UHGV virus genome: UHGV-1497260
Length of the DNA: 48,617 nucleotides
Reading direction: 5' to 3' (one strand)
Source of the DNA: a virus
This document shows positions 1 to 48,617 of the stretch, one piece after another. Numbering within the stretch: the stretch's first letter is position 1; each line of letters begins with the position of its first letter. The translations under genes were made by a program, and so were the position numbers. The notes under the pieces are model-generated. The model was not told the DNA's origin and did not search any database. It worked only from the letters and a program-made list of their open reading frames with translations.

Positions 1-58
1 GATGACCTTTGACCCTTAAAATGATGACCTTTGACCCTTAAAATGATGACCTTTCATC
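1..58. repeat. iteron array: 22-bp unit GATGACCTTTGACCCTTAAAAT, two full copies plus a diverged third copy; continues the array at the window end
   Basis: identical 22-mers at 1-22 and 23-44, and a partial diverged copy at 45-58; the same unit occurs at 48529-48617. Confidence 0.9.
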
Positions 59-59
59 T

Positions 60-266
60 CTGAAACCTAGATATACCAATTATTATAGCTTGTCTAAAAA
101 CTATTAAAGACTTTAAAAACTGTTTTAAAAACTATTAAAGACTAGAAAAGATGTTCTGAACTATTCTTTTTTTATATTAAAAAACTTTAGTATTTATTTT
201 TCTAGTATACTTTAAACACTTACTAAAAATAATTTCTTATAAAAGATTGGAGATGAAGAATTTTTT
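60..266. promoter_or_regulatory. AT-rich region beside the iterons (candidate DNA unwinding element) with 17-bp direct repeats AAAAACTATTAAAGACT at 96-112 and 127-143
   Basis: sequence reading; iteron + AT-rich stretch + initiator is the usual theta-origin layout. Confidence 0.5.
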
Positions 267-956
267 ATGCTTGAAAACAGAAAACAAATTCAGAAAGAAA
301 TTTACTTACCAATAGCAACATATTGTTTAAAAGATAAGCAATATTATATAAAAGAATATGGAGCACTATTAATAAAGAGTGCTGAAAATAGTGACATTTT
401 TAATACCCATAAAAATAGAATTTTGTATAAGAATAAACTTGATATTCAAGAAATAGCAAATGAACTGAATGTAAATAAAGCAACAATCCAAAGAAATATA
501 AAAAAACTAGAGAAGTTAGATTTTAAAATTCTAAAAATAGAAAATACCCTAAATGGAATTGTATATTGTTTGCCGTCAGAAAATAATATTGATTTAAACA
601 AATTTGCATTGATAAATTATGAAATGCTTAAAAAAATAGTCAATAAATTTAAATCAAATACAATAAAAGTATATTTTTTACTTAAAACAATCACTACAGA
701 AACTAATTTTAAACCTGCAACTAATAGTTTTATAGCAGAAAATATAGGACTAAGTTCTAAAAGTAAAAATAATTTAGATATCATAACTTCTTCTGTTAAA
801 ACTTTAGAAGAAAATAAATACATTGAAACAAAAAAAGTAAATGTATATGAATATGACAAAGAAAAACTTAGAGAAGTTCCAAAAATAAGAAAAGTTTATC
901 GGATTTGTAATTTTGATGAGTGGAAAAAGGAAATTGATAAAAATAAAGTTTATTAA
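267..956 (+). CDS. DNA-binding protein with two tandem winged-helix/HTH-like segments; possible replication or regulatory protein next to the origin
   Basis: HTH-like segment IQEIANELNVNKATIQRNIKKLEKL and a second similar segment in the C-terminal half; sits between the iterons and the BlaI-like gene. Confidence 0.4.
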   Translation: MLENRKQIQKEIYLPIATYCLKDKQYYIKEYGALLIKSAENSDIFNTHKNRILYKNKLDIQEIANELNVNKATIQRNIKKLEKLDFKILKIENTLNGIVYCLPSENNIDLNKFALINYEMLKKIVNKFKSNTIKVYFLLKTITTETNFKPATNSFIAENIGLSSKSKNNLDIITSSVKTLEENKYIETKKVNVYEYDKEKLREVPKIRKVYRICNFDEWKKEIDKNKVY

Positions 957-1104
957 ATATAGCTTAAAAGCATTTAAAGGCTTGTCTGACACGTTTTAAT
1001 TGCAAACTTGATATTATTTACCTAAAAAGATACAAATTTGCTTAAAAATGGAAATAGAAGGTCAAATATAAAAATAGAGAACCAAATAAAATTATATTGG
1101 CTCT

Positions 1105-1488
1105 CTATTTATCTTCTTCCCAATCCTCAATAAACTTTTCTAAACTTTTTAATTTATTTGCAGATATTTCTTCATCATCATGTAATGCACTTATAAAACT
1201 TTCAAAGGAATTTCTGTGAAAGAAACTAAAGAAACTTTTAGTTTCAACTTTTAAATATTCTTCTTTTTCTATTAATGCTTTATAATATGTAAATCTATCT
1301 TTCTTAACAACTTCTAAAAATCCTCTACCAACTAACCTTCTTAAAAAAGTTAACATAGTTGATTTTTTCCATTCATATTTTTCACCTAATGTTTTTAAAA
1401 TTTCAGTAGATGCAACTTCTTCATCTTCACTATCCCAAATGTACATCATTACCAAAAGTTCTGATTCTGGAATCTTTTTTATCTTCAT
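1105..1488 (-). CDS. BlaI/MecI/CopY-family winged-helix transcriptional repressor
   Basis: segments ELLVMMYIWDSEDEEVASTEILKTL...EWKKSTMLTFLRRLVGRGFLEVVKKDRFTYYKALIEKEEYL match the penicillinase-repressor fold; the second in-frame Met has an AAAGGTGG ribosome-binding site, so start is placed at 1488. Confidence 0.7.
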   Translation of the reverse strand: MKIKKIPESELLVMMYIWDSEDEEVASTEILKTLGEKYEWKKSTMLTFLRRLVGRGFLEVVKKDRFTYYKALIEKEEYLKVETKSFFSFFHRNSFESFISALHDDEEISANKLKSLEKFIEDWEEDK

Positions 1489-1698
1489 AAAGCACACCAC
1501 CTTTTCAAAAGTATAACTAAAATACTATAACAATAGAGTTAACTATACAATACTAAATGTCTAAAAATGTTATTCCAATTTTTACCAATTAATTTTTCTT
1601 TAAAAAAAATTTAAGCAGGAGTAAAAAAAAATAAAAAATTATCAAAATTTATCAATATAAAAAGAAATATAAGTATAAATTTTTCTCTTTGTATATTG

Positions 1699-1801
1699 AT
1701 TGTATACAATTCTATTTTTGTAAAATTAAATTTTACAAAATAATCAAAAATGGTAAATTTTGACATTTGCCTAATGTCAAATTAGGTGTTACAATTGTAA
1801 C
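1699..1801. promoter_or_regulatory. cluster of four distinct perfect palindromes: ATTGTATACAAT (1699-1710), TTTTGTAAAATT-A-AATTTTACAAAA (1716-1740), TTTGACATT-5-AATGTCAAA (1759-1781), GTTACAATTGTAAC (1788-1801)
   Basis: sequence reading; lies in a 750-bp non-coding gap between the BlaI-like gene and the first XRE module; the TGTA/TACA cores recall BlaI/CopY half-sites. Confidence 0.6.
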
Positions 1802-2074
1802 ATAAAGAAGATATATATCGAAATAATACATATAAAATACATATAAAACTACGTACGTAAAATATTTTTAAAAATAATCAAAAATCTTAATTTTCAATAT
1901 TGAATACAATTAAATTTTCAAACTCATCTAGGGCATGACATACAAAAGCAAAAAACATTAATTTAGTATCTGATAAAAATTTAAAAATTATAAAAGGGGG
2001 AAGTCTGTTATTTTTCAGAAGCAATGTAACTGTAAAAATATAAATCAGAATATTTTGAAAATATGGGGGATTCT

Positions 2075-2230
2075 ATGGGAGAATTAAAACTTGAATCAAA
2101 AATGAATTGCACTAAAAATAAGAAAAAAGTTGCTATATCTATACATCAAATGAAAAAAATTTCTAAAAAAGATTATGTTTTTTTAACAGATTGCATAGAA
2201 ACATTTTATATGAAAATAAAAGAGGTTTGA
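2075..2230 (+). CDS. small hypothetical protein (51 aa)
   Basis: GGGGGA ribosome-binding site 5 nt upstream of the ATG; ends 2230 and is followed by a hairpin terminator. Confidence 0.3.
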   Translation: MGELKLESKMNCTKNKKKVAISIHQMKKISKKDYVFLTDCIETFYMKIKEV

Positions 2231-2252
2231 TAAATTTTCAAACCTCTTTTTA
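2219..2252. terminator. bidirectional intrinsic terminator: AAGAGGTTTGA-taaatt-TCAAACCTCTT with A-run before and T-run after
   Basis: hairpin plus flanking A/T runs, placed between the plus-strand small ORF and the minus-strand XRE gene. Confidence 0.7.
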
Positions 2253-2255
2253 TTG

Positions 2256-2624
2256 CTATTTGTTTTTCTTTTGCAATAATTCTATCATTTTCAAGATAGC
2301 ATCTCTATCTTCTTGTTCTAATTCATAAAGTTTGTTAGTTATTTCTTTTACATCATCATCAATTTCTAAGTCAGCTAAACAATCTTTATAAATTTCACCT
2401 TTTCCACTTCTTAGCCATTCCTCATTTACTTCAAATTCTCTGCATATGTCGTTAATACTTCTTTCTGTCAAAACTCTTTTTCCTTTTTCCAATAAAGAAA
2501 TTTGATCTTGTGATAAGAAAATTCTTTCCCCAAACGCTCTCTGCGAAAGTCTTTCAAGAGTTCTTAACTCATTTAATCTTTTTCCAATTTCTTTAGCTTT
2601 TAATTCTTTTGAAACTTCTGCCAT
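2256..2624 (-). CDS. XRE-family HTH repressor (CI-like), copy 1
   Basis: HTH segment LSQRAFGERIFLSQDQISLLEKGKR; paralogue of 3258-3632 (ICREFEVNEEWL vs ICREFNVNEQWL); divergent from a small plus-strand gene. Confidence 0.85.
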   Translation of the reverse strand: MAEVSKELKAKEIGKRLNELRTLERLSQRAFGERIFLSQDQISLLEKGKRVLTERSINDICREFEVNEEWLRSGKGEIYKDCLADLEIDDDVKEITNKLYELEQEDRDAILKMIELLQKKNK

Positions 2625-2640
2625 TTTTACAATCCTCCTC

Positions 2641-2785
2641 TGTCATTACTATACTATAAAAACACGACTTTGTCATTAAAAAAATAATTATGACGACAAA
2701 ATCATGACAAAAATAAAAAAGATATTGATTTTTAACGACAAAGTAGTTATACTTAAAATAAGTTGAACGACAAAGTAAGTGTAGG
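2641..2785. promoter_or_regulatory. operator/promoter region of switch 1 with repeated ACGACAAAGT words
   Basis: direct copies at 2736-2745 and 2768-2777, an inverted copy ACGACTTTGTCATT near 2665-2678 and ATGACGACAAAATCATGACAAAA at 2691-2713. Confidence 0.6.
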
Positions 2786-2795
2786 AGGATAAAAA

Positions 2796-2957
2796 ATGAT
2801 TTGTTCAAACAAAGAGAAAGTAGAAACAGCTTTGATGATAGATTATTTAAAAAAAAATGAACCAACTGAATGGAGAACTATAGAAACCATAATCTCCAGT
2901 ACATACGCATTAAGTAATTTCAAAAAAGAAAATAAAGACATTATGAATCAGAAATAA
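2796..2957 (+). CDS. small Cro-position protein (53 aa) divergent from XRE repressor 1
   Basis: strong ribosome-binding site GTAGGAGGAT 6 nt before the ATG; divergent arrangement with the repressor. Confidence 0.5.
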   Translation: MICSNKEKVETALMIDYLKKNEPTEWRTIETIISSTYALSNFKKENKDIMNQK

Positions 2958-2988
2958 CAACAGTAAATACTTAAGGGGAGTGATAAGC

Positions 2989-3696
2989 TTGAAAATTTCA
3001 GATTTTAATAAAGATCATATAGGTAAAGCGATTCAACTACAAGAGACAAGATTTAATGTCATAACGGATTGCATCATCACAGAAGTAGAAGTAGGCGAAA
3101 TTGTTGTAATGTTTTACATGCAAGAAAATGATGACACAGGATACAAGGCTATAACATGGGAAGATTTAAAAAATTATATCATAAATGGCAAAGGGAAGAG
3201 GCATTATAGGATTTTTGTGGCTTGGGGGATTGTTATAAAAAGAGGTATAACCTCTTTTTATAACTCTTCATTTTTGATTTTTAGATATGCATTGTCAATT
3301 ATTTTTTCTATCGCTTCTCTATCTTCATCTTCCAATGCAAATATCTTTTTTATCATAGTTTTTATTTCTTCACTAGTTTCTAAATCTTCTGTAATGTCAA
3401 CGAACATTTCACCTTCTCCATGCAATAACCATTGTTCATTTACATTAAATTCTCTACAAATATCATTTATGGTTCTTTGTGGTATCTTTCTATGCCCTGT
3501 TTCATATGAAGAGATTTGCGAAAGAGACAAACCTAATTTTTTGCCAAAATCTTTTTGTTTTAATTTCTTTGAAAGCCTTATATCTTTAAGTCGTTGTCTT
3601 CTTTCATTATCTTCTAAGTTTTGTTTTTCCATAACGTCACCCCTTATGAGTATAATTATAACATTTAAAAATACGCTTTGCAATTACAAATTTTAA
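2989..3696 (+). CDS. small conserved phage protein P1 (paralogue of 3966-4172); N-terminal ~85 aa supported, 3-prime end uncertain because the frame stays open across the antisense of XRE2
   Basis: IGKAIQLQETRFNVITDCIITEVEVGEIVVMFYMQE aligns with IGTAVQLQDIRFDTKVDCIITKVEKNEILVMYYEKE of the 3966 ORF; TTG start with AAGGGGAG ribosome-binding site as in the paralogue; segment KNYIINGKGKRHYRIFVAWG resembles the C-terminus of the 4201 initiator. Confidence 0.4.
   Translation: MKISDFNKDHIGKAIQLQETRFNVITDCIITEVEVGEIVVMFYMQENDDTGYKAITWEDLKNYIINGKGKRHYRIFVAWGIVIKRGITSFYNSSFLIFRYALSIIFSIASLSSSSNANIFFIIVFISSLVSKSSVMSTNISPSPCNNHCSFTLNSLQISFMVLCGIFLCPVSYEEICERDKPNFLPKSFCFNFFESLISLSRCLLSLSSKFCFSITSPLMSIIITFKNTLCNYKF
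3258..3632 (-). CDS. XRE-family HTH repressor (CI-like), copy 2
   Basis: HTH segment LKQKDFGKKLGLSLSQISSYETGHRKIP; start MEKQ with AAGGGGTGA ribosome-binding site; paralogue of 2256-2624. Confidence 0.85.
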   Translation of the reverse strand: MEKQNLEDNERRQRLKDIRLSKKLKQKDFGKKLGLSLSQISSYETGHRKIPQRTINDICREFNVNEQWLLHGEGEMFVDITEDLETSEEIKTMIKKIFALEDEDREAIEKIIDNAYLKIKNEEL

Positions 3697-3770
3697 AAAA
3701 ATACGCAAAATAAAATAAAAACTCAAAGCGTATTGACATAGTATGCAAAGCGTAATATAATTGAATCACA
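3690..3770. promoter_or_regulatory. operator/promoter region of switch 2: CAAAGCGTA words at three sites overlapping a consensus TTGACA-17-TATAAT promoter
   Basis: ATACGCTTTGCAA, CAAAGCGTATTGACA and GCAAAGCGTAATATAAT read directly; one operator word lies in the promoter spacer. Confidence 0.65.
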
Positions 3771-3785
3771 GGAAGGAGTGTTAGA

Positions 3786-3962
3786 ATGAATCAAGAAAAA
3801 GAAAAAGCGAATGATTTGTTATTAAAACTTGAACTTCTTAAAAAGATAAACCCACAAGAGTTTGGATACATAAGCGGAAGAATAGACGTAAATATTGAGA
3901 AGTTAAAACAAGAAACCGAAAGAAATAAAAGCAAAAAAATAAGATATAGGAAGGGGGCTTAA
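3786..3962 (+). CDS. small Cro-position protein (58 aa) divergent from XRE repressor 2
   Basis: ribosome-binding site AGGAAGGAG; sits downstream of the consensus promoter. Confidence 0.45.
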   Translation: MNQEKEKANDLLLKLELLKKINPQEFGYISGRIDVNIEKLKQETERNKSKKIRYRKGA

Positions 3963-3965
3963 AAA

Positions 3966-4172
3966 TTGACTTTTAATAAAAATCAAATAGGAACAGCAGT
4001 TCAATTACAAGATATAAGGTTTGATACAAAAGTTGATTGCATCATTACAAAAGTAGAAAAGAATGAAATACTAGTCATGTATTATGAAAAAGAAACAGAG
4101 GAAATAGCATATAAAACTTTGACTAAAGAGGATCTAATACTTGATGATTACAAACTTAAGTTATTATATTAA
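3966..4172 (+). CDS. small conserved phage protein P2 (68 aa), paralogue of the 2989 ORF N-terminus
   Basis: TTG start with GGAAGGGGG ribosome-binding site; paralogy read directly. Confidence 0.5.
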   Translation: MTFNKNQIGTAVQLQDIRFDTKVDCIITKVEKNEILVMYYEKETEEIAYKTLTKEDLILDDYKLKLLY

Positions 4173-4200
4173 AAAGTAATTTCGGAAGGGAGGTGATTAA

Positions 4201-4920
4201 ATGGATCTTTTGAAAGATGCAAGAAAAAAAGAATGGTTTTGGCTGGAAAATGATTTGGTGGATAGAGAGGATCTAAGTGTTTACGAAAAAATGGCTTATA
4301 TGGTAATGGCAAGATATTCAGATGATGAAAGTTCTTGTTTCCCAAGTTTATCATTAATATCCAAGAAAATGGGATGCGGAATAACGACTGTCAAAAAAAC
4401 AATAAATAGTTTAGAAGAAAAAAATTTAATAATAAAAGTACATCGCAAGGTTAAAAACAAAAAGGAAAATGATACAAATGTTTATTACATTATGAGTTTG
4501 AAAGGTAAGTCGTCTGGCGACATAGGTCATGAGGCGACAGACGGTAGGTCGCCATACGACCAACAGGTAGGTCGCGAGGCGACTAGTAAAAAGACTTATA
4601 ATAAAAAGACTTATATAAAAAGTAATACCACTACACAAAAAGAATCTAAAACTTATTTAGACCTATCATTTTTAGATTTAGATATAGAAAAAGTAAAACT
4701 AACTAAAGATGAATATGACAAACTTATAAGCAAGTTTGGAAAGAAATACATACATGATAAAATTGTTAGTTTAGAAAACTATATCGTAAATGGTAAAGGG
4801 AGTAGATATAAGAGTCATTACAGAGCTTTGTTGACTTGGGGGAATGGAGATGCTAGTAAAGGTATAGTACCAGAAGTTACAAAGACTAAGAATCCTCTTA
4901 GTGGATTTAAAGAACTTTAA
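4201..4920 (+). CDS. phage replication initiator / replisome organizer (DnaD-like, N-terminal winged-helix)
   Basis: segment WFWLENDLVDREDLSVYEKMAYMVMARYSDDESSCFPSLSLISKKMGCGITTVKKTINSLEEKNLI is typical of firmicute phage initiator N-termini; C-terminal NYIVNGKG..ALLTWG motif; immediately upstream of the helicase. Confidence 0.65.
   Translation: MDLLKDARKKEWFWLENDLVDREDLSVYEKMAYMVMARYSDDESSCFPSLSLISKKMGCGITTVKKTINSLEEKNLIIKVHRKVKNKKENDTNVYYIMSLKGKSSGDIGHEATDGRSPYDQQVGREATSKKTYNKKTYIKSNTTTQKESKTYLDLSFLDLDIEKVKLTKDEYDKLISKFGKKYIHDKIVSLENYIVNGKGSRYKSHYRALLTWGNGDASKGIVPEVTKTKNPLSGFKEL
4505..4586. repeat. GC-rich island of direct and inverted repeats inside the initiator gene (GGTAGGTCGC x2, GAGGCGAC x2, GGCGAC/GTCGCC inverted); candidate phage origin
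   Basis: roughly 60% GC in a ~28% GC genome; repeats read directly; analogous to the lambda origin lying inside its O gene. Confidence 0.55.
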
Positions 4921-4947
4921 AAACTAAATAGTAAGGAGGTAGATAGG

Positions 4948-5133
4948 ATGAATGAAAAAGAAGAGACTGTTTATTTGAATAGTTCTAATGTGAAGTTATT
5001 CTTAGGTGTTAGGGATATTAAGGAATTTGAGGAATTGATAGAAAATGTCAATGAGCGAATTTGTCAACTCCAAGAATCGATTAATAAACTTGCCCAATTT
5101 AATATTGAGTTCGAGATTAAGTCAGATATTTAG
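4948..5133 (+). CDS. hypothetical protein
   Basis: ORF with AAGGAGG ribosome-binding site. Confidence 0.4.
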   Translation: MNEKEETVYLNSSNVKLFLGVRDIKEFEELIENVNERICQLQESINKLAQFNIEFEIKSDI

Positions 5134-5159
5134 TTAAGTATAAATTAGGAGGATTGTTT

Positions 5160-5378
5160 ATGGCAGATAAAACTGTAGAACTTACTGAAAAGGATTTGCA
5201 CTGCATTGCAAGGCATTTGCAAAATGAAGTGTTAGAGATAGCATTTAGAGGAAACAGAGAAGCCCCTACATCTTGTGAAGTTTGCGATTACTTCGAAGAA
5301 TGCAAGGACTATTTCACCCATATAGACACTTTTATAAAATTAAGTGAAATGACAGGTGTAGATATTTTTACTAAATAA
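5160..5378 (+). CDS. small conserved protein A1 of the duplicated cassette (unknown function)
   Basis: about 80% identical over the first 50 aa to A2 at 5772-6032 (ELTEKDLHCIARHLQNEVLEIAFRGNREAPTSCEVCDY); AGGAGG ribosome-binding site. Confidence 0.55.
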   Translation: MADKTVELTEKDLHCIARHLQNEVLEIAFRGNREAPTSCEVCDYFEECKDYFTHIDTFIKLSEMTGVDIFTK

Positions 5379-5396
5379 ATTTAGTAAATTAAAATT

Positions 5397-5603
5397 TTAG
5401 TATTGTAATTGACGTGCTTTTTTAAAAAGAGGACAGTTGCTATTAGCAGTCATTATTTGAATTTTGCAAATGTAATTTTTATTACATTCGCACTCTAAAA
5501 GTTTTGATCCAGCGAATCCAGGAAAAGTTTTATATTCACCAGAAAATTCAACTTTATCGTCAATAAGAGAGCATTTTTCTCTTAAGGTTTTAATTTTGCA
5601 CAT
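5397..5603 (-). CDS. small Cys-rich protein B1 of the duplicated cassette (unknown function)
   Basis: paralogue of B2 (PGFAGSKLLECEC vs PGTFGSKLMSTRC, shared CP[LI]xKK); GGGTGGTG ribosome-binding site; convergent with A1. Confidence 0.5.
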   Translation of the reverse strand: MCKIKTLREKCSLIDDKVEFSGEYKTFPGFAGSKLLECECNKNYICKIQIMTANSNCPLFKKARQLQY

Positions 5604-5617
5604 ATTCATCACCACCC

Positions 5618-5662
5618 TATAATTAATTTGAACATACTGCCAATATGCTCAAATTAATTATA
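5618..5662. promoter_or_regulatory. 19-bp-arm inverted repeat TATAATTAATTTGAACATA-7-TATGCTCAAATTAATTATA between the B1 promoter and start codon
   Basis: 18 of 19 positions symmetric; a second copy at 6229-6271 with symmetric variation. Confidence 0.7.
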
Positions 5663-5771
5663 ACATGCAAATTATCATGGTGTAGAATTAAAGCATAGGT
5701 CAATTAAATTTAGTTATAAAATCAATGAAACAGATAAATAATTAAATGTTAAATAAATTAGGGGGTTGTTC

Positions 5772-6032
5772 ATGAAAGAGGAAAAGTTAGAACTTACTGA
5801 AAAAGAATTGCATTGTATTGCAAGACATTTGCAAAATGAAGTTATGGAGATGGTATTTAGAGGGAATAGAGAAGCCCCCACATCATGTGAAGTTTGCGAT
5901 TACCTGCAAGAATGTGAGGGAGATTTTACCTGTATGTATCATTCTTTTACTAAATTAAGCAAAATAACAGGTGTAAAAGTGACTGCATTTAAGTATTGTT
6001 TTCCAGATGAAAATCCCAAAGCTACTATCTAA
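5772..6032 (+). CDS. small conserved protein A2 (paralogue of A1)
   Basis: paralogy read directly; GGGGG ribosome-binding site. Confidence 0.55.
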   Translation: MKEEKLELTEKELHCIARHLQNEVMEMVFRGNREAPTSCEVCDYLQECEGDFTCMYHSFTKLSKITGVKVTAFKYCFPDENPKATI

Positions 6033-6213
6033 GAAGTTTTTTTAGAATAGGACATTCTTCATTAGAAGAAGAGTCGCAAATATGACTTCCATCACATCTA
6101 GTTGACATTAACTTAGATCCAAAAGTACCTGGAGGAGCTGAATATTCGCAAGTAAGAGAAATGGTTTCGTTTATTACAGGACATTCTTTGCTTATAACTC
6201 GATATTGGCTCAT
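6025..6213 (-). CDS. small Cys-rich protein B2 (paralogue of B1)
   Basis: AAGTGGTGAGAG ribosome-binding site; 3-prime end overlaps A2 by 8 bp (convergent). Confidence 0.5.
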   Translation of the reverse strand: MSQYRVISKECPVINETISLTCEYSAPPGTFGSKLMSTRCDGSHICDSSSNEECPILKKLLR

Positions 6214-6228
6214 ACTCTCACCACTTTT

Positions 6229-6271
6229 CTAATTAATTTAAACATATTGGAAGTATGTTTAAATTAATTAT
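6229..6271. promoter_or_regulatory. perfect 17-bp-arm inverted repeat TAATTAATTTAAACATA-7-TATGTTTAAATTAATTA upstream of B2
   Basis: perfect dyad; differs from the module 1 dyad by a G-to-A change present in both arms. Confidence 0.7.
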
Positions 6272-6350
6272 AGCATGTAAATTATCATGGTGTAGAATAG
6301 TTTCAAATCAAAAGAAGCAACTAAATAGTTAAAGACAGGAGGTATGCTAA

Positions 6351-6668
6351 GTGGAAAGAAAAAAACATGAACTTACAGATCAAGATATACAAAGACTTAT
6401 TGAAGGATTAAGAACTGATCCAAAAATAAGAGAAATGATATTTGAAAGTAAAGGTTGTGAAACTAGAACAAGTACAAGAAGTAAATGCGAACAATTTGTT
6501 GAAGAAAAACTTGCTTATAGAAGTTATGGATTTGAAACTCCAAAATACTATGCAAAACTTATTGCCGACATAATTGATATTTTAGTTTACAAAAATGTTC
6601 CAAGAGATCGTATTTGTGGGGTATTGTATGACGTCGAAAGGGTGATTCCTTTAGTTGTGACATTTTAA
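6351..6668 (+). CDS. hypothetical protein upstream of the helicase
   Basis: ORF with GGAGG ribosome-binding site; no recognizable motif. Confidence 0.4.
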   Translation: MERKKHELTDQDIQRLIEGLRTDPKIREMIFESKGCETRTSTRSKCEQFVEEKLAYRSYGFETPKYYAKLIADIIDILVYKNVPRDRICGVLYDVERVIPLVVTF

Positions 6669-6689
6669 TAATAAGCTGGGGGTGATTAA

Positions 6690-8018
6690 ATGAATTACTC
6701 TTTAGAAGCAGAGCAAAACATTCTAGGAAGTTTTCTTATAAATGACTCTATAGGTTACAAAATAAGGGAATTAAAAGAAAATGATTTCTACTTTGAGTCA
6801 CATAAAATTATTTTATCTTGTATGAAGAGAATAATTGACTCAAATAAACCTTTAGATCTTTTGCTTTTAAAAAATGAACTAGAAAAAATAGATAGATTAG
6901 TAGACGTTGGAGGAGTTAGTTACATTACCAGTTTAACAACTATAGTCATAACTACTTCAAACATAGATCACTATATAAAAATCATAAAAGAGAAGTTACT
7001 TAAAAGACAAATTTCAGAGTTAGCAAATGAATTAATTAATAATTCAAATTCAGATAAAAGTATAGACGAATTGATTGTAGATATAAACGATTTAAAAGCA
7101 CTTGTGACGACGAGCAGTAGTGTAAATGATAATTACATTGATGCGTCAAAAATAAAGCGTGAAAAAGGCGTACACAAGTCCATAGACACAGGTTTTAATA
7201 AACTAAACAATATGCTAGATGGATTTAGATATGGAACTCTTACAATTTTGACTGGTAAACCTGCGTCTGGTAAATCAACTATAGTTAACCAGTTTATAGC
7301 ACAAGCAATTACGAATGGAGAAAAAGCATTTTTGTATTCTGGAGAATTACCCTCTTTCATGGCTATGGATTGGTTTAGAAAAACTGTAGCTAATGATTAT
7401 CACATAAAAGAATATAAAAGTGTCTATGGAGGAACATACACAGATATTCCAGATTATGCCTCTGAACTTATTTCAGACTGGATAAAAGATAAATTTTTTC
7501 TCTATGACGAAGATGCAATAAGTGATGAAGTAAATCTACTAAATACCATAGAGCATTTATATTTAAAAAAAGGGGTTAGGTTCTTTGTTCTTGACAATCT
7601 AATGACAATAAAAACTGGCAAGGCAGATAAATATGAGAGACAAGAGCAGATAGTAAGCAACTTAAAAAACCTTGCTAAAAAATATAACTTAGTAATAGTT
7701 TTAGTTGCACATCCTCGTAAAAATATGGGTGACATGAAGCCAACTATGTATGATGTGTCTGGAGCAAGTGAGATTGTTAATTATGCAGATTATATTTTAT
7801 CAACATACAGGGTTATTGACGAAGAAGAAGAAACAGACGACACTTATCTATTAATTTTAAAAAATAGAATAACAGGAAAACAGAATATAAGTTTTAAAAT
7901 GAATTTTTCAGAAAGAAGAAAAAGACTTTACACGACTAGTGAGGAGTTAAACAGAGATTACAAATATGATGTAAATAAACAATATGTTCAAGTAGAAATT
8001 CCAGAAGATGTATTTTAA
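6690..8018 (+). CDS. replicative DNA helicase, DnaB-like
   Basis: N-terminal DnaB-type segment EAEQNILGSFLIND; Walker A GKPASGKST; hexameric-helicase-like C-terminal region. Confidence 0.8.
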   Translation: MNYSLEAEQNILGSFLINDSIGYKIRELKENDFYFESHKIILSCMKRIIDSNKPLDLLLLKNELEKIDRLVDVGGVSYITSLTTIVITTSNIDHYIKIIKEKLLKRQISELANELINNSNSDKSIDELIVDINDLKALVTTSSSVNDNYIDASKIKREKGVHKSIDTGFNKLNNMLDGFRYGTLTILTGKPASGKSTIVNQFIAQAITNGEKAFLYSGELPSFMAMDWFRKTVANDYHIKEYKSVYGGTYTDIPDYASELISDWIKDKFFLYDEDAISDEVNLLNTIEHLYLKKGVRFFVLDNLMTIKTGKADKYERQEQIVSNLKNLAKKYNLVIVLVAHPRKNMGDMKPTMYDVSGASEIVNYADYILSTYRVIDEEEETDDTYLLILKNRITGKQNISFKMNFSERRKRLYTTSEELNRDYKYDVNKQYVQVEIPEDVF

Positions 8019-8070
8019 AAAAAGGATAAAAAATAGGAAATTTTATTAAATAATGATTTTATAAGAAAAA

Positions 8071-8159
8071 CCAATATTGAATAATTTAAAAATTCAATAT
8101 TGAAAAAATCATTTTTCAATATTGAAAATCGGATTTTGAAAAAGTATTGAATTTCAATA
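8071..8159. promoter_or_regulatory. array of palindromes TTCAATATTGAA (8093-8104 and 8115-8126, 22 bp centre to centre), CCAATATTGAA (8071-8081) and GTATTGAATTTCAATAC (8143-8159)
   Basis: sequence reading; lies in the 360-bp gap after the helicase gene. Confidence 0.55.
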
Positions 8160-8388
8160 CTAAAAAAAGTTTGAAAATATAGCATTTGCAACGATTATAT
8201 AAATTAATTTCCTGACATAATACGTACAGGTTTAGATATGCTAGCAAAAAACTTAAAAGTAGTGTAAGGATAAAAAGGCTATATAAATTTATAAAAGTTT
8301 TAAAAGTGTTATTAAATTAGAGCTAAAGTTTATTAATTAATTTCCTCGTAGAAAAATATTATTTTAAATAAATAAAGGAGTGATTTTT

Positions 8389-8775
8389 ATGATAGCATTA
8401 GAAAAATTTGCAGGTGGAGTTCTAAAAGAAAAGTTTAATACAGAGTTACAAAAAGTTTTAGATAACATTGCAGATCCAAATACAGATTTTAAAAAAACAA
8501 GAAAAATTAGTTTAGAAATAGTGTTTAAAGCAAATGAAGATAGAGATCTTGCTGAAGTAGATATAAAATCCAAATCAACTATAGTAGAAGCAAAGGCTAC
8601 AACAACTAAAGTTCTGATAGGAAAAGATTTAGAGACAGGAAGAGTTGAAGCGTCTGAATTTAAAAATCAAGTAGCAGGGCAGTTGGTCATGGATATTCCA
8701 GATAGTGAAGAAACTAATGAAACAGAAGAAAATAGTGCTAGTGTAATTGATTTCAGAAATGCAAGTTCAAAGTAG
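8389..8775 (+). CDS. hypothetical protein
   Basis: AAAGGAG ribosome-binding site; ATG at 8389. Confidence 0.45.
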   Translation: MIALEKFAGGVLKEKFNTELQKVLDNIADPNTDFKKTRKISLEIVFKANEDRDLAEVDIKSKSTIVEAKATTTKVLIGKDLETGRVEASEFKNQVAGQLVMDIPDSEETNETEENSASVIDFRNASSK

Positions 8776-8826
8776 TTTAAGAAAGTAAGTAAAATATAAA
8801 TTTAAATAAAAAAGGAGAATAAAAAA

Positions 8827-9531
8827 ATGATAAGAAATGCAATGGAATATTTAGTTAAGTTAGGAAAAAGAGAAACAGTATGTGTAGATGGGTTTAAGTA
8901 CACAACAGATGCATTAGAAATAATAAAAGAACCAAAAGCTAATGAATTAGAAATAACTACATTGAGTGGTTTAGTAGATTATATAAAAAGTGGCATAGAT
9001 CATAAGGCAGATGAGTTGTTATTAATACAAGTTCTAACTCCAAGAAAAGTGCTTTTAAAATCTCCTTTGAGAAAAAATAGAGATAGAGAGATATATATTG
9101 AATGTGTTGCACTACTACCAGAGAAAAGATTTGACAGACCTTTAGACTTAGATAGTTTTAACATAATGCTACAATCAGCATTTATAAAAAATAATGATAG
9201 AGATACACTTTTAAAAATTGCAGGAAATATCCAAGAATCTACAGTAAAAAATGTTGGAGATGATGGGGTTTCTCAATCTGTAACAATAAAAACAGGTGTC
9301 GCTAGTGTATCAGAAGCAATAGTTCCAAACAGAGTAAAGTTAATTCCTTATCGTACTTTCCAAGAAGTAGAGCAACCAGAAAGTGAATTTATTTTCAGAA
9401 TGAGTACTGGACCAGCAGCAGGATTATATGAAGCAGATGGTGGAGCATGGAAAAATCAAGCAATGTTAAATATTAAAGCGTACTTGCAAGAAGAATTAAA
9501 AGATTTTAAAAATGTAAATATAATTGCTTAA
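8827..9531 (+). CDS. hypothetical protein in the replication/recombination module
   Basis: ORF and ribosome-binding site only; an ssDNA-annealing role is suggested solely by its position upstream of SSB. Confidence 0.35.
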   Translation: MIRNAMEYLVKLGKRETVCVDGFKYTTDALEIIKEPKANELEITTLSGLVDYIKSGIDHKADELLLIQVLTPRKVLLKSPLRKNRDREIYIECVALLPEKRFDRPLDLDSFNIMLQSAFIKNNDRDTLLKIAGNIQESTVKNVGDDGVSQSVTIKTGVASVSEAIVPNRVKLIPYRTFQEVEQPESEFIFRMSTGPAAGLYEADGGAWKNQAMLNIKAYLQEELKDFKNVNIIA

Positions 9532-9587
9532 TTGAAAATCTAAGAGGACTTACAATAAGTCCTCTTAGTAAAAAAGGAGGGGATTAG

Positions 9588-9770
9588 ATGAAAATGATTT
9601 CTCATATGAACATTTTAGAAAGAGCAGAATTTACAGATAAAATAGCTAATGCAATCATGTCTGCAAATAAAGAAATTGAAAGAGGCTGTGCCTTTAATGA
9701 AGCAGTTGAGATTGTAAAACAAATGGAATATAGAGAAAATAAATACAATGAAGGAGATATTGCAATATGA
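9588..9770 (+). CDS. small hypothetical protein
   Basis: GGAGGGG ribosome-binding site. Confidence 0.35.
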   Translation: MKMISHMNILERAEFTDKIANAIMSANKEIERGCAFNEAVEIVKQMEYRENKYNEGDIAI

Positions 9771-10144
9771 ATAATGTAGTTTTAGTTGGAAGATTAGCAA
9801 GAGATCCAGAATTAAGATATATACCAGAGTATGGTACTCCAGTTGCTACTTTTGCATTGGCAGTTGATAGGGGTTATACAAAAAAGGATGGAACTAGAGA
9901 AGTCGATTTTATACCAATTGAAGTTATGGGAGGATCCGCAGAATTTTGTGCTAATTATCTCGCAAAAGGAAGAATGGTTTCAATTCAAGGCCAAATAAGG
10001 ATAGAAAAATATGAAAAAGATGGAGAGAAAAAAACTTTCACAAAAGTAAGAACAAAAATTGTTAATGCGCTTGATCACAAGCCAAAGGATGAAGAAAAAG
10101 AAATTAGTTTTCAAGTTTTAGATGATGAAGATATTCCATTTTAA
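9767..10144 (+). CDS. ssb: single-stranded DNA-binding protein
   Basis: N-terminal NNVVLVGRLARDPELRY OB-fold signature and acidic C-terminal tail DDEDIPF. Confidence 0.9.
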   Translation: MNNVVLVGRLARDPELRYIPEYGTPVATFALAVDRGYTKKDGTREVDFIPIEVMGGSAEFCANYLAKGRMVSIQGQIRIEKYEKDGEKKTFTKVRTKIVNALDHKPKDEEKEISFQVLDDEDIPF

Positions 10145-10706
10145 ATTGGATGGTGATTATGTGAGAAGTTTAGAGGAGAGAAATAAATTATTTGAAGATA
10201 ATATAAATCTTGTACATTTTATTATAAATAGATATTTCAAATCCTTTTTAAGAAGGTATCCATATTTAAAAGAAGATTTATTTCAAGAAGGATATATAGG
10301 ATTATATAAAACAACATGTTGCTTTGATGAAAGTAAAGGAAAATTTTCTACAATAGCATTTTCGTATATATCAGGACATTTGAAAAGATTTACGACTGGA
10401 TATGTTAAGAAACATTATAGAAATGATATAGATAGTTTTGAAAAGTGTATTTATAGAGATAATTATGGAGAAGAGATAAGAATAGAAGATAGATTGGCTG
10501 GCAATGAAAATGTAGATATAGAAAATGTTCGTGTTATTAGATCTTGTATAAAAAGAAGTGAGATAAAAGATATACAGAAAATAGTTTGTCTAAGAGAAAA
10601 AGGTTATACTCAACAAGAAATAAGTAAAGTGCTTGGAACTAGCCAAACGTCAATATATAGGAGACTTAAAAAATTAAAAACTGAAATTAATATACTAGGT
10701 AAATAA
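10122..10706 (+). CDS. sigma-70 family RNA polymerase sigma factor (ECF/TcdR-like, regions 2 and 4)
   Basis: region 2-like segment DLFQEGYIGLYKTTCCFDESKGKFSTIAFSYISGHLKRF; region 4 HTH GYTQQEISKVLGTSQTSIYRRLKKLK; true start may be the internal GTG near 10161. Confidence 0.7.
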   Translation: MMKIFHFKLDGDYVRSLEERNKLFEDNINLVHFIINRYFKSFLRRYPYLKEDLFQEGYIGLYKTTCCFDESKGKFSTIAFSYISGHLKRFTTGYVKKHYRNDIDSFEKCIYRDNYGEEIRIEDRLAGNENVDIENVRVIRSCIKRSEIKDIQKIVCLREKGYTQQEISKVLGTSQTSIYRRLKKLKTEINILGK

Positions 10707-10734
10707 TAAATGATTTAAGTTTATTGGAGGTAAA

Positions 10735-10893
10735 ATGAAAACTAAAATAATTGGTGGTAGGGAAAATGAGTGTCCAATTTGTAATGGTAATATATTTAAG
10801 ATTGAAACATTAATTGGAATAGTGTGGCAATGTAAGGATTGTGGATGTATGTATCAAGATATGAGTTCTAAAGAAAGTAAAAGGGGGTATTAA
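10735..10893 (+). CDS. small zinc-ribbon protein (52 aa; CPICNG...CKDCGC)
   Basis: two CxxC pairs; GGAGG ribosome-binding site. Confidence 0.45.
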   Translation: MKTKIIGGRENECPICNGNIFKIETLIGIVWQCKDCGCMYQDMSSKESKRGY

Positions 10894-10895
10894 AG

Positions 10896-11222
10896 ATGAG
10901 TTGTGTTATAAAGTGTGATTTTTGTGGTGAAACAATAGCAGAAATTCTAAACATAAAGGTATTCAGAATTGATGATGAAGGTAATATAATGAGTATCGGA
11001 AAAGATGTATGTGGCAAATGTTATGACAGATTATTTGGAAGTAACTTGAATAAGAAGATGACTAATTATGAAAAGATAAAAAATATGAGCAAAATAGAAA
11101 TGGCTGAATTTCTTGCAAATGGCGGAAGTGGATGTACTAGTTGTGCTTATGATTTTCAAGAATGCTTAGGCGGATGTTTAGAAGGTAGAAAAAAATGGCT
11201 TGAAAGTGAGGCGATGAAATAA
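10896..11222 (+). CDS. Cys-rich hypothetical protein (N-terminal CxxC...CxxC zinc ribbon, C-terminal CTSC...C...GGC)
   Basis: sequence reading. Confidence 0.45.
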   Translation: MSCVIKCDFCGETIAEILNIKVFRIDDEGNIMSIGKDVCGKCYDRLFGSNLNKKMTNYEKIKNMSKIEMAEFLANGGSGCTSCAYDFQECLGGCLEGRKKWLESEAMK

Positions 11223-11758
11223 TGAAAAAGACGTTAATAATCGTAGGAGTAGTTATTTCAATATTAATTATGTTTGCTTGCTTGTTCTTAGTAACTAAAA
11301 ATAAAGCAATTGATTTAGAAGAGCAGGTCCAATCAGCAACTGCATCTGTAGAGGTGCAAGAAAAAAGGAGAATTGATTTAATTAAGAACATAGTAGACTG
11401 CGTAAAAGACTATGCTAAATATGAAAATAGGACATTAAAAGAAGTAACTGACATGAGAGTAAGTGCAAATGATGAATCTATCAAGGAAGCAAAATTAAAT
11501 ATACAAGCAGTAGCAGAGAAGTACCCAGATTTAAAAGCTAATGAAAATTATAAGCAACTAATGAGTGAGTTGAGTATAACAGAAAATATGATTGCACAAC
11601 ATAGAGAAAATTATAATATGCAAGTTCGCAATTACAATAAATATATAAGAAAATTTCCAGCAAATTTAATTCTAAATAGTATGGGATATGAAAAAATAGA
11701 ATCTAAATATACTGAATATAAAGCAAAAGAGGATGCACCTCAAAATTTATTTGATTAA
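11222..11758 (+). CDS. LemA-family membrane protein
   Basis: N-terminal transmembrane segment followed by the LemA-type segment EVQEKRRIDLIKNIVDCVKDYAKYENRTLKEVTDMR. Confidence 0.6.
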   Translation: MKKTLIIVGVVISILIMFACLFLVTKNKAIDLEEQVQSATASVEVQEKRRIDLIKNIVDCVKDYAKYENRTLKEVTDMRVSANDESIKEAKLNIQAVAEKYPDLKANENYKQLMSELSITENMIAQHRENYNMQVRNYNKYIRKFPANLILNSMGYEKIESKYTEYKAKEDAPQNLFD

Positions 11759-11769
11759 GAGGTGCACAT

Positions 11770-12576
11770 ATGAAATTTAAAACTTTTGAAATAACTAAGA
11801 GAGAATTTTTAGTGAGCATAATAATTGCTTGCATGATGATTGTGCTTGGATTTTTCATTGATGATAAAGTTCAATCAAAATTTTTAGAAGATAATGAAAG
11901 ATATTACAAAGCAACTAAAATAAATAATGACAAAGATCTCTTTGATTATGCTATGGAAACAAGTGCGGGAGATTCTTTGATAAGTGGAAGATTTAAAAGT
12001 GTAGATTCTGTATCTATAGAAGAATTAAAAGGGGACTATTGGTTTATAGAAAGAACGGAAGAAAAATACACTATGCATACTAGAGTGGTTACCACTAAAG
12101 ACAGTAAAGGCCATTCACATAAATATACTGAAACATATTGGACTTGGGATTACCATGATTCAATAGAGAAAAAATGTAATAAATTTAATTTCATGGGTAA
12201 AGAGTTTGATGCGAAAGTAATTACTAATTTATCTAAAGAGAGATTGGCATTAAAGAAAGATATATTTAAAAATAATAATCTTAAAATAAAAGGTAATTAT
12301 GCTTACATTAATAATAAGAGAAGGTACTATTATGAAGTTATACCGAAAGAATTTAATGGTACCATGTATGCTAATTTAAAAAATAATACTATAGCGAATC
12401 CAGCTGATAAAAACATAAAAGTTTTTAAGGGTGAGTCTATACAGAATGTTTTAGAAAATAATAATTTTAATACAGGGTTTTTTAAAGTAGTGTTTTGGAT
12501 CATCTGGATATTAATAACTACAATCATTATATATGTATTTTATTATTTAAAAAATGATTGGCTTGAAGATAAATAA
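11770..12576 (+). CDS. membrane protein with N- and C-terminal transmembrane helices (LemA partner)
   Basis: hydrophobic segments near residues 14-30 and 238-260; adjacent to LemA. Confidence 0.45.
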   Translation: MKFKTFEITKREFLVSIIIACMMIVLGFFIDDKVQSKFLEDNERYYKATKINNDKDLFDYAMETSAGDSLISGRFKSVDSVSIEELKGDYWFIERTEEKYTMHTRVVTTKDSKGHSHKYTETYWTWDYHDSIEKKCNKFNFMGKEFDAKVITNLSKERLALKKDIFKNNNLKIKGNYAYINNKRRYYYEVIPKEFNGTMYANLKNNTIANPADKNIKVFKGESIQNVLENNNFNTGFFKVVFWIIWILITTIIIYVFYYLKNDWLEDK

Positions 12577-12600
12577 AGATGTAAGAGGAGAAGATCAGGT

Positions 12601-12861
12601 ATGAAATGTAAGGTGTACCATGCTATTAAAAATATAAAAGATGCAAATGAGTTAATTGATAGATTTGAAACAGAAAATATATTCTTTGAATTAAATGACA
12701 TAGATAATGAAAATGTCTTAAATGGAGAAATGGATTTAACTGATATAGAAGATATTGCATCATTGCAATTTATATTAGATGGAGATTTATTTATATTTAG
12801 TAGTTGTGATGAAATGATATTTATGAATAAATACACTCAAAAAGAGTTGGGACTTCAATAA
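12601..12861 (+). CDS. acidic hypothetical protein
   Basis: ORF only. Confidence 0.35.
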   Translation: MKCKVYHAIKNIKDANELIDRFETENIFFELNDIDNENVLNGEMDLTDIEDIASLQFILDGDLFIFSSCDEMIFMNKYTQKELGLQ

Positions 12862-12884
12862 ATGAATGAGGGGAGATACTAAAG

Positions 12885-13370
12885 ATGGATTTAAAGTTAA
12901 TTAGCAGTATACCTAATTGGAAGGTAGAAGATCAGTTGGCAAAAATTGATGAAGAGGTAACTGAGTTTAAAAATGCTATAGATACAGGAATAACTAAAGA
13001 TATAATTGCAGAAGGATTAGATGTTTGTCAAACTATTTTAACAATGTTTCAAGTTTTAGAAATAGAAAACTATATTACTGAAGGAGTAGAGACACATAAT
13101 AAGAAACTAAATGGAAGAGGATGGGATCTCAAAGAAATAGGAGACGATATACTTAATTTAATTAAAAATTCAATGATTAATGAATTGATTAATATGAACA
13201 AGAAATTAAAATGCCTTGATGAAAAAGAATTTAATGCAAAAATACAATTTTTAGATGTAGATAAACTATGGAATTTGTGCATGCCTTTAGTTAACTTAAG
13301 TACTATAAAAGGAGTTAATGAAAGCATTGATGAAATGAAAATGGGAGAGTTTCTAAAAAATATTAATTAA
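12885..13370 (+). CDS. MazG-like nucleotide pyrophosphohydrolase (putative)
   Basis: segment KIDEEVTEFKNAIDTG...IAEGLDVCQTIL resembles the MazG EExxE...ElgD motifs. Confidence 0.45.
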   Translation: MDLKLISSIPNWKVEDQLAKIDEEVTEFKNAIDTGITKDIIAEGLDVCQTILTMFQVLEIENYITEGVETHNKKLNGRGWDLKEIGDDILNLIKNSMINELINMNKKLKCLDEKEFNAKIQFLDVDKLWNLCMPLVNLSTIKGVNESIDEMKMGEFLKNIN

Positions 13371-13389
13371 AGTAAGGAGATAATATAAT

Positions 13390-13647
13390 ATGTTGATAGA
13401 AGTAACTGAAAATAATAGAGAATTAAAAGTAGGAGATATTGTTGAAATTAATGGTGGTAATAAGTTATATATGATTCTTTCTTTAAAGGAAACAATAGGT
13501 GGGTATGTTATTATAAATATGCAGAATGGATATGGTTCATTTGGTGCTTATAAAAGTTTAAGTCAACTAGAATTAGACTTGAAGGTAAGAGGTTATAAAT
13601 TATATAGTTCTGATGATTACAAGTTGCAATTAGTGCCTAGAGAATAA
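13390..13647 (+). CDS. hypothetical protein
   Basis: AAGGAG ribosome-binding site. Confidence 0.4.
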   Translation: MLIEVTENNRELKVGDIVEINGGNKLYMILSLKETIGGYVIINMQNGYGSFGAYKSLSQLELDLKVRGYKLYSSDDYKLQLVPRE

Positions 13648-13756
13648 GATATATTTCAAAAAAGAAAAAAAAGGAGCATTACTTCACGCTCCTGCTTGTC
13701 AAAATTCTAAAACCGTCATCACAACATCATTATAACATAATTAGGAGTGTGAGGTA

Positions 13757-14200
13757 ATGCAATCTAGCAAAAAAGACAATTTGTTTAGTAGTGCAGAAGG
13801 TAAGTTATATAATTATAAAAAAATAAAAGCGGAAATAGAAAAAATAGACATTGATATGCAGATGATAAAAAACGACTACAGAGGATGTAGTGGAGTTGAA
13901 ATTAAAGAAAAGACAAGCAAGACATATGATATTAAAAGTGTAATTGAAATAGAGACTGAAGAAAAAGAAAAGAAAATTGCCTTAAAAGAAAAAGAGAAGA
14001 GACATAAAGAGTTGATAATAGAAAAAATAGATAATGCAATGAAAATATTAAGTGAAGAAGAAAAAAAGATAGTACAGTATAAATACTTTTCAAGTAGCAG
14101 GACATCTTGGGAATATGTTGGCAGAATGATTGGTTTTTCAGCGAGTAAGTGTAAGCAAATGAGGTTTGATATTATAGATAAGATAAAAGGATTGCTATAA
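13757..14200 (+). CDS. phage late-gene transcriptional activator, ArpU/RinA-like
   Basis: C-terminal sigma-region-4-like segment EEEKKIVQYKYF...SWEYVGRMIGFSASKCKQMRFDIIDKI; located just before the packaging module. Confidence 0.6.
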   Translation: MQSSKKDNLFSSAEGKLYNYKKIKAEIEKIDIDMQMIKNDYRGCSGVEIKEKTSKTYDIKSVIEIETEEKEKKIALKEKEKRHKELIIEKIDNAMKILSEEEKKIVQYKYFSSSRTSWEYVGRMIGFSASKCKQMRFDIIDKIKGLL

Positions 14201-14296
14201 AAATGTCCGATTTGTGACGATTTTAAACCGATTTATGTCTGTTTTGTGTCTAAAAAATGTCCGATTTGTGACCAATTTATGTCTGTTTTGTGTCTT
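14201..14296. repeat. two tandem ~45-bp direct repeats AAATGTCCGATTTGTGAC..ATTTATGTCTGTTTTGTGTCT (copy 1 has a 9-nt insertion)
   Basis: sequence reading; sits between the ArpU-like gene and the late operon. Confidence 0.8.
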
Positions 14297-14342
14297 TTAA
14301 TCATGATAAGATTGTATTGTGAGAAAAATATATTTAATAAAA

Positions 14343-14888
14343 ATGGCTTGGAATTTACGTTCTAAGTCTTTTTTATTGTCTAGAGAGGTGTTGAAGATTA
14401 AACGTGATATAACAGAAGAAATTTCAAGTGCTGCATATGTACCAGACAATCTAAAGTATTACGACAATGTAATGAAAGAAACTCCTGGTATGTATGGAAG
14501 AGAATGTTCTTTAGATTTTATAAAGAAAAAGCAAGAAAAACTCTTGAAACTAAAAAAGAAGGTTAAGAAAAATTATGATTCTAATATTAATAAGATAGAC
14601 TCATATCTAAAAATTTTAGAGGAAAGTATAATTGATGAGTCTGATCACGTTGAGTTGGTTGTCTTTAAATTATATTTGCAGTTAGAAAATGTTGTAAAAG
14701 TAACTGAAACTGTAAATGACTTAGGATTTAGAATAAAGACCAATACTTATGCAAGAGAAAGAAAATATAGTACAAATGATATAACCTCTATAATCACAGA
14801 TCCTTTTGCTAATGTAGTTGAAGACTTAAAAATATTGGTGCAAGATAGGCAAAGAAAAAATTATCATGGTAATAAGGAGTGTTTTTAA
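14343..14888 (+). CDS. hypothetical protein
   Basis: ORF; alternative start at 14319. Confidence 0.4.
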   Translation: MAWNLRSKSFLLSREVLKIKRDITEEISSAAYVPDNLKYYDNVMKETPGMYGRECSLDFIKKKQEKLLKLKKKVKKNYDSNINKIDSYLKILEESIIDESDHVELVVFKLYLQLENVVKVTETVNDLGFRIKTNTYARERKYSTNDITSIITDPFANVVEDLKILVQDRQRKNYHGNKECF

Positions 14889-14891
14889 TGA

Positions 14892-15536
14892 ATGGAAGCA
14901 CATAGTGGACAAAAAGTTAATCCAATAAAAGATATAGAGGATGTATTTAGACTCTTGAATTTTCTAGAGGAATGGAACGAAAGAAATTACTTATTAGCTC
15001 TATTTGGAATGTGTACTGGGCTTAGGATAGGGGATATATTAGCACTTAAAGTTGCAGATGTAACAGATGTAAAGTTAGATAAAAAAGGGAAGAAGATAAG
15101 AGTATCTAAGGATTGGATTAGAGTTATAGAAGAAAAAAGAGACTATGATAGAGAAGTTTTCTTATCTGATGTAATAAAGAGTGCTATAGAAAACTATACT
15201 CAAGATAAACCAGGAGAAGAGTTTTTATTTAAAAGTGGCAAGAGGAAGAAATTTAATAGGCCTATCCAAACAAGGCAAGCAGGAAGAATAATAAAAGGAG
15301 CAGCAGAAAAGGTAGGAATAAAAGAAAATGTTGCAACACACTCTTTAAGAAAGACATTTGCAAGACATATTTATGATGAAGAAGAAAATAAGACTTATGC
15401 ATTAGAACTTATAAGGAAGATTCTAGGACATAAGACAATAGAAATGACTAGAAGATATATAGGAATAGATAAGGATGAAGAAGTAAAAGCAATAACTAAA
15501 TTTACTAATAAGTTAAAGAAAAGAAAAAGAAATTAA
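14892..15536 (+). CDS. tyrosine site-specific recombinase, catalytic domain only (214 aa)
   Basis: segments LFGMCTGLRIGDILALKVADV, HSLRKTFARHIY and LGHKTIEMTRRYI carry the R..H-x-x-R..Y catalytic signature; no N-terminal core-binding domain. Confidence 0.75.
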   Translation: MEAHSGQKVNPIKDIEDVFRLLNFLEEWNERNYLLALFGMCTGLRIGDILALKVADVTDVKLDKKGKKIRVSKDWIRVIEEKRDYDREVFLSDVIKSAIENYTQDKPGEEFLFKSGKRKKFNRPIQTRQAGRIIKGAAEKVGIKENVATHSLRKTFARHIYDEEENKTYALELIRKILGHKTIEMTRRYIGIDKDEEVKAITKFTNKLKKRKRN

Positions 15537-15750
15537 AATATCTTGTATTTTATCTAAAATTTAATATGTTACGTTTTTCAACAACAGGACATTATTAGAA
15601 TGTAAAGAGCCTCAATAATAGAATTTCCAAAGAATAGGATAGATTTATTAAAATGTCTGAAAATATATATTAAAGGTCATTTATTCAAGGGATTTATAGG
15701 GATGTAAATATTTAAATGTTTATTTAGAAGCTGAGTAAAGAGGTGATTAA

Positions 15751-16209
15751 TTGGATGTGAATGAAGTTGAAATAATCGACAGTAGCTATGAAAAAGGTAA
15801 AGAGTTGACAGAAGATCAGTGCAATATGGTAACTCTATTGATTACAGGTACTACAGTAACAGAAACTGCCAGAATTATTGGAGTAAATAGAAAAACAATC
15901 TATAATTGGATGAATAAAGAGCATGTTAGGAAAGAAATGGACAGACGGAAACAAGAGCTAACAAACCAAGGGAATTTAATGATATTAAAGGATTTAGATA
16001 GTTATATCAACAATATCAAGGAATTAGCTAGTGACAAGAGCGATAAGAGGGTTATGTTGGCAGCCAATCAGTATCTTATAAATCGTATATATGGAACTCC
16101 TACAAGTACAGTTGTACAAGCAGAGGATAATAGTGTTGGTATGGGTATGGATGCAACAGAGATAGAAGCAGCTATAGCTAAGATAAGAATAAGAACAAGC
16201 AAGAAGTAA
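15751..16209 (+). CDS. terS: terminase small subunit
   Basis: N-terminal HTH LTEDQCNMVTLLITGTTVTETARIIGVNRKTIYNWM of the Terminase_2 type; upstream of terL. Confidence 0.65.
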   Translation: MDVNEVEIIDSSYEKGKELTEDQCNMVTLLITGTTVTETARIIGVNRKTIYNWMNKEHVRKEMDRRKQELTNQGNLMILKDLDSYINNIKELASDKSDKRVMLAANQYLINRIYGTPTSTVVQAEDNSVGMGMDATEIEAAIAKIRIRTSKK

Positions 16210-16763
16210 TTAGATATGAAATAAATCCTGCAAGAATATGTTTTAATTATGTTTGAAATCAATTAAAGCAAAACATATATTATATATATATTTACTTTAA
16301 TAATTAAATCATATATTGTATTTAACTTTAGTTATAGCTAATTTAATAAAATTTAGTGAGGCTTAATAATTAAAGTTTCATACAGTGAAGTGATGTAGAT
16401 TATTATAGGATATGCGAACCTATTGGAAATGCTAGGTTCTTTTTAACTATGCCGAAAATACATATTTAAGGAATAGTTGAAAGATAATTAATAATTCTAA
16501 TCAAAAAAATATTTCTTGCAAGAAAATAATTCAAAATACTTTAATATATTTATTTTTTTTATTAATAGGGGGTGTCCTTCTATTTTGAAAAAATTATTTT
16601 TTATGGAAAATGAGTTCTAGAAATTTTCTAGCAAAATTTAAAAACCAGAGATGTATTTCAAAGAGGGTGATTTTATTAGAGAAAAATTTACATTGTTTAT
16701 TTTATTAATTGCATTACTCACTGAGCCTAAAAAAATAGAAGAAGTAAGAGGAAGTAAATACGA

Positions 16764-18503
16764 GTGGATAATCTAGAAAGAAATATACAATTAATATTTA
16801 GTTATCTAGCAAAGACTTTTATAAGAAATGGAGCATCTATAAAAGATGCTGAAAAAGAAGCAAATGAGATTATAAAAGCCAATTCAAACAATCTTTGGGG
16901 AGTTAATGGTCTCGCTTATCAACTTGGAAAAATAAACCTAGAATTTTTCTGTATGTATTTTATGCAAGACACATATTTACCAAAAGAAGATAATGCTGCT
17001 GCTCCTATAGCTAAAGTTCATCATGAGCTATGGGAAGATATACAAGAATCTATAATTGGAGATGGTTCACAGCAATTAGGAAGAATTTATCCAAGAGGGA
17101 CAGGTAAAAGTGCATTTGGAGATTTAGCGACAACTGTATGGTCGCATTGCTATAAACATAAGACATATACTTTGATTTGCTCTGACATAGGATCTACAGC
17201 AGAGAAATTTGTAAAAGATATAAAAAATGCATTACTTGAAAATGAGTATATTAAAAAAGCATTTGGTGTCCTTTTAAATGATAATGATAGAAAATACATT
17301 TGTAATAGTACTCAACTAGAGCTAACAAATAAAACTTTTATTGAAGCTATATCATCTTCATCACCCATGAGAGGAAGAAAATACAATAATAACCGTCCAG
17401 ATCTTATCATACTTGATGATTATCAGTCAGAAGAAAATGTTAGAACAGAAGATGCTAGAGAGAAAAAATTTAAAAGATTTTCTGATGATGTAAAATATGC
17501 TGCTCAAAAACCAGTCATAAGAAATGGTAAAACTATAAAAAGAGGAACAACTTTTATAGCATTAGGAACCTTACAACACAAAGAATGTTTTTATAGTAGA
17601 CTAAAAAATTTACCAACTTGGAAGTTTAAATGCGAAAAAGGAGTTTTAGTTGATAATGTAGATGAATTATTTAATTCTGGTTTATGGCTTAAGTTCAAAG
17701 AGATCTTATTTGATTTTAAAAATACAAATCATCTTGAAGATGCTAAAGAATTTTACTGGGAAAATGAAAAAGAAATGAAATTCCCTATATTATGGCCAAG
17801 TTTTTGGGATTGTTTAGATATGGCTCTAAGTTATTATGAAAATCCAACATCTTTTAAGCAGGAAGTGCAAAATGATGTCAATTCTATAGGAGAAAAATGG
17901 TTTAAAACTGTTAGAACAGAAACTAGAGAAGAAATTGAATCGCATACTTTTAAAAAGACAATGCTGTTATGTGATCCAGCATCTGCGGGTGGGTCGAAAC
18001 ATGACTATAGCGCTTTTCTTGTTGGAAGTGAATCAGAAAATGGTTTACTATATGGAAGATTGGCAGAACTAGCTAAAATAAATGCTAGAACTGATTTTGA
18101 TAAATATATAGACCATATGATTTATTTATTAAAAGTGTATTCAGATATAACACATATTTATATAGAAAAAAATACATTTAATGGCGCAGATGCCAACCAA
18201 TTAGAGTTTAAAATAAAAAATGATAATGTTCTTAGTTATAGAGATATAGAAATCATTAATGAGCAACAAAAGAAAAATAAAGATGATAAAATCTCTACTT
18301 TAATACCTATTTTAAATAAAGGCCAAATGATTTTTGCAGAAGAAGATAAGGAATTTATACAGCAAATACTTGATTTTACAGGACAAAAATACTCTCTACA
18401 TGATGATGCTCCGGATATATCATCGGAATTTATTAATCGAATTAACAACATAAAAGTTTCTGAGACAGTAAATATCTTTGATAGAAAATTATTAGGTTTT
18501 TAG
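16764..18503 (+). CDS. terL: terminase large subunit
   Basis: Walker A PRGTGKSA; C-terminal nuclease-type segment DPASAGGSKHDYSAFLVG. Confidence 0.9.
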   Translation: MDNLERNIQLIFSYLAKTFIRNGASIKDAEKEANEIIKANSNNLWGVNGLAYQLGKINLEFFCMYFMQDTYLPKEDNAAAPIAKVHHELWEDIQESIIGDGSQQLGRIYPRGTGKSAFGDLATTVWSHCYKHKTYTLICSDIGSTAEKFVKDIKNALLENEYIKKAFGVLLNDNDRKYICNSTQLELTNKTFIEAISSSSPMRGRKYNNNRPDLIILDDYQSEENVRTEDAREKKFKRFSDDVKYAAQKPVIRNGKTIKRGTTFIALGTLQHKECFYSRLKNLPTWKFKCEKGVLVDNVDELFNSGLWLKFKEILFDFKNTNHLEDAKEFYWENEKEMKFPILWPSFWDCLDMALSYYENPTSFKQEVQNDVNSIGEKWFKTVRTETREEIESHTFKKTMLLCDPASAGGSKHDYSAFLVGSESENGLLYGRLAELAKINARTDFDKYIDHMIYLLKVYSDITHIYIEKNTFNGADANQLEFKIKNDNVLSYRDIEIINEQQKKNKDDKISTLIPILNKGQMIFAEEDKEFIQQILDFTGQKYSLHDDAPDISSEFINRINNIKVSETVNIFDRKLLGF

Positions 18504-18707
18504 TTGGGAGGTAATTTATTGGATAATAGATCAAAGTTTGAAGAAGTTCAAAAAACTTTAACTAAAAAAGGAAAGAAGTTCAATGTTGGAATAGGAAAAG
18601 ATGAAAAAGGATATTTTGCATATACTCATAGAGCAAGGAGTAAAAGTTATATTTCAAAGCAAGATATTCCAATAAAAGTTTTAAAATTTATAGAGTCTAC
18701 AGGATAG
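18504..18707 (+). CDS. small hypothetical protein
   Basis: ORF between terL and the portal gene. Confidence 0.4.
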   Translation: MGGNLLDNRSKFEEVQKTLTKKGKKFNVGIGKDEKGYFAYTHRARSKSYISKQDIPIKVLKFIESTG

Positions 18708-18710
18708 GAT

Positions 18711-19997
18711 GTGTTGTTAATGGAATTAGATTTAGACTTAATAAAAGACATATATGACGATTGGAACTCTAATAAATCCGAATATGATACTATGTATAAG
18801 TATTATAAAGGTGAAACGGATGCTATTAGCAACTATAAAATGGTTACCAAGAGATCTAATAATAAGATAAACACTAATTTCTTAAAAAAGTTTATTAATG
18901 AAGAAGTCGCTTATTCTCTTGCAAATAAGATTACCTATACAAGTAGATCTGGTGATGAGAAGATTATAAATGATTTAGAATACTATACTTGCCATTGGAG
19001 TAAAAAACATGACTCAGATTTATTGAGGTATGCACTATTATTTGGGCTTTGCTATGAACTTTACTATGTAAAAGATGATGAAATACAAGTAAAGATAATC
19101 AAGCCAACAGATGGCTGTCATTATGAAAATGAAAATGGAGAAATAGTATGCTTTATTAGAGAGTTTACCAAAGGTTTCGAAGATGACACGTATATAGATG
19201 TATATGACAAAGAATATATATATCATTTTGATTCAAATTTCAAAGAAGTTGAAAGTCCTACAGTAAACAATATATTTGATGGAAATGTTCCAATATCAAT
19301 TTGCAAAAGAAGTGAAGAACTAGGAAAAAATACAATATTTAATGATATAAAAGGGTTACAAGATGCTTATGAAACTAATTTAAGTGATATAAGTAATGAA
19401 ATTAGTGATTTTAGAAATGCTTATTTAACCTTTTCTGGATGTAATATTAAAGAAGATGATTTGCCAAGGATGAAAGAACTTGGAATACTTCAAGTTAATG
19501 GAGATGGAAAAATAGAGTGGCTTATTAAAGATATGAATGATACATTTGTTCAAAATACACTATCTTCAATAAAAGAAAATATGTATGAAATTACATCTCA
19601 TATAAATCACAATGAAAAAATGCAAAGTAATACATCAAGTCTAGCAGTTATAGCAAGATTAATCAGTACAGAATGGATTTGTAGCCAAAATAATGATAGT
19701 ATTGCAGATACTTTATTTAATAGGTACAAATTATTGTGCATTTGGCTTAATAAAAAATATGGTTTTGACTATGATTATAAAGATATTAAGGCTAAATTTA
19801 CCCCTAAGATACCACGTGATGATTTAGTTGTAGCAAATATATTAAGCCAACTTGGAGATAAATTATCTACTGAAACTGGCTTATCTCAACTAAGTTTCAT
19901 TGATAATCCTCATGCTGAAATAGAAAAAGCTAAAAAAGAACAGGAAATAGTTTCAGAGGGAGAGATTTTATTAGATGAATCAAAAGATTATAACTAA
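18711..19997 (+). CDS. portal protein
   Basis: size and position directly after terL and before the head-morphogenesis gene. Confidence 0.7.
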   Translation: MLLMELDLDLIKDIYDDWNSNKSEYDTMYKYYKGETDAISNYKMVTKRSNNKINTNFLKKFINEEVAYSLANKITYTSRSGDEKIINDLEYYTCHWSKKHDSDLLRYALLFGLCYELYYVKDDEIQVKIIKPTDGCHYENENGEIVCFIREFTKGFEDDTYIDVYDKEYIYHFDSNFKEVESPTVNNIFDGNVPISICKRSEELGKNTIFNDIKGLQDAYETNLSDISNEISDFRNAYLTFSGCNIKEDDLPRMKELGILQVNGDGKIEWLIKDMNDTFVQNTLSSIKENMYEITSHINHNEKMQSNTSSLAVIARLISTEWICSQNNDSIADTLFNRYKLLCIWLNKKYGFDYDYKDIKAKFTPKIPRDDLVVANILSQLGDKLSTETGLSQLSFIDNPHAEIEKAKKEQEIVSEGEILLDESKDYN

Positions 19998-20736
19998 ATT
20001 GACTGAAGATATATATAAATCTGCTGAAAATAGGACAAAACCATTTTATAAGTATCAAAGAGAAAATAGGGATAAACTTTTATTAGAAATAGCAAAGATA
20101 TTGCTAACACACGATATTATTAATGAATACTTAAATATTAATAATAAAGATAAGAAAAATCTAAGGTCAAAACTTAATAAAATTATAAATGAGTATTCTA
20201 ATAGTTATGATGAAGAAGTCAAGGATATAGAAACTATTTTATCTGATTCATCTAAGAATAAATATTCAAATTTGATAATTTTATTAGGAGTAATACTGAA
20301 GATAAAAGATGTTAGTAATATAAACAATAAAGTTATAAATAAGATAGTGAATAATAAGGTTGATGGAAAACATTGGAGCGATAGACTCTGGAAGAATAAA
20401 AAAGGTATAGAAGAGTCCTTAAAAAAAGAAATAAAGAGTTTTCTAAATGGAAAAACTTCTGTAAATAAGATAGAAAAAGCAATAAGAGATAAATATTCAA
20501 CAGGTGCAGGACAAACCAGCAGACTAATAGAAAATGAAGTTGCCAGATGTCAAAGTGAAGTAAATGAGTATTTTTTCAAGGTTCAAGGGATTATAAAAGT
20601 AATGTATTGTGCAGATTTAGATTCTCGCACATGTAGTGACTGTAGTATTTATAATGGAGTGATATTTTATGTCAATGAAGATAGGCCTTCTTTGCCTAGA
20701 CATTGTCACTGTAGATGCCAATATATACCTATTTAA
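19975..20736 (+). CDS. head morphogenesis protein (SPP1 gp7 / Mu F-like)
   Basis: C-terminal CSDCSIYNGVIFYVNEDRPSLPRHCHCRCQYIP motif. Confidence 0.75.
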   Translation: MNQKIITKLTEDIYKSAENRTKPFYKYQRENRDKLLLEIAKILLTHDIINEYLNINNKDKKNLRSKLNKIINEYSNSYDEEVKDIETILSDSSKNKYSNLIILLGVILKIKDVSNINNKVINKIVNNKVDGKHWSDRLWKNKKGIEESLKKEIKSFLNGKTSVNKIEKAIRDKYSTGAGQTSRLIENEVARCQSEVNEYFFKVQGIIKVMYCADLDSRTCSDCSIYNGVIFYVNEDRPSLPRHCHCRCQYIPI

Positions 20737-20795
20737 CATGTATTAATTAATTTAATAGGTGTTTTTATTATGTCTAAAAAAATATGAGGTGAAAT

Positions 20796-21122
20796 ATGAA
20801 AGTTGAAATATTAGGAACAGAATATCTAGTGATAGAGAAACTTGAAAGCGAAGATGTACTATTAAAAGAAAGAGCTGGATATTGCGATCACTCTGTTAAA
20901 GAAATTGTTGTAGAGAAAATAAATTCTGAAGAAGGTTCATTAAAAGATTTGAGTGTATATAAAAATGAAGTTGCTAGACATGAAATAATTCATGCATTTC
21001 TTAGTGAAAGTGGATTGAAGAGTTGTAGTTCTTGGGCTACAAACGAAGAAATGATTGACTTCTTTGCAATTCAATTTCCTAAAATAGTAAAGGTTATGGA
21101 TAAAATAGAATGTTTGAATTAA
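20796..21122 (+). CDS. small hypothetical protein with HExxH motif (HEIIH)
   Basis: motif read directly; head module position. Confidence 0.4.
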   Translation: MKVEILGTEYLVIEKLESEDVLLKERAGYCDHSVKEIVVEKINSEEGSLKDLSVYKNEVARHEIIHAFLSESGLKSCSSWATNEEMIDFFAIQFPKIVKVMDKIECLN

Positions 21123-21147
21123 ATTTTCAAAAAGGAGAACTTTATAC

Positions 21148-21750
21148 ATGTTAAAAAAAGAAGTGTTGGAATTACTAAAAGAAATAGAAGATGATGCAGA
21201 AATAGATTCATTGTTGCAATCAACAGATTTATTCAAATCTGCATCTGATAAAAAACTTACAATAGAAGAGTTTAGAGAATTAATTAATAATGATGCAAAC
21301 TTTAAAGCTATTATAGATAGCGAAAAAAATAAATATCACAGCGAAGCACTTGAAAACTTTAAGAAAAAAGATATGCAGACACTTATAAGTGCTGAAGTTC
21401 TAAAAAGAACTGGAGCGAATGAAACAGAAGAGCAAAAAGCGATAAGAGAATTAAGAGAAAGTTTAAATAAATTAGAGAAAGAAAAGCAACATGCAGAAAA
21501 AATTTCTAAATATAAAGATATTTTAGTTGAAAAGAAAATACCTACAAACTTAATTGAATATCTATTATCTGATGATGATGATAAAACAAATGCAAATATA
21601 GAGATATTTGAAAATTCAATGAAGCAATATGTACAGTCAAAAGTAGATGAAAGAATTAAAGATGGTTCATACGTTCCACCTGGCAAAGATAGTGCAGGTT
21701 CGCTATCAGAAATTAGAAAACAAATAAAGCAAGGGCTAAATAGTCTTTAG
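21148..21750 (+). CDS. scaffolding protein (coiled-coil, E/K-rich)
   Basis: composition and position before the major capsid gene. Confidence 0.6.
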   Translation: MLKKEVLELLKEIEDDAEIDSLLQSTDLFKSASDKKLTIEEFRELINNDANFKAIIDSEKNKYHSEALENFKKKDMQTLISAEVLKRTGANETEEQKAIRELRESLNKLEKEKQHAEKISKYKDILVEKKIPTNLIEYLLSDDDDKTNANIEIFENSMKQYVQSKVDERIKDGSYVPPGKDSAGSLSEIRKQIKQGLNSL

Positions 21751-21778
21751 TATAAAAAAAGAAAGGATGATTTTATAA

Positions 21779-22702
21779 ATGGCTAATGTATTACAATATG
21801 TAACACTTTTTCAACAAGAACTAGATATGCAGGTAACAGTTGGCTCAACTACTGGATGGATGGAGAAAAATGCTGGTCAAGTTATATATAATGGAGGAAG
21901 AGAGGTAAAAGTACCAAAAGTAACAATGGATGGCTTAGGTGATTATGACAGATCTAAAGGATATACGCAAGGCGCAGTTACACTTGAGTACGAAACAATG
22001 AAAATGGAGATGGATAGAGGTAGGACTTTTATGTTAGATTCAATGGATGTAAATGAAAGTAACTTCGTTATAAATGCATCTTCTGTAATGGGATTATTTC
22101 AAAAGCAACATGTTATACCAGAAATAGATGCATATAGATACTCAAAGATATTTTCTGAAACAGCTAAAGTAGATGAGCGTGTAAAATATTCATACGAAGC
22201 TACAGTAACTACAATATTAAGTGAATTGAAAAATCAACTTGCATCAATACAAGATTTATCTGGAGATATACCTCTTATTATTAGTATGTCTAGCATAATT
22301 GCAAGCATATTAGAACAATCATCTCAACTTGATGATATTGAATTTGGCGATGGAGATATAAAAAGAATTGTAAAGTCTATAGACAATGTACCTATAATAA
22401 AAGTTCCATCAAAAAGAATGAAAACAGAATACGTATTTAGAGATGGTAAAACATCTGGACAAACAGAGGGTGGGTTTACTGAAGGAGCAAAGGCTTTAGA
22501 TATAAACTGGTTAATAACTCCAGCATCTGCTCCAATTGCAGTATCTAAGACTGATAAGCCAAGAATATTTACTCCAGATCAAAACCAAACAGCAGATGCT
22601 TATCAAATAGACTATAGAAAATATCACGATTTGTGGATATTGGATGAATATTTAAAACTTTGTAGAGCATCTGTGAGACAAGCTAAAGCTGCACAAGAAT
22701 AA
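21779..22702 (+). CDS. major capsid protein
   Basis: size and position after the scaffold; strong ribosome-binding site. Confidence 0.7.
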   Translation: MANVLQYVTLFQQELDMQVTVGSTTGWMEKNAGQVIYNGGREVKVPKVTMDGLGDYDRSKGYTQGAVTLEYETMKMEMDRGRTFMLDSMDVNESNFVINASSVMGLFQKQHVIPEIDAYRYSKIFSETAKVDERVKYSYEATVTTILSELKNQLASIQDLSGDIPLIISMSSIIASILEQSSQLDDIEFGDGDIKRIVKSIDNVPIIKVPSKRMKTEYVFRDGKTSGQTEGGFTEGAKALDINWLITPASAPIAVSKTDKPRIFTPDQNQTADAYQIDYRKYHDLWILDEYLKLCRASVRQAKAAQE

Positions 22703-22715
22703 GGAGTTGTTTTAA

Positions 22716-22988
22716 ATGTTTGCATTGATAAAAAATAACATAATTAAAGTTGTTGAAGATGAAAATTCGAGAGATAAATTGATTTCAAAAGGATTTAAAA
22801 TATATTCAGAAGAAGCAACTAAAGAGAATATTGAGAAAAAAGAAGAAAAAGTTAAATCAACCTCTAATGATTTATTTAATCTATCTAAACCAGAGCTTAT
22901 GGAAATTGCTAAAGGCAAGAATATAAAGGGATATTCAACTAAAACTAAAGAGGAATTAATTCAACTACTAGATGAGTACAATGCTTGA
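22716..22988 (+). CDS. small head-associated protein with Rho-N/SAP-like C-terminal motif
   Basis: segment LSKPELMEIAKGKNIKGYSTKTKEELIQLL. Confidence 0.45.
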   Translation: MFALIKNNIIKVVEDENSRDKLISKGFKIYSEEATKENIEKKEEKVKSTSNDLFNLSKPELMEIAKGKNIKGYSTKTKEELIQLLDEYNA

Positions 22989-23352
22989 TAATGTTAAATT
23001 AGTTTTAGGAATAGAAAATGATAGATATGACAAATTAATAATCCTTTATATAAATAAAATAAGTGAGATGGTTTTAGAATATTGTTCTAGGCAGGAACTA
23101 AGTATAGCACTAGAAGGGTTTGTAGAAGAAAAAGTAATATCAATATTATCTTCAAGATTTGAAGAACTTAAGAAAAATAGTGGACTTGATAATCTAGAAA
23201 AAAGCTTAAAAGCTATAACTAGAGGTGACACTAAGATAGAATATAATGCTTTAACATTACAAACTGCTGAAAATAGCATCAGTTCATCATCTTTTTTAAC
23301 TGATACTGATAAAAAATTTCTAAGCCCATTTTGTATTGTTAGTATGTACTAA
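22972..23352 (+). CDS. head-tail connector protein (gp6-like)
   Basis: N-terminal LDNVKLVLGIENDRYDKLIILYINKISEMVLEYC resembles Phage_connect_1-type proteins. Confidence 0.55.
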   Translation: MSTMLDNVKLVLGIENDRYDKLIILYINKISEMVLEYCSRQELSIALEGFVEEKVISILSSRFEELKKNSGLDNLEKSLKAITRGDTKIEYNALTLQTAENSISSSSFLTDTDKKFLSPFCIVSMY

Positions 23353-23363
23353 GGGGTGATAAA

Positions 23364-23711
23364 ATGACTGAAGCAGATATATTAGAAATGACATACCTTG
23401 ATAAAATGACTATAATTAGAAAATTAAAAGGCTGGAATGAAGAAACATGTTCTAATGATTTTAGTAATGTTGTTATAGCTGAAAATATCCCATGTGCAAT
23501 TTCTAGAAAAGAAGAAGCCATTGTAAATGGTGATATTGGATCTATAGTTGTAAATAGAAAGTTATTTTGTAGACCAGAAGTAGATATAAAAATAGGTGAT
23601 ACTATAAATACAACCTATAATCATGGAGAAGAAGCTGTATTTAAGGTTTCTAAGGCAAATATATATCCAAGCCATATGGAAATACCTATTACAGAAGCGG
23701 AGAGAATATAA
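23364..23711 (+). CDS. head closure / head-tail adaptor protein
   Basis: position and size. Confidence 0.45.
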   Translation: MTEADILEMTYLDKMTIIRKLKGWNEETCSNDFSNVVIAENIPCAISRKEEAIVNGDIGSIVVNRKLFCRPEVDIKIGDTINTTYNHGEEAVFKVSKANIYPSHMEIPITEAERI

Positions 23712-24067
23712 TGGGAATAGATAATTTAGGAGTTTTTGAAGCATTAGCCTTAGATTTAAAGTTAAATGCATCAAACTTTAATAGAAAAATCAAGAAGTTT
23801 ACAAAAGAAACTGGGCAAGAACTAGCAGAAAATATAAGAGATGAAACTCCTGTAAAAACTGAAAAGTTAAAAAAGGGATGGGAAGAAAAGCAACCAGAAT
23901 ATGATACTTATATTGTTAAAAATGAAGTTGATTATGCTACTTTAGTAAATAATGGCCATTCAACTAAAAATGGTGGCATTGTCCCTGGTTCTTTTATGGT
24001 TGAAAAGGGAATTGAAAGAACAAAAGAAAATATGACAAGTGCAAAAGCAAATTTATTTGATTGGTAG
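23711..24067 (+). CDS. HK97 gp10-like tail component
   Basis: segment LAENIRDETPVKTEKL...YATLVNNGHSTKNGG fits the family pattern. Confidence 0.5.
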   Translation: MGIDNLGVFEALALDLKLNASNFNRKIKKFTKETGQELAENIRDETPVKTEKLKKGWEEKQPEYDTYIVKNEVDYATLVNNGHSTKNGGIVPGSFMVEKGIERTKENMTSAKANLFDW

Positions 24068-24075
24068 GTGATTAG

Positions 24076-24525
24076 TTGCTTACAAACAGAGACATTATAA
24101 TAGCAGTTAATAAAAGAATCGAAAATGAGTTTAGATATATAGATATTTTTATTAATGAGGATAATATACAAGGCTTTGAGGAGGCTTGTTTTTTTGTGCA
24201 ACTTTTACCTGTTTCTAATAATATTGCAAATAAAGTTTTAGATACTAAAAAGATATTCATAGATATTGAATATTACCAAAAGGCTAGAAAAAATAAATTA
24301 AATCTATACGACATACAAAGTAGATTAGAAAAAATATTTAACAGAAACATTAGAGTTAAAGATAGAAGTTTAATCATTGAGAATATATCTCCATCAATCG
24401 CAAAAGATCCTGTAGGATATAAACTAACTTTTCTAATGACTGTATCTTATTTTGAAGAAGTCTATTTTGAAAATGAAACATTTGAAATTATGGAAAGTGT
24501 AGATTTAGAGATAGGAAGTGATTAA
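24076..24525 (+). CDS. tail completion / tail-associated protein
   Basis: position before the sheath gene. Confidence 0.4.
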   Translation: MLTNRDIIIAVNKRIENEFRYIDIFINEDNIQGFEEACFFVQLLPVSNNIANKVLDTKKIFIDIEYYQKARKNKLNLYDIQSRLEKIFNRNIRVKDRSLIIENISPSIAKDPVGYKLTFLMTVSYFEEVYFENETFEIMESVDLEIGSD

Positions 24526-25581
24526 ATGGGTTTACCAGAAATTAATATTTCTTTTATCCAAGCAGGAAAAACTTTTGTTAAACGCTCTGGTGGTATTGTA
24601 GCGCTTATTTTAAAAGATACAAAAAATATAGGGTTAGTTGAGATAAAAGAAATAGAGGATATTCCAGAAAATTATTCTCCCACTAATTTAGATTATATAA
24701 AAATGGCTATGAAGGGAAATGTATATCCTCCAAATAAAGTATTAGTTTATACATTAGATACAGATGAATCAATAGATGATGCACTAGATTTTCTTGAAAC
24801 TTGTGAGTTTAATTATCTTTGTATGCCAGATGAGACAGAACAAGATTTGCCTAAAATCAAAACGTGGATTAAGAAAATGAGAGAAGATAATAAAATAAAG
24901 GTTAAAGCTATTACTGCAAGTAATTCAGCGGATTATGAAGGTATAATAAACTTTACAGCAACTGATATTGAAGTTGAAGGTAAAAAATACACTTCAAATG
25001 AATTTCTGCCAAGAATAGCAGGTTTTATTGCAGGAACTCCATCAACTCAATCTGTAACATATGCAGAAATACCAGAAGTTACTAATATACCTAAGCTAAC
25101 AAGAGCTGAAGCAAATACAAGGATAAATAATGGAGAGCTAATTTTAATAAAAGAAAGTGGAGCTATAGTAATCGCTAGAGGAGTTACATCCTTTACAACA
25201 ATTACTGATTCAAAAGGTGATATATTCAAAAAGATTAAGTTGGTTGATACACTAGATCAAATTCATAACGATATTAAAAAAATAATTGTAAAAAATTATA
25301 TAGGAAAAACTCAAAACACTTATGATAATAAGTGTTTACTTATTGTTGCAATACAATTATATCTTCAAGAATTAGAAAAAGATGGTTTAATTGATGAAGG
25401 TTCAACTGTAGAAATTAATTTAGATGCTCAAAGAGCATGGCTAAAAAAACAAAATATAGATATATCTAATATGGAAGAACAACAGATAAAAGAATACAAT
25501 ACTGACACTCTTGTATTTTTAAAAGCAAGAATTAAATTAATAGATGCAATGGAAGATGTATACTTAGACATCTCTATGTAG
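24526..25581 (+). CDS. tail sheath protein
   Basis: position immediately upstream of the tube gene; size. Confidence 0.65.
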   Translation: MGLPEINISFIQAGKTFVKRSGGIVALILKDTKNIGLVEIKEIEDIPENYSPTNLDYIKMAMKGNVYPPNKVLVYTLDTDESIDDALDFLETCEFNYLCMPDETEQDLPKIKTWIKKMREDNKIKVKAITASNSADYEGIINFTATDIEVEGKKYTSNEFLPRIAGFIAGTPSTQSVTYAEIPEVTNIPKLTRAEANTRINNGELILIKESGAIVIARGVTSFTTITDSKGDIFKKIKLVDTLDQIHNDIKKIIVKNYIGKTQNTYDNKCLLIVAIQLYLQELEKDGLIDEGSTVEINLDAQRAWLKKQNIDISNMEEQQIKEYNTDTLVFLKARIKLIDAMEDVYLDISM

Positions 25582-25596
25582 TTTGGAGGTTAAAAT

Positions 25597-26037
25597 TTGA
25601 AAGCTAAAATAGATGCAAAAAGAATAATATCTGGTACTTTTGGAGAGTGTTGGCTAGATAATAAGCAACTTACATCAACAAAAGGGATGGAAGCCAAGGT
25701 TGATATAGATAAAGAAGAAATAAAATTATGTGGTCAAATAATGACCACATATAAAATGATTGGTGCAACTGGAAAAGGATCTATAACTCTTTATAAGATA
25801 AGTACCTTATTTGGCGAGTATGTCGAAAAAATGTTAAATGAAGGTAAAGAATTTAAAGTAACTATAATAAGTAAATTGCAAGACCCAGATTCATATGGTT
25901 CTGAGAGAATTGCACTTTATGGATGTATGTTTGACGACTTAACTTTGGCTGATTGGGAAGCTGCGAAAGTTGGAGAAATAGAAGTACCATTCACATTTGA
26001 AGGATTTGAATACTTAGATAAAATAAAAGAAAAATAG
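25597..26037 (+). CDS. tail tube protein (XkdM-like)
   Basis: about 146 aa between the sheath and the chaperone genes. Confidence 0.65.
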   Translation: MKAKIDAKRIISGTFGECWLDNKQLTSTKGMEAKVDIDKEEIKLCGQIMTTYKMIGATGKGSITLYKISTLFGEYVEKMLNEGKEFKVTIISKLQDPDSYGSERIALYGCMFDDLTLADWEAAKVGEIEVPFTFEGFEYLDKIKEK

Positions 26038-26052
26038 GAGGATTTTTATTAT

Positions 26053-26469
26053 ATGAACACAGTAGAAAAATTATTAAATATGGATGCAGGTAAATTAAAA
26101 ATGCCATCTAGCACATTTGAATTATATTGTAAAAAACTAGATGATACTTTAGAGATAGAGTGTAAGGCTATTGATCCAGAACGTTTTGACGAAATAAGAA
26201 TGAACTCGATGGATGTTAATAGCGGAGATGTAGAAAACATTAACATATATGAACTTAAAGTAAATACAATATTAGAATCATGCCCAATATTTAGTAATAT
26301 GGAATTAGTTAAAAAATTTAGCGCAATTACACCTAAAGAATTGGTTAAAAAGCTACTACTTAGTGGGGAAATAGATAAATTATATGAGGAAGTTAATAAA
26401 GTAAATGGCATAGATGCTGAGGGCGATAAAAAAAGACAAAAAGAAAGAGCTAAAGATATAAAAAACTAA
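26053..26469 (+). CDS. tail assembly chaperone (XkdN-like)
   Basis: position between the tube and tape-measure genes. Confidence 0.55.
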   Translation: MNTVEKLLNMDAGKLKMPSSTFELYCKKLDDTLEIECKAIDPERFDEIRMNSMDVNSGDVENINIYELKVNTILESCPIFSNMELVKKFSAITPKELVKKLLLSGEIDKLYEEVNKVNGIDAEGDKKRQKERAKDIKN

Positions 26470-26496
26470 TTAAAACGGATGGAGAAGTTAACTTAA

Positions 26497-26646
26497 TGTA
26501 CTTATTATTTAAGTATAAAGGTATAATGCCATCCGTTTCTTATCGCATGTTAAAAGGCGAAAAAGAAATTACTAGTATCTTCATGGATCAAGAATTGGAT
26601 GAGAGAAAAGAAGAAATGAAGGCTGGCGCTGGAAGGTGGTTTTAAT
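26497..26646 (+). CDS. small ORF (49 aa) in the position of the second tail chaperone
   Basis: GGAGAAG ribosome-binding site; same frame as 26053 ORF but separated by stop codons, so no frameshift fusion is apparent. Confidence 0.3.
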
Positions 26647-26648
26647 AC

Positions 26649-29600
26649 ATGAGTGATGGTACAAGAGTTTTACAAGCAATTATAAGAATGAGAGATGAAG
26701 CTAGTGCAACTTTAAGAAGAGTTGCGGCAAATACAAGATCTCTGCATGACTCAACTTCTAACGCCTCTAAGGCTTTAAATAATGTCCAAAACAATTTAAA
26801 AAATGTTGGTTCTACCGCTTTAAAAACAGGTAGTGCTATAGCTGCTGTGTCTGGTGGGATACTCGCTTTAAGTGCAAAATCTGCAATAGAATTCGAAAGT
26901 GCTTTTGCAGGAGTTAAAAAGACTGTAAATGCAAGTGATGCAGATATTAATACGTTTAAGAAAAATATCATGGATTTATCTAAAAATATGCCACAAACGG
27001 CAGTTGAGATTAGTGCTGTCGGAGAAGCAGCAGGACAATTAGGTATTAAAGTCGGCAAAAATGCATCTAATATTACAAATTTTACAAAAACAATGGTTAT
27101 GCTTGGAGATGCAACAAACATGTCGTCTGATGAAGCAGCTACAGCATTAGCTAGATTTGCAAACATTGTTCAAATGCCACAAAAAAACTTTGATAGACTT
27201 GGAGCAACGATAGTTCAACTTGGAAATAACCTAGCAACTACAGAAAGCGAAATTGTTGAAATGGCTCTTAGACTTGCTGGTTCTGGAAAACAAGTTGGGA
27301 TGTCTGAGGCGCAAATAATGTCTTTCGCTGGTGCATTAAGTTCAGTTGGTATAAAAGCAGAGGCAGGAGGTTCTGCTTTTTCTAAGGTTATGCAACAAAT
27401 GCAATTATCATGCGAAATGGGAGGAAGTAAATTAAATAACTTTGCAAAAGTTGCTGGCATGAGTGCATCAAAATTTAAAGAGTCGTTTCAAAAAGATGCT
27501 GCTGGAGCAATTATATCATTTGTCAAAGGACTTGGAGATGCAAAAAAACATGGAAATAGTGCTATAAAAATGTTAAATAAGATGGGAATAACTGAAATAG
27601 GCATGACTGATGCATTGCTTAGAGCAAGTGGAGCAGGTGATCTATTTAACAACGCTATTCAACTTGGAAATGACGCTTGGAAAGAGAATGTAGCACTAAC
27701 AAATGAAGCAAATCAAAGATATTCAACGACAGAATCGCAGCTTAAGATGATGAAAAATCAGATTACTCAAGTAGCAATAATTATAGGGAATAATTTATTA
27801 CCTTTTATAAGAAGTGCAGTCCAAGTTGTATCTAATATGGCTAATGCTTTCTCTAACTTGCCTCCAGCCTTCCAATCAACTGTAACAGGTATATTGTTAG
27901 CTGTTACAACATTTGGCTTGTTGTTGGCTACTGTAGGGATTGTAAGTCTTGTTATTTCTAAAGCAGCAGGCTTATTCGCTTTCTTTATACCTATAATATT
28001 AAGAACAAAAGTTGCATTTAGAGCCTTTGTAATTGGAATGAAACCATTAAGTGCAGTATTTTTAGCTGTAATGGGTCCTATGGGTTGGACTATAGCAGCT
28101 GTAATAGCATTATCAGTAGCCTTTACTGTTGCTTATGCTAAATCTGAAGTATTTAGAAATAAAGTTAATTCATTAGTAAAATCATTTACAGAATTCGCAA
28201 AGCCTATAGTAAATTTTTGTATGCCTGCACTTAAACAATTAGGAGAGAAATTTAAAGAGTTGTTATCAGCATTTGGTCCACTATTTGCATCTATCTTAAA
28301 CTTAGGAAGTGTAATAATGAAGGTACTAGGACCTGTTTTAATTGGTGTAATAGGTTTTCATATAGCAAAATTAGTTGTAGTTTTATCTACTCTAGCAACT
28401 GCATTCAAAGCTGTAGTTGATACTATAACTAATGTATTAAATGGCCTTGCATCTATTTTAAATGGAATATTTGATTTAATTATAGGCATTGTCACAGGCG
28501 ATAGTAAAAAGATGATGGATGGAGTTAAACAAATATTTGATGGTGGAACTAAAATTATAAAATCAATTTGGAAAGGTTTCATAGATTTTGTAACTGCTCC
28601 TATACAAGCTATAGCCGATATAGCTGACAGCTTATTTAAAGATAAAGCTAAATGGCTTACAGATAAGTGGAGAGATTTAAGAACATTCTTAGAAAATCCA
28701 ATTGAAGCAACTGCCAAAATATCTACTAAAACAAATGCAAATATCCCAGGAAGTAAAGCAGCAGATGCAGCTGGTAAATCTACACCAAATACAGGTGGAT
28801 TAAAACAAACAGTAGCAAATCTAAAAGGTTCATTTAGTGATTTTAAAACTTTTATTAAGCCTATGACAGACTCTATAAGTCAAGGAGTTGAATCTGGAAA
28901 AACTAAATTTACAGAACTGCAAAACAAAATATTAAATGATGTTAAACCTGCATTAAAGGTCTTAGAGGATTCTGGAGTAAATTTTAAAGATAAGTTTAAG
29001 GAGTCAATAACTTCAATAAAGGATAAATTTAATGAATTAAAGAACATATTAGCTGGAAATATTAAAACAAATATAGATAATTTAGTAAAAGCATTTGAAC
29101 CTTTAAAACCTCATTTAGATAATTTGAAAGATTGCTTTGATAAGGTTAAAAAAGCAATTACTGACTTTTTTACTCCAGCCAAACAGGTTGGAGATACAGT
29201 AAATAAAGTAAGTCAGCCAATGGATAGTGTTAAAAAGTCTACTGATGGAATTAAACTTTCTTTCCAAAGTTTAATTCAAGCACTTGCTCCTGTTAAAGCT
29301 TGGTTTCAAGGATTTATGCCTTTCCTATCACAAATAGGACAACAACTTTTACCATCTATAGGAATTGCAATAGCTGGTGTTGTTGGCGGAATAATTTTAG
29401 CATTTACATGGGTTTTAAATACATTAACCGCAATAATAACAACTGTTTCTGGAATCATAAATGGAATTATGTCTTTTATATCTGGAATTATTAATGTTAT
29501 TATGGGGCTTATAACAGGAAATGCTGATCAAACTATGGATGGACTTAAACAAATATTTGATAGTGGAGTAGGTGTAATAAAATCAATTTGGAATGGCCTT

Positions 29601-30041
29601 GTTGATCTAGTTAGTGGCGTACTAGAACCTGTAATAGATCTTGCTGATTCTCTTTTCAAAGATAAAGTTAAAGGGGTAAAAGAAGCTTGGAATAAACTTA
29701 AAGAATTTTTTCATAATCCAATCAAAGGAATGATCGAGATAGTAAAAAGTGGTCCTAGTTTACAAATAGGAAAAGGTGCGGATGCTGCTGGCAAAAGTCC
29801 AAGAAAAGCATTTGGTATAAATAGAGTTCCTAGAAATGATTATTTAATAAGAGCACACGAAGGCGAGAAACTTTTAACCAAACAAGAAGCTAATCAATAC
29901 AAAAGGAATAGTTCAAATGGAAGTTTATTTCTTGATAAATTGGCTGATACAATAATTGTAAGAGAAGAGGCTGACATAGATAAAATTGTAAGAAAAATAA
30001 ACAAAAAAATATCTCTTGCAAAAGTTGGAGGCGTTTTGTAA
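26649..30041 (+). CDS. tail tape measure protein with an internal ~170-aa duplication
   Basis: 1130 aa; predicted helical and transmembrane segments; repeated modules DSKKMMDGVKQIFDGGTKIIKSIWKG...ADSLFKDKAKW and NADQTMDGLKQIFDSGVGVIKSIWNG...ADSLFKDKVKG. Confidence 0.85.
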   Translation: MSDGTRVLQAIIRMRDEASATLRRVAANTRSLHDSTSNASKALNNVQNNLKNVGSTALKTGSAIAAVSGGILALSAKSAIEFESAFAGVKKTVNASDADINTFKKNIMDLSKNMPQTAVEISAVGEAAGQLGIKVGKNASNITNFTKTMVMLGDATNMSSDEAATALARFANIVQMPQKNFDRLGATIVQLGNNLATTESEIVEMALRLAGSGKQVGMSEAQIMSFAGALSSVGIKAEAGGSAFSKVMQQMQLSCEMGGSKLNNFAKVAGMSASKFKESFQKDAAGAIISFVKGLGDAKKHGNSAIKMLNKMGITEIGMTDALLRASGAGDLFNNAIQLGNDAWKENVALTNEANQRYSTTESQLKMMKNQITQVAIIIGNNLLPFIRSAVQVVSNMANAFSNLPPAFQSTVTGILLAVTTFGLLLATVGIVSLVISKAAGLFAFFIPIILRTKVAFRAFVIGMKPLSAVFLAVMGPMGWTIAAVIALSVAFTVAYAKSEVFRNKVNSLVKSFTEFAKPIVNFCMPALKQLGEKFKELLSAFGPLFASILNLGSVIMKVLGPVLIGVIGFHIAKLVVVLSTLATAFKAVVDTITNVLNGLASILNGIFDLIIGIVTGDSKKMMDGVKQIFDGGTKIIKSIWKGFIDFVTAPIQAIADIADSLFKDKAKWLTDKWRDLRTFLENPIEATAKISTKTNANIPGSKAADAAGKSTPNTGGLKQTVANLKGSFSDFKTFIKPMTDSISQGVESGKTKFTELQNKILNDVKPALKVLEDSGVNFKDKFKESITSIKDKFNELKNILAGNIKTNIDNLVKAFEPLKPHLDNLKDCFDKVKKAITDFFTPAKQVGDTVNKVSQPMDSVKKSTDGIKLSFQSLIQALAPVKAWFQGFMPFLSQIGQQLLPSIGIAIAGVVGGIILAFTWVLNTLTAIITTVSGIINGIMSFISGIINVIMGLITGNADQTMDGLKQIFDSGVGVIKSIWNGLVDLVSGVLEPVIDLADSLFKDKVKGVKEAWNKLKEFFHNPIKGMIEIVKSGPSLQIGKGADAAGKSPRKAFGINRVPRNDYLIRAHEGEKLLTKQEANQYKRNSSNGSLFLDKLADTIIVREEADIDKIVRKINKKISLAKVGGVL

Positions 30042-30087
30042 ATTATCGTGCTATAATTGTAGTATATAATTTACAGGGGGTTATGTT

Positions 30088-30564
30088 ATGAATAAAAAAA
30101 TACCAGCATTAGCAATATTAATTGTATTATCTTTAAGTTTAGTTGGATGCAGCACAAATGATTCAAAAAATGGAGATAGTAAACCTAAGCAAAATACAGA
30201 GGAAATTAAAAATCATAAAATAGGCGAAGTTGTTGATTTGGACGGAGCAAAGGTATCTGTTAAAAATGTTAGAAAACTAGAATCAGATAGTAATGTATAT
30301 GCAGTTGAGATTGAAATCACCAATACAGGAGATACAGATCTTGAAAGTGATTTCCTTCAAAACTACATACTAAAAACGGATGATAATACAGTTGGAAATG
30401 CAATAAATAATCAAGAATTAAATGGAGAATTACTATTTGACACAATACATCCAGGAGATACATTAAAAGGTGAGATAGCATTTGAACTTACAAAAGATAC
30501 AAAGCCAAAAACAATTGAAATTGCTTATGAAAATGTAGGAAAATATACAGTATTTGATTTATAA
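30088..30564 (+). CDS. lipoprotein (signal peptide + LVGC lipobox), DUF4352-like beta-sandwich; moron inside the tail operon
   Basis: MNKKIPALAILIVLSLSLVGCS; own extended -10 (TGCTATAAT at 30049-30057) and its own terminator. Confidence 0.7.
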   Translation: MNKKIPALAILIVLSLSLVGCSTNDSKNGDSKPKQNTEEIKNHKIGEVVDLDGAKVSVKNVRKLESDSNVYAVEIEITNTGDTDLESDFLQNYILKTDDNTVGNAINNQELNGELLFDTIHPGDTLKGEIAFELTKDTKPKTIEIAYENVGKYTVFDL

Positions 30565-30576
30565 TAATTATCTTAA

Positions 30577-30609
30577 AAGACACTTATTGAAATAAGTGTC
30601 TTTTATTTT
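30577..30609 (+). terminator. intrinsic terminator AAGACACTTATT-ga-AATAAGTGTCTT followed by TTTTATTTT
   Basis: perfect 12-bp stem and T-run. Confidence 0.8.
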
Positions 30610-30621
30610 AGGAGGAGTTTA

Positions 30622-31257
30622 ATGGAAATATGGTTAAGACAAGCAAATAATACATTTAGGTTTCCTGTTATTCCACCCTCTTTTGAGATAAATGGAAGTG
30701 CAACAATAAATACATCTAATATTTTAAGTGTTGGAGATATTGCAGTATTTGGAGGGTTAGGGCTTAAAACTATAGAACTATCCTCTTTTTTCCCTAATCA
30801 AGAATATAGTTTCTGTAATTATAATGGATTTCCAAAACCATATGATTGTGTAAATTTAATAGAAAGTTGGATGAAAGAAGGATATATATTAAGATTTATC
30901 ATTACAGAAACTAATATAAACTTTGAATGTATAATTGCAGATTTTAATTATAGAGAACAAGATTATTCAAGAGATGTTTATTTTACCTTAAGTCTAAAAG
31001 AATATAGGAGGATACAAATATCCAAAGTAAACATTAACAATGATGAAAAATTATCTTCTGAAAAGGATGTTCAACTAACAAAAGGATTTGATACTAAGCA
31101 AAAAACGCATAAGGTTGTTGAAGGAGATACTCTTTTTAAGATAGCTAAAAAATATTATGGCAATGGAGATTTATGGGAGAAGATTTATAAAGCAAATGAA
31201 GATGAAATTAAAGATCCATCTGTAATAAAAAATGGTTGGGTATTAATAATTCCTTAA
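30622..31257 (+). CDS. LysM-domain tail protein (XkdP-like)
   Basis: C-terminal LysM segment HKVVEGDTLFKIAKKYYGNGDLWEKIYKAN. Confidence 0.7.
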   Translation: MEIWLRQANNTFRFPVIPPSFEINGSATINTSNILSVGDIAVFGGLGLKTIELSSFFPNQEYSFCNYNGFPKPYDCVNLIESWMKEGYILRFIITETNINFECIIADFNYREQDYSRDVYFTLSLKEYRRIQISKVNINNDEKLSSEKDVQLTKGFDTKQKTHKVVEGDTLFKIAKKYYGNGDLWEKIYKANEDEIKDPSVIKNGWVLIIP

Positions 31258-31337
31258 AATGGTGGTGATTTATAATTAATAAAATCAAAATACAAGTTCA
31301 TATAAAAAACGGAAATATATATAATGTAACTGATTTA

Positions 31338-33014
31338 GTGGATAAATGCACTTGGTCTGGTGATTATAGATCACCATCAAGAACTTTAGAATTTTCTATA
31401 ATTCAATCTGCAAGTGATATTAATTTTAGGCAGATAGATATTCCAGTAGCAAGCACAGTTTGTTTTTATGTAGATGATAAAGAACTTTTTAGAGGAATGA
31501 TAATAGATAGATCTAAAGACTCTAACAATAATAATATAGATTTTACAGCTAAAGATATGGGTTTTTTACTTTTACAAAGCGAAGTGTCATACAATTTTAA
31601 AGATAAATTGGTTGAAGATATTGCAAAACAAGTATTTTTAGAAAATAAACTCCCACTAGGTAATTTACCTAAGACTGGAGTTAAATATACAAAAATGTTT
31701 ATTGGCGTAACTGGTTATGATACTATAATGAGTGTTTATACAGAAGCAAGCAAAACAACTAAAAAAAAGTATATGATAGAGTCTAATCTTGATAAATTTA
31801 ATGTTATTGAGAAGGGTGTAGTTACTTTAAATATAACATTTGAAGAAGGCTTTAATCTTATCAATACAAATTTTTCTGAAAGCATGGAGAATGTAAAAAA
31901 TAAAGTACTGGTTGTTGATCAGTATGGTAATAAGATTAGTGAGAAAATAAATGACTCTATATTTAAAGACGTTGGAGTAATTATGCAAAAGGTAATACAA
32001 CAACAAGAAAACAGTACTATAGACATAGATGGAGAGTTTAAAGGAATCGAAAAAACTTGCTCTCTAAAAGGATATGGTGATATAACTTGTGTAACTGGTA
32101 GAGGTGTAAAAGTAAAAGACTCATATACAAAATTAATTGGTCTTTTTTATATAGATACAGATAAGCATACATGGCAAAATGGAGATTATCAAATTGAACT
32201 AGAGCTTAATTTTGAGAATATAATGGATGAAAAATCTGCTGGTCAAGATGAACAAAAAGAAGATGGTTCAGAGTATACTGGAGGAACAGAATACTCTGCT
32301 GAATTTACTGCTTATTGTCCTAGAAAATCTGAAGGTGGAGATAAAGATTGTAGAGGTAAAAAACTAGATCCTTCTAAAAAAACATGTGCTGCTCCCATGG
32401 TTGGATCATATGAGAAATCTTACTATACAAAAGATTTCTTAAACAAACATCCTCTTATGAGATATGGAGATGAAATACAATTAGTTACAGGTGTTTCAAG
32501 TCGAGATGGAACGTATAAAGTAAATGATAATGGACCTGCAATAATTATAGAAAAGGATGGAACATATCATATAGATATTTTATTTGGAAATGTTGAAGAA
32601 GCTAACAACTTTGGAAGAAGAAAAGGAAAGATTATAATTGGTGGTTATTCTGGAAACATGACAGAAAAAGCAAAAACAGTAATTTCAGAAGCAAGAAAAC
32701 ATCTTGGAAAGCCATACAAATGGGGCGGGAATGGACCAAGTAGCTTTGATTGTTCTGGACTAATGGTATATTGCTTTAAGAAGGTTAATGTTAATTTACC
32801 AAGAACCTCAAGTCAGCAATCTAAGGTAGGTAAGAAAGTAGAGAAAAATAATTTACAGGCAGGAGATTTGGTATTTTTCCATAATCCAGTCAGCCATGTT
32901 GGACTATACGTAGGTAATGGAGAATTTTTACATGCGCCACAAACAGGAGATGTAGTTAAAATAAGTAAATTAAGTAATAGAAAAGATTTTAATACAGCTA
33001 GAAGAGTTTTGTAA
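31338..33014 (+). CDS. tail-associated cell-wall hydrolase (XkdQ-like N-terminus, C-terminal NlpC/P60 endopeptidase)
   Basis: C-terminal GKPYKWGGNGPSSFDCSGLMVY...HVGLYVG carries the Cys/His catalytic signature; a central Cys-containing region FTAYCP...C...C is of unclear type. Confidence 0.7.
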   Translation: MDKCTWSGDYRSPSRTLEFSIIQSASDINFRQIDIPVASTVCFYVDDKELFRGMIIDRSKDSNNNNIDFTAKDMGFLLLQSEVSYNFKDKLVEDIAKQVFLENKLPLGNLPKTGVKYTKMFIGVTGYDTIMSVYTEASKTTKKKYMIESNLDKFNVIEKGVVTLNITFEEGFNLINTNFSESMENVKNKVLVVDQYGNKISEKINDSIFKDVGVIMQKVIQQQENSTIDIDGEFKGIEKTCSLKGYGDITCVTGRGVKVKDSYTKLIGLFYIDTDKHTWQNGDYQIELELNFENIMDEKSAGQDEQKEDGSEYTGGTEYSAEFTAYCPRKSEGGDKDCRGKKLDPSKKTCAAPMVGSYEKSYYTKDFLNKHPLMRYGDEIQLVTGVSSRDGTYKVNDNGPAIIIEKDGTYHIDILFGNVEEANNFGRRKGKIIIGGYSGNMTEKAKTVISEARKHLGKPYKWGGNGPSSFDCSGLMVYCFKKVNVNLPRTSSQQSKVGKKVEKNNLQAGDLVFFHNPVSHVGLYVGNGEFLHAPQTGDVVKISKLSNRKDFNTARRVL

Positions 33015-33027
33015 AAGAGGTGATATC

Positions 33028-33360
33028 GTGGCAGATCCAATCAATGAATTTATAGGAATAATTAGGCAAGAAGGTAAATTTCATAATGAACCTTCTTTTT
33101 TTATTGGAAAAATTAAAAGTAAATTACCAGATTTAAAAATAGAGATAAATAACATCATATTAGAAAAAGAAGATATCTTGATAGATAGTTGGATGCTTGA
33201 TAGACAGATAGAGTTATTTGATACAGAAACAAGTCAAGAACATAAACATGAAATAAAAAATCCCTTTATAGATACTTTTGAATCTGGAAACACAGTAATA
33301 ATGTTTAAAATAGGTGAAAAATTTGCTGTTGTAAGTAAATTGGTGAGTCTAGATGAATAA
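33028..33360 (+). CDS. baseplate-region protein (XkdR-like)
   Basis: size and order in a PBSX-like baseplate block. Confidence 0.4.
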   Translation: MADPINEFIGIIRQEGKFHNEPSFFIGKIKSKLPDLKIEINNIILEKEDILIDSWMLDRQIELFDTETSQEHKHEIKNPFIDTFESGNTVIMFKIGEKFAVVSKLVSLDE

Positions 33361-33787
33361 TACTATATTCCCTTTCATGGGTGTTCCAGAAGATTATATT
33401 TCTCCAGACAATGAAGAATTACCTATTTTTAAAGAATTTGCTTGGGATTTTGATAAAGATGAAAAGGTAATTGAAAATGGAGACTTTAAAATAGTTGAAA
33501 GAAATGAAGCAATTAAAGTATGGATTTACAAAACAATAAAAACAGATAAGTATGTTTATTTAATATATGATTGGGATTATGGAACAGATATAAAAAATCT
33601 AATAGGGCAAAAGTATACTAAAGGTCTTACTGAAAGTGAGGCAAAAAGGTATATACAAGAAGCTCTATTAACTAATCCATATATATTAGAAGTCAATGTA
33701 ACAAATGCAGAATTTAAAGATGATAATTTATCTATAAGTTTAAATGTAAAAACAATTTATGGAGAGGAGGAGATTACTTTTGTATAG
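33353..33787 (+). CDS. baseplate protein (XkdS-like)
   Basis: size and order. Confidence 0.4.
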   Translation: MNNTIFPFMGVPEDYISPDNEELPIFKEFAWDFDKDEKVIENGDFKIVERNEAIKVWIYKTIKTDKYVYLIYDWDYGTDIKNLIGQKYTKGLTESEAKRYIQEALLTNPYILEVNVTNAEFKDDNLSISLNVKTIYGEEEITFV

Positions 33788-34832
33788 TGGCCAATCATTT
33801 AGTACCTTAAATAATAGAACTTTAAATAACATAAATCTCCCTCTTTATAAAGGCCAAGGATCTTCTCTTTATAATATAGTTTCTCCAATAAATTCAGAAC
33901 TTGCACAATTATATATAGAACTTTCTTATATACATAAGAGAGTTTTTATTCAAGATAACTTTGACGATTTTCTTGATAGAAGAGTCAATGAATTTGGTGT
34001 ATATAGAAAGTTAGGCACAGAGGCAATAGGTGAGGTAATATTTGAGGGCAAAATAGGAACTAAAATACCAAATGGAACAATAGTATCTCATAGTGATTTA
34101 CTATTTGTAGTTATTAAAGATGTTACAATAGATGAAGATAGTAAGTTAAATGTAAGCCCTATACAGGCTTTAGAGGTTGGCATTAAGTATAATTTATCAG
34201 CTAACACAGAATTTAAACTTATAGAAGAAATAACTGGAGTAACTAAAATTTATAATGAACTTGACCTAAAGGGTGGAACAGAAATAGAAACTGATGAAGA
34301 ATTAAAAGAAAGGTTCTATAAAATACAAAAAAATCAAGCGACAAGTGGAAATAAAGCGCATTACCAGTCTTGGGCTTTAGAGGTTGAAGGTGTTTATAAT
34401 GCAAAAGTAATTCCTCGTTGGGATGGTCCAGGCACAATTAAAATTCTAATTTATGGTCAAAACAATCAATCAGTTGACAATGAAGTATTGCAAAGATGTA
34501 CTGAACATATAGAAGAAGAAAAACCTATTGGACCTACTGTTACAATTGTTACACCAAGTACTTTTGATATTAATATTAGTGCAACTTTAACACTTGAAAA
34601 TGGATATGATATTGAATCTATAAAAGTTGTGTTTTTAGATATTATAAATTCTTATTTAATAGAAAATTCAAGAGAGATTATTTATATAAAAATAATGAGT
34701 TTGTTAGCAAGCATAGAAGGTGTTCATGATATAAAAAATCTCCTTGTAAATGATGATGTTAAAAACATAATAGTTGATGAAGAAAAAGTTCCTGCTGTTT
34801 CAAGTGCTATATTTGATATCGAGGTGAGTTAA
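33759..34832 (+). CDS. baseplate J-like protein (XkdT-like)
   Basis: size and order. Confidence 0.55.
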   Translation: MERRRLLLYSGQSFSTLNNRTLNNINLPLYKGQGSSLYNIVSPINSELAQLYIELSYIHKRVFIQDNFDDFLDRRVNEFGVYRKLGTEAIGEVIFEGKIGTKIPNGTIVSHSDLLFVVIKDVTIDEDSKLNVSPIQALEVGIKYNLSANTEFKLIEEITGVTKIYNELDLKGGTEIETDEELKERFYKIQKNQATSGNKAHYQSWALEVEGVYNAKVIPRWDGPGTIKILIYGQNNQSVDNEVLQRCTEHIEEEKPIGPTVTIVTPSTFDINISATLTLENGYDIESIKVVFLDIINSYLIENSREIIYIKIMSLLASIEGVHDIKNLLVNDDVKNIIVDEEKVPAVSSAIFDIEVS

Positions 34833-34833
34833 A

Positions 34834-35451
34834 TTGAAGTTAATTGATTACTTGCCAAGTTTTGCAAACAATGAAATTGACATACAGATCCAAGAAGCAC
34901 TTGAAAATGAACTTCTAACATTAATTGATGAAAAAGATGATTTACTAGATCAGTTTTTTATAGATACAGCAACTTGGGGGCTTGACGATTGGGAAAGTCT
35001 CTTAGGTGTAAAAATAAATTACAAGTTAGACTTTGATACTAGAAGAAGTAATATAAAGGCAAAGATTAGAGGTAGAGGAATAACTACAATAAAAGTTATA
35101 AAGGCTATATCAGAGGTATACACAAAGACCAATGTTGATGTAGAAGTATTTAGTAATCTATTTAGTTTTACACTTAGTTTTATAACAAATAATTGTAGTT
35201 ATAACACTATTTTAGAGTTAGATAAGAAAATAGAAGAAATAAAACCTGCACACCTTGAACATAAATTTGAAATGATTTTATTTAATGAAAATGGACTTTA
35301 TGCAGGAGCAATGACCAGTACAGGTGAGACAGTTACTATATACCCTTATACACCTAAAAATATAGAATGTTTTGGAGAAATAATACTAGCTAGTGGAAAC
35401 AATAAAAGTGCTGAAAGGGTAACATTATACCCTAAACAGGAGGTGATATAA
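34834..35451 (+). CDS. tail protein (XkdU-like)
   Basis: size and order. Confidence 0.45.
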   Translation: MKLIDYLPSFANNEIDIQIQEALENELLTLIDEKDDLLDQFFIDTATWGLDDWESLLGVKINYKLDFDTRRSNIKAKIRGRGITTIKVIKAISEVYTKTNVDVEVFSNLFSFTLSFITNNCSYNTILELDKKIEEIKPAHLEHKFEMILFNENGLYAGAMTSTGETVTIYPYTPKNIECFGEIILASGNNKSAERVTLYPKQEVI

Positions 35452-36453
35452 TTGGCACAAGCACAATATTATACATTACTTACGGAAATAGGCAAAGCGG
35501 CTATAGCAAACGCTACAGCACTTGGAACTAGAGTGGATTTTGCAAAAATAAAAGTTGGGGATGGTGGTGGAAGTGCATATATTCCAACAGAAACTCAAAC
35601 AGAACTCAAAAATGTAGTGTGGGAAAGCACATTAGAGCATGTTCAAGCAGATGAAAAAAATCCTAATTGGGTAGTTATCCAAAAGACTATAACTGGAGAT
35701 ACTGGAAGCTTTACAATCAGAGAGGTTGGAGTATTTGACTCTAAAGACCAACTTCTCGCAATATCTAGCTATCCAGAAACTTATAAACCTGCTCCAGATT
35801 CGGGAACAGTAAAAGAAATATTAATTAAAATTATATTAGCTGTGTCTAATACAGCAAGTATAAATTTAAAAATAGACCCAACAGTTGTATTAGCAACTTT
35901 AAAAGACATACAGGACCTAGACTCTAAAATTGATACAACTAAAACAGAATTAACAAGCAACATAGAAACTGCTAAAACAGAGTTAAATACTAGAATTGAC
36001 ACAGAAAATGAGAAACAAAATATTAAAATTGACCAATTAATCGCAGGTGGTTCTAATGTGGCATCTACTCAAACAATAACAATTGACGATTGGGTTGAGG
36101 ATGCAGAAAATGGATTCAAAGCAACTGTAACACATAGTTTGTTAACACAGAGAATAGTTGTAAATATTATAGATGCTACTACAAAAGAAAATGTAGTTAC
36201 AAACTTTAAAATTATAGATGATAATTCTATAGAAATTAGAAGTGAAACAAGGTCAGAATTAAATGTTTATGTGATAAATGGAAATGCAGAAACTCGTTTT
36301 ATTAATGCAACTGTGGATGATAACAGAGTATCTGAAATGACTACTTATTCGTCTAAGAAAATCGAAGATAGATTGGTTAATATAGAAGAAAAATTGAGTG
36401 GAAATTTATCTGATATTGCAACAAGTGTAAATGAGTTGATAACTTATTGTTAG
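35452..36453 (+). CDS. tail fibre protein
   Basis: position after the baseplate genes; repetitive T/N-rich central region. Confidence 0.5.
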   Translation: MAQAQYYTLLTEIGKAAIANATALGTRVDFAKIKVGDGGGSAYIPTETQTELKNVVWESTLEHVQADEKNPNWVVIQKTITGDTGSFTIREVGVFDSKDQLLAISSYPETYKPAPDSGTVKEILIKIILAVSNTASINLKIDPTVVLATLKDIQDLDSKIDTTKTELTSNIETAKTELNTRIDTENEKQNIKIDQLIAGGSNVASTQTITIDDWVEDAENGFKATVTHSLLTQRIVVNIIDATTKENVVTNFKIIDDNSIEIRSETRSELNVYVINGNAETRFINATVDDNRVSEMTTYSSKKIEDRLVNIEEKLSGNLSDIATSVNELITYC

Positions 36454-36469
36454 AGAGGAGAGTGAGAAA

Positions 36470-38095
36470 GTGGCTACAGAATGGAATTTTGATTTTAAGG
36501 CAGAAGCACAACCAATTACTCTAAAAGCAGGTAAATATAAATTAGAGTGTTGGGGAGCTCATGGAAGGGTTTGGACTGGAGATTCTCCATCCAATGGAGG
36601 ATACTCTTATGGGGAACTTACATTAAAAAAAGAAACTACATTATATGTATACACAGGTGCTGCTGGTTCTAGTAATAAATATGAAGAATTTACATTTAAT
36701 GGAGGAGGACTTGGTGTTAATAGTGGAGGAGGTGGAGCAACTGATATAAGACTTGTCAATGGAGATTGGAATAATGAACAAGGTCTTTTGTCTAGGATAA
36801 TTGTTGCTGGTGGTGGTGGAGGCGCATTTAGTAAAACTCCTGCTGGCAAAGGTGGTGGTTTTAAAGGCGGAAATAGTACTAATGATGATAACAGTTCGAT
36901 GCTTATTGTACCTGGTGGTACACAATATGATGGAGGTAGAGGTTATTATGATGAATGGGATGGTGTTTTTGGTTGTGGTGGAGGTTCTATTCTTGGTTTA
37001 GAACGAGGTAAATACCCTTATAATTCAGGTGGAGGTGGATGGTTTGGTGGTGCAGGTGCTAGAAATACTTCAAGTGGTGGAGGTGGAAGTGGCTATGTAT
37101 TAACTAAAGATAGCTATAAACCTGTTGGATATATACCTACATCTGAATATTGGTTAGAAAATGTTGGTAGTATTACTGGGGGTAATACTGCTAAAGTAAA
37201 TGGTTATGCTAAGATAACATTACTGCAAGCATTACCAATTTTAACTATATCTTCTTATAATTCCACACAAGCAACATTTAAAGCAGACCACACAGACCCT
37301 ACACTATTAACTAAAATAGAATATTTTATAGATGATGTACTAAAAGAAACTATAACAACAGATTTAACTCTTGAAAAAACAATTAACTATACATTAGAAG
37401 ATAATGCTCTACACACACTTAAAATAGTCGTTACAGACAGTAATAATGCTACAGCTGAAAAAGTGTTAAGTATAAGTAAGAATATAATGCCACTGCCCGA
37501 AAATGTAAATTTGCAAGACATATCTTCTAAACTAATTGAAATTAATACAGGATTTAAAACTGGTAAAACAAGTATTATAAACACTTTAGCATTAAAGAAT
37601 ATAGAAGCAAGTTTAAATAATACACTTGTTGAGTTATCAGAGAAAATAAAAACAAGTTTTGATAGTTCAGACGCTAGTGTGCAGGAGTTGCAAAATAGGA
37701 TAACAGAATTGACTAATCAGTTAAGTCAAAGGATTAAATATGCAACGGGTACTTATACTATACCAGATGGCACTAGTAGTTTAGTTGTTCCAACTAATTT
37801 AACTTTTGTGCCAAAGACTATTATAGTTAAAATATTTTCTGTAAAAGATGGTTCTAATCCTTCTAAAACTCTTAGTGCTTATCCTTGTATGACTGGTGTA
37901 AATCAAAATCTTAGATATGACAATGGTTCATATACTCGCGTTATTGGTAATGCGAGTATTAGAGATGTTACTGCTGACAGTTTTAAGATTGAACTTGGTA
38001 AAAGTGATTTTAACGCTGGGGTTGAGTTTCCTTTTACGTTTTATAGTAAAACTTTTAGATGGTATGCGTTAGATATAGAATTTTTAAATAATTAA
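36470..38095 (+). CDS. glycine-rich tail fibre / receptor-binding protein
   Basis: multiple GGGG runs (GGGGATDIRL, AGGGGGAF, SGGGGWFGGAGA, SGGGGSGY). Confidence 0.55.
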   Translation: MATEWNFDFKAEAQPITLKAGKYKLECWGAHGRVWTGDSPSNGGYSYGELTLKKETTLYVYTGAAGSSNKYEEFTFNGGGLGVNSGGGGATDIRLVNGDWNNEQGLLSRIIVAGGGGGAFSKTPAGKGGGFKGGNSTNDDNSSMLIVPGGTQYDGGRGYYDEWDGVFGCGGGSILGLERGKYPYNSGGGGWFGGAGARNTSSGGGGSGYVLTKDSYKPVGYIPTSEYWLENVGSITGGNTAKVNGYAKITLLQALPILTISSYNSTQATFKADHTDPTLLTKIEYFIDDVLKETITTDLTLEKTINYTLEDNALHTLKIVVTDSNNATAEKVLSISKNIMPLPENVNLQDISSKLIEINTGFKTGKTSIINTLALKNIEASLNNTLVELSEKIKTSFDSSDASVQELQNRITELTNQLSQRIKYATGTYTIPDGTSSLVVPTNLTFVPKTIIVKIFSVKDGSNPSKTLSAYPCMTGVNQNLRYDNGSYTRVIGNASIRDVTADSFKIELGKSDFNAGVEFPFTFYSKTFRWYALDIEFLNN

Positions 38096-38112
38096 TAATA
38101 TGAGGTGATGAT

Positions 38113-38406
38113 ATGAATAGAGGAAATAGAGTAATTTATAATCAAGACGGAAAGATATTACTCCAAACAGGAGAAGCAACAGGGGATATATTAGAGCATG
38201 ATACAATAACAGAATTACATTATATTGATGTTGGATACGGAAATATAGACTATAGTAAACAGTATATAGAATCTATAAATCCAATAACAAAAGAACCTAT
38301 TTTAAAAGATATTCCAATCTATTTAAGCGAAGAAGAAAAGAGAATACAAGAGTTAGAAAATCAATTACTAATTGCAGAAAATGAAAAAGTGGGAGGATTA
38401 TTATAA
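38113..38406 (+). CDS. hypothetical tail-associated protein
   Basis: ORF. Confidence 0.4.
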   Translation: MNRGNRVIYNQDGKILLQTGEATGDILEHDTITELHYIDVGYGNIDYSKQYIESINPITKEPILKDIPIYLSEEEKRIQELENQLLIAENEKVGGLL

Positions 38407-38588
38407 TGAATATAAATAATGTTGTAGTAAGAATATTAGCAGAGAGAATATTAAACAAAGGATTAAACCCTCTAAAAAATCGAGAATTTGAATTAGATGA
38501 CGTAACTAACACAGAGTATAGAAAAGCAGTAGAGGATTATATAATTAAACAGAGTGGAGTAGTAGAAGGAATAGAACCAACAGCGTAG
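38406..38588 (+). CDS. small XkdX-like protein
   Basis: size and position. Confidence 0.35.
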   Translation: MNINNVVVRILAERILNKGLNPLKNREFELDDVTNTEYRKAVEDYIIKQSGVVEGIEPTA

Positions 38589-38620
38589 TAGGTTCTTTTT
38601 TTATTGAAAGAGGTGATTAA

Positions 38621-39187
38621 ATGACTTTTAAGGAGTTAGTTAATAAAGTTAGAAATCTTGTATTAGAAGCAAAGAATGTAACTATAGAAGATACAGAAAG
38701 TAAATTTACAAGTGAAAATGTAGAAGGAGCATTGAAAGAATGTATAGATAGAGCAGATGAGGCTTTTCAAGAAGCCGATAGTGGAAAAACACTTTTATCA
38801 ACTGCTATCGGCTCTCCTGCTACACCAGAACAAACATTTCAAGATTATGCGAACTATATTACAGGATTTAAGAGCAATATAAGCAATTTAGAAACTCAAT
38901 TGAAAAGCAAATATTCTATTAGACATGGTCCCATTGATGGAGATGATAGGAATCCTTTTTCTGCTAATTTTGGCAAGAGTGCAAGTTACCTTATTGTCTA
39001 TGTTTACTTTAGAAGAAATGTATATTATTATAATCCCAGTGGTAGTTCTTTAGGAAGTAGTACAGGAGGCTCTGAACGTGCCTGGATTACTATAGATAGC
39101 AATAAAACTGGTTTTTCAGTTCATTCATATGATACTAATTATGAGTCATATACTTTTACAGGTTATTATATTGCTTGTTTCGCATAA
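38621..39187 (+). CDS. hypothetical protein
   Basis: ORF with GAGGTGA ribosome-binding site. Confidence 0.4.
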   Translation: MTFKELVNKVRNLVLEAKNVTIEDTESKFTSENVEGALKECIDRADEAFQEADSGKTLLSTAIGSPATPEQTFQDYANYITGFKSNISNLETQLKSKYSIRHGPIDGDDRNPFSANFGKSASYLIVYVYFRRNVYYYNPSGSSLGSSTGGSERAWITIDSNKTGFSVHSYDTNYESYTFTGYYIACFA

Positions 39188-39217
39188 TAAATTATATTAT
39201 TAAAACTAGGAGGATGT

Positions 39218-39508
39218 ATGGAAGAAATTAGCATAAATCTATTATGTGCAGTTGCAGGAGTTGTAATATCCTACTTAGCATTTAGAAATAGTTCAAACAG
39301 AAAGATACAAGATGATACAGAAACAACTACAAAATTAGAACAACAAATAACTTTTCTGTGTGAGAATGTAAGAGATATAAAGCATGATGTAGCAAAGTTT
39401 AATACAAGTTTCTTAGATATCAGTGAACGAGTTGCAAAAGTAGAAGCAAGTACAAAACAAGCACATCTTAGAATTGATGAAATTATAAATAGAATTGGAG
39501 GAAAATAA
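39218..39508 (+). CDS. membrane-anchored coiled-coil protein (XhlA/hemolysin-like lysis accessory)
   Basis: N-terminal transmembrane segment INLLCAVAGVVISYLAF, then a coiled coil; position before the holin. Confidence 0.4.
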   Translation: MEEISINLLCAVAGVVISYLAFRNSSNRKIQDDTETTTKLEQQITFLCENVRDIKHDVAKFNTSFLDISERVAKVEASTKQAHLRIDEIINRIGGK

Positions 39509-39511
39509 AAG

Positions 39512-39769
39512 ATGGATAATTTAATAAGTTTTATACCAGAGCAGTTACTAATTTTAGTAGCTGCTCTTTATGTTATAGGAGCAGGTTGCAAGAAATATAA
39601 GCAATTAGATAATAAATATATTCCAGTAGTGTTATTGATACTTGGTATAGGTTTCTCAATATGGATGCTAGGATTAAATCCTAACGCAGTCTTACAGGGA
39701 ATAATTTGTTGGGGAATATCAATAGGTATAAATCAAACTTACAAACAATTAAAGGAGGAAAACAAATAA
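39512..39769 (+). CDS. holin
   Basis: 85 aa with two transmembrane segments and a charged C-terminus; immediately upstream of the endolysin. Confidence 0.6.
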   Translation: MDNLISFIPEQLLILVAALYVIGAGCKKYKQLDNKYIPVVLLILGIGFSIWMLGLNPNAVLQGIICWGISIGINQTYKQLKEENK

Positions 39770-40584
39770 TGAAAATAGGTATAAATTGTGGACATACAAA
39801 AACAGGACCAGGAAGTGGAGCTATAGGTAAAATAAATGAGTCAATAGAAACTAGGAATGTAGGATATAAAGTAATTGATAAATTAAAAAAACTAGGCAAT
39901 AATGTAGTCGATTGTACTATAGATAAAGCATCTACTCAATCAGAATGTTTATCTAAGATAACAGCACAAGCTAATAGACAAGATTTAGATTGGTTCATAT
40001 CAATACATTTCAACGCTGGAGGTGGCAAAGGATGTGAAGTTTACACATATAAAGGTAAGCAGTATCAAGATGCTATAGATGTTTGTAAAAAAATCTCTGA
40101 TTTAGGATTTACAAATCGAGGTGTAAAAGATGGAAGTGGATTATATGTAGTAAAGAAAACAAAAGCTAAAAGTATGCTAATAGAAGTATGCTTTGTAGAC
40201 ACCGAAGATGCAAATAAGTATTTGAGTTTAGGAGCTGATAAATTAGCTACTGCAATAGTAGAAGCTATAACTAAACATATAAGTTCAGCAGAAGAAAACA
40301 ATTATAACAGATATAAACATACTATAGTATATTCTGGAGATGATAAAGTATCAGCAGACATTTTAGGATTATATTATAAGAGAGAAAAAGAAAGTTACTT
40401 AGTAACAGATATAAAAGACTATAAGCCACATAGAACACAAAATTTGTATGTAATTGGTGGAGTAACTTGTAATAAAATGAAAGAAATGAGTAAGACTACA
40501 GGAGAAAAATTTACTCAACTATATAGTAATGATGTATGGTCAACAATGGATAAAGCTATAGAATTTGTAAAAGAAAAATTATAA
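39770..40584 (+). CDS. endolysin: N-acetylmuramoyl-L-alanine amidase (Amidase_3) with a CD27L-type C-terminal domain
   Basis: N-terminal MKIGINCGHT...HFNAGGGKG amidase_3 segments; C-terminal YKHTIVYSGDDKVSADILG...DIKDYKPHRTQNLYVIGG resembles the CD27L endolysin C-terminal domain (from memory, not a search). Confidence 0.8.
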
Positions 40585-40655
40585 ATTAAAAGACAACCTT
40601 TAAAAATTAATTGTTAATAAAACTAATAAAATTTTCAACTCAGAAGGAACATTAT

Positions 40656-41762
40656 ATGTTAACATTTTTAGATTTGTTTGCTGGCATTGGAGGTTTTAGG
40701 CTGGGAATGGAAAGAGCAGGACACAAATGCGTAGGCCATTGCGAATACGATAAATTTGCAAACTTAAGTTACAAAGCAATGCATAACCCAAAGGAGGATG
40801 AATGGTTTGAAAAAGACATTAGAGAAATTAGAGCAGAAAATATTCCCAAAGCAGATGTGTGGTGTTTTGGATTCCCATGTCAAGACATTAGCATTGCAGG
40901 GAACAAACTTGGATTCAAAGGAAGTCGTTCAAGTTTATTTTTCTCAGTTACAAAAATTATTAGAGAACTCAAAGAGGAAGATAGACCCAAGTACTTACTT
41001 ATTGAAAACGTTAAAAATTTACTTAGTGTTAATAGAGGATTTGACTTTGCCAAACTTCTCATTGAGTTGGACGAAATCGGCTATGATGCAGAATGGCAAA
41101 ATCTCAATTCTAAAAACTTCAGAGTTCCCCAAAATAGAGACAGAGTGTACATTATTGGACATCTTAGAGGCAGAAGTACAAGAAAAGTATTTCCTATCAC
41201 AGGAACGAGTAGAAAAACTACTCTTAAGCAAATAAATAGTCCTAGCCATAGTTCAAATAGAATTTATGATTCAAGCGGATTATCAAAGTGTTTATTAAGT
41301 AAAGGTGGAAATAACACAGGTCTTTATAAAGTTGGTAATGTCAATCCTAGCGGAAATGGTATAGGAGGACAAGTATATAATAGTAAAGGATTATCTCCAA
41401 CCCTTACAACTGAAAAAGGAGAAAGCCCAAAGATATTGATTAAAGAAAATACTAAAAAAGGACATATTGAGGCAGCTATAGGAGATGGCATAAGACTAGA
41501 TCATATAGGAGGCAAAACGGGGCGTGGAAGAGTTCAACACAAAAGAAGTTGTACTTTGACTACTGCAAGTAATGCTGGCGTAATTGGTAAAAAATTTAGA
41601 GTAAGGAGGTTGACTCCAAAAGAATGTTTTAGGTTACAAGGATTTCCAGACGATTATTACGATAGAGCGGCAAGTGTCTGTTCAGAAACTCAACTATACA
41701 AGCAAGCAGGCAATAGTGTTACTGTAGATGTTGTTGAAGAAATAGCAAAGAAATTAAAATAG
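40656..41762 (+). CDS. DNA (cytosine-5)-methyltransferase, orphan
   Basis: motif I FAGIGGF, motif IV GFPCQDIS, motif VI ENVKNL; no adjacent restriction endonuclease. Confidence 0.85.
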   Translation: MLTFLDLFAGIGGFRLGMERAGHKCVGHCEYDKFANLSYKAMHNPKEDEWFEKDIREIRAENIPKADVWCFGFPCQDISIAGNKLGFKGSRSSLFFSVTKIIRELKEEDRPKYLLIENVKNLLSVNRGFDFAKLLIELDEIGYDAEWQNLNSKNFRVPQNRDRVYIIGHLRGRSTRKVFPITGTSRKTTLKQINSPSHSSNRIYDSSGLSKCLLSKGGNNTGLYKVGNVNPSGNGIGGQVYNSKGLSPTLTTEKGESPKILIKENTKKGHIEAAIGDGIRLDHIGGKTGRGRVQHKRSCTLTTASNAGVIGKKFRVRRLTPKECFRLQGFPDDYYDRAASVCSETQLYKQAGNSVTVDVVEEIAKKLK

Positions 41763-41781
41763 AATATTAATACAATGCAAA

Positions 41782-41828
41782 ATGTGGTAGGTTTTTCCTT
41801 CCACCCTTTGCATTGTATTAGCTTTTTT
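41782..41828 (+). terminator. hairpin AATACAATGCAAA-loop-TTTGCATTGTATT followed by GCTTTTTTGG
   Basis: 13-bp stem with ~24-nt loop and T-run; lies after the methyltransferase gene and before the BlaI-like gene. Confidence 0.55.
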
Positions 41829-41899
41829 GGAATAACTTACCTGTACTATCTTAAATAAAAAAATGCTACTATATTATAAACATTTACAAGGAGTGCATC

Positions 41900-42235
41900 A
41901 TGTTAACACAAAGCTTAAAACGTGGCGAATTAAGTATAATGAAAATCTTTTGGAAAAGAAGTTCAAGCATATCAAAGAAAGAAATTATTCGCCTTTGCAA
42001 TGAAAAATACAAGTGGCGGAAATCTACAACAAAAATTCTACTTAAAAGACTTGTTAAAAAAAGAGTCTTGCTTAAAAGAATTAAATTTTTCCACATATAT
42101 TACATACCTATAGTTACAGAAAAGGAATACATTAAATGTAAAATGAATAATTTAGAGCCAAATTATCTGGATGGATACTTTGTACGATTAATGTCTACTG
42201 CACATAAATTCAAAAATATAGATGAAGAAGATTAA
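41900..42235 (+). CDS. BlaI/MecI/CopY-family repressor, second copy (diverged)
   Basis: ELSIMKIFWKRSSSISKKEIIRLCNEKYKWRKSTTKILLKRLVKKRVL aligns with the 1105-1488 protein (ELLVMMYIWDS...KYEWKKSTMLTFLRRLVGRGFL). Confidence 0.55.
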   Translation: MLTQSLKRGELSIMKIFWKRSSSISKKEIIRLCNEKYKWRKSTTKILLKRLVKKRVLLKRIKFFHIYYIPIVTEKEYIKCKMNNLEPNYLDGYFVRLMSTAHKFKNIDEED

Positions 42236-42245
42236 ATATCTCCCT

Positions 42246-42761
42246 TCATCTGCTCTTCACATATTTTAATAGACTTTCAAGCAATAATTGACTTAACAAA
42301 TCATGTTTATCATAATGTTTATTCTCATCTGCAAATTTATTAAACATTCCCCACACTGTATTATTTACCCTAATTGTAGTTCTTTTTATAGACTGATCTG
42401 GAAGATCTATAGATATATCATTTTCTTTAATGCCATCTATATGACATTTATCATCTTTAGTTTTAAACCATTCTAGCACACTTTTTATATTATCAATTTC
42501 ACTAGATAAATATTTAATATCGTCATCAATCTTACTGCTAATGCTATCTATATGATATTTATCATCATAACTTTTATTATCTTCTACAAACTTGTTTCCA
42601 GTTCTTTTATATCCTTTCTTATTAAGCCACTTCCTTATAGTACTTTCATTTGCCCCTAATTCATCTCCAACTTTTTTAAGACTTTCAAATTTACTTAATT
42701 TATTATTAATACAATCAACAACTTCATTAATATTTTTTTCTTTCAAATCACTCCAAGTCAT
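42246..42761 (-). CDS. HTH-domain protein with internal repeat DDKYHIDSI / DDKCHIDGI
   Basis: HTH-like segment LKKVGDELGANESTIRKWL; GAGGAGG ribosome-binding site before MTWSDL. Confidence 0.5.
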   Translation of the reverse strand: MTWSDLKEKNINEVVDCINNKLSKFESLKKVGDELGANESTIRKWLNKKGYKRTGNKFVEDNKSYDDKYHIDSISSKIDDDIKYLSSEIDNIKSVLEWFKTKDDKCHIDGIKENDISIDLPDQSIKRTTIRVNNTVWGMFNKFADENKHYDKHDLLSQLLLESLLKYVKSR

Positions 42762-42773
42762 ATAAATCCTCCT

Positions 42774-42817
42774 CAAAAAAATAATAGATTACAAATATCA
42801 TATATTTGTAATCTATT
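42774..42817 (-). terminator. intrinsic terminator for parM: 16-bp-arm inverted repeat AATAGATTACAAATAT-cat-ATATTTGTAATCTATT with U-run on the minus strand
   Basis: perfect dyad; the A7 run on the plus strand is a T-run for the minus-strand transcript. Confidence 0.65.
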
Positions 42818-42843
42818 ATACATACTATAAACTAAATCCTTTT

Positions 42844-43749
42844 TTATTTCATCATTTTTTTGTATCCTTTTGCATTTGCAAAAACATGTTTATCTACATC
42901 ACTCATAACTATTATGCCAGGTATATTCTTTTTAAATGCTTCACCTAACAATTTAGCACCTCCACCCATAACAACAACCGCAGCTGTACTAACTGGATAA
43001 TTTAATTTCAATTCATTGTATATTTCTTTAAATAGAGAAATAGATGCATCTATATTTTTCTTTATATCTTGTTTTTCACCATTTAGGTAAAATCCTTTAT
43101 TTATGTAGTCTTGTATTTTTTCTCTTTTTATCTCAACTTTACCTAAAAATCTTTCGTCCATCTCAAGAGATTTCTTTATTGCATCATATATATTTATTGT
43201 TCCCACATTTATAGAATATGGATTAGTTGCTTTATTTCCTTGTACAAGTGCAATATCTGTTGTCTTTCCACCAATATCAACTAAAACAACATCTCTTCCT
43301 GCAACTTGGTCAACTATATCTTTTGCATAATATAAATAGCCTGTAACGCCCTCTGGGAACACTTGAACAGATCTTATTACTATATCTCTTTTAGTAGTTT
43401 CATTTCCTTTTGCAAATTCAACATGATATTCTTTTCCTTGTAATTTTTCAATCAAATCTTTTCTTAATCCTCCAAATTGCTTCACTGGTAGACCTAATGC
43501 TAGATCAATAACTTCATCATCTGTATTTCTGCATATAGCCCCAAGTAAAAGCGGTAAGAAGTTTTCTTTCTCATATTTAACTATATTTATTTCTTCGTCA
43601 CCTTCGCCTAAATAATATGTTTTATTACCTATTTTAATGCTATCTGAATCTGAACCAAAGTTTTTTACCTCTGTAACTTTACTTTCAAAAATATCATCTG
43701 TACTTGTTTTAACTGCATAATTTCCAATATCTATACCTAATTTACTCAT
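42844..43749 (-). CDS. parM: ParM/Alp-family actin-like segregation ATPase
   Basis: N-terminal MSKLGIDIGNYAVK phosphate-1 motif; actin-fold motifs DIGGKTTD and VVMGGGA; paired with a small upstream gene. Confidence 0.75.
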   Translation of the reverse strand: MSKLGIDIGNYAVKTSTDDIFESKVTEVKNFGSDSDSIKIGNKTYYLGEGDEEINIVKYEKENFLPLLLGAICRNTDDEVIDLALGLPVKQFGGLRKDLIEKLQGKEYHVEFAKGNETTKRDIVIRSVQVFPEGVTGYLYYAKDIVDQVAGRDVVLVDIGGKTTDIALVQGNKATNPYSINVGTINIYDAIKKSLEMDERFLGKVEIKREKIQDYINKGFYLNGEKQDIKKNIDASISLFKEIYNELKLNYPVSTAAVVVMGGGAKLLGEAFKKNIPGIIVMSDVDKHVFANAKGYKKMMK

Positions 43750-43768
43750 TTATGTTATTTCCCCCTTA

Positions 43769-43972
43769 TTATTCTAAACTTCCAAAATCAAAATTGTTAG
43801 CTGGATCTTCTATTTCTTTTTTCTGTTCAACTACAGCATTATCCTTTTTTTCATTCATTTTTTCCCAAACAAGCTCTTTTAAATAAGCCGTAGCTGATAA
43901 TTTCTCATCTAAAAACTTTTCAATTGCTTTTTCTTTATCATTGTTTTTAAATGTTAGAACTATCCTACTCAT
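43769..43972 (-). CDS. parR: ParR-like centromere-binding adaptor (ribbon-helix-helix-like N-terminus)
   Basis: 67 aa, directly upstream of parM and directly downstream of an AT-rich repeat region. Confidence 0.5.
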   Translation of the reverse strand: MSRIVLTFKNNDKEKAIEKFLDEKLSATAYLKELVWEKMNEKKDNAVVEQKKEIEDPANNFDFGSLE

Positions 43973-44059
43973 TCAACCACTTCCTTTTTTGTAAAATATT
44001 ATAAAATTTATTAATATTTACATATATTTTACCAAATTTTATACAGTAATTCAATAGAT

Positions 44060-44150
44060 TTATAAGATATTATTTATAAAATTTTATAATTTTTTACGTA
44101 ATTTTATAATATTTTATAAATTTTATCATTTTGTATATAATTAAAAACAC
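44060..44150. repeat. parC-like centromere: multiple ATTTTATAA repeats including the palindrome TTATAAAATTTTATAA
   Basis: sequence reading; upstream of parR. Confidence 0.55.
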
Positions 44151-44167
44151 ACTTTTTATAATTTTGC

Positions 44168-44207
44168 ATAAAAAAAGAGTGTTTCATATATTTCTAAACA
44201 CTCTTTT
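44168..44207. terminator. bidirectional terminator AGAGTGTTT-loop-AAACACTCT flanked by A-run and T-run
   Basis: sequence reading; lies after the 44221-44679 minus-strand gene. Confidence 0.6.
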
Positions 44208-44220
44208 CTACTTTTTATAA

Positions 44221-44679
44221 TTATCTAATTGTAAAAGAAGCTTCAGCTGGACTAGAGAATAATATAATACCTCCTGTACAAACACCTTTTCCTTTAAATT
44301 TAGCAATATATGAACCCTTTTTTAGCCCTTTGAAACTTACTACACCAGTTTTAGTAGTTCCAGCTAATCTAAAACTTACAAATTGAGATGATACAATTTT
44401 GCCAGCCTTATATACATCTATATTTCCTTCAAATCCTAAAATATTTCCAAGCGTAGATGTTACTCTCCAAGATAACTGCCCACCACTCATTGCAGTTAAA
44501 TTAGCAGTACCACCTGGAACAACAACAGATTTAGTCGAAGGCGAATCTGAGTTTGGTTGGCCAATTAATTCAACTGTTTGTGAATTTCCAGTACCTTCAT
44601 AATCATTTCCATCAGCAAAAGCTGTAAATGGAATCATTACTGCACAAAGCGTTAGTAATAAAGCAATTGTTTTTTTCAT
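44221..44679 (-). CDS. secreted protein (signal peptide MKKTIALLLTLCAVMIPFTAFA), unknown function; cargo
   Basis: canonical Sec signal peptide; Gly/Ser/Thr-rich beta-type mature region. Confidence 0.6.
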   Translation of the reverse strand: MKKTIALLLTLCAVMIPFTAFADGNDYEGTGNSQTVELIGQPNSDSPSTKSVVVPGGTANLTAMSGGQLSWRVTSTLGNILGFEGNIDVYKAGKIVSSQFVSFRLAGTTKTGVVSFKGLKKGSYIAKFKGKGVCTGGIILFSSPAEASFTIR

Positions 44680-44713
44680 TTGTTTTCCCCCTATTTTTTT
44701 ATATTATTCTCAA

Positions 44714-45052
44714 TTACAGTTTCCTTTCTTTACGTGCCTTAATAATCATATTGTAATTATACTCAGCAGTTTCAAATGCTCCTACCAAAGGAGTTATAAT
44801 TACACTTTCTATTAAGCACAATTCATCATAGTTTAAACTAGCTTCTCCAGCATAGAAATTATTTAACTTATCTAAATCTATTCTAGTTAAAACGGAAACT
44901 GATTCCATTGAGAATTTGTAAACATCAATAAGTTTATATAATCCACCTATATAGTTTTTTGCTACTTCATGGCTCTTAAAAAATTCATCTTTTCCTGTAT
45001 GTAAATTTACTTCCATAATTCCCTCCATTGTTCTTATATTTTCAACCTTCAA
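44714..45052 (-). CDS. hypothetical cytoplasmic protein upstream of the secreted protein gene
   Basis: ORF; start may be the internal MEGIMEV/MEV. Confidence 0.4.
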   Translation of the reverse strand: MKVENIRTMEGIMEVNLHTGKDEFFKSHEVAKNYIGGLYKLIDVYKFSMESVSVLTRIDLDKLNNFYAGEASLNYDELCLIESVIITPLVGAFETAEYNYNMIIKARKERKL

Positions 45053-45072
45053 ATAATATTTACTTCTTCTTC

Positions 45073-45131
45073 AAAACAGAATATTCTATCACGGTAGAAT
45101 ATTCTGTTTTTTTCATTCTATCATGATAGAA
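45073..45131. promoter_or_regulatory. two palindromes in the promoter region: AAAACAGAATATTCTA-6-TAGAATATTCTGTTTT and TTCTATCATGATAGAA
   Basis: sequence reading. Confidence 0.55.
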
Positions 45132-45381
45132 TAATATTTTCAATCATTTTTTAAATTATATTCTATTTAAATAAAATATAATATAAAAAAGAACACTTAA
45201 TATTTTTCAAGCTAATATATTAAGTGTTCTTTTTTATATTTTTACAAAATTATATAAAATTATTCTTTAATCAATTAAAGTGTTTTTCTATTTCTTAATA
45301 ATAAGAAATGATATAAAATTGTATCATTTTAAAGATTTTGTGATATAATAAAAGCAAGAAGAACTACAATCTATTTAGGCG

Positions 45382-45396
45382 TAGAGTGGAGTTCAT
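45382..45396. repeat. left copy of a 15-bp inverted repeat TAGAGTGGAGTTCAT flanking the toxin locus (partner at 45607-45621)
   Basis: perfect 15-mer reverse complement. Confidence 0.8.
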
Positions 45397-45408
45397 AATA
45401 AACATAGT

Positions 45409-45561
45409 TTATTTTTTGAATTTAAATATAAATTTAAATTCAACCTGTAAGTCACTCTTTGCACGAGAGTGGCTTTTTGCTTTTTTGAATAGTTTACTGA
45501 TTAAGTAAACTACCACGCTAGCTGTTAAACTAGCTAAAACATTAAACAAAAAGTTATCCAT
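45409..45561 (-). CDS. type I toxin-like membrane peptide (50 aa: MDNFLFNVLASLTASVVVYLISKLFKKAKSHSRAKSDLQVEFKFIFKFKK)
   Basis: translated by hand from the reverse complement; N-terminal transmembrane helix plus Lys-rich tail; GAGGGGAGGTGA ribosome-binding site sequestered by an upstream CCTCCC hairpin. Confidence 0.6.
   Translation of the reverse strand: MDNFLFNVLASLTASVVVYLISKLFKKAKSHSRAKSDLQVEFKFIFKFKK
45451..45487 (+). terminator. intrinsic terminator on the plus strand inside and antisense to the toxin ORF; candidate 3-prime end of an antitoxin sRNA
   Basis: GTCACTCT-ttgcacg-AGAGTGGC followed by TTTTTGCTTTTTTG. Confidence 0.55.
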
Positions 45562-45606
45562 GTAACTCACCTCCCCTCGAATCGTTGGGAGGATAATCTT
45601 TTGTAC

Positions 45607-45621
45607 ATGAACTCCACTCTA
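45607..45621. repeat. right copy ATGAACTCCACTCTA of the toxin-flanking inverted repeat
   Basis: perfect 15-mer reverse complement. Confidence 0.8.
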
Positions 45622-45680
45622 TAGATTGTATATTACGCTCTTCTTGCTAGATTTAATTATACCATATTTTGCAATATCAG

Positions 45681-46415
45681 TTAAGAATTTGCATTACAAT
45701 AATCAGAAAGCTTGTCCCACTCACAATCAACCCCTATTATTTTAAGAATATCATTGACTTGGCTATTTAAATCTTTAATATCTGATTTAGACATTAAAGG
45801 ATCTTTCATTATTTCATTTAGAAAAATACTATCAATGATTAAACATACATTTTCTGATATATATTCACGTTTTACTGAGATTGCTGTTCCAACTACACTT
45901 TCTTTTAATGTCTTGTATGCTACACTCATTATACATGGTTCTAACTCAATTCCTTCTAGTGTTATTTCAAAAGAATATCTTATTTTTATATTTTCATTTC
46001 CAATAAATATTTCTTCATTGCTGCTTATCTTCTTTAATTTTCTCATTATGCCTAACATCTTAGCATTCACTTCATAATTTATTCCATATCTCTTTGATGC
46101 CAAACTCGACATTAAGTCTCTTTCTAAATAAATTACCCACTGACCATTATAGGAAAATGATGTTTTAGCGATATCCATTTCTCCTTTTCCAGTAATATTA
46201 AATTTAGGCTCTAGTTTATTTATTAAGTAAATCTCATAAAAATCCATAGTATATTTATTATCTAATTCCATATACTCAAGTCTTAAATTCTTATTACACC
46301 AATTTTCTTTTTTATTACTTAAATGACTAGCGTGTCTATCACAGATATTCTCTGTTTTCCCAACGTATAAACATTCTTCCGTATCTTGATTAATATATTT
46401 ATAAACATAATACAT
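45681..46415 (-). CDS. GIY-YIG nuclease-domain protein, copy 2
   Basis: N-terminal YVYKYI...LYVGKTEN...RH..H...FYEIYLINKLEPKFN carries the GIY, YIG, Arg and Glu motifs; divergent C-terminus. Confidence 0.75.
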   Translation of the reverse strand: MYYVYKYINQDTEECLYVGKTENICDRHASHLSNKKENWCNKNLRLEYMELDNKYTMDFYEIYLINKLEPKFNITGKGEMDIAKTSFSYNGQWVIYLERDLMSSLASKRYGINYEVNAKMLGIMRKLKKISSNEEIFIGNENIKIRYSFEITLEGIELEPCIMSVAYKTLKESVVGTAISVKREYISENVCLIIDSIFLNEIMKDPLMSKSDIKDLNSQVNDILKIIGVDCEWDKLSDYCNANS

Positions 46416-46434
46416 TTTTTATTTTCTCCAATTC

Positions 46435-47235
46435 TTAATTGTCATATTTACAGCCCTTATATATTTCAAATAATTCTTGCCATGTATATCCAACTTCTAG
46501 TATGTGAAAAATATCCTCTATTTGTTGGAAAATCTCAGTAATTTTATATTCAAATGTTGGCATTAATTCCATTAAATTAGCCAAAGATCCAATCCTAATC
46601 TCTAATGTTATATTTATAAGTATTTTTTTATTTGTTGCTGTATATTCTTTCCATCTGGGATAAACTGAAATCAAAGAACAACTTCCAAATCTTTCTAATG
46701 TTTCAAAATCATATGATATCAAATTAATATCTAATTCATTCTCACAAAATTCTATATCCATATTTTCAAAGTTATATAGCACACTTAAAACATTATTTTC
46801 ATATAACATTTCAACCTTGGCATCTAACTTTTCAATTCTCTTTAAAAAATTAATAGATTTTTTACTTACTTCATATTTCATATCTATCTTTCTTTCTCTG
46901 AATCTTCTTTTTCCCTTTGTCTTTTCCTTAAAATCTTCTTCTGAATATGTACTCCAATCTTCTTCCTTGTAATCAAAAAAGATGTGTTCAGTATCCATAT
47001 CACCTTTACTTAGTTTATTAAATATTGGATTTAGTTCATTTATTAAATAAACTTCAAAAAAATCCATATTATATCTACGTGGAAGTTCAATATATTTTAA
47101 TATTAATTCTTTAGTACACCAATCTTCTTCTTTATTACTCAAATGAGATGAATGCCTTGCATATATATCTTCTGTTTTTCCAACGTATAAACATTCTTCT
47201 GTAGCTGGATCAATATATTTATAAACATAATACAT
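46435..47235 (-). CDS. GIY-YIG nuclease-domain protein, copy 1
   Basis: same motifs (YVYKYI, LYVGKTED, FEVYLINELNPIFN); first ~100 nt and the ribosome-binding-site region nearly identical to copy 2. Confidence 0.75.
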   Translation of the reverse strand: MYYVYKYIDPATEECLYVGKTEDIYARHSSHLSNKEEDWCTKELILKYIELPRRYNMDFFEVYLINELNPIFNKLSKGDMDTEHIFFDYKEEDWSTYSEEDFKEKTKGKRRFRERKIDMKYEVSKKSINFLKRIEKLDAKVEMLYENNVLSVLYNFENMDIEFCENELDINLISYDFETLERFGSCSLISVYPRWKEYTATNKKILINITLEIRIGSLANLMELMPTFEYKITEIFQQIEDIFHILEVGYTWQELFEIYKGCKYDN

Positions 47236-47254
47236 TTTTTATTTTCTCCAATTT

Positions 47255-48442
47255 TTATTTATAGTAATATCCTTCTTCATTTACTATACCTTGATCAAAT
47301 AAATTTCTCCTAACAGTTTCAAGTCTGACAGGATCTTTGCTATAATCAACTTCTCTTTCTTCTTTTTTAACATCTTCATCATCCCAATATTTATCTAATT
47401 CTTCTTTAAACTTTAAATCATCTTTTTGATGAATTATAACTTCACTTATTTTATTTGAAAGTGTTGATTTAAAAAAATCATAATTCTTTGTATTTATAAT
47501 ATCAGTATTATCTCTTTCAAATGCTATAGCAATAGACTTATTAAAAGCATTCAGATAAACATCTTTCTTAAAATCAAACTCTTTAAAATCTTCTTTAAAT
47601 AGTTTAATCGTCCCTGTTGTAAAAATATTTTCATTTGGTATATAAAAACTAAAAGACACTTCATTGTCCTGCTTCTTTTTAGGTATATAATCTTCAACCA
47701 ATATATCTTTATCAAAATATTTTCTAGGTTCATAATCTATCACAGAAAAAATTATTTCATCTATTTTTCTATTTTTTCTTTTTTCTTCTTTTATTGAAAC
47801 AACCATGTTGCCTTTTTTATTTATTTCATTCATTGCTCTTTTTAGAACATTTTGTTTAAAATATTTATACTCTGGATATACATTATCTTTTAATTTCAAA
47901 TAAAATCTTAATTCATCTAACTTATATTTTATCTCCACTTCCTTATTTTCTCTGCTCCATAGTCTAAATAAAGTGTATAACCTCTGAGTATATGCACCTC
48001 TAAAATTAAATAACACTGATAAATTAATAGCTGTATATCCATTTTTCTTTTTCTGCATTTTTACAAAATCAGTTATATGATTGTATAGAACTTCATGCAT
48101 CATAATTGTATAAATTTGGTCTGTATGATCCAATTCATATGTATTAATTAAACCACTTCCAAAAGTTTTTAACTTGCCAGTTGTCTCTTCTATATAGTCA
48201 AATTCCAAAACACTTTGTTGAAACATGTTCAAAATTTCTTTTATATTTTTATGCTCATAATCATTATTGTTTTTCATAAATACTTTTAGTTCTTCTTTTG
48301 ATATAGTTGTAACATAAGATGAATTTTGCTGTTTCTGAGCATTAAAAAGTATTTTGTAAAATAATTTATTTTCCACATTTGTAAAATCATATTTACTTTT
48401 TATTAAATTATTTGGTTGCATTAAAATTTCTTTTTTTTCCAA
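47255..48442 (-). CDS. plasmid replication initiator, Rep_3-like (iteron-binding)
   Basis: N-terminal segment NNLIKSKYDFTNVENKLFYKILFNAQ resembles the Rep_3 family signature; gene abuts the iteron array. Confidence 0.65.
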   Translation of the reverse strand: MEKKEILMQPNNLIKSKYDFTNVENKLFYKILFNAQKQQNSSYVTTISKEELKVFMKNNNDYEHKNIKEILNMFQQSVLEFDYIEETTGKLKTFGSGLINTYELDHTDQIYTIMMHEVLYNHITDFVKMQKKKNGYTAINLSVLFNFRGAYTQRLYTLFRLWSRENKEVEIKYKLDELRFYLKLKDNVYPEYKYFKQNVLKRAMNEINKKGNMVVSIKEEKRKNRKIDEIIFSVIDYEPRKYFDKDILVEDYIPKKKQDNEVSFSFYIPNENIFTTGTIKLFKEDFKEFDFKKDVYLNAFNKSIAIAFERDNTDIINTKNYDFFKSTLSNKISEVIIHQKDDLKFKEELDKYWDDEDVKKEEREVDYSKDPVRLETVRRNLFDQGIVNEEGYYYK

Positions 48443-48506
48443 AATCTATCACCTCATATAAATTATAATACCTAATTTATAAAAAGGTCAACTATTTTTG
48501 AAAGAC

Positions 48507-48617
48507 GCTCACCTTTGACCCTTAAAATGATGACCTTTGACCCTTAAAATGATGACCTTTGACCCTTAAAATGATGACCTTTCGACCCTTAAAATGATGA
48601 CCTTTGACCCTTAAAAT
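48507..48617. repeat. iteron array: one degenerate plus four 22/23-bp copies of GATGACCTTTGACCCTTAAAAT
   Basis: copies at 48529-48550, 48551-48572, 48573-48595 (one inserted C) and 48596-48617; degenerate copy at 48507-48528. Confidence 0.9.

What the first reader, a model, noticed from the sequence alone, without database searches (positions are those of the whole stretch)
30042..30609. Lipoprotein moron with its own extended -10 promoter and a perfect terminator inside the tail operon
A 158-aa lipoprotein (lipobox LVGC, DUF4352-like beta-sandwich) is inserted between the tape-measure and LysM baseplate genes. It is bracketed by TGCTATAAT upstream and a 12-bp-stem terminator downstream, so it can be expressed from the prophage state. 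Lipoproteins in this position in other phages act in superinfection exclusion.
Basis: partly seen in the sequence, partly recalled or inferred. Interest (0 to 1): 0.55.

Follow-up and report, generated by a model that had tools for sequence, protein, structure and literature searches.

The report
Lipoprotein moron in phage-plasmid tail operon
A small self-contained gene cassette for a membrane-tethered surface protein sits in the tail genes of a Clostridioides difficile phage-plasmid (pCDBI1 type); it probably shields the carrier cell from other phages, but nobody has tested that.

Summary
ORF 30088-30564 encodes a 158-aa lipoprotein (lipobox LVGC, DUF4352 beta-sandwich). It is 100% identical to WP_003425686.1 of C. 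difficile plasmid pCDBI1.

It lies in a 571-bp block (30036-30606) that is cleanly absent from phiSemix9P1, where the tape-measure stop abuts the LysM ribosome-binding site.

The 46-nt leader carrying TGCTATAAT differs at 0-1 positions among four alleles compared. Their coding parts differ by 3-15% (13-15% between the three allele types). The downstream 14-bp hairpin keeps its structure through two compensatory pair swaps. The gene is under purifying selection (dN/dS 0.07-0.22).

The closest cellular relatives are chromosomal lipoprotein genes of C. sporogenes and C. botulinum. They have a similar promoter and leader and their own terminators, so the unit was probably captured whole.

Relatives sit in other phages at positions typical of prophage-expressed genes. 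The only characterised DUF4352 protein, mycobacterial Mpr, is a membrane-anchored phage-resistance factor escaped through a tail-protein mutation.

Superinfection exclusion is therefore the best-supported function, but it is inferred, not shown.

New here: a conserved hairpin from the tape-measure stop codon to the Shine-Dalgarno sequence that encloses the -10 box. It may gate translation by transcript origin.

Verdict: a textbook moron, a new member of a known kind, of moderate interest.

The parts
26649..30041 (+). Tail tape measure protein gene. Its last codons and stop form the left arm of the leader hairpin.
   Evidence: Pfam PhageMin_Tail 7.6e-18 and phrog_991 3.7e-167.
30036..30606 (+). 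Inserted block (the moron) relative to phiSemix9P1, L037 and L038.
   Evidence: blastn homology breaks at 30035 and resumes at 30607, with 1 nt between the two points in phiSemix9P1.
30030..30082 (+). Leader stem-loop. It is an RNA hairpin in read-through transcripts, or a DNA inverted repeat TGTAAATTAT (30037-30046) / ATAATTTACA (30066-30075). It encloses the -10 box and reaches the Shine-Dalgarno sequence.
   Evidence: dG -19.6 kcal/mol, z -6.3, 0 of 200 shuffles fold as well. The same hairpin is in L004, L012, L052 and L054. It is absent in chromosomal homologues and in L019. The core is invariant in 8 loci.
30049..30057 (+). Extended -10 promoter element TGcTATAAT. The predicted transcription start is about 30063-30066.
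   Evidence: Read directly from the sequence. Invariant in all cassette-bearing loci. The leader has 0-1 differences in 46 nt, against 13-15% between allele types in the mature coding part.
30075..30080 (+). Shine-Dalgarno sequence AGGGGG, 7 nt before the ATG.
   Evidence: Read directly from the sequence. The same G-rich Shine-Dalgarno sequence is found in the chromosomal and L019 homologues.
30088..30150 (+). Signal peptide and lipobox (residues 1-21, with Cys21 as the lipidated residue).
   Evidence: Translation. G20 and C21 are invariant in 23 homologues.
30151..30213 (+). Low-complexity tether (residues 22-42).
   Evidence: pLDDT is below 50 for residues 10-36.
30214..30564 (+). DUF4352 beta-sandwich domain (residues 43-158) and stop codon.
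   Evidence: Pfam match. AlphaFold strands 48-157 with block-mean pLDDT 89-98. Foldseek matches to 3cfu, 4r4g, 1lmi and 5bxg.
30574..30609 (+). Intrinsic-terminator-like hairpin: 14-bp stem, UGAA loop and a UUUUAUUUU tail that is partly inside the stem.
   Evidence: dG -15.3 kcal/mol, z -3.6 to -4.4. The L012 variant keeps the stem through A-U to G-C and C-G to U-A swaps.
30610..31257 (+). Ribosome-binding site AGGAGG and the XkdP-like LysM/Dit-like baseplate gene. This is the first late gene downstream of the cassette.
   Evidence: Pfam LysM 2.6e-10 and phrog_380.

Best explanation
This is a classical moron: a promoter-gene-terminator unit lodged in the late tail operon of a pCDBI1/phiSemix9P1-type C. 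difficile phage-plasmid.

Shown by sequence and comparison:
- The unit is extra DNA between two genes that are adjacent in relatives.
- It carries a conserved extended -10 and leader, and a hairpin kept by compensatory change.
- It encodes a lipoprotein whose DUF4352 beta-sandwich hangs on a roughly 20-residue tether from the outer face of the cytoplasmic membrane.
- It evolves under purifying selection.
- It descends from a family of clostridial chromosomal lipoprotein genes that have a similar promoter and leader and their own terminators.

Inferred:
- The cassette is transcribed from its own sigma-A promoter while the late operon is silent.
- The lipoprotein then acts at the membrane-wall interface on incoming phage tails (tape measure or tail tip) and blocks DNA entry. 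That would be superinfection exclusion in the manner of HK97 gp15, Ltp or Mpr.
- The leader hairpin may restrict or couple translation of the gene on read-through late transcripts. Transcripts from the cassette's own promoter lack the left arm and have a free Shine-Dalgarno sequence.

Confidence by layer: about 0.85 that it is an autonomous, functional moron encoding a surface lipoprotein; about 0.45 that the function is phage exclusion.
For: Anatomy:
- Clean 571-bp insertion relative to phiSemix9P1, L037 and L038.
- Lipobox invariant in 23 homologues.
- DUF4352 by Pfam and by fold.

Regulatory signals:
- The leader has 0-1 differences in 46 nt. The mature coding part differs by 3-15% (13-15% between allele types) and the flanks by up to 14-16%.
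- Hairpin variants all fold at about -15 kcal/mol, with two compensatory swaps.

Selection and history:
- dN/dS is 0.07-0.22.
- Cassette dS is 0.50 against 0.008 for the adjacent LysM gene (window vs L004). Old alleles are therefore being shuffled among near-identical backbones.

Origin:
- The C. sporogenes and C. botulinum chromosomal homologues (52-56% identity) are in non-phage context. They have a TTGAAA-16-TATAAT promoter, a similar G-rich leader and their own terminators.

Recruitment by other phages (7 of 9 contexts examined are phage-borne):
- Between the tape-measure and LysM genes again in a divergent prophage at 55% identity.
- On the opposite strand between the lysis cassette and the early genes.
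- Co-oriented with a CI-like repressor.
- Within an early-gene region.
- Outside this subfamily: Paenibacillus phage Eltigre gp27 is a DUF4352 lipoprotein co-oriented with integrase and CI.
- Outside this subfamily: phiC2p18 is a TM-anchored DUF4352 protein just upstream of the phiC2 tape-measure gene.

Functional precedents:
- Mpr has a TM anchor and a predicted extracytoplasmic DUF4352. The domain is required in vivo for D29 resistance, and escape mutants map to minor tail protein gp32 (PMC9262609 and PMC12596739).
- The HK97 gp15 moron sits next to the tape-measure gene and blocks DNA entry (PMC3594210).
Against: - There are no expression or phenotype data for this gene or any close relative.
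- PADLOC finds nothing, and tblastn against deposited phages finds nothing.
- The promoter motif is not rarer than chance in this AT-rich window, and there is no -35.
- The consensus terminator scan did not flag the hairpin. Only 4 U follow the full stem.
- The hairpin also occurs without the gene in HGP05, L031, L032, L035 and L036. It may therefore predate the cassette or serve the late operon.
- G+C content of the block does not differ from its flanks.
- The closest cellular homologues are conserved chromosomal genes, so the ancestral role is not anti-phage.
- Selection is purifying, with no sign of an arms race.
- Presence of the cassette does not track the tape-measure C-terminal allele.
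Confidence: 0.5

Rival explanations
1. Lysogenic-conversion factor unrelated to phages. The lipoprotein keeps the envelope role of its chromosomal ancestors (binding a wall component, modulating a wall enzyme, adhesion or nutrient capture) and raises carrier fitness in the gut or in soil.
For: - The closest cellular homologues are conserved chromosomal genes, next to another lipoprotein (DUF3862/BLIP) and, in C. sporogenes, a transglutaminase-like protein.
- Structural neighbours are housekeeping Bacillus lipoproteins YjhA, YcdA and YxkC. YxkC is modelled in complex with the penicillin-binding protein DacA in PDB entry 9a4z.
- Purifying selection without elevated dN.
- Moron-encoded envelope proteins such as lambda Bor and Lom do this kind of job (PMC3594210); that Bor is a lipoprotein is from my own knowledge.
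Against: - No function is known for any of these cellular proteins.
- This reading does not explain repeated placement next to tape-measure genes and repressors in unrelated phages.
- It does not explain the Mpr precedent.
Confidence: 0.3
2. Lytic-cycle function. The gene is mainly expressed by read-through from the tape-measure gene late in infection. The lipoprotein would stop progeny or secondary phages from injecting into the dying cell or its debris (as T5 Llp does), or would help tail or lysis functions.
For: - The gene is co-oriented inside the late operon, 46 nt after the tape-measure stop.
- The leader hairpin spans the stop codon and the Shine-Dalgarno sequence. A terminating ribosome could open it, which is classic translational coupling.
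- The junction next to the tape-measure gene is used in three lineages.
Against: - The conserved independent promoter would be unnecessary.
- Relatives in other phages sit in lysogeny-type positions on the opposite strand from late genes.
- Close relatives lack the gene altogether. One of them, phiSemix9P1, is a described phage maintained extrachromosomally in lysogens (PMC6127314).
- An exported lipoprotein cannot be a tail component.
Confidence: 0.12
3. Decaying hitch-hiker. The ORF, promoter motif and hairpin are a neutral remnant with no current function.
For: - The cassette is lost in several close relatives.
- The motif is not statistically unusual.
Against: - dN/dS is 0.07-0.22 at dS 0.4-0.6.
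- The reading frame and lipobox are intact in every copy.
- The leader is almost invariant, and the hairpin shows compensatory changes.
Confidence: 0.03

Closest known systems
HK97 gp15 moron (E. coli phage HK97)
   Same: A promoter-gene-terminator unit inside the tail operon, directly next to the tape-measure gene. It encodes a membrane-located protein, is expressed from the prophage, and blocks DNA entry in a way that depends on the incoming phage's tail (PMC3594210).
   Different: No sequence or fold relation. gp15 is a small inner-membrane protein, not a lipoprotein. It lies upstream rather than downstream of the tape-measure gene, and its host is Gram-negative. Function here is untested.
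Ltp of Streptococcus thermophilus phage TP-J34 (Ltp-type exclusion lipoproteins)
   Same: A prophage-encoded, surface-exposed lipoprotein of a Gram-positive host involved in superinfection exclusion (PMC3952083, abstract).
   Different: According to my own knowledge, Ltp lies in the lysogeny module and has helical repeat domains. The protein here is a beta-sandwich with no Pfam or structural match to Ltp.
Mpr (MSMEG_1236) of Mycobacterium smegmatis, and DUF4352 proteins of temperate mycobacteriophages
   Same: The same Pfam domain, anchored to the membrane with DUF4352 predicted outside. The domain is needed for phage resistance in vivo, and escape is through a minor tail protein (PMC9262609, PMC12596739).
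   Different: Mpr is anchored by a TM helix and has an N-terminal segment reported as an exonuclease, which is absent here. Resistance needs overexpression. The nucleotide hydrolysis reported for the domain would be hard to reconcile with an extracellular location.
B. subtilis lipoprotein YjhA (PDB 3cfu) and the clostridial chromosomal DUF4352 lipoproteins (P0008, P0010)
   Same: The same fold and the same architecture: lipobox, tether and single DUF4352. The clostridial proteins are 52-56% identical and have a similar promoter and leader.
   Different: These are chromosomal, non-phage genes of unknown function.
Lambda Bor and Lom; Cor of phi80/N15/HK022; T5 Llp
   Same: Prophage or phage envelope proteins from accessory genes. 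Cor inactivates the receptor FhuA (PMC3594210). That Lom and Cor lie among the tail genes, and that Llp acts on the same receptor, is from my own knowledge.
   Different: These are outer-membrane proteins of Gram-negative hosts with unrelated folds. Bor and Lom act on the animal host, not on phages.

Membership tests
Moron (sense of Juhala et al. 2000, as summarised in PMC3594210) | Extra DNA between two genes that are adjacent in related phages | tested here: met
   571 bp (30036-30606) are absent in phiSemix9P1, L037 and L038, where the tape-measure stop abuts the LysM ribosome-binding site.
Moron (sense of Juhala et al. 2000, as summarised in PMC3594210) | Own promoter | tested here: inconclusive
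   TGcTATAAT is invariant, and the leader is the most conserved stretch of the region. However, the motif is not rarer than chance, there is no -35, and no transcript data exist.
Moron (sense of Juhala et al. 2000, as summarised in PMC3594210) | Own terminator | tested here: inconclusive
   A stable hairpin with a U-rich tail and compensatory changes. But only 4 U follow the full stem, the scan missed it, and the hairpin also occurs without the gene.
Moron (sense of Juhala et al. 2000, as summarised in PMC3594210) | Base composition different from the surrounding genes | tested here: not met
   G+C is 28-30% in the cassette, against about 31% in the tape-measure 3' part and 25-28% in LysM. The likely donors are equally AT-rich clostridia, so this feature is uninformative here.
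Moron (sense of Juhala et al. 2000, as summarised in PMC3594210) | Expression from the repressed prophage | not testable with these tools
   Needs RNA-seq or 5' end mapping in a carrier strain.
Bacterial lipoprotein (Lgt/Lsp substrate) | Basic n-region, hydrophobic core, and lipobox [LVI][ASTVI][GAS]C within the first 15-35 residues | tested here: met
   MNKK-IPALAILIVLSLS-LVGC with Cys21. G20 and C21 are invariant in 23 homologues. Lipidation itself was not tested.
Pfam DUF4352 (PF11611) | Score above the gathering threshold, and the immunoglobulin-like beta-sandwich fold of YjhA/MPT63 | tested here: met
   48.1 bits against a cutoff of 25.9. The profile hits 3cfu at 2.7e-6. Foldseek top hits are 3cfu, 4r4g, 1lmi and 5bxg.
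Ltp-type superinfection exclusion lipoproteins | Homology to Ltp (helical repeat domains) | tested here: not met
   No Pfam, PHROG or structural match other than to DUF4352/DUF5067 proteins. The model is all-beta.
Mpr-type phage resistance protein | N-terminal charged segment with a TM helix (the reported exonuclease) followed by DUF4352 | tested here: not met
   The protein here has a cleavable lipoprotein signal peptide and no N-terminal cytoplasmic segment. Only the DUF4352 part is shared (PMC9262609).
Known anti-phage defence systems (PADLOC-DB 2.0) | Match to any defence-protein model | tested here: not met
   0 families at E up to 1.

The most novel reading that the evidence does not exclude
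Membrane-tethered DUF4352 beta-sandwich proteins, whether lipoprotein or TM-anchored, may form a widespread and unrecognised class of phage-encoded entry blockers in Firmicutes and Actinobacteria. They would act on the tape measure or tail tip of incoming phages. That would explain why they recur next to tape-measure genes and repressors. In this cassette, a hairpin that encloses its own promoter would make translation depend on which promoter produced the mRNA.
Probability: 0.25. Interest if true: 0.65.

Novelty: new member of a known kind. Interest (0 to 1): 0.42.

Why it matters
The cassette sits on pCDBI1-type phage-plasmids. These occur in clinical C. difficile strains, including BI1 and the type strain ATCC 9689.

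If the lipoprotein excludes phages, three things follow.
- It would be the first prophage-encoded exclusion protein described for C. difficile that I could find in the searched literature.
- It would affect the choice of hosts and phages for phage therapy.
- It would give a function to a very large DUF family in Gram-positive bacteria, linking it to the single mycobacterial precedent.

If it does not, the locus is still a clean example of a host gene captured whole, with its signals, into a phage late operon.

Tried and rejected
- tblastn of the protein against 50,697 deposited phage records found nothing. The cassette is instead on records filed as plasmids.
- PADLOC gave no hit. NCBIfam gave only signal-peptide noise. 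Rfam found no known RNA in 29500-31200.
- I tested whether the 36-nt spacer of the hairpin-only relatives is a remnant of the gene's 3' end. The best local alignment was reached by 10-28% of shuffles. Whether that state is precursor or deletion product therefore stays open.
- TGNTATAAT frequency was tested and is not significant.
- The arm sequence TGTAAATTAT was searched elsewhere in the window as a possible shared operator and is not enriched.
- G+C deviation of the cassette: none.
- I followed PDB 5bxg (CD630_09570) as a possible positional analogue. Papers place the neighbouring CD0956 genes among toxin-antitoxin and CRISPR loci of phiCD630-1, and phiC2p18 does not match any PDB sequence. 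I dropped this lead.
- A literature search for YxkC with DacA returned nothing.
- A link between cassette presence and the tape-measure C-terminal allele was not found.

Full report
**What is there**

The window is a PBSX-type contractile-tail phage. The gene order is sheath 24526, tube 25597, XkdN-like chaperone 26053, tape measure 26649-30041, XkdP-like LysM protein 30622-31257, XkdQ-like NlpC/P60 protein 31338-33014, then baseplate genes.

It also encodes a Rep3 initiator, a ParM-like actin and only a small tyrosine recombinase. Its nearest deposited relatives are phiSemix9P1 and HGP05. The cassette region is 98% identical to C. difficile plasmids of 42-48 kb, including pCDBI1 and the plasmid of the type strain ATCC 9689. 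phiSemix9P1 is reported to be maintained extrachromosomally (PMC6127314). The element is therefore best called a phage-plasmid.

Between the tape-measure and LysM genes lies ORF 30088-30564, 158 aa. It is 100% identical to pCDBI1 WP_003425686.1, which is annotated only as a DUF4352 domain-containing protein.

**The protein**

- It starts MNKKIPALAILIVLSLSLVGC, a textbook lipoprotein signal with Cys21. Gly20 and Cys21 are invariant in all 23 homologues found.
- A low-complexity tether of about 20 residues follows.
- Residues 43-158 match Pfam DUF4352 (E 1.8e-12) and DUF5067, and match phrog_806 over its full length (function unknown).
- The AlphaFold model has a confident all-beta core. Its best structural matches are B. 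subtilis lipoproteins YjhA, YxkC and YcdA, M. tuberculosis MPT63, and a C. difficile beta-sandwich protein. In the viral library it matches DUF4352 proteins and lipoproteins of Rhodococcus, Paenibacillus and Mycobacterium phages.
- PADLOC has no match.

**Is it an insertion?**

Yes. Homology to phiSemix9P1 stops at 30035 and resumes at 30607, with one base between these points in phiSemix9P1. There the tape-measure stop overlaps the LysM ribosome-binding site.

Across 25 related loci the junction has three states.
- A: the bare junction (phiSemix9P1, L037, L038).
- B: a 36-nt spacer plus the hairpin only (HGP05, L031, L032, L035, L036).
- C: leader, gene and hairpin (the window, L004-7, L012-13, L028-30, L033-34).

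I could not decide whether B is the precursor of C or a deletion remnant, because the spacer's similarity to the gene's 3' end is not significant. Either way the cassette is dispensable for the phage. A hairpin at this place in the late operon is tolerated.

**Are the signals real?**

The motif TGCTATAAT (30049-30057) is not rare in this AT-rich DNA: 12 found against 7.5 expected. The consensus scans flagged neither the promoter nor the terminator. The comparative evidence is stronger.

| Segment (four alleles compared) | Differences |
|---|---|
| 46-nt leader | 0-1 of 46 positions |
| Mature coding part | 3-15% (13-15% between allele types) |
| Tape-measure 3' end | 2-14% |
| LysM 5' end | 0-16% |
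| Hairpin region | 4-33% |

Eight loci share an invariant core from 30035 to the ATG, apart from one substitution and one inserted base.

The hairpin has a 14-bp stem, dG -15.3 kcal/mol, z about -4. In L012 and L013 it exists in a second sequence version of equal stability that differs by two fully compensatory pair swaps and one wobble.

**Selection and history**

dN/dS of the gene is 0.07-0.22 at dS 0.4-0.6. Between the window and L004 the cassette has dS 0.50 while the adjacent LysM gene has dS 0.008. Old alleles are therefore exchanged among nearly identical backbones, and the gene is kept functional.

**Origin**

The subfamily is small: 22 proteins in 5.8 billion at E<=0.001. It fades quickly into general DUF4352.

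Its cellular members are chromosomal genes of C. sporogenes and C. botulinum in non-phage context. They have a canonical TTGAAA-16-TATAAT promoter, a similar G-rich Shine-Dalgarno leader and their own terminators. The unit was therefore probably captured whole from a bacterial chromosome.

**Where relatives sit in other phages**

- At 55% identity, again between the tape-measure and LysM genes of a divergent prophage.
- At 46-48% identity, on the opposite strand between the lysis cassette and the early genes.
- At 49% identity, co-oriented with and close to a CI-like repressor.
- Within an early-gene region.

Beyond the subfamily:
- Paenibacillus phage Eltigre gp27 is a DUF4352 lipoprotein co-oriented with integrase and CI.
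- phiC2p18 (also in phiMMP01, phiMMP03 and phiCDKH02) is a TM-anchored DUF4352 protein in a cargo block just upstream of the tape-measure gene.
- phiCD119 carries a different accessory gene, a SHOCT-domain protein, at the same junction, so this junction is a cargo site.

**Function**

Nothing is known experimentally for this gene.

The only characterised DUF4352 protein is Mpr of M. smegmatis.
- It is membrane-anchored, with the domain predicted outside.
- The domain is required in vivo for resistance to phage D29.
- Escape phages carry a change in minor tail protein gp32.
- Temperate mycobacteriophages encode related proteins (PMC9262609, PMC12596739).

The first moron ever named, HK97 gene 15, sits next to the tape-measure gene. 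It encodes a membrane protein that blocks DNA entry in a tail-dependent way (PMC3594210).

Taken with the lysogeny-type positions of relatives, the most likely role is superinfection exclusion at the membrane-wall interface. I put this at about 0.45.

The main rival, at about 0.3, is an envelope or fitness function inherited from the chromosomal ancestors. This is supported by the housekeeping nature of the structural neighbours and by plain purifying selection. A late-cycle role is possible (about 0.12). A neutral remnant is contradicted by the selection data.

**An unexpected feature**

Positions 30030-30082 fold into a long interrupted hairpin: dG -19.6 kcal/mol, z -6.3, and 0 of 200 shuffles fold as well.
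- Its left arm is the last tape-measure codons plus the stop.
- Its apex holds the -10 box.
- Its right arm runs into the Shine-Dalgarno sequence.
- At DNA level it is a perfect 10-nt inverted repeat, 19 nt apart.

The hairpin is present in every cassette variant folded, at -15.8 to -21.1 kcal/mol. This includes one variant where two G.U pairs become G-C through synonymous changes in the tape-measure gene. It is absent from the chromosomal homologues and from the other phage contexts.

A transcript started at the cassette's own promoter would lack the left arm and leave the Shine-Dalgarno sequence open (dG -2.6 kcal/mol). A read-through late transcript would carry the hairpin. This could silence the gene on late mRNA, couple it to tape-measure translation, or be an operator. 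None of these was tested.

**Verdict**

The exclusion function is a reasonable inference, not a result. This is a new member of a known kind. Interest is moderate, raised somewhat by three points:
- the link between DUF4352 and phage resistance;
- the recurrence of such genes beside tape-measure genes;
- the promoter-enclosing hairpin.

Noticed in passing
window 30030-30082: A strong conserved stem-loop (dG -19.6 kcal/mol, z -6.3) runs from the tape-measure stop codon to the Shine-Dalgarno sequence of the lipoprotein gene, with the -10 box at its apex. At DNA level it is a perfect 10-nt inverted repeat (30037-30046 / 30066-30075). It could gate translation by transcript origin, couple translation to the tape-measure gene, or be an operator.
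   Followed up: partly
window 42844-43749 (-), 47255-48442 (-), 14892-15536 (+): A ParM/ALP-like actin, a Rep3-type replication initiator and only a small tyrosine recombinase. The element looks like a phage-plasmid of the pCDBI1/pDLL3026/phiSemix9P1 kind rather than an integrated prophage.
   Followed up: partly
L003 3025-3111 (HGP05); also L031, L032, L035, L036: Close relatives keep a 36-nt spacer and the terminator-like hairpin between the tape-measure and LysM genes, but have no lipoprotein gene or promoter. Whether this is the precursor or a deletion remnant could not be decided.
   Followed up: yes
L021 2810-4332 (phiC2 11809-13331): phiC2, phiMMP01, phiMMP03 and phiCDKH02 carry a TM-anchored DUF4352 protein (phiC2p18). 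In phiC2 it lies in a three-gene cargo block between the tail chaperone and the tape measure, beside a zinc-ribbon protein (p19). This is an independent second case of a membrane-tethered DUF4352 protein next to a tape-measure gene.
   Followed up: partly
L002 1439-2059 (phiCD119 ORF18): phiCD119 has a SHOCT-domain protein and about 900 nt of unannotated DNA at the same tape-measure/XkdP junction. The junction is a recurrent cargo site.
   Followed up: partly
L048 4771-5988: In one metagenomic phage the lipoprotein homologue lies beside a metallo-beta-lactamase-fold gene with a weak Anti-Pycsar Apyc1 match, close to the CI-like repressor.
   Followed up: no
L019 817-5163: In the divergent prophage with the 55%-identical homologue, the tape-measure region is called as several ORFs with an HNH-domain ORF between them. 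This could be an intervening homing-type element or an assembly problem.
   Followed up: no
window 1105-1500 (-), 2256-2624 (-): The element encodes both a BlaI/MecI-type (Penicillinase_R) repressor and a CI-like HTH protein. No BlaR-type sensor gene is evident next to the first.
   Followed up: no
window 44000-45450: A dense cluster of perfect inverted repeats (for example 45073-45110 and 45186-45234) lies between the ParM-like and Rep3 genes. It could be the origin or partition site, or a set of terminators.
   Followed up: no
window 45681-47235 (-): Two tandem ORFs, each with an N-terminal GIY-YIG nuclease domain, lie directly downstream of the Rep3 gene.
   Followed up: no
window 30088-30564 compared with L004, L012 and L033: Three cassette alleles differing by 13-15% in DNA occur in backbones whose LysM genes are 98-99.5% identical as proteins. 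One allele (97% identical protein) sits in a backbone only 81-84% identical. The cassette is exchanged independently of its flanks.
   Followed up: yes

Follow-up and report, generated by a model that had tools for sequence, protein, structure and literature searches.

An endolysin gene near position 39,770 of the window, by which we mean the whole 48,617-nucleotide stretch of UHGV virus genome UHGV-1497260 that was analysed, raises the question of which bacterium its carrier infects and whether the lysin works as CD27L and its relatives do. The earlier note described a protein with an Amidase_3 N-terminus and a CD27L-type C-terminal domain, and proposed a Clostridioides difficile-like host. 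We find a real open reading frame (ORF) with both domains. Very probably it serves a pCDBI1/pDLL3026-family phage-plasmid of C. difficile as its endolysin gene, stands last in a canonical lysis cassette (small gene, holin, endolysin), is a mosaic, and acts by the mechanism proposed below. The observation is confirmed and is an ordinary one, as gene, family, host and carrier element are all already known, and its only mildly interesting points are an intragenic recombination joint and a missing internal start site.

The gene has a single start that carries a Shine-Dalgarno sequence. The ORF list and the raw sequence place its ATG at 39769, so that the start given in the earlier note (39770) was one base late, and its stop codon at 40582-40584 (Table 1). 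This ATG begins on the final base of the holin TAA, so that the two overlap as TAATG. A scan of all in-frame ATG, GTG and TTG codons of the gene found a Shine-Dalgarno sequence in front of the 39769 start only, and phiCD119 gp35 begins at the equivalent ATG. We considered a longer ORF opened by a TTG at 39706 and rejected it, since no Shine-Dalgarno sequence precedes it, it begins inside the holin gene, and homologues begin at the ATG. The coding sequence matches phrog_435 (endolysin) at E 2e-85. Its GC content is 29.0%, against 28.5% for the window, which bears out the AT-richness reported earlier.

Table 1. Coordinates of the features of the lysis locus and of the replicon that carries it (window positions).
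Feature	Position	Strand	Evidence or remark
96-aa protein directly upstream of holin	39218..39508	+	phrog_1863 (unknown function), E 1.4e-35; Pfam matches weak, sub-threshold
Holin, 85 aa	39512..39769	+	Pfam Phage_holin_5_2, E 3.5e-20; phrog_1129 holin, E 7e-39
Shine-Dalgarno AGGAGG, within holin gene 3′ end	39753..39758	+	10-nt spacer to endolysin ATG
Endolysin CDS, 271 aa + stop	39769..40584	+	ORF and translation; phiCD119 gp35-type N-acetylmuramoyl-L-alanine amidase
Amidase_3 catalytic domain, aa 1-170	39769..40278	+	Pfam PF01520
Interdomain linker, aa 171-181, KHISSAEENNYNR	40279..40311	+	Codon comparison of 11 lysins, start/Shine-Dalgarno scan, DNA alignment
CD27L-type C-terminal domain, aa 182-271	40312..40581	+	4cu5_A match; cell-wall binding and oligomerisation
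Recombination junction, first codon of C-terminal domain (YKHTIVY)	40312..40312		Right side matches pJ21_1, left side does not
Short tyrosine recombinase, 214 aa	14892-15536	+	
ParM/ALP actin-like partition protein	42844-43749	-	ALP_N/ParM
Rep_3 initiator gene	47255-48442	-	Rep3_N, Rep3_C; adjoins iteron array
22-bp iteron GATGACCTTTGACCCTTAAAAT	48511-48617 (4.8 copies) and 1-54 (2.5 copies)		Continuous across window ends

The N-terminal half is a complete Amidase_3 domain, as the earlier note had it. PF01520 aligns with aa 3-169 at 106.5 bits (cut-off 27; E 2e-30), spanning profile positions 1-174 of 174. In a sequence search of PDB chains its nearest solved relatives are 9jzo_A (E 1.6e-21) and PlyPSA 1xov_A (1.8e-21), with the CD27L catalytic domain 3qay_A ranking behind them (E 3e-16). 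Across an alignment of 11 lysins H9, E24, H80 and E139 are invariant and aligned with CD27L H9/E26/H84/E144. Under the established H/E/H zinc-ligand and catalytic-Glu assignment for Amidase_3, the predicted zinc ligands are H9, E24 and H80, and E139 is the predicted catalytic residue. The CD27L mutants H84A and E144A have lost lytic activity (PMC4110038).

Likeness of the C-terminal domain to that of CD27L, put forward in the earlier note, reflects genuine homology. A phmmer search of all PDB chains aligned aa 182-268 with chain 4cu5_A (residues 2-84 of 85) at E 5.3e-18, far above chance; 4CU5 is the solved CD27L C-terminal domain, and its identity to the domain of the endolysin is 50.6%. The sequence literally contains both motifs that the earlier note quoted, YKHTIVY (aa 182-188) and DIKDYKPHRTQNLYVIGG (aa 214-231), and the domain matches phrog_9482 at E 8e-39. 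No Pfam model matches it: searched in isolation at E values up to 10, it returns only a meaningless DUF3461 match, in agreement with the report that CD27L-type C-terminal domains have no Pfam or InterPro family (PMC9045149). In relatives, domains of this type dimerise and take part in an oligomeric switch (PMC4110038, PMC4777826), and they bind wall polysaccharide and anchor on lysed-cell debris (PMC9045149). Remote homology to CWB2 has also been proposed (PMC9045149); a profile built from the domain matches the S-layer protein 9f8e_B at three successive YvvGG...DRxxT repeats (overall E 8e-4), which agrees weakly with that proposal. The profile matches CTP1L as well, but this is not independent evidence because CS74L was included in the profile. 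Pairwise BLASTP of the domain against CS74L gave no significant similarity.

Within the CD27L type, the endolysin's C-terminal domain is a divergent subtype. Only three residues, D198, T261 and R258, are conserved between CD27L and CTP1L (PMC4110038). The equivalents of D198 and T261 (D192 and T259) are invariant in our alignment. The R258 equivalent is not kept, and Val stands in its column (NDVWST vs NDRFDT) in the lysins of the window, phiCD119, CD160 and OX244046; this is a subtype difference that does not overturn the homology. CD27L W207 and Y262, which belong to the head-on dimer face, are replaced by Leu and Asp in the endolysin, and two small insertions (2 and 3 residues) are present relative to CD27L. 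Given W207L, Y262D, R258V and the two insertions, dimer geometry or ligand binding may differ from that of CD27L.

All three checks proposed for the host, on the endolysin, terL and the capsid protein, point to C. difficile. By BLASTP the endolysin shares 96.3% identity, along its entire length, with phiCD119 gp35, phiCD119 being a C. difficile phage. The terL protein is 94.6% identical to that of HGP05 and 92.9% to that of phiSemix9P1, both C. difficile phages (next match 52.5%), and the major capsid protein is 85.7% and 85.3% identical to those of the same two phages (next about 50%). Best matches in other genera, the outcome named in advance as refuting this host, did not occur. Structural genes of the window are related to those of HGP05 and phiSemix9P1, at 87-92% DNA identity; the two phages form Cluster G (PMC12671070). 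Every other phage in the collection that matches the endolysin over its full length is also a C. difficile phage, with identities of about 36-42%. The exact 271-aa protein is recorded at NCBI as 'N-acetylmuramoyl-L-alanine amidase [Clostridioides difficile]' on 317 contigs, its 90% cluster is C. difficile for every member listed, and a scan of one genome per species recovered full-length relatives on C. difficile contigs only. The endolysin is found in 442 index blocks, mostly contigs of 20-50 kb, with a shared holin-lysin-methyltransferase-BlaI-ParM context. Used alone as a query, the C-terminal domain matches 69 phage records, and all 60 of the 60 listed are C. difficile phages.

The catalytic half, by contrast, matches widely; it is not informative about the host and alone would mislead. 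It is 68% identical to the lysins of Thomasclavelia phages TR-TP1/TP2 and 55-66% to lysins of Clostridium saudiense, C. cuniculi, C. disporicum and many Lachnospiraceae MAGs, against 34-45% to lysins of other C. difficile phages; with the phiCD119 type set aside, Thomasclavelia, Clostridium and Lachnospiraceae have its closest relatives. Taken by themselves these values favour a host in Clostridium sensu stricto or Lachnospiraceae rather than C. difficile. That possibility has practically no probability left and is already refuted by the present results, since Clostridioides alone accounts for the full-length matches, for the listed matches of the C-terminal domain, for those of terL and the capsid protein, and for DNA identity of 95-98.6% over the whole replicon, and the exact protein carries a C. 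difficile label. Given this contrast between the domains, the earlier note was right to weight the C-terminal one in naming C. difficile. The fold family also occurs in phage lysins of Clostridium sensu stricto, namely CTP1L (C. tyrobutyricum) and CS74L (C. sporogenes) (PMC4110038), so the C-terminal domain marks C. difficile only at recognisable sequence similarity. Full-length relatives of the endolysin at 38% identity are present on C. botulinum plasmids.

The element that carries the gene is a 48.6-kb phage-plasmid and not an integrated prophage. Iterons run across both window ends beside a Rep_3 gene, which means that the window is a whole circular replicon cut inside its origin. Its backbone is 95-98.6% identical at the DNA level to C. 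difficile plasmids of 45-48 kb (pCDBI1, pDSM1296, pJ21_1, pCd10_2, NZ_CP037832 and NZ_CP132147), and its plasmid matches are to Clostridioides in every case, with up to 100% coverage of segments. This identity, together with a Rep gene and iteron origin, ParM and the structural genes, places the window in pCDBI1/pDLL3026, a known C. difficile phage-plasmid family (PMC12291638). Like the window, pCDBI1, pDSM1296 and pDLL3026 are circles of 45-48 kb with RepB/Rep_3, ParM and a complete myophage module (PMC12291638). The window replicon also has genes for DnaB, SSB and two sigma-like factors, together with a full myophage module. Among roughly 35 ORFs scanned there is no Pfam-detectable full-length integrase, and the 214-aa tyrosine recombinase, judged by length, resembles a multimer-resolution enzyme more than a full phage integrase.

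The replicon has several further features outside the lysis genes. A C-5 cytosine DNA methyltransferase gene (40656-41762, + strand) lies directly 3′ of the lysin; pJ21_1 has it, and pCDBI1 and pCd10_2 lack it. Its DNA shares about 85% identity with phiCD119 gp60/61, located quite elsewhere in that phage, and it looks like another mobile module. Two genes encode BlaI/MecI/CopY-type (Penicillinase_R) repressors (1105-1500, - strand, and 41900-42235, + strand), with no obvious sensor protease gene nearby, and these may be a lysogeny or maintenance switch. Tandem GIY-YIG nuclease-like genes (45681-46415 and 46435-47235, both - strand) sit between the partition and replication genes and score just under the Pfam gathering threshold. 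Further imperfect direct-repeat arrays with units of 22-23 bp occur at 4523-4583, inside the HTH_36 ORF 4201-4920, and at 14235-14295, in the intergenic sequence upstream of 14319. ORFs of the early region (10122-10706, 11222-11758 and 13757-14200) include one for a sigma-70-like factor, one for a membrane protein of the LemA family, and one whose DNA matches the phiSemix9P1 'putative sigma factor' gene region at 81.9% identity, which hints at phage-encoded control of late transcription.

Two other observations concern the surroundings of the lysis genes. Between the tail fibre and the lysis genes, a 541-aa glycine-rich protein is encoded at 36470-38095 (+ strand; phrog_1589, and ALK_LTK_GRD in the precomputed Pfam annotation of the identical gene on contig JBJNXN010000003.1), followed by three small ORFs in 38113-39187. 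This stretch (36470-39187) is the most variable part of the window relative to sister plasmids and phages, at 70-88% identity or with no match, and it probably holds receptor-binding or accessory genes. The 395-kb contig JBJNXN010000003.1 (GCA_045892755.1) carries an identical lysis and partition locus twice, at 270903-283718 and 319496-332311. The two copies lie 48,593 bp apart, about one unit length of the window. This suggests that the contig is a concatemer, produced by the assembly or present as a genuine tandem multimer.

The organisation around the endolysin is that of a lysis cassette. A Phage_holin_5_2 holin gene lies directly upstream in the same orientation, the cassette stands at the end of the tail module, and the lysin has no signal peptide: its N-terminus, MKIGINCGHTKTGPGSG, is not hydrophobic and gives no sign of a signal sequence. 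The slot of the 96-aa protein ahead of the holin is occupied by an XhlA/'hemolysin' gene in phiCD119, phiCD27 and pCd10_2 according to the annotations of these neighbours, and a matching cassette layout is present in phiCD119, phiCD27 and phiMMP01. The Pfam Amidase_3 family does include autolysins, and solved-structure matches of the endolysin extend to Cwp6 (5j72), an autolysin of C. difficile, and to a germination-specific amidase/autolysin (7rag), as might be expected if the gene were no functional phage lysis gene but an autolysin of the host or the remnant of a decayed prophage. We consider this highly improbable, given that the ORF is intact with conserved catalytic residues, overlaps the holin gene, ends a complete head-tail module (terL, portal, capsid, sheath, tape measure and baseplate), recurs in the same arrangement in the isolated phage phiCD119, and is preserved as the exact allele on hundreds of contigs.

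Searches for regulatory elements returned little around this phage cassette. Rfam at gathering thresholds and a tRNA search each gave 0 matches, and promoter-like sites were not commoner than in shuffled sequence. The terminator scan returned a single terminator-like hairpin, inside the holin ORF: a 13-bp perfect inverted repeat with a 4-nt loop (AGAGCAGTTACTA-ATTT-TAGTAGCTGCTCT, 39538-39567) in the 5′ part of the gene, which could equally be a chance occurrence or affect holin translation.

Comparison of alleles shows that the two halves of the endolysin have different relatives. Identities to its catalytic (aa 1-170) and C-terminal (aa 182-271) domains are 95.3% and 97.8% for phiCD119, 94.7% and 72.7% for CD160, 34.3% and 95.6% for the OX244046 prophage lysin, 33.7% and 50.6% for CD27L, and 51.5% and 20.3% for CS74L. 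The endolysin joins a catalytic domain whose type is widespread among Clostridium and Lachnospiraceae phages to a C. difficile-specific C-terminal domain. The DNA alignments (blastn) locate the joints. phiCD119 aligns with 39506-40592, exactly the holin and lysin, at 92.3%; HGP05 and pCd10_2 align with the holin only (39499-39784) and are divergent after it. pJ21_1 (NZ_CP134691) is unrelated over the holin and catalytic domain and aligns from 40312 to at least 44000 (94.8%), and the OX244046 chromosomal prophage aligns with 40312-40587 only (93.1%). Lysins of pJ21_1 and OX244046 are therefore chimeric with respect to that of the window, joining a CD27L-type catalytic domain and linker (34% identity) to a window-type C-terminal domain that is near-identical (95.6% in protein, 93-95% in DNA), with the switch exactly at 40312. 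pJ21_1 further shares the downstream methyltransferase, BlaI-type regulator and ParM genes with the window.

Exchange at this locus extends to the plasmid family as a whole. No pCDBI1-family plasmid in PLSDB has the lysin allele of the window; their lysins are 36.8-53.4% identical to it, and the lysis locus is a swapped module. This makes the lysis locus an exchange hot-spot in the pCDBI1 family, with one joint intragenic at the domain boundary. Such a mosaic is standard modular endolysin evolution.

Known lysins resemble the endolysin to different degrees. The closest is gp35 of the myophage phiCD119 (YP_529586.1; Lubbockvirus), which likewise has 271 aa, both domains, the linker, an upstream holin and the TAATG overlap. 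However, phiCD119 is an integrating prophage with an integrase, whereas the window is a Rep_3/ParM phage-plasmid, and outside the lysis block the phiCD119 genome is only 64-88% identical or unrelated to it. CD27L (phiCD27 gp34; PDB 3QAY, 4CU5) also combines an Amidase_3 domain with a C-terminal domain of this fold family at similar length, has a homologous holin upstream, and shares the catalytic H/E/H/E and the D198, T261 and C238 equivalents, although both of its domains are much less similar in sequence. CS74L, from the C. sporogenes phage phi8074-B1, and CTP1L, from the C. tyrobutyricum phage phiCTP1 (PDB 4CU2, 5A6S), are two-domain clostridial lysins with a CD27L-fold C-terminal domain that is only about 20% identical, and their hosts belong to Clostridium sensu stricto. 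The catalytic domain of CS74L is nearer to that of the window than is that of CD27L; the catalytic domain of CTP1L is a glycosyl hydrolase.

The endolysin differs from CD27L, CS74L and CTP1L at the linker, where those lysins have an internal translation start. In all three, the linker carries a Shine-Dalgarno sequence and a start codon of its own, from which a free C-terminal domain is made, and this binds to the full-length enzyme (Dunne et al., PMC4777826). The site in CD27L is GAGGGAG followed by the ATG of Met186, the internal start in CS74L and CTP1L is GTG, and an internal ATG is present in all CD27L-related lysins but one (PMC4777826); we found no mention in PMC4110038 of phiCD119 as that one. 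Our codon comparison shows GAG GGA GTT AAA CAG ATG or a similar sequence in phiCD27, phiMMP01, phiCD38-2, phiCD6356, phiSemix9P1, pJ21_1 and OX244046, standing just ahead of YKHTIVY, and a GTG at the internal-start position in phiCD211 and CS74L. Instead, the lysins of the window, phiCD119 and CD160 read GAA GAA AAC AAT TAT AAC/AAT AGA, with neither a start codon nor a G-rich tract. The position of CD27L Met186 is taken by AGA (Arg181) in the endolysin, as it is by Arg in phiCD119 gp35. The linker contains no in-frame ATG, GTG or TTG and no G-rich Shine-Dalgarno sequence, and the scan of these three codons over the whole gene found no Shine-Dalgarno sequence before any internal in-frame start.

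With no internal Shine-Dalgarno sequence and start, the endolysin is not placed in the class of lysins with a 'secondary translation product', though its domain is homologous to theirs. It probably acts at full length only, no free C-terminal domain being translated beside it. Could it nevertheless work like CD27L, CTP1L and CS74L, with an internally initiated C-terminal domain that complexes with the full-length enzyme and switches its oligomeric state? The homology of the C-terminal domain to that of CD27L speaks for this, as does the fact that sister alleles with a matching C-terminal domain (OX244046 and pJ21_1) do have an SD-like sequence and an ATG. We nonetheless regard it as unlikely, because Arg replaces the initiating Met, the linker is devoid of any start codon or G-rich ribosome-binding tract, no internal in-frame start anywhere in the gene has a Shine-Dalgarno sequence, and one CD27L-related lysin lacking the ATG is already documented (PMC4777826). 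Release of a free C-terminal domain by proteolysis or non-canonical initiation would be compatible with the absence of a canonical Shine-Dalgarno sequence and start codon.

Loss of the internal site is plausibly tolerated, since knocking out the internal ribosome-binding site of CD27L left in vitro lytic activity unchanged (PMC4777826). The endolysin is also an exception to the remark that lysins with Cys238 have the initiating Met (PMC4110038), as it keeps the equivalent Cys without that Met. One tentative possibility, to which we give slightly less than an even chance, is that phiCD119-type lysins, including that of the window, are natural 'knock-outs' of the internal start. The start site would then move with the catalytic-domain/linker side of the joint at the first codon of the C-terminal domain, and shuffling among C. 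difficile phages would toggle this regulatory layer while leaving the wall-binding domain unchanged.

Homologues that are 34-51% identical suggest how the endolysin would act. It would be translated from its own strong Shine-Dalgarno sequence inside the end of the holin gene, and the TAATG overlap suggests translational coupling to the holin. As it lacks a signal sequence, accumulation in the cytoplasm is expected until the holin permeabilises the membrane, as holin-endolysin systems generally work. By homology, the zinc amidase at the N-terminus (H9/E24/H80 and the catalytic E139) would then cut peptidoglycan at the MurNAc-L-Ala bond. The C-terminal domain would dimerise, bind C. difficile wall polysaccharide and hold the enzyme on the debris of lysed cells, as experiments on CD27L and CD16/50L suggest. 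Unlike in CD27L, CS74L and CTP1L, the enzyme would probably do so as full-length protein only, there being no internal ribosome-binding site or start at the linker. The window has the entire holin-lysin block in common with phiCD119.

Together, our results fix the host of the 48.6-kb element as C. difficile and identify the element as a pCDBI1-family phage-plasmid, and they have little importance beyond correct annotation. The alleles compared here do form a natural swap set for C. difficile endolysin engineering, in which a single C-terminal domain is joined to either of two unrelated amidase domains, with and without the internal start, and a single amidase domain is combined with C-terminal domains sharing 73-98% identity. 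This set could probe the contribution of the free C-terminal domain, and of the domain itself, to lysis and wall retention.

Follow-up and report, generated by a model that had tools for sequence, protein, structure and literature searches.

A probable Clostridioides difficile-family type I toxin-antitoxin module on a phage-plasmid, and a conserved toxin mRNA fold that may bear on translational shut-off at a distance

Introduction

Between the partition and replication genes of virus genome UHGV-1497260 (48,617 nt; this whole stretch of DNA is "the window" below) lies a compact locus encoding a 50-aa membrane peptide, and it raises two questions: to which kind of toxin-antitoxin (TA) system does it belong, and how could an antisense RNA that overlaps only the far end of the toxin gene silence it? 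A first-pass annotation of the sequence read the locus as a type I TA or plasmid addiction module and called it "hok-like." The hok/Sok locus of plasmid R1 is an addiction module (PMC9841398) that combines a stable mRNA closed by pairing of its 5' and 3' ends, an unstable antisense RNA and a membrane peptide; Sok targets the mok translation initiation region, on the 5' side of the mRNA, and hok becomes active when trimming of the mRNA at its 3' side frees the 5' end.

A separate family of type I modules has been studied experimentally in C. difficile, namely CD2517.1-RCd8, CD2907.1-RCd9, CD0956.2-RCd10 and CD0977.1-RCd11 together with phage and plasmid homologues (Maikova 2018, PMC5961336; Peltier 2020, PMC7699646). 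Toxin homologues have already been reported from C. difficile and P. sordellii plasmids, and phiCD38-2 gp33 has been termed a TA (PMC7699646). Here we compare the locus with this family and with hok/Sok, and describe the RNA folds predicted for the toxin mRNA across 28 homologues.

Results

The source replicon is a member of the pCDBI1/pDLL3026 family of C. difficile phage-plasmids, with 98% identity over the TA region to pCDBI1 and related plasmids (phage-plasmids) of 42-48 kb; pCDBI1 itself carries myovirus structural genes alongside ParM and Rep. The partition-replication setting described at first pass is borne out by a ParM-like gene (42844-43749) and a Rep3-type initiator (47255-48442) that flank the TA region, two GIY-YIG nuclease genes also lying between them. 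Searches of the window with arm motifs, tblastn and self-blastn gave no second module, and an arm-motif match at 35529-35541 was discarded as a chance match.

The toxin gene (45409-45561, minus strand) is the frame already proposed for the membrane peptide; read from 45561 to 45409, it gives the product MDNFLFNVLASLTASVVVYLISKLFKKAKSHSRAKSDLQVEFKFIFKFKK, with an N-terminal hydrophobic helix followed by a Lys-rich tail. Its ATG at 45561 lies 8 nt 3' of the Shine-Dalgarno sequence (SD) and is the start annotated in pCDBI1; an alternative GTG start at 45570 in the list of open reading frames falls within the SD. The peptide matches the NCBI curated equivalog NF047374 "CD_typeI_toxin" at 72.5 bits (cutoff 60) over its full length (residues 1-50 aligned to positions 1-51 of the 51 in the model) and PHROG 738 at E = 1e-25, and it keeps the motifs MDNFL..VLASL..KSHS..KFKK. 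It thus has the size (30-56 aa), hydrophobic N-terminus, Lys-rich charged C-terminus and curated-model match of the family's toxins. A Pfam search at E <= 0.1 gave no family for it, Hok/Gef included, and only NCBIfam and PHROGs recognize it. Proteins 96-98% identical to it bear the name "type I toxin-antitoxin system toxin" in NCBI/UniRef, the pCDBI1 record labels it "hypothetical protein," and it shares 48-53% identity with toxins of the CD0977.1 and CD0956.2 types. An AT-only 12-bp palindrome (45416-45443, unstranded) falls in the final codons of the toxin gene; it forms a hairpin in both RNAs, and we infer that it is a candidate loop-loop contact site.

The extended -10 box noted upstream of the toxin (TGGTATAAT, 45664-45656) belongs to a sigma-A-type promoter (45656-45684, minus strand) whose -35 box, TTAACT (45684-45679), stands at a spacing of 17 nt; the consensus scan scored 10 of 12 consensus matches plus the TG motif. 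Transcription is predicted to start at 45649/45648 and to give an mRNA (45345-45649, minus strand) about 300 nt long, of which 87-88 nt are 5'UTR. Mapped homologue mRNAs measure 282-306 nt with 5'UTRs of 83-88 nt (PMC5961336; PMC7699646 supplement), and our own predictions for homologues range from 276 to 313 nt. The likely toxin terminator is a hairpin (45394-45361) followed by a U-rich tail (45360-45345), which can form locally within the 3' arm described below; the 3' end mapped by RACE for the CD0977.1 homologue lies immediately downstream of the corresponding hairpin and U7 run.

The ribosome-binding site, GGGGAGG (45570-45576, minus strand; 8 nt 5' of the ATG), is sequestered much as first proposed. 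An anti-SD CCUCCC (45587-45592, minus strand) pairs with GGGAGG across an 11-nt spacer, the hairpin appears in both the minimum free energy (MFE) and centroid folds, and P(SD unpaired) = 0.00; each homologue likewise carries an anti-SD sequence separated from the downstream SD by only a short loop, the pairing register varying among them. The 305-nt transcript as a whole folds at -106.4 kcal/mol, as compared with -56.1 +/- 4.1 for shuffled sequences (z = -12.3), and its fold contains both this hairpin and a closing helix between the transcript's ends. The predicted mRNA thus resembles those of the family (about 280-310 nt, 5'UTR of about 83-88 nt, highly structured, RBS sequestered).

On the plus strand, a terminator within the toxin frame had been taken as the end of a cis-antisense antitoxin RNA. 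The putative terminator is there (45449-45485, plus strand), with a stem of 11 pairs (45449-45475) and a T-run to 45485, and terminator-like sites of this kind number 2 in 1.9 kb against 0.2 expected. Across the 28 homologues its stem carries compensatory changes, and all 19 non-Watson-Crick cells read A·C on the toxin strand and so G·U on the antitoxin strand (19 vs 0). We also identified an extended -10 box (TGATATAAT, 45341-45349, plus strand), absent from the first-pass annotation, that is correctly placed to drive such an RNA; its -35 is weak, which is why this promoter is missing from the consensus scan output. It is kept as TGTG[AG]TATAAT in 26 of 28 homologues and falls, with 1 mismatch, within the published RCd14 promoter-fragment primer JP663.

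The predicted antitoxin RNA (45353-45487, plus strand) would be about 130 nt long, starting between 45353 and 45357, and is fully complementary to the toxin 3'UTR and the last 113 nt of the ORF; it folds at -39.0 kcal/mol (z = -5.7). It aligns end to end with the RCd10-type and RCd11 RNAs, whose ends are RACE-mapped, and shares with them a 5' block (AGCAAGAAGAACUACAAUCUAU..UAGAGUG) and a 3' block (GAGUGGCUUUUU). Because the predicted RNA starts and ends like mapped RCd10 and RCd11, the cis-antisense reading is sustained and the locus is best described as a type I TA module; at the sequence level, the antitoxin also has the length (about 130-150 nt), the sigma-A promoter of its own in the toxin 3' flank and the Rho-independent terminator inside the ORF that characterize antisense RNAs of the family. 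Owing to the inverted repeat discussed below, the toxin mRNA's 5' arm is almost duplicated in the first ~45 nt of this RNA. An Rfam search of the whole window at gathering thresholds, on both strands, gave no match, indicating that these antitoxins have no curated RNA family.

The module as a whole, about 330 bp, is homologous at the DNA level and over its full length to 50 plasmid and 59 phage records from C. difficile and Paraclostridium. Its borders are sharp and coincide with the two -10 boxes, that of the toxin (kept in all aligned homologues) on the left and that of the antitoxin on the right, while the flanks are unrelated between elements. The homologous loci include CD0977.1-RCd11, the CD0956.2-RCd10 type and phiCD38-2 gp33. 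We anchored the studied homologues with primer and RNA sequences from the Peltier 2020 supplement (PMC7699646), and exact CD0977.1/RCd11 and RCd10 primer or RNA sequences are present in these loci; the 5' part of RCd10 as printed there matched no locus within 4 mismatches, probably owing to alignment gaps. In its location, too (a prophage, a plasmid or the neighborhood of a CRISPR array, in C. difficile or close relatives), the locus resembles the family. We put at about 85% the probability that it is a complete C. difficile-family type I TA, made up of a CD_typeI_toxin and an RCd-type antisense RNA, carried between par and rep on a pCDBI1/pDLL3026-family phage-plasmid. The module type is already known, and this is a plain member of that family.

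The first-pass annotation had pointed to a perfect 15-bp inverted repeat (45382-45396 and 45607-45621) that would pair the two untranslated regions of the toxin mRNA. The repeat is real, yet it is only the core of a longer pairing: two more perfect blocks of 10 bp (45365-45374 with 45621-45630, and 45353-45362 with 45639-45648) bring the total to about 35 bp, so that the first ~42 nt of the toxin mRNA are predicted to pair with its last ~44 nt and close the transcript. The 5' arm (45607-45648, minus strand) comprises the helices H1 (45648-45637), H2 (45630-45622) and H3 (45621-45607), and the 3' arm (45353-45396, minus strand) either pairs with it or folds into the local hairpin described above. 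When this AT-rich stretch of 500 bp was dinucleotide-shuffled 200 times, 4 of the shuffles contained a perfect repeat of at least 15 nt, which makes the 15-bp repeat alone only suggestive. The duplex between 5'UTR and 3'UTR reaches -55.9 kcal/mol, against -20.9 +/- 3.2 for shuffles (z = -10.8), and the closing helix is present in both the MFE and centroid folds of the toxin mRNA.

Conservation of this pairing was followed through the homologues. All 28 have the 5'/3' duplex (z from -3.8 to -12.6), and it is part of every MFE structure with 14-40 bp; RNAalifold recovered the two inner helices. Pairing stands at 97% for H2, where 5 of 8 pairs show compensation, and at 93% for H3. With the named structure 89% of cells are paired, compared with 43-49% when it is slid along the alignment; pairs with double changes number 15, a count that none of 500 shuffles reached, and there are 49 doubly changed cells as compared with 15 in shuffles, although relatedness among the sequences means that such cells do not count as independent events. 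The wobbles favor the toxin strand, with 18 G·U against 3 A·C in H2 and 18 against 0 in the H3 core. The outermost helix, H1, is 81% paired with a G·U:A·C ratio of 13:13, figures that are not informative because an indel confounds the column-based count in the phiCD38-2 group, where GCAAGAGAA and TTCTCTTGC are perfectly complementary but offset. In the copy from P. sordellii the arms differ in sequence and remain complementary. The 5'/3' complementarity is genuine.

A second helix involves the same 5' arm. Its distal portion, GUUCAUGUA (45604-45612, minus strand), holds an anti-start CAU and has two possible partners, the 3' arm and the start-codon region, UACAUGGAU (45556-45564, minus strand; the "AUG lock"). 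This 9-bp helix is seen in folds of the nascent RNA and of the 5' half. In a small alignment anchored by the predicted duplexes (19 distinct homologues) it is 95% paired and shows 15 doubly changed cells, where shuffles give 4.8, and no permutation of cognate against non-cognate partners equaled it (0 of 20,000). Mean predicted accessibility of the AUG is 0.29 in the full-length mRNA and 0.02 in the 5' half alone; the AUG is more open at full length in 20 of 28 homologues and less open in none. The AUG lock competes with the 5'/3' helix in these proportions as well: in 20/28 homologues the two are alternatives, which suggests a switch driven by the antitoxin, while the other 8/28 (the phiCD38-2 group and the CD0977.1 type) have both lock and closing helix free of competition, so that such a switch cannot be a universal mechanism.

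Discussion

The competing helices thus suggest, as a hypothesis built on predicted folds, that the toxin leader in much of the family may be a three-state RNA switch; we hold this tentatively, as a possibility that is rather less than even. In the nascent RNA, the distal 5' arm (GUUCAU, with the anti-start CAU) would pair with the start codon, and the leader would be a single long hairpin that masks both SD and AUG. Once the 3' arm has been transcribed, the 5' arm would shift to a start-codon look-alike within that 3' arm, AUGAAC, closing and stabilizing the full-length mRNA and freeing the AUG. In the third state the antitoxin, which begins with a copy of the 5' arm, would occupy the 3' arm, and the displaced 5' arm would re-lock the AUG while the toxin/antitoxin duplex is degraded. 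Since the SD is paired in every predicted conformer, the model does not account for how translation is switched on. We did not find a three-state switch described for the C. difficile family in the published texts compared, which give only "highly structured, RBS sequestered"; Mfold drawings accompany them in supplements. In vitro, only a fraction of CD0977.1 mRNA bound antitoxin (PMC7699646), a result no harder to reconcile with a closed, antitoxin-resistant mRNA than with the antitoxin displacing the 5' arm.

Compared with the studied C. difficile modules, nothing essential differs. Toxin architecture, NF047374 match, convergent transcripts and an antisense RNA over the 3' part of the toxin gene are common to them, as are an mRNA of about 300 nt with a 5'UTR of about 88 nt, an antitoxin of about 130 nt with its 5' and 3' blocks, a sequestered RBS and a location on mobile elements; here the element is a phage-plasmid and not a chromosomal prophage or the neighbor of a CRISPR array, and, unlike RCd11 and RCd12, the antitoxin has no c-di-GMP riboswitch upstream. 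Among other type I systems, bsrG/SR4 of Bacillus subtilis (cited in PMC5961336 and PMC6563280) is comparable in several respects. It, too, is Gram-positive and sits on a prophage-like element, and its antisense RNA and toxin mRNA overlap at the 3' end of the latter. Jahn and Brantl, in 2013, reportedly found that this antisense RNA acts on decay, through RNase III, as well as on translation, through a structural change at the distant RBS. There is no homology between the two, and the relay predicted here would instead be a 5' arm that shuttles between 3' arm and AUG and is mimicked by the antitoxin. In aapA1/IsoA1 of Helicobacter pylori, a 5'-3' long-distance interaction restrains the full-length mRNA and local hairpins hide the SD during transcription; the SD is concealed there by the long-distance interaction itself, the mRNA becomes active upon 3' processing and IsoA1 pairs with the 5' region (PMC8167048). 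Both systems have 5'-3' pairing of the toxin mRNA together with local SD-hiding hairpins, whereas here a local hairpin hides the SD in all predicted states.

The "hok-like" label survives as an analogy: both loci have a 5'-3' fold-back (the toxin mRNA's 5' end pairing with its 3' end as in the hok fbi element) and a small membrane peptide, and both are plasmid-borne, here with a probable addiction role. Actual membership of the hok/Sok family, with a Hok-type peptide, a Sok-like antisense RNA on a mok initiation region and activation by 3' processing that releases fbi, has practically no probability in our estimation and we reject it. The peptide lacks a Hok/Gef Pfam match (E <= 0.1), neither strand matches an Rfam family (hok/Sok included), the antisense RNA lies opposite the 3'UTR and the 3' half of the ORF instead of the leader, the list of open reading frames contains no overlapping mok-like upstream frame, and the C. 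difficile family is described as having no sequence homology to other type I toxins (PMC5961336, PMC6563280). Further, the folds predict that, without the 3' arm, the released 5' arm would lock the start codon here, not open it. The inverted repeat might also be a feature of the DNA only, with no RNA role, marking the ends of a mobile cassette or duplicated promoter-leader units; the sharp module borders at the two -10 boxes with their unrelated flanks would suit this, as would a weaker repeat (45341-45358 and 45647-45664, 78% complementary) that spans both promoters. A DNA repeat does not produce the G·U bias on the toxin strand, however, both arms lie within RACE-mapped transcripts of homologues, the P. 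sordellii arms have diverged in sequence yet stay complementary, and the module comes with no transposase or recombinase, so we reject this explanation as improbable.

Accepting a C. difficile-family TA with RNA-level pairing, the module could still be an inactive relic whose peptide is not made or not toxic, and decayed family copies do exist (one broken after about codon 33, and the phiCD119 copy frameshifted). We consider this highly improbable and set it aside in view of the intact ORF, SD, promoters, terminators and helices, the full-length HMM alignment and the identity or near-identity of the module's elements in many independent plasmids and viral contigs. A functional TA whose main role is not maintenance, whether phage exclusion or abortive infection or the control of growth under stress or in biofilm, is unlikely but deserves more weight, and it is compatible with post-segregational killing: family members are sigma-B co-regulated with CRISPR-Cas and induced in biofilm (PMC5961336, PMC7699646), and the phage-like host replicon already has a ParM partition system. 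Against it, four family modules stabilize an unstable plasmid and an episomal prophage (PMC7699646), and maintenance also suits an element that lives extrachromosomally and carries the module between par and rep.

All function that we assign to this copy derives from homologues 48-53% identical in the toxin. Their peptides insert into the membrane and arrest growth, and their antisense RNAs neutralize the toxin in cis or in trans, the duplex being cut by RNase III (PMC5961336, PMC7699646); the CD0977.1 toxin mRNA is stable (about 89 min), and the RCd11 antitoxin unstable (about 8 min; PMC7699646). The predicted closed 5'/3' fold is compatible with a stable toxin mRNA. By analogy, we infer that this copy would bring about post-segregational killing of cells that have lost the phage-plasmid: upon loss, the unstable antisense RNA would disappear first, the stable toxin mRNA would then be translated, and growth would stop.

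The pCDBI1/pDLL3026 phage-plasmids are widespread and so-called cryptic, and their carriage of a type I TA of this family, which is not mentioned in plasmid surveys (PMC12291638, PMC6807378), is confirmed here; it helps explain the stable persistence of these elements and is relevant to attempts at curing them. The locus as such adds little, and the comparative RNA analysis is the part more useful to specialists, since it provides covariation-backed evidence, across the family, for a 5'/3' closing helix and a start-codon lock. The one new point is a conserved RNA fold, a possible explanation of translational shut-off by an antisense RNA acting at a distance. A three-state switch, if true, would account for the block of initiation by an antisense RNA that pairs with the 3' half alone, some 200 nt away, and for the arms being better conserved than any other part of the module, and it would offer a testable idea for the repression of translation by 3'-overlapping antitoxins.

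A type I toxin-antitoxin locus of the known C. difficile family

The minus-strand ORF 45561-45409 encodes a 50-aa peptide, as a first-pass annotation had claimed in describing a hok-like type I toxin-antitoxin (TA) locus at 45370-45625. The peptide passes the NCBI curated equivalog model NF047374 "CD_typeI_toxin" (72.5 bits, cutoff 60) and also matches PHROG 738, and proteins 96-98% identical to it carry the name "type I toxin-antitoxin system toxin." Homology extends beyond the ORF alone: at 70-78% DNA identity, the whole ~330-bp module has homologous loci in C. difficile phages (59 records) and in plasmids (50 records), three P. sordellii plasmids among them. One of these loci is phiCD38-2 gp33, named as a TA by Peltier et al. 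2020 (PMC7699646), who had already reported plasmid-borne toxin homologues in both C. difficile and P. sordellii. The exact published primers for CD0977.1 and its antisense antitoxin RNA RCd11 were found in two homologous loci and the exact 3' part of RCd10 in one; sequence identity between the window toxin and the toxin types anchored by the CD0977.1/RCd11 primers and the RCd10 sequence is 48% and 53%. In the comparison with C. difficile type I toxins that the annotation had proposed, the peptide is a plain family member, and so is the locus. The family was already public, as were its occurrence on C. difficile plasmids and the protein name. What survives of "hok-like" is an analogy, the 5'/3' fold-back of the toxin mRNA; hok/Sok membership was rejected, as the peptide has no Pfam match, Hok/Gef included, and Rfam gave no match on either strand.

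The element carrying the module

The TA region is 98% identical to pCDBI1 and to a dozen further 42-48 kb C. difficile plasmids. pCDBI1 combines myovirus head, tail, baseplate and lysis genes with ParM and a Rep3-type initiator, and belongs to the pDLL3026 family of phage-plasmids (PMC12291638); its record (L072 among the loci compared) also contains a DnaB-like helicase, SSB, a sigma factor and a tyrosine recombinase, and labels the small ORF "hypothetical protein." Plasmid surveys have termed this replicon cryptic, with the TA unmentioned (PMC12291638, PMC6807378).

Two tandem paralogous GIY-YIG nuclease genes (minus strand, 45681-46415 and 46435-47235) separate the TA module from rep. They are similar over the N-terminal ~75 aa and unrelated in their C-terminal parts, and the toxin -35 box shares bases with the stop codon of the first. 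On the other side, a plus-strand terminator-like hairpin with a 17-bp stem (45073-45110), found by scan among minus-strand genes, may be a bidirectional terminator parting the module from the HTH-like gene 44714-45052. Also on the minus strand are a 152-aa protein with a signal-peptide-like N-terminus and no family match (44221-44679) and a 67-aa ORF (43769-43972) that immediately precedes parM, where a ParR-like adaptor would be expected.

Set against loci L002-L051, the TA module (45330-45690) behaves like a ~330-bp cassette. Conservation sets in at one -10 box and stops at the other, abruptly in both cases; the flanking DNA is not related from one element to the next, and the non-coding arms are better conserved than the ORF. 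In one copy (L034, IMGVR_UViG_2879510609_000012, ~601-740) the module has decayed or recombined: it breaks off after about toxin codon 33 and runs on into unrelated sequence (protein P0011). In phage phiCD119 (L067, 15734-16447), a GTG start and a frameshift give a 39-aa product, either a pseudogene or a short toxin variant like CD0904.1 and CD0956.3; this phage also carries a second, intact CD0977.1-type module (L071).

Predicted pairing within the toxin mRNA

Every feature described in the first-pass annotation is present, exactly placed or a few bases off, including the minus-strand toxin promoter (TTAACT-17-TGGTATAAT), the Shine-Dalgarno (SD) sequence GGGGAGG (45576-45570, 8 nt 5' of the ATG) with CCUCCC ahead of it (45592-45587), and the perfect 15-bp inverted repeat 45382-45396/45607-45621. 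A perfect 15-nt repeat was reached in 4/200 shuffles and is by itself not rare in an AT-rich stretch. Two perfect 10-bp blocks, however, lengthen it to ~35 bp in three helices (H1-H3) linking the first ~42 nt of the predicted toxin mRNA with the last ~44 nt, and a duplex of this extent lies well outside what chance produces (z = -10.8). So does the fold of the full transcript, which the annotation had suggested computing, at -106.4 kcal/mol (z = -12.3).

Both the repeat pairing and the anti-SD hairpin, the absence of which from homologous loci would have spoken against the annotation, are present in all 28 homologues. With ends predicted from promoter and terminator motifs and homology, their toxin mRNAs span 276-313 nt, of which the 5'UTR takes up 78-94 nt; mapped ones measure 282-306 nt with 5'UTRs of 83-88 nt (Maikova 2018, PMC5961336; PMC7699646 supplement). 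The 5'UTR/3'UTR duplex occurs in 28/28 (z -3.8 to -12.6) and in every MFE fold (14-40 bp), and RNAalifold recovers both inner helices unaided. In the named closing structure 89% of cells are paired, vs 43-49% with partners slid; 15 pairs are changed on both sides, a number reached in 0/500 shuffles, with 49 doubly changed cells vs 15 in shuffles, although the relatedness of the homologues makes such cell counts an overestimate of independent events. The P. sordellii copy and the phiCD38-2 group differ in arm sequence and keep complementarity. One-sided arm changes yield G·U on the toxin strand (H2 18 vs 3, H3 core 18 vs 0), a bias that argues for selection on the toxin RNA, not on a DNA repeat. 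The anti-SD hairpin varies in register, with a paired SD in every prediction.

As an alternative, the 3' arm is predicted to form a modest local hairpin with a U-rich tail behind it. The mapped 3' end of the CD0977.1 homologue falls directly after the equivalent hairpin and U7, and the local hairpin is probably the toxin terminator.

In the leader alone, the distal 5' arm GUUCAUGUA (45612-45604) is predicted to pair with UACAUGGAU (45564-45556), burying the start codon in addition to the SD hairpin; the same pairing is predicted with the 3' half of the mRNA removed, mimicking the antitoxin-bound state. An 8-10 bp equivalent of this AUG lock is predicted in 28/28 homologues, with compensatory changes that track codon 2 and the bases preceding the AUG. 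Cognate pairs average -10.6 kcal/mol vs -7.9 for non-cognate ones (0/20000 permutations reach the cognate mean); in a small alignment anchored using the predicted duplexes, 95% of cells are paired vs 22-47% slid, and 15 are doubly changed vs 4.8 in shuffles. The lock and H3 compete because seven nucleotides of the distal 5' arm are common to both. The predicted probability of an unpaired AUG in the window mRNA is 0.43 at full length vs 0.00 when just the leader or the 5' half is folded. For the homologues these values average 0.29 and 0.02, the full-length form being more open in 20/28 and less so in none.

The predicted antitoxin RNA

The plus-strand terminator-like hairpin of the annotation was confirmed, with its stem at 45449-45475 and a T-run reaching 45485; terminator-like sites in the scanned 1.9 kb numbered two vs 0.2 expected. 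The annotation had overlooked a plus-strand extended -10 box, TGATATAAT at 45341-45349, positioned to start the antisense RNA. Its promoter is absent from the consensus-scan list because the -35 is weak; the box itself is conserved, and on the right the module stops sharply at it. The predicted RNA (~45353-45487, fold z = -5.7) aligns at both ends with RCd10-type RNAs and RCd11, sharing the 5' block AGCAAGAAGAACUACAAUCUAU..UAGAGUG and the terminator GAGUGGCUUUUU. The middles differ, which fits published neutralisation by cognate antitoxins only (PMC5961336). Compensatory changes occur in the terminator stem among the 28 homologues (G-C to A-U in 6 sequences), and all non-Watson-Crick cells (19/19) are A·C as read on the toxin strand but G·U in the antitoxin; it is thus as part of the plus-strand RNA that the hairpin is maintained.

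An AT-only perfect 12-bp palindrome (45416-45443) lies within the last toxin codons (EFKFIFKFKK). It is predicted to fold as a hairpin in toxin mRNA and antitoxin alike and could be a loop-loop contact site.

Proposed mechanism

During transcription, the leader would hide SD and AUG; the 5' arm would then shift onto the 3' arm, an exchange that would close and stabilise the mRNA and leave the AUG free. Because of the inverted repeat, the first ~45 nt of the antitoxin are a copy of the toxin 5' arm; by occupying the 3' arm, the antitoxin may let the 5' arm re-lock the AUG while RNase III removes the duplex. Such a mechanism would be closer to bsrG/SR4 than to hok/Sok. The model has weak points: the SD is open in no predicted state, and in 8/28 homologues (the phiCD38-2 group and the CD0977.1 type) lock and closing helix do not compete. 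Gel shifts in which only part of the CD0977.1 mRNA bound antitoxin (PMC7699646) fit equally well with an antitoxin-resistant closed form. Long-distance 5'-3' interactions are a common theme of type I toxin mRNAs in general reviews, and secondary-structure drawings for this family are present in supplements; in the texts searched, we found no explicit 5'/3' closing helix or start-codon lock described for this family.

Homologues encode toxic membrane peptides neutralised by cognate antisense RNA (PMC5961336, PMC7699646), pair a stable toxin mRNA with an unstable antitoxin, and stabilise plasmids and an episomal prophage (PMC7699646). By analogy, we infer the same toxicity, neutralisation, RNA stabilities and replicon stabilisation for the window copy, which most likely acts as a post-segregational killing system of the phage-plasmid.
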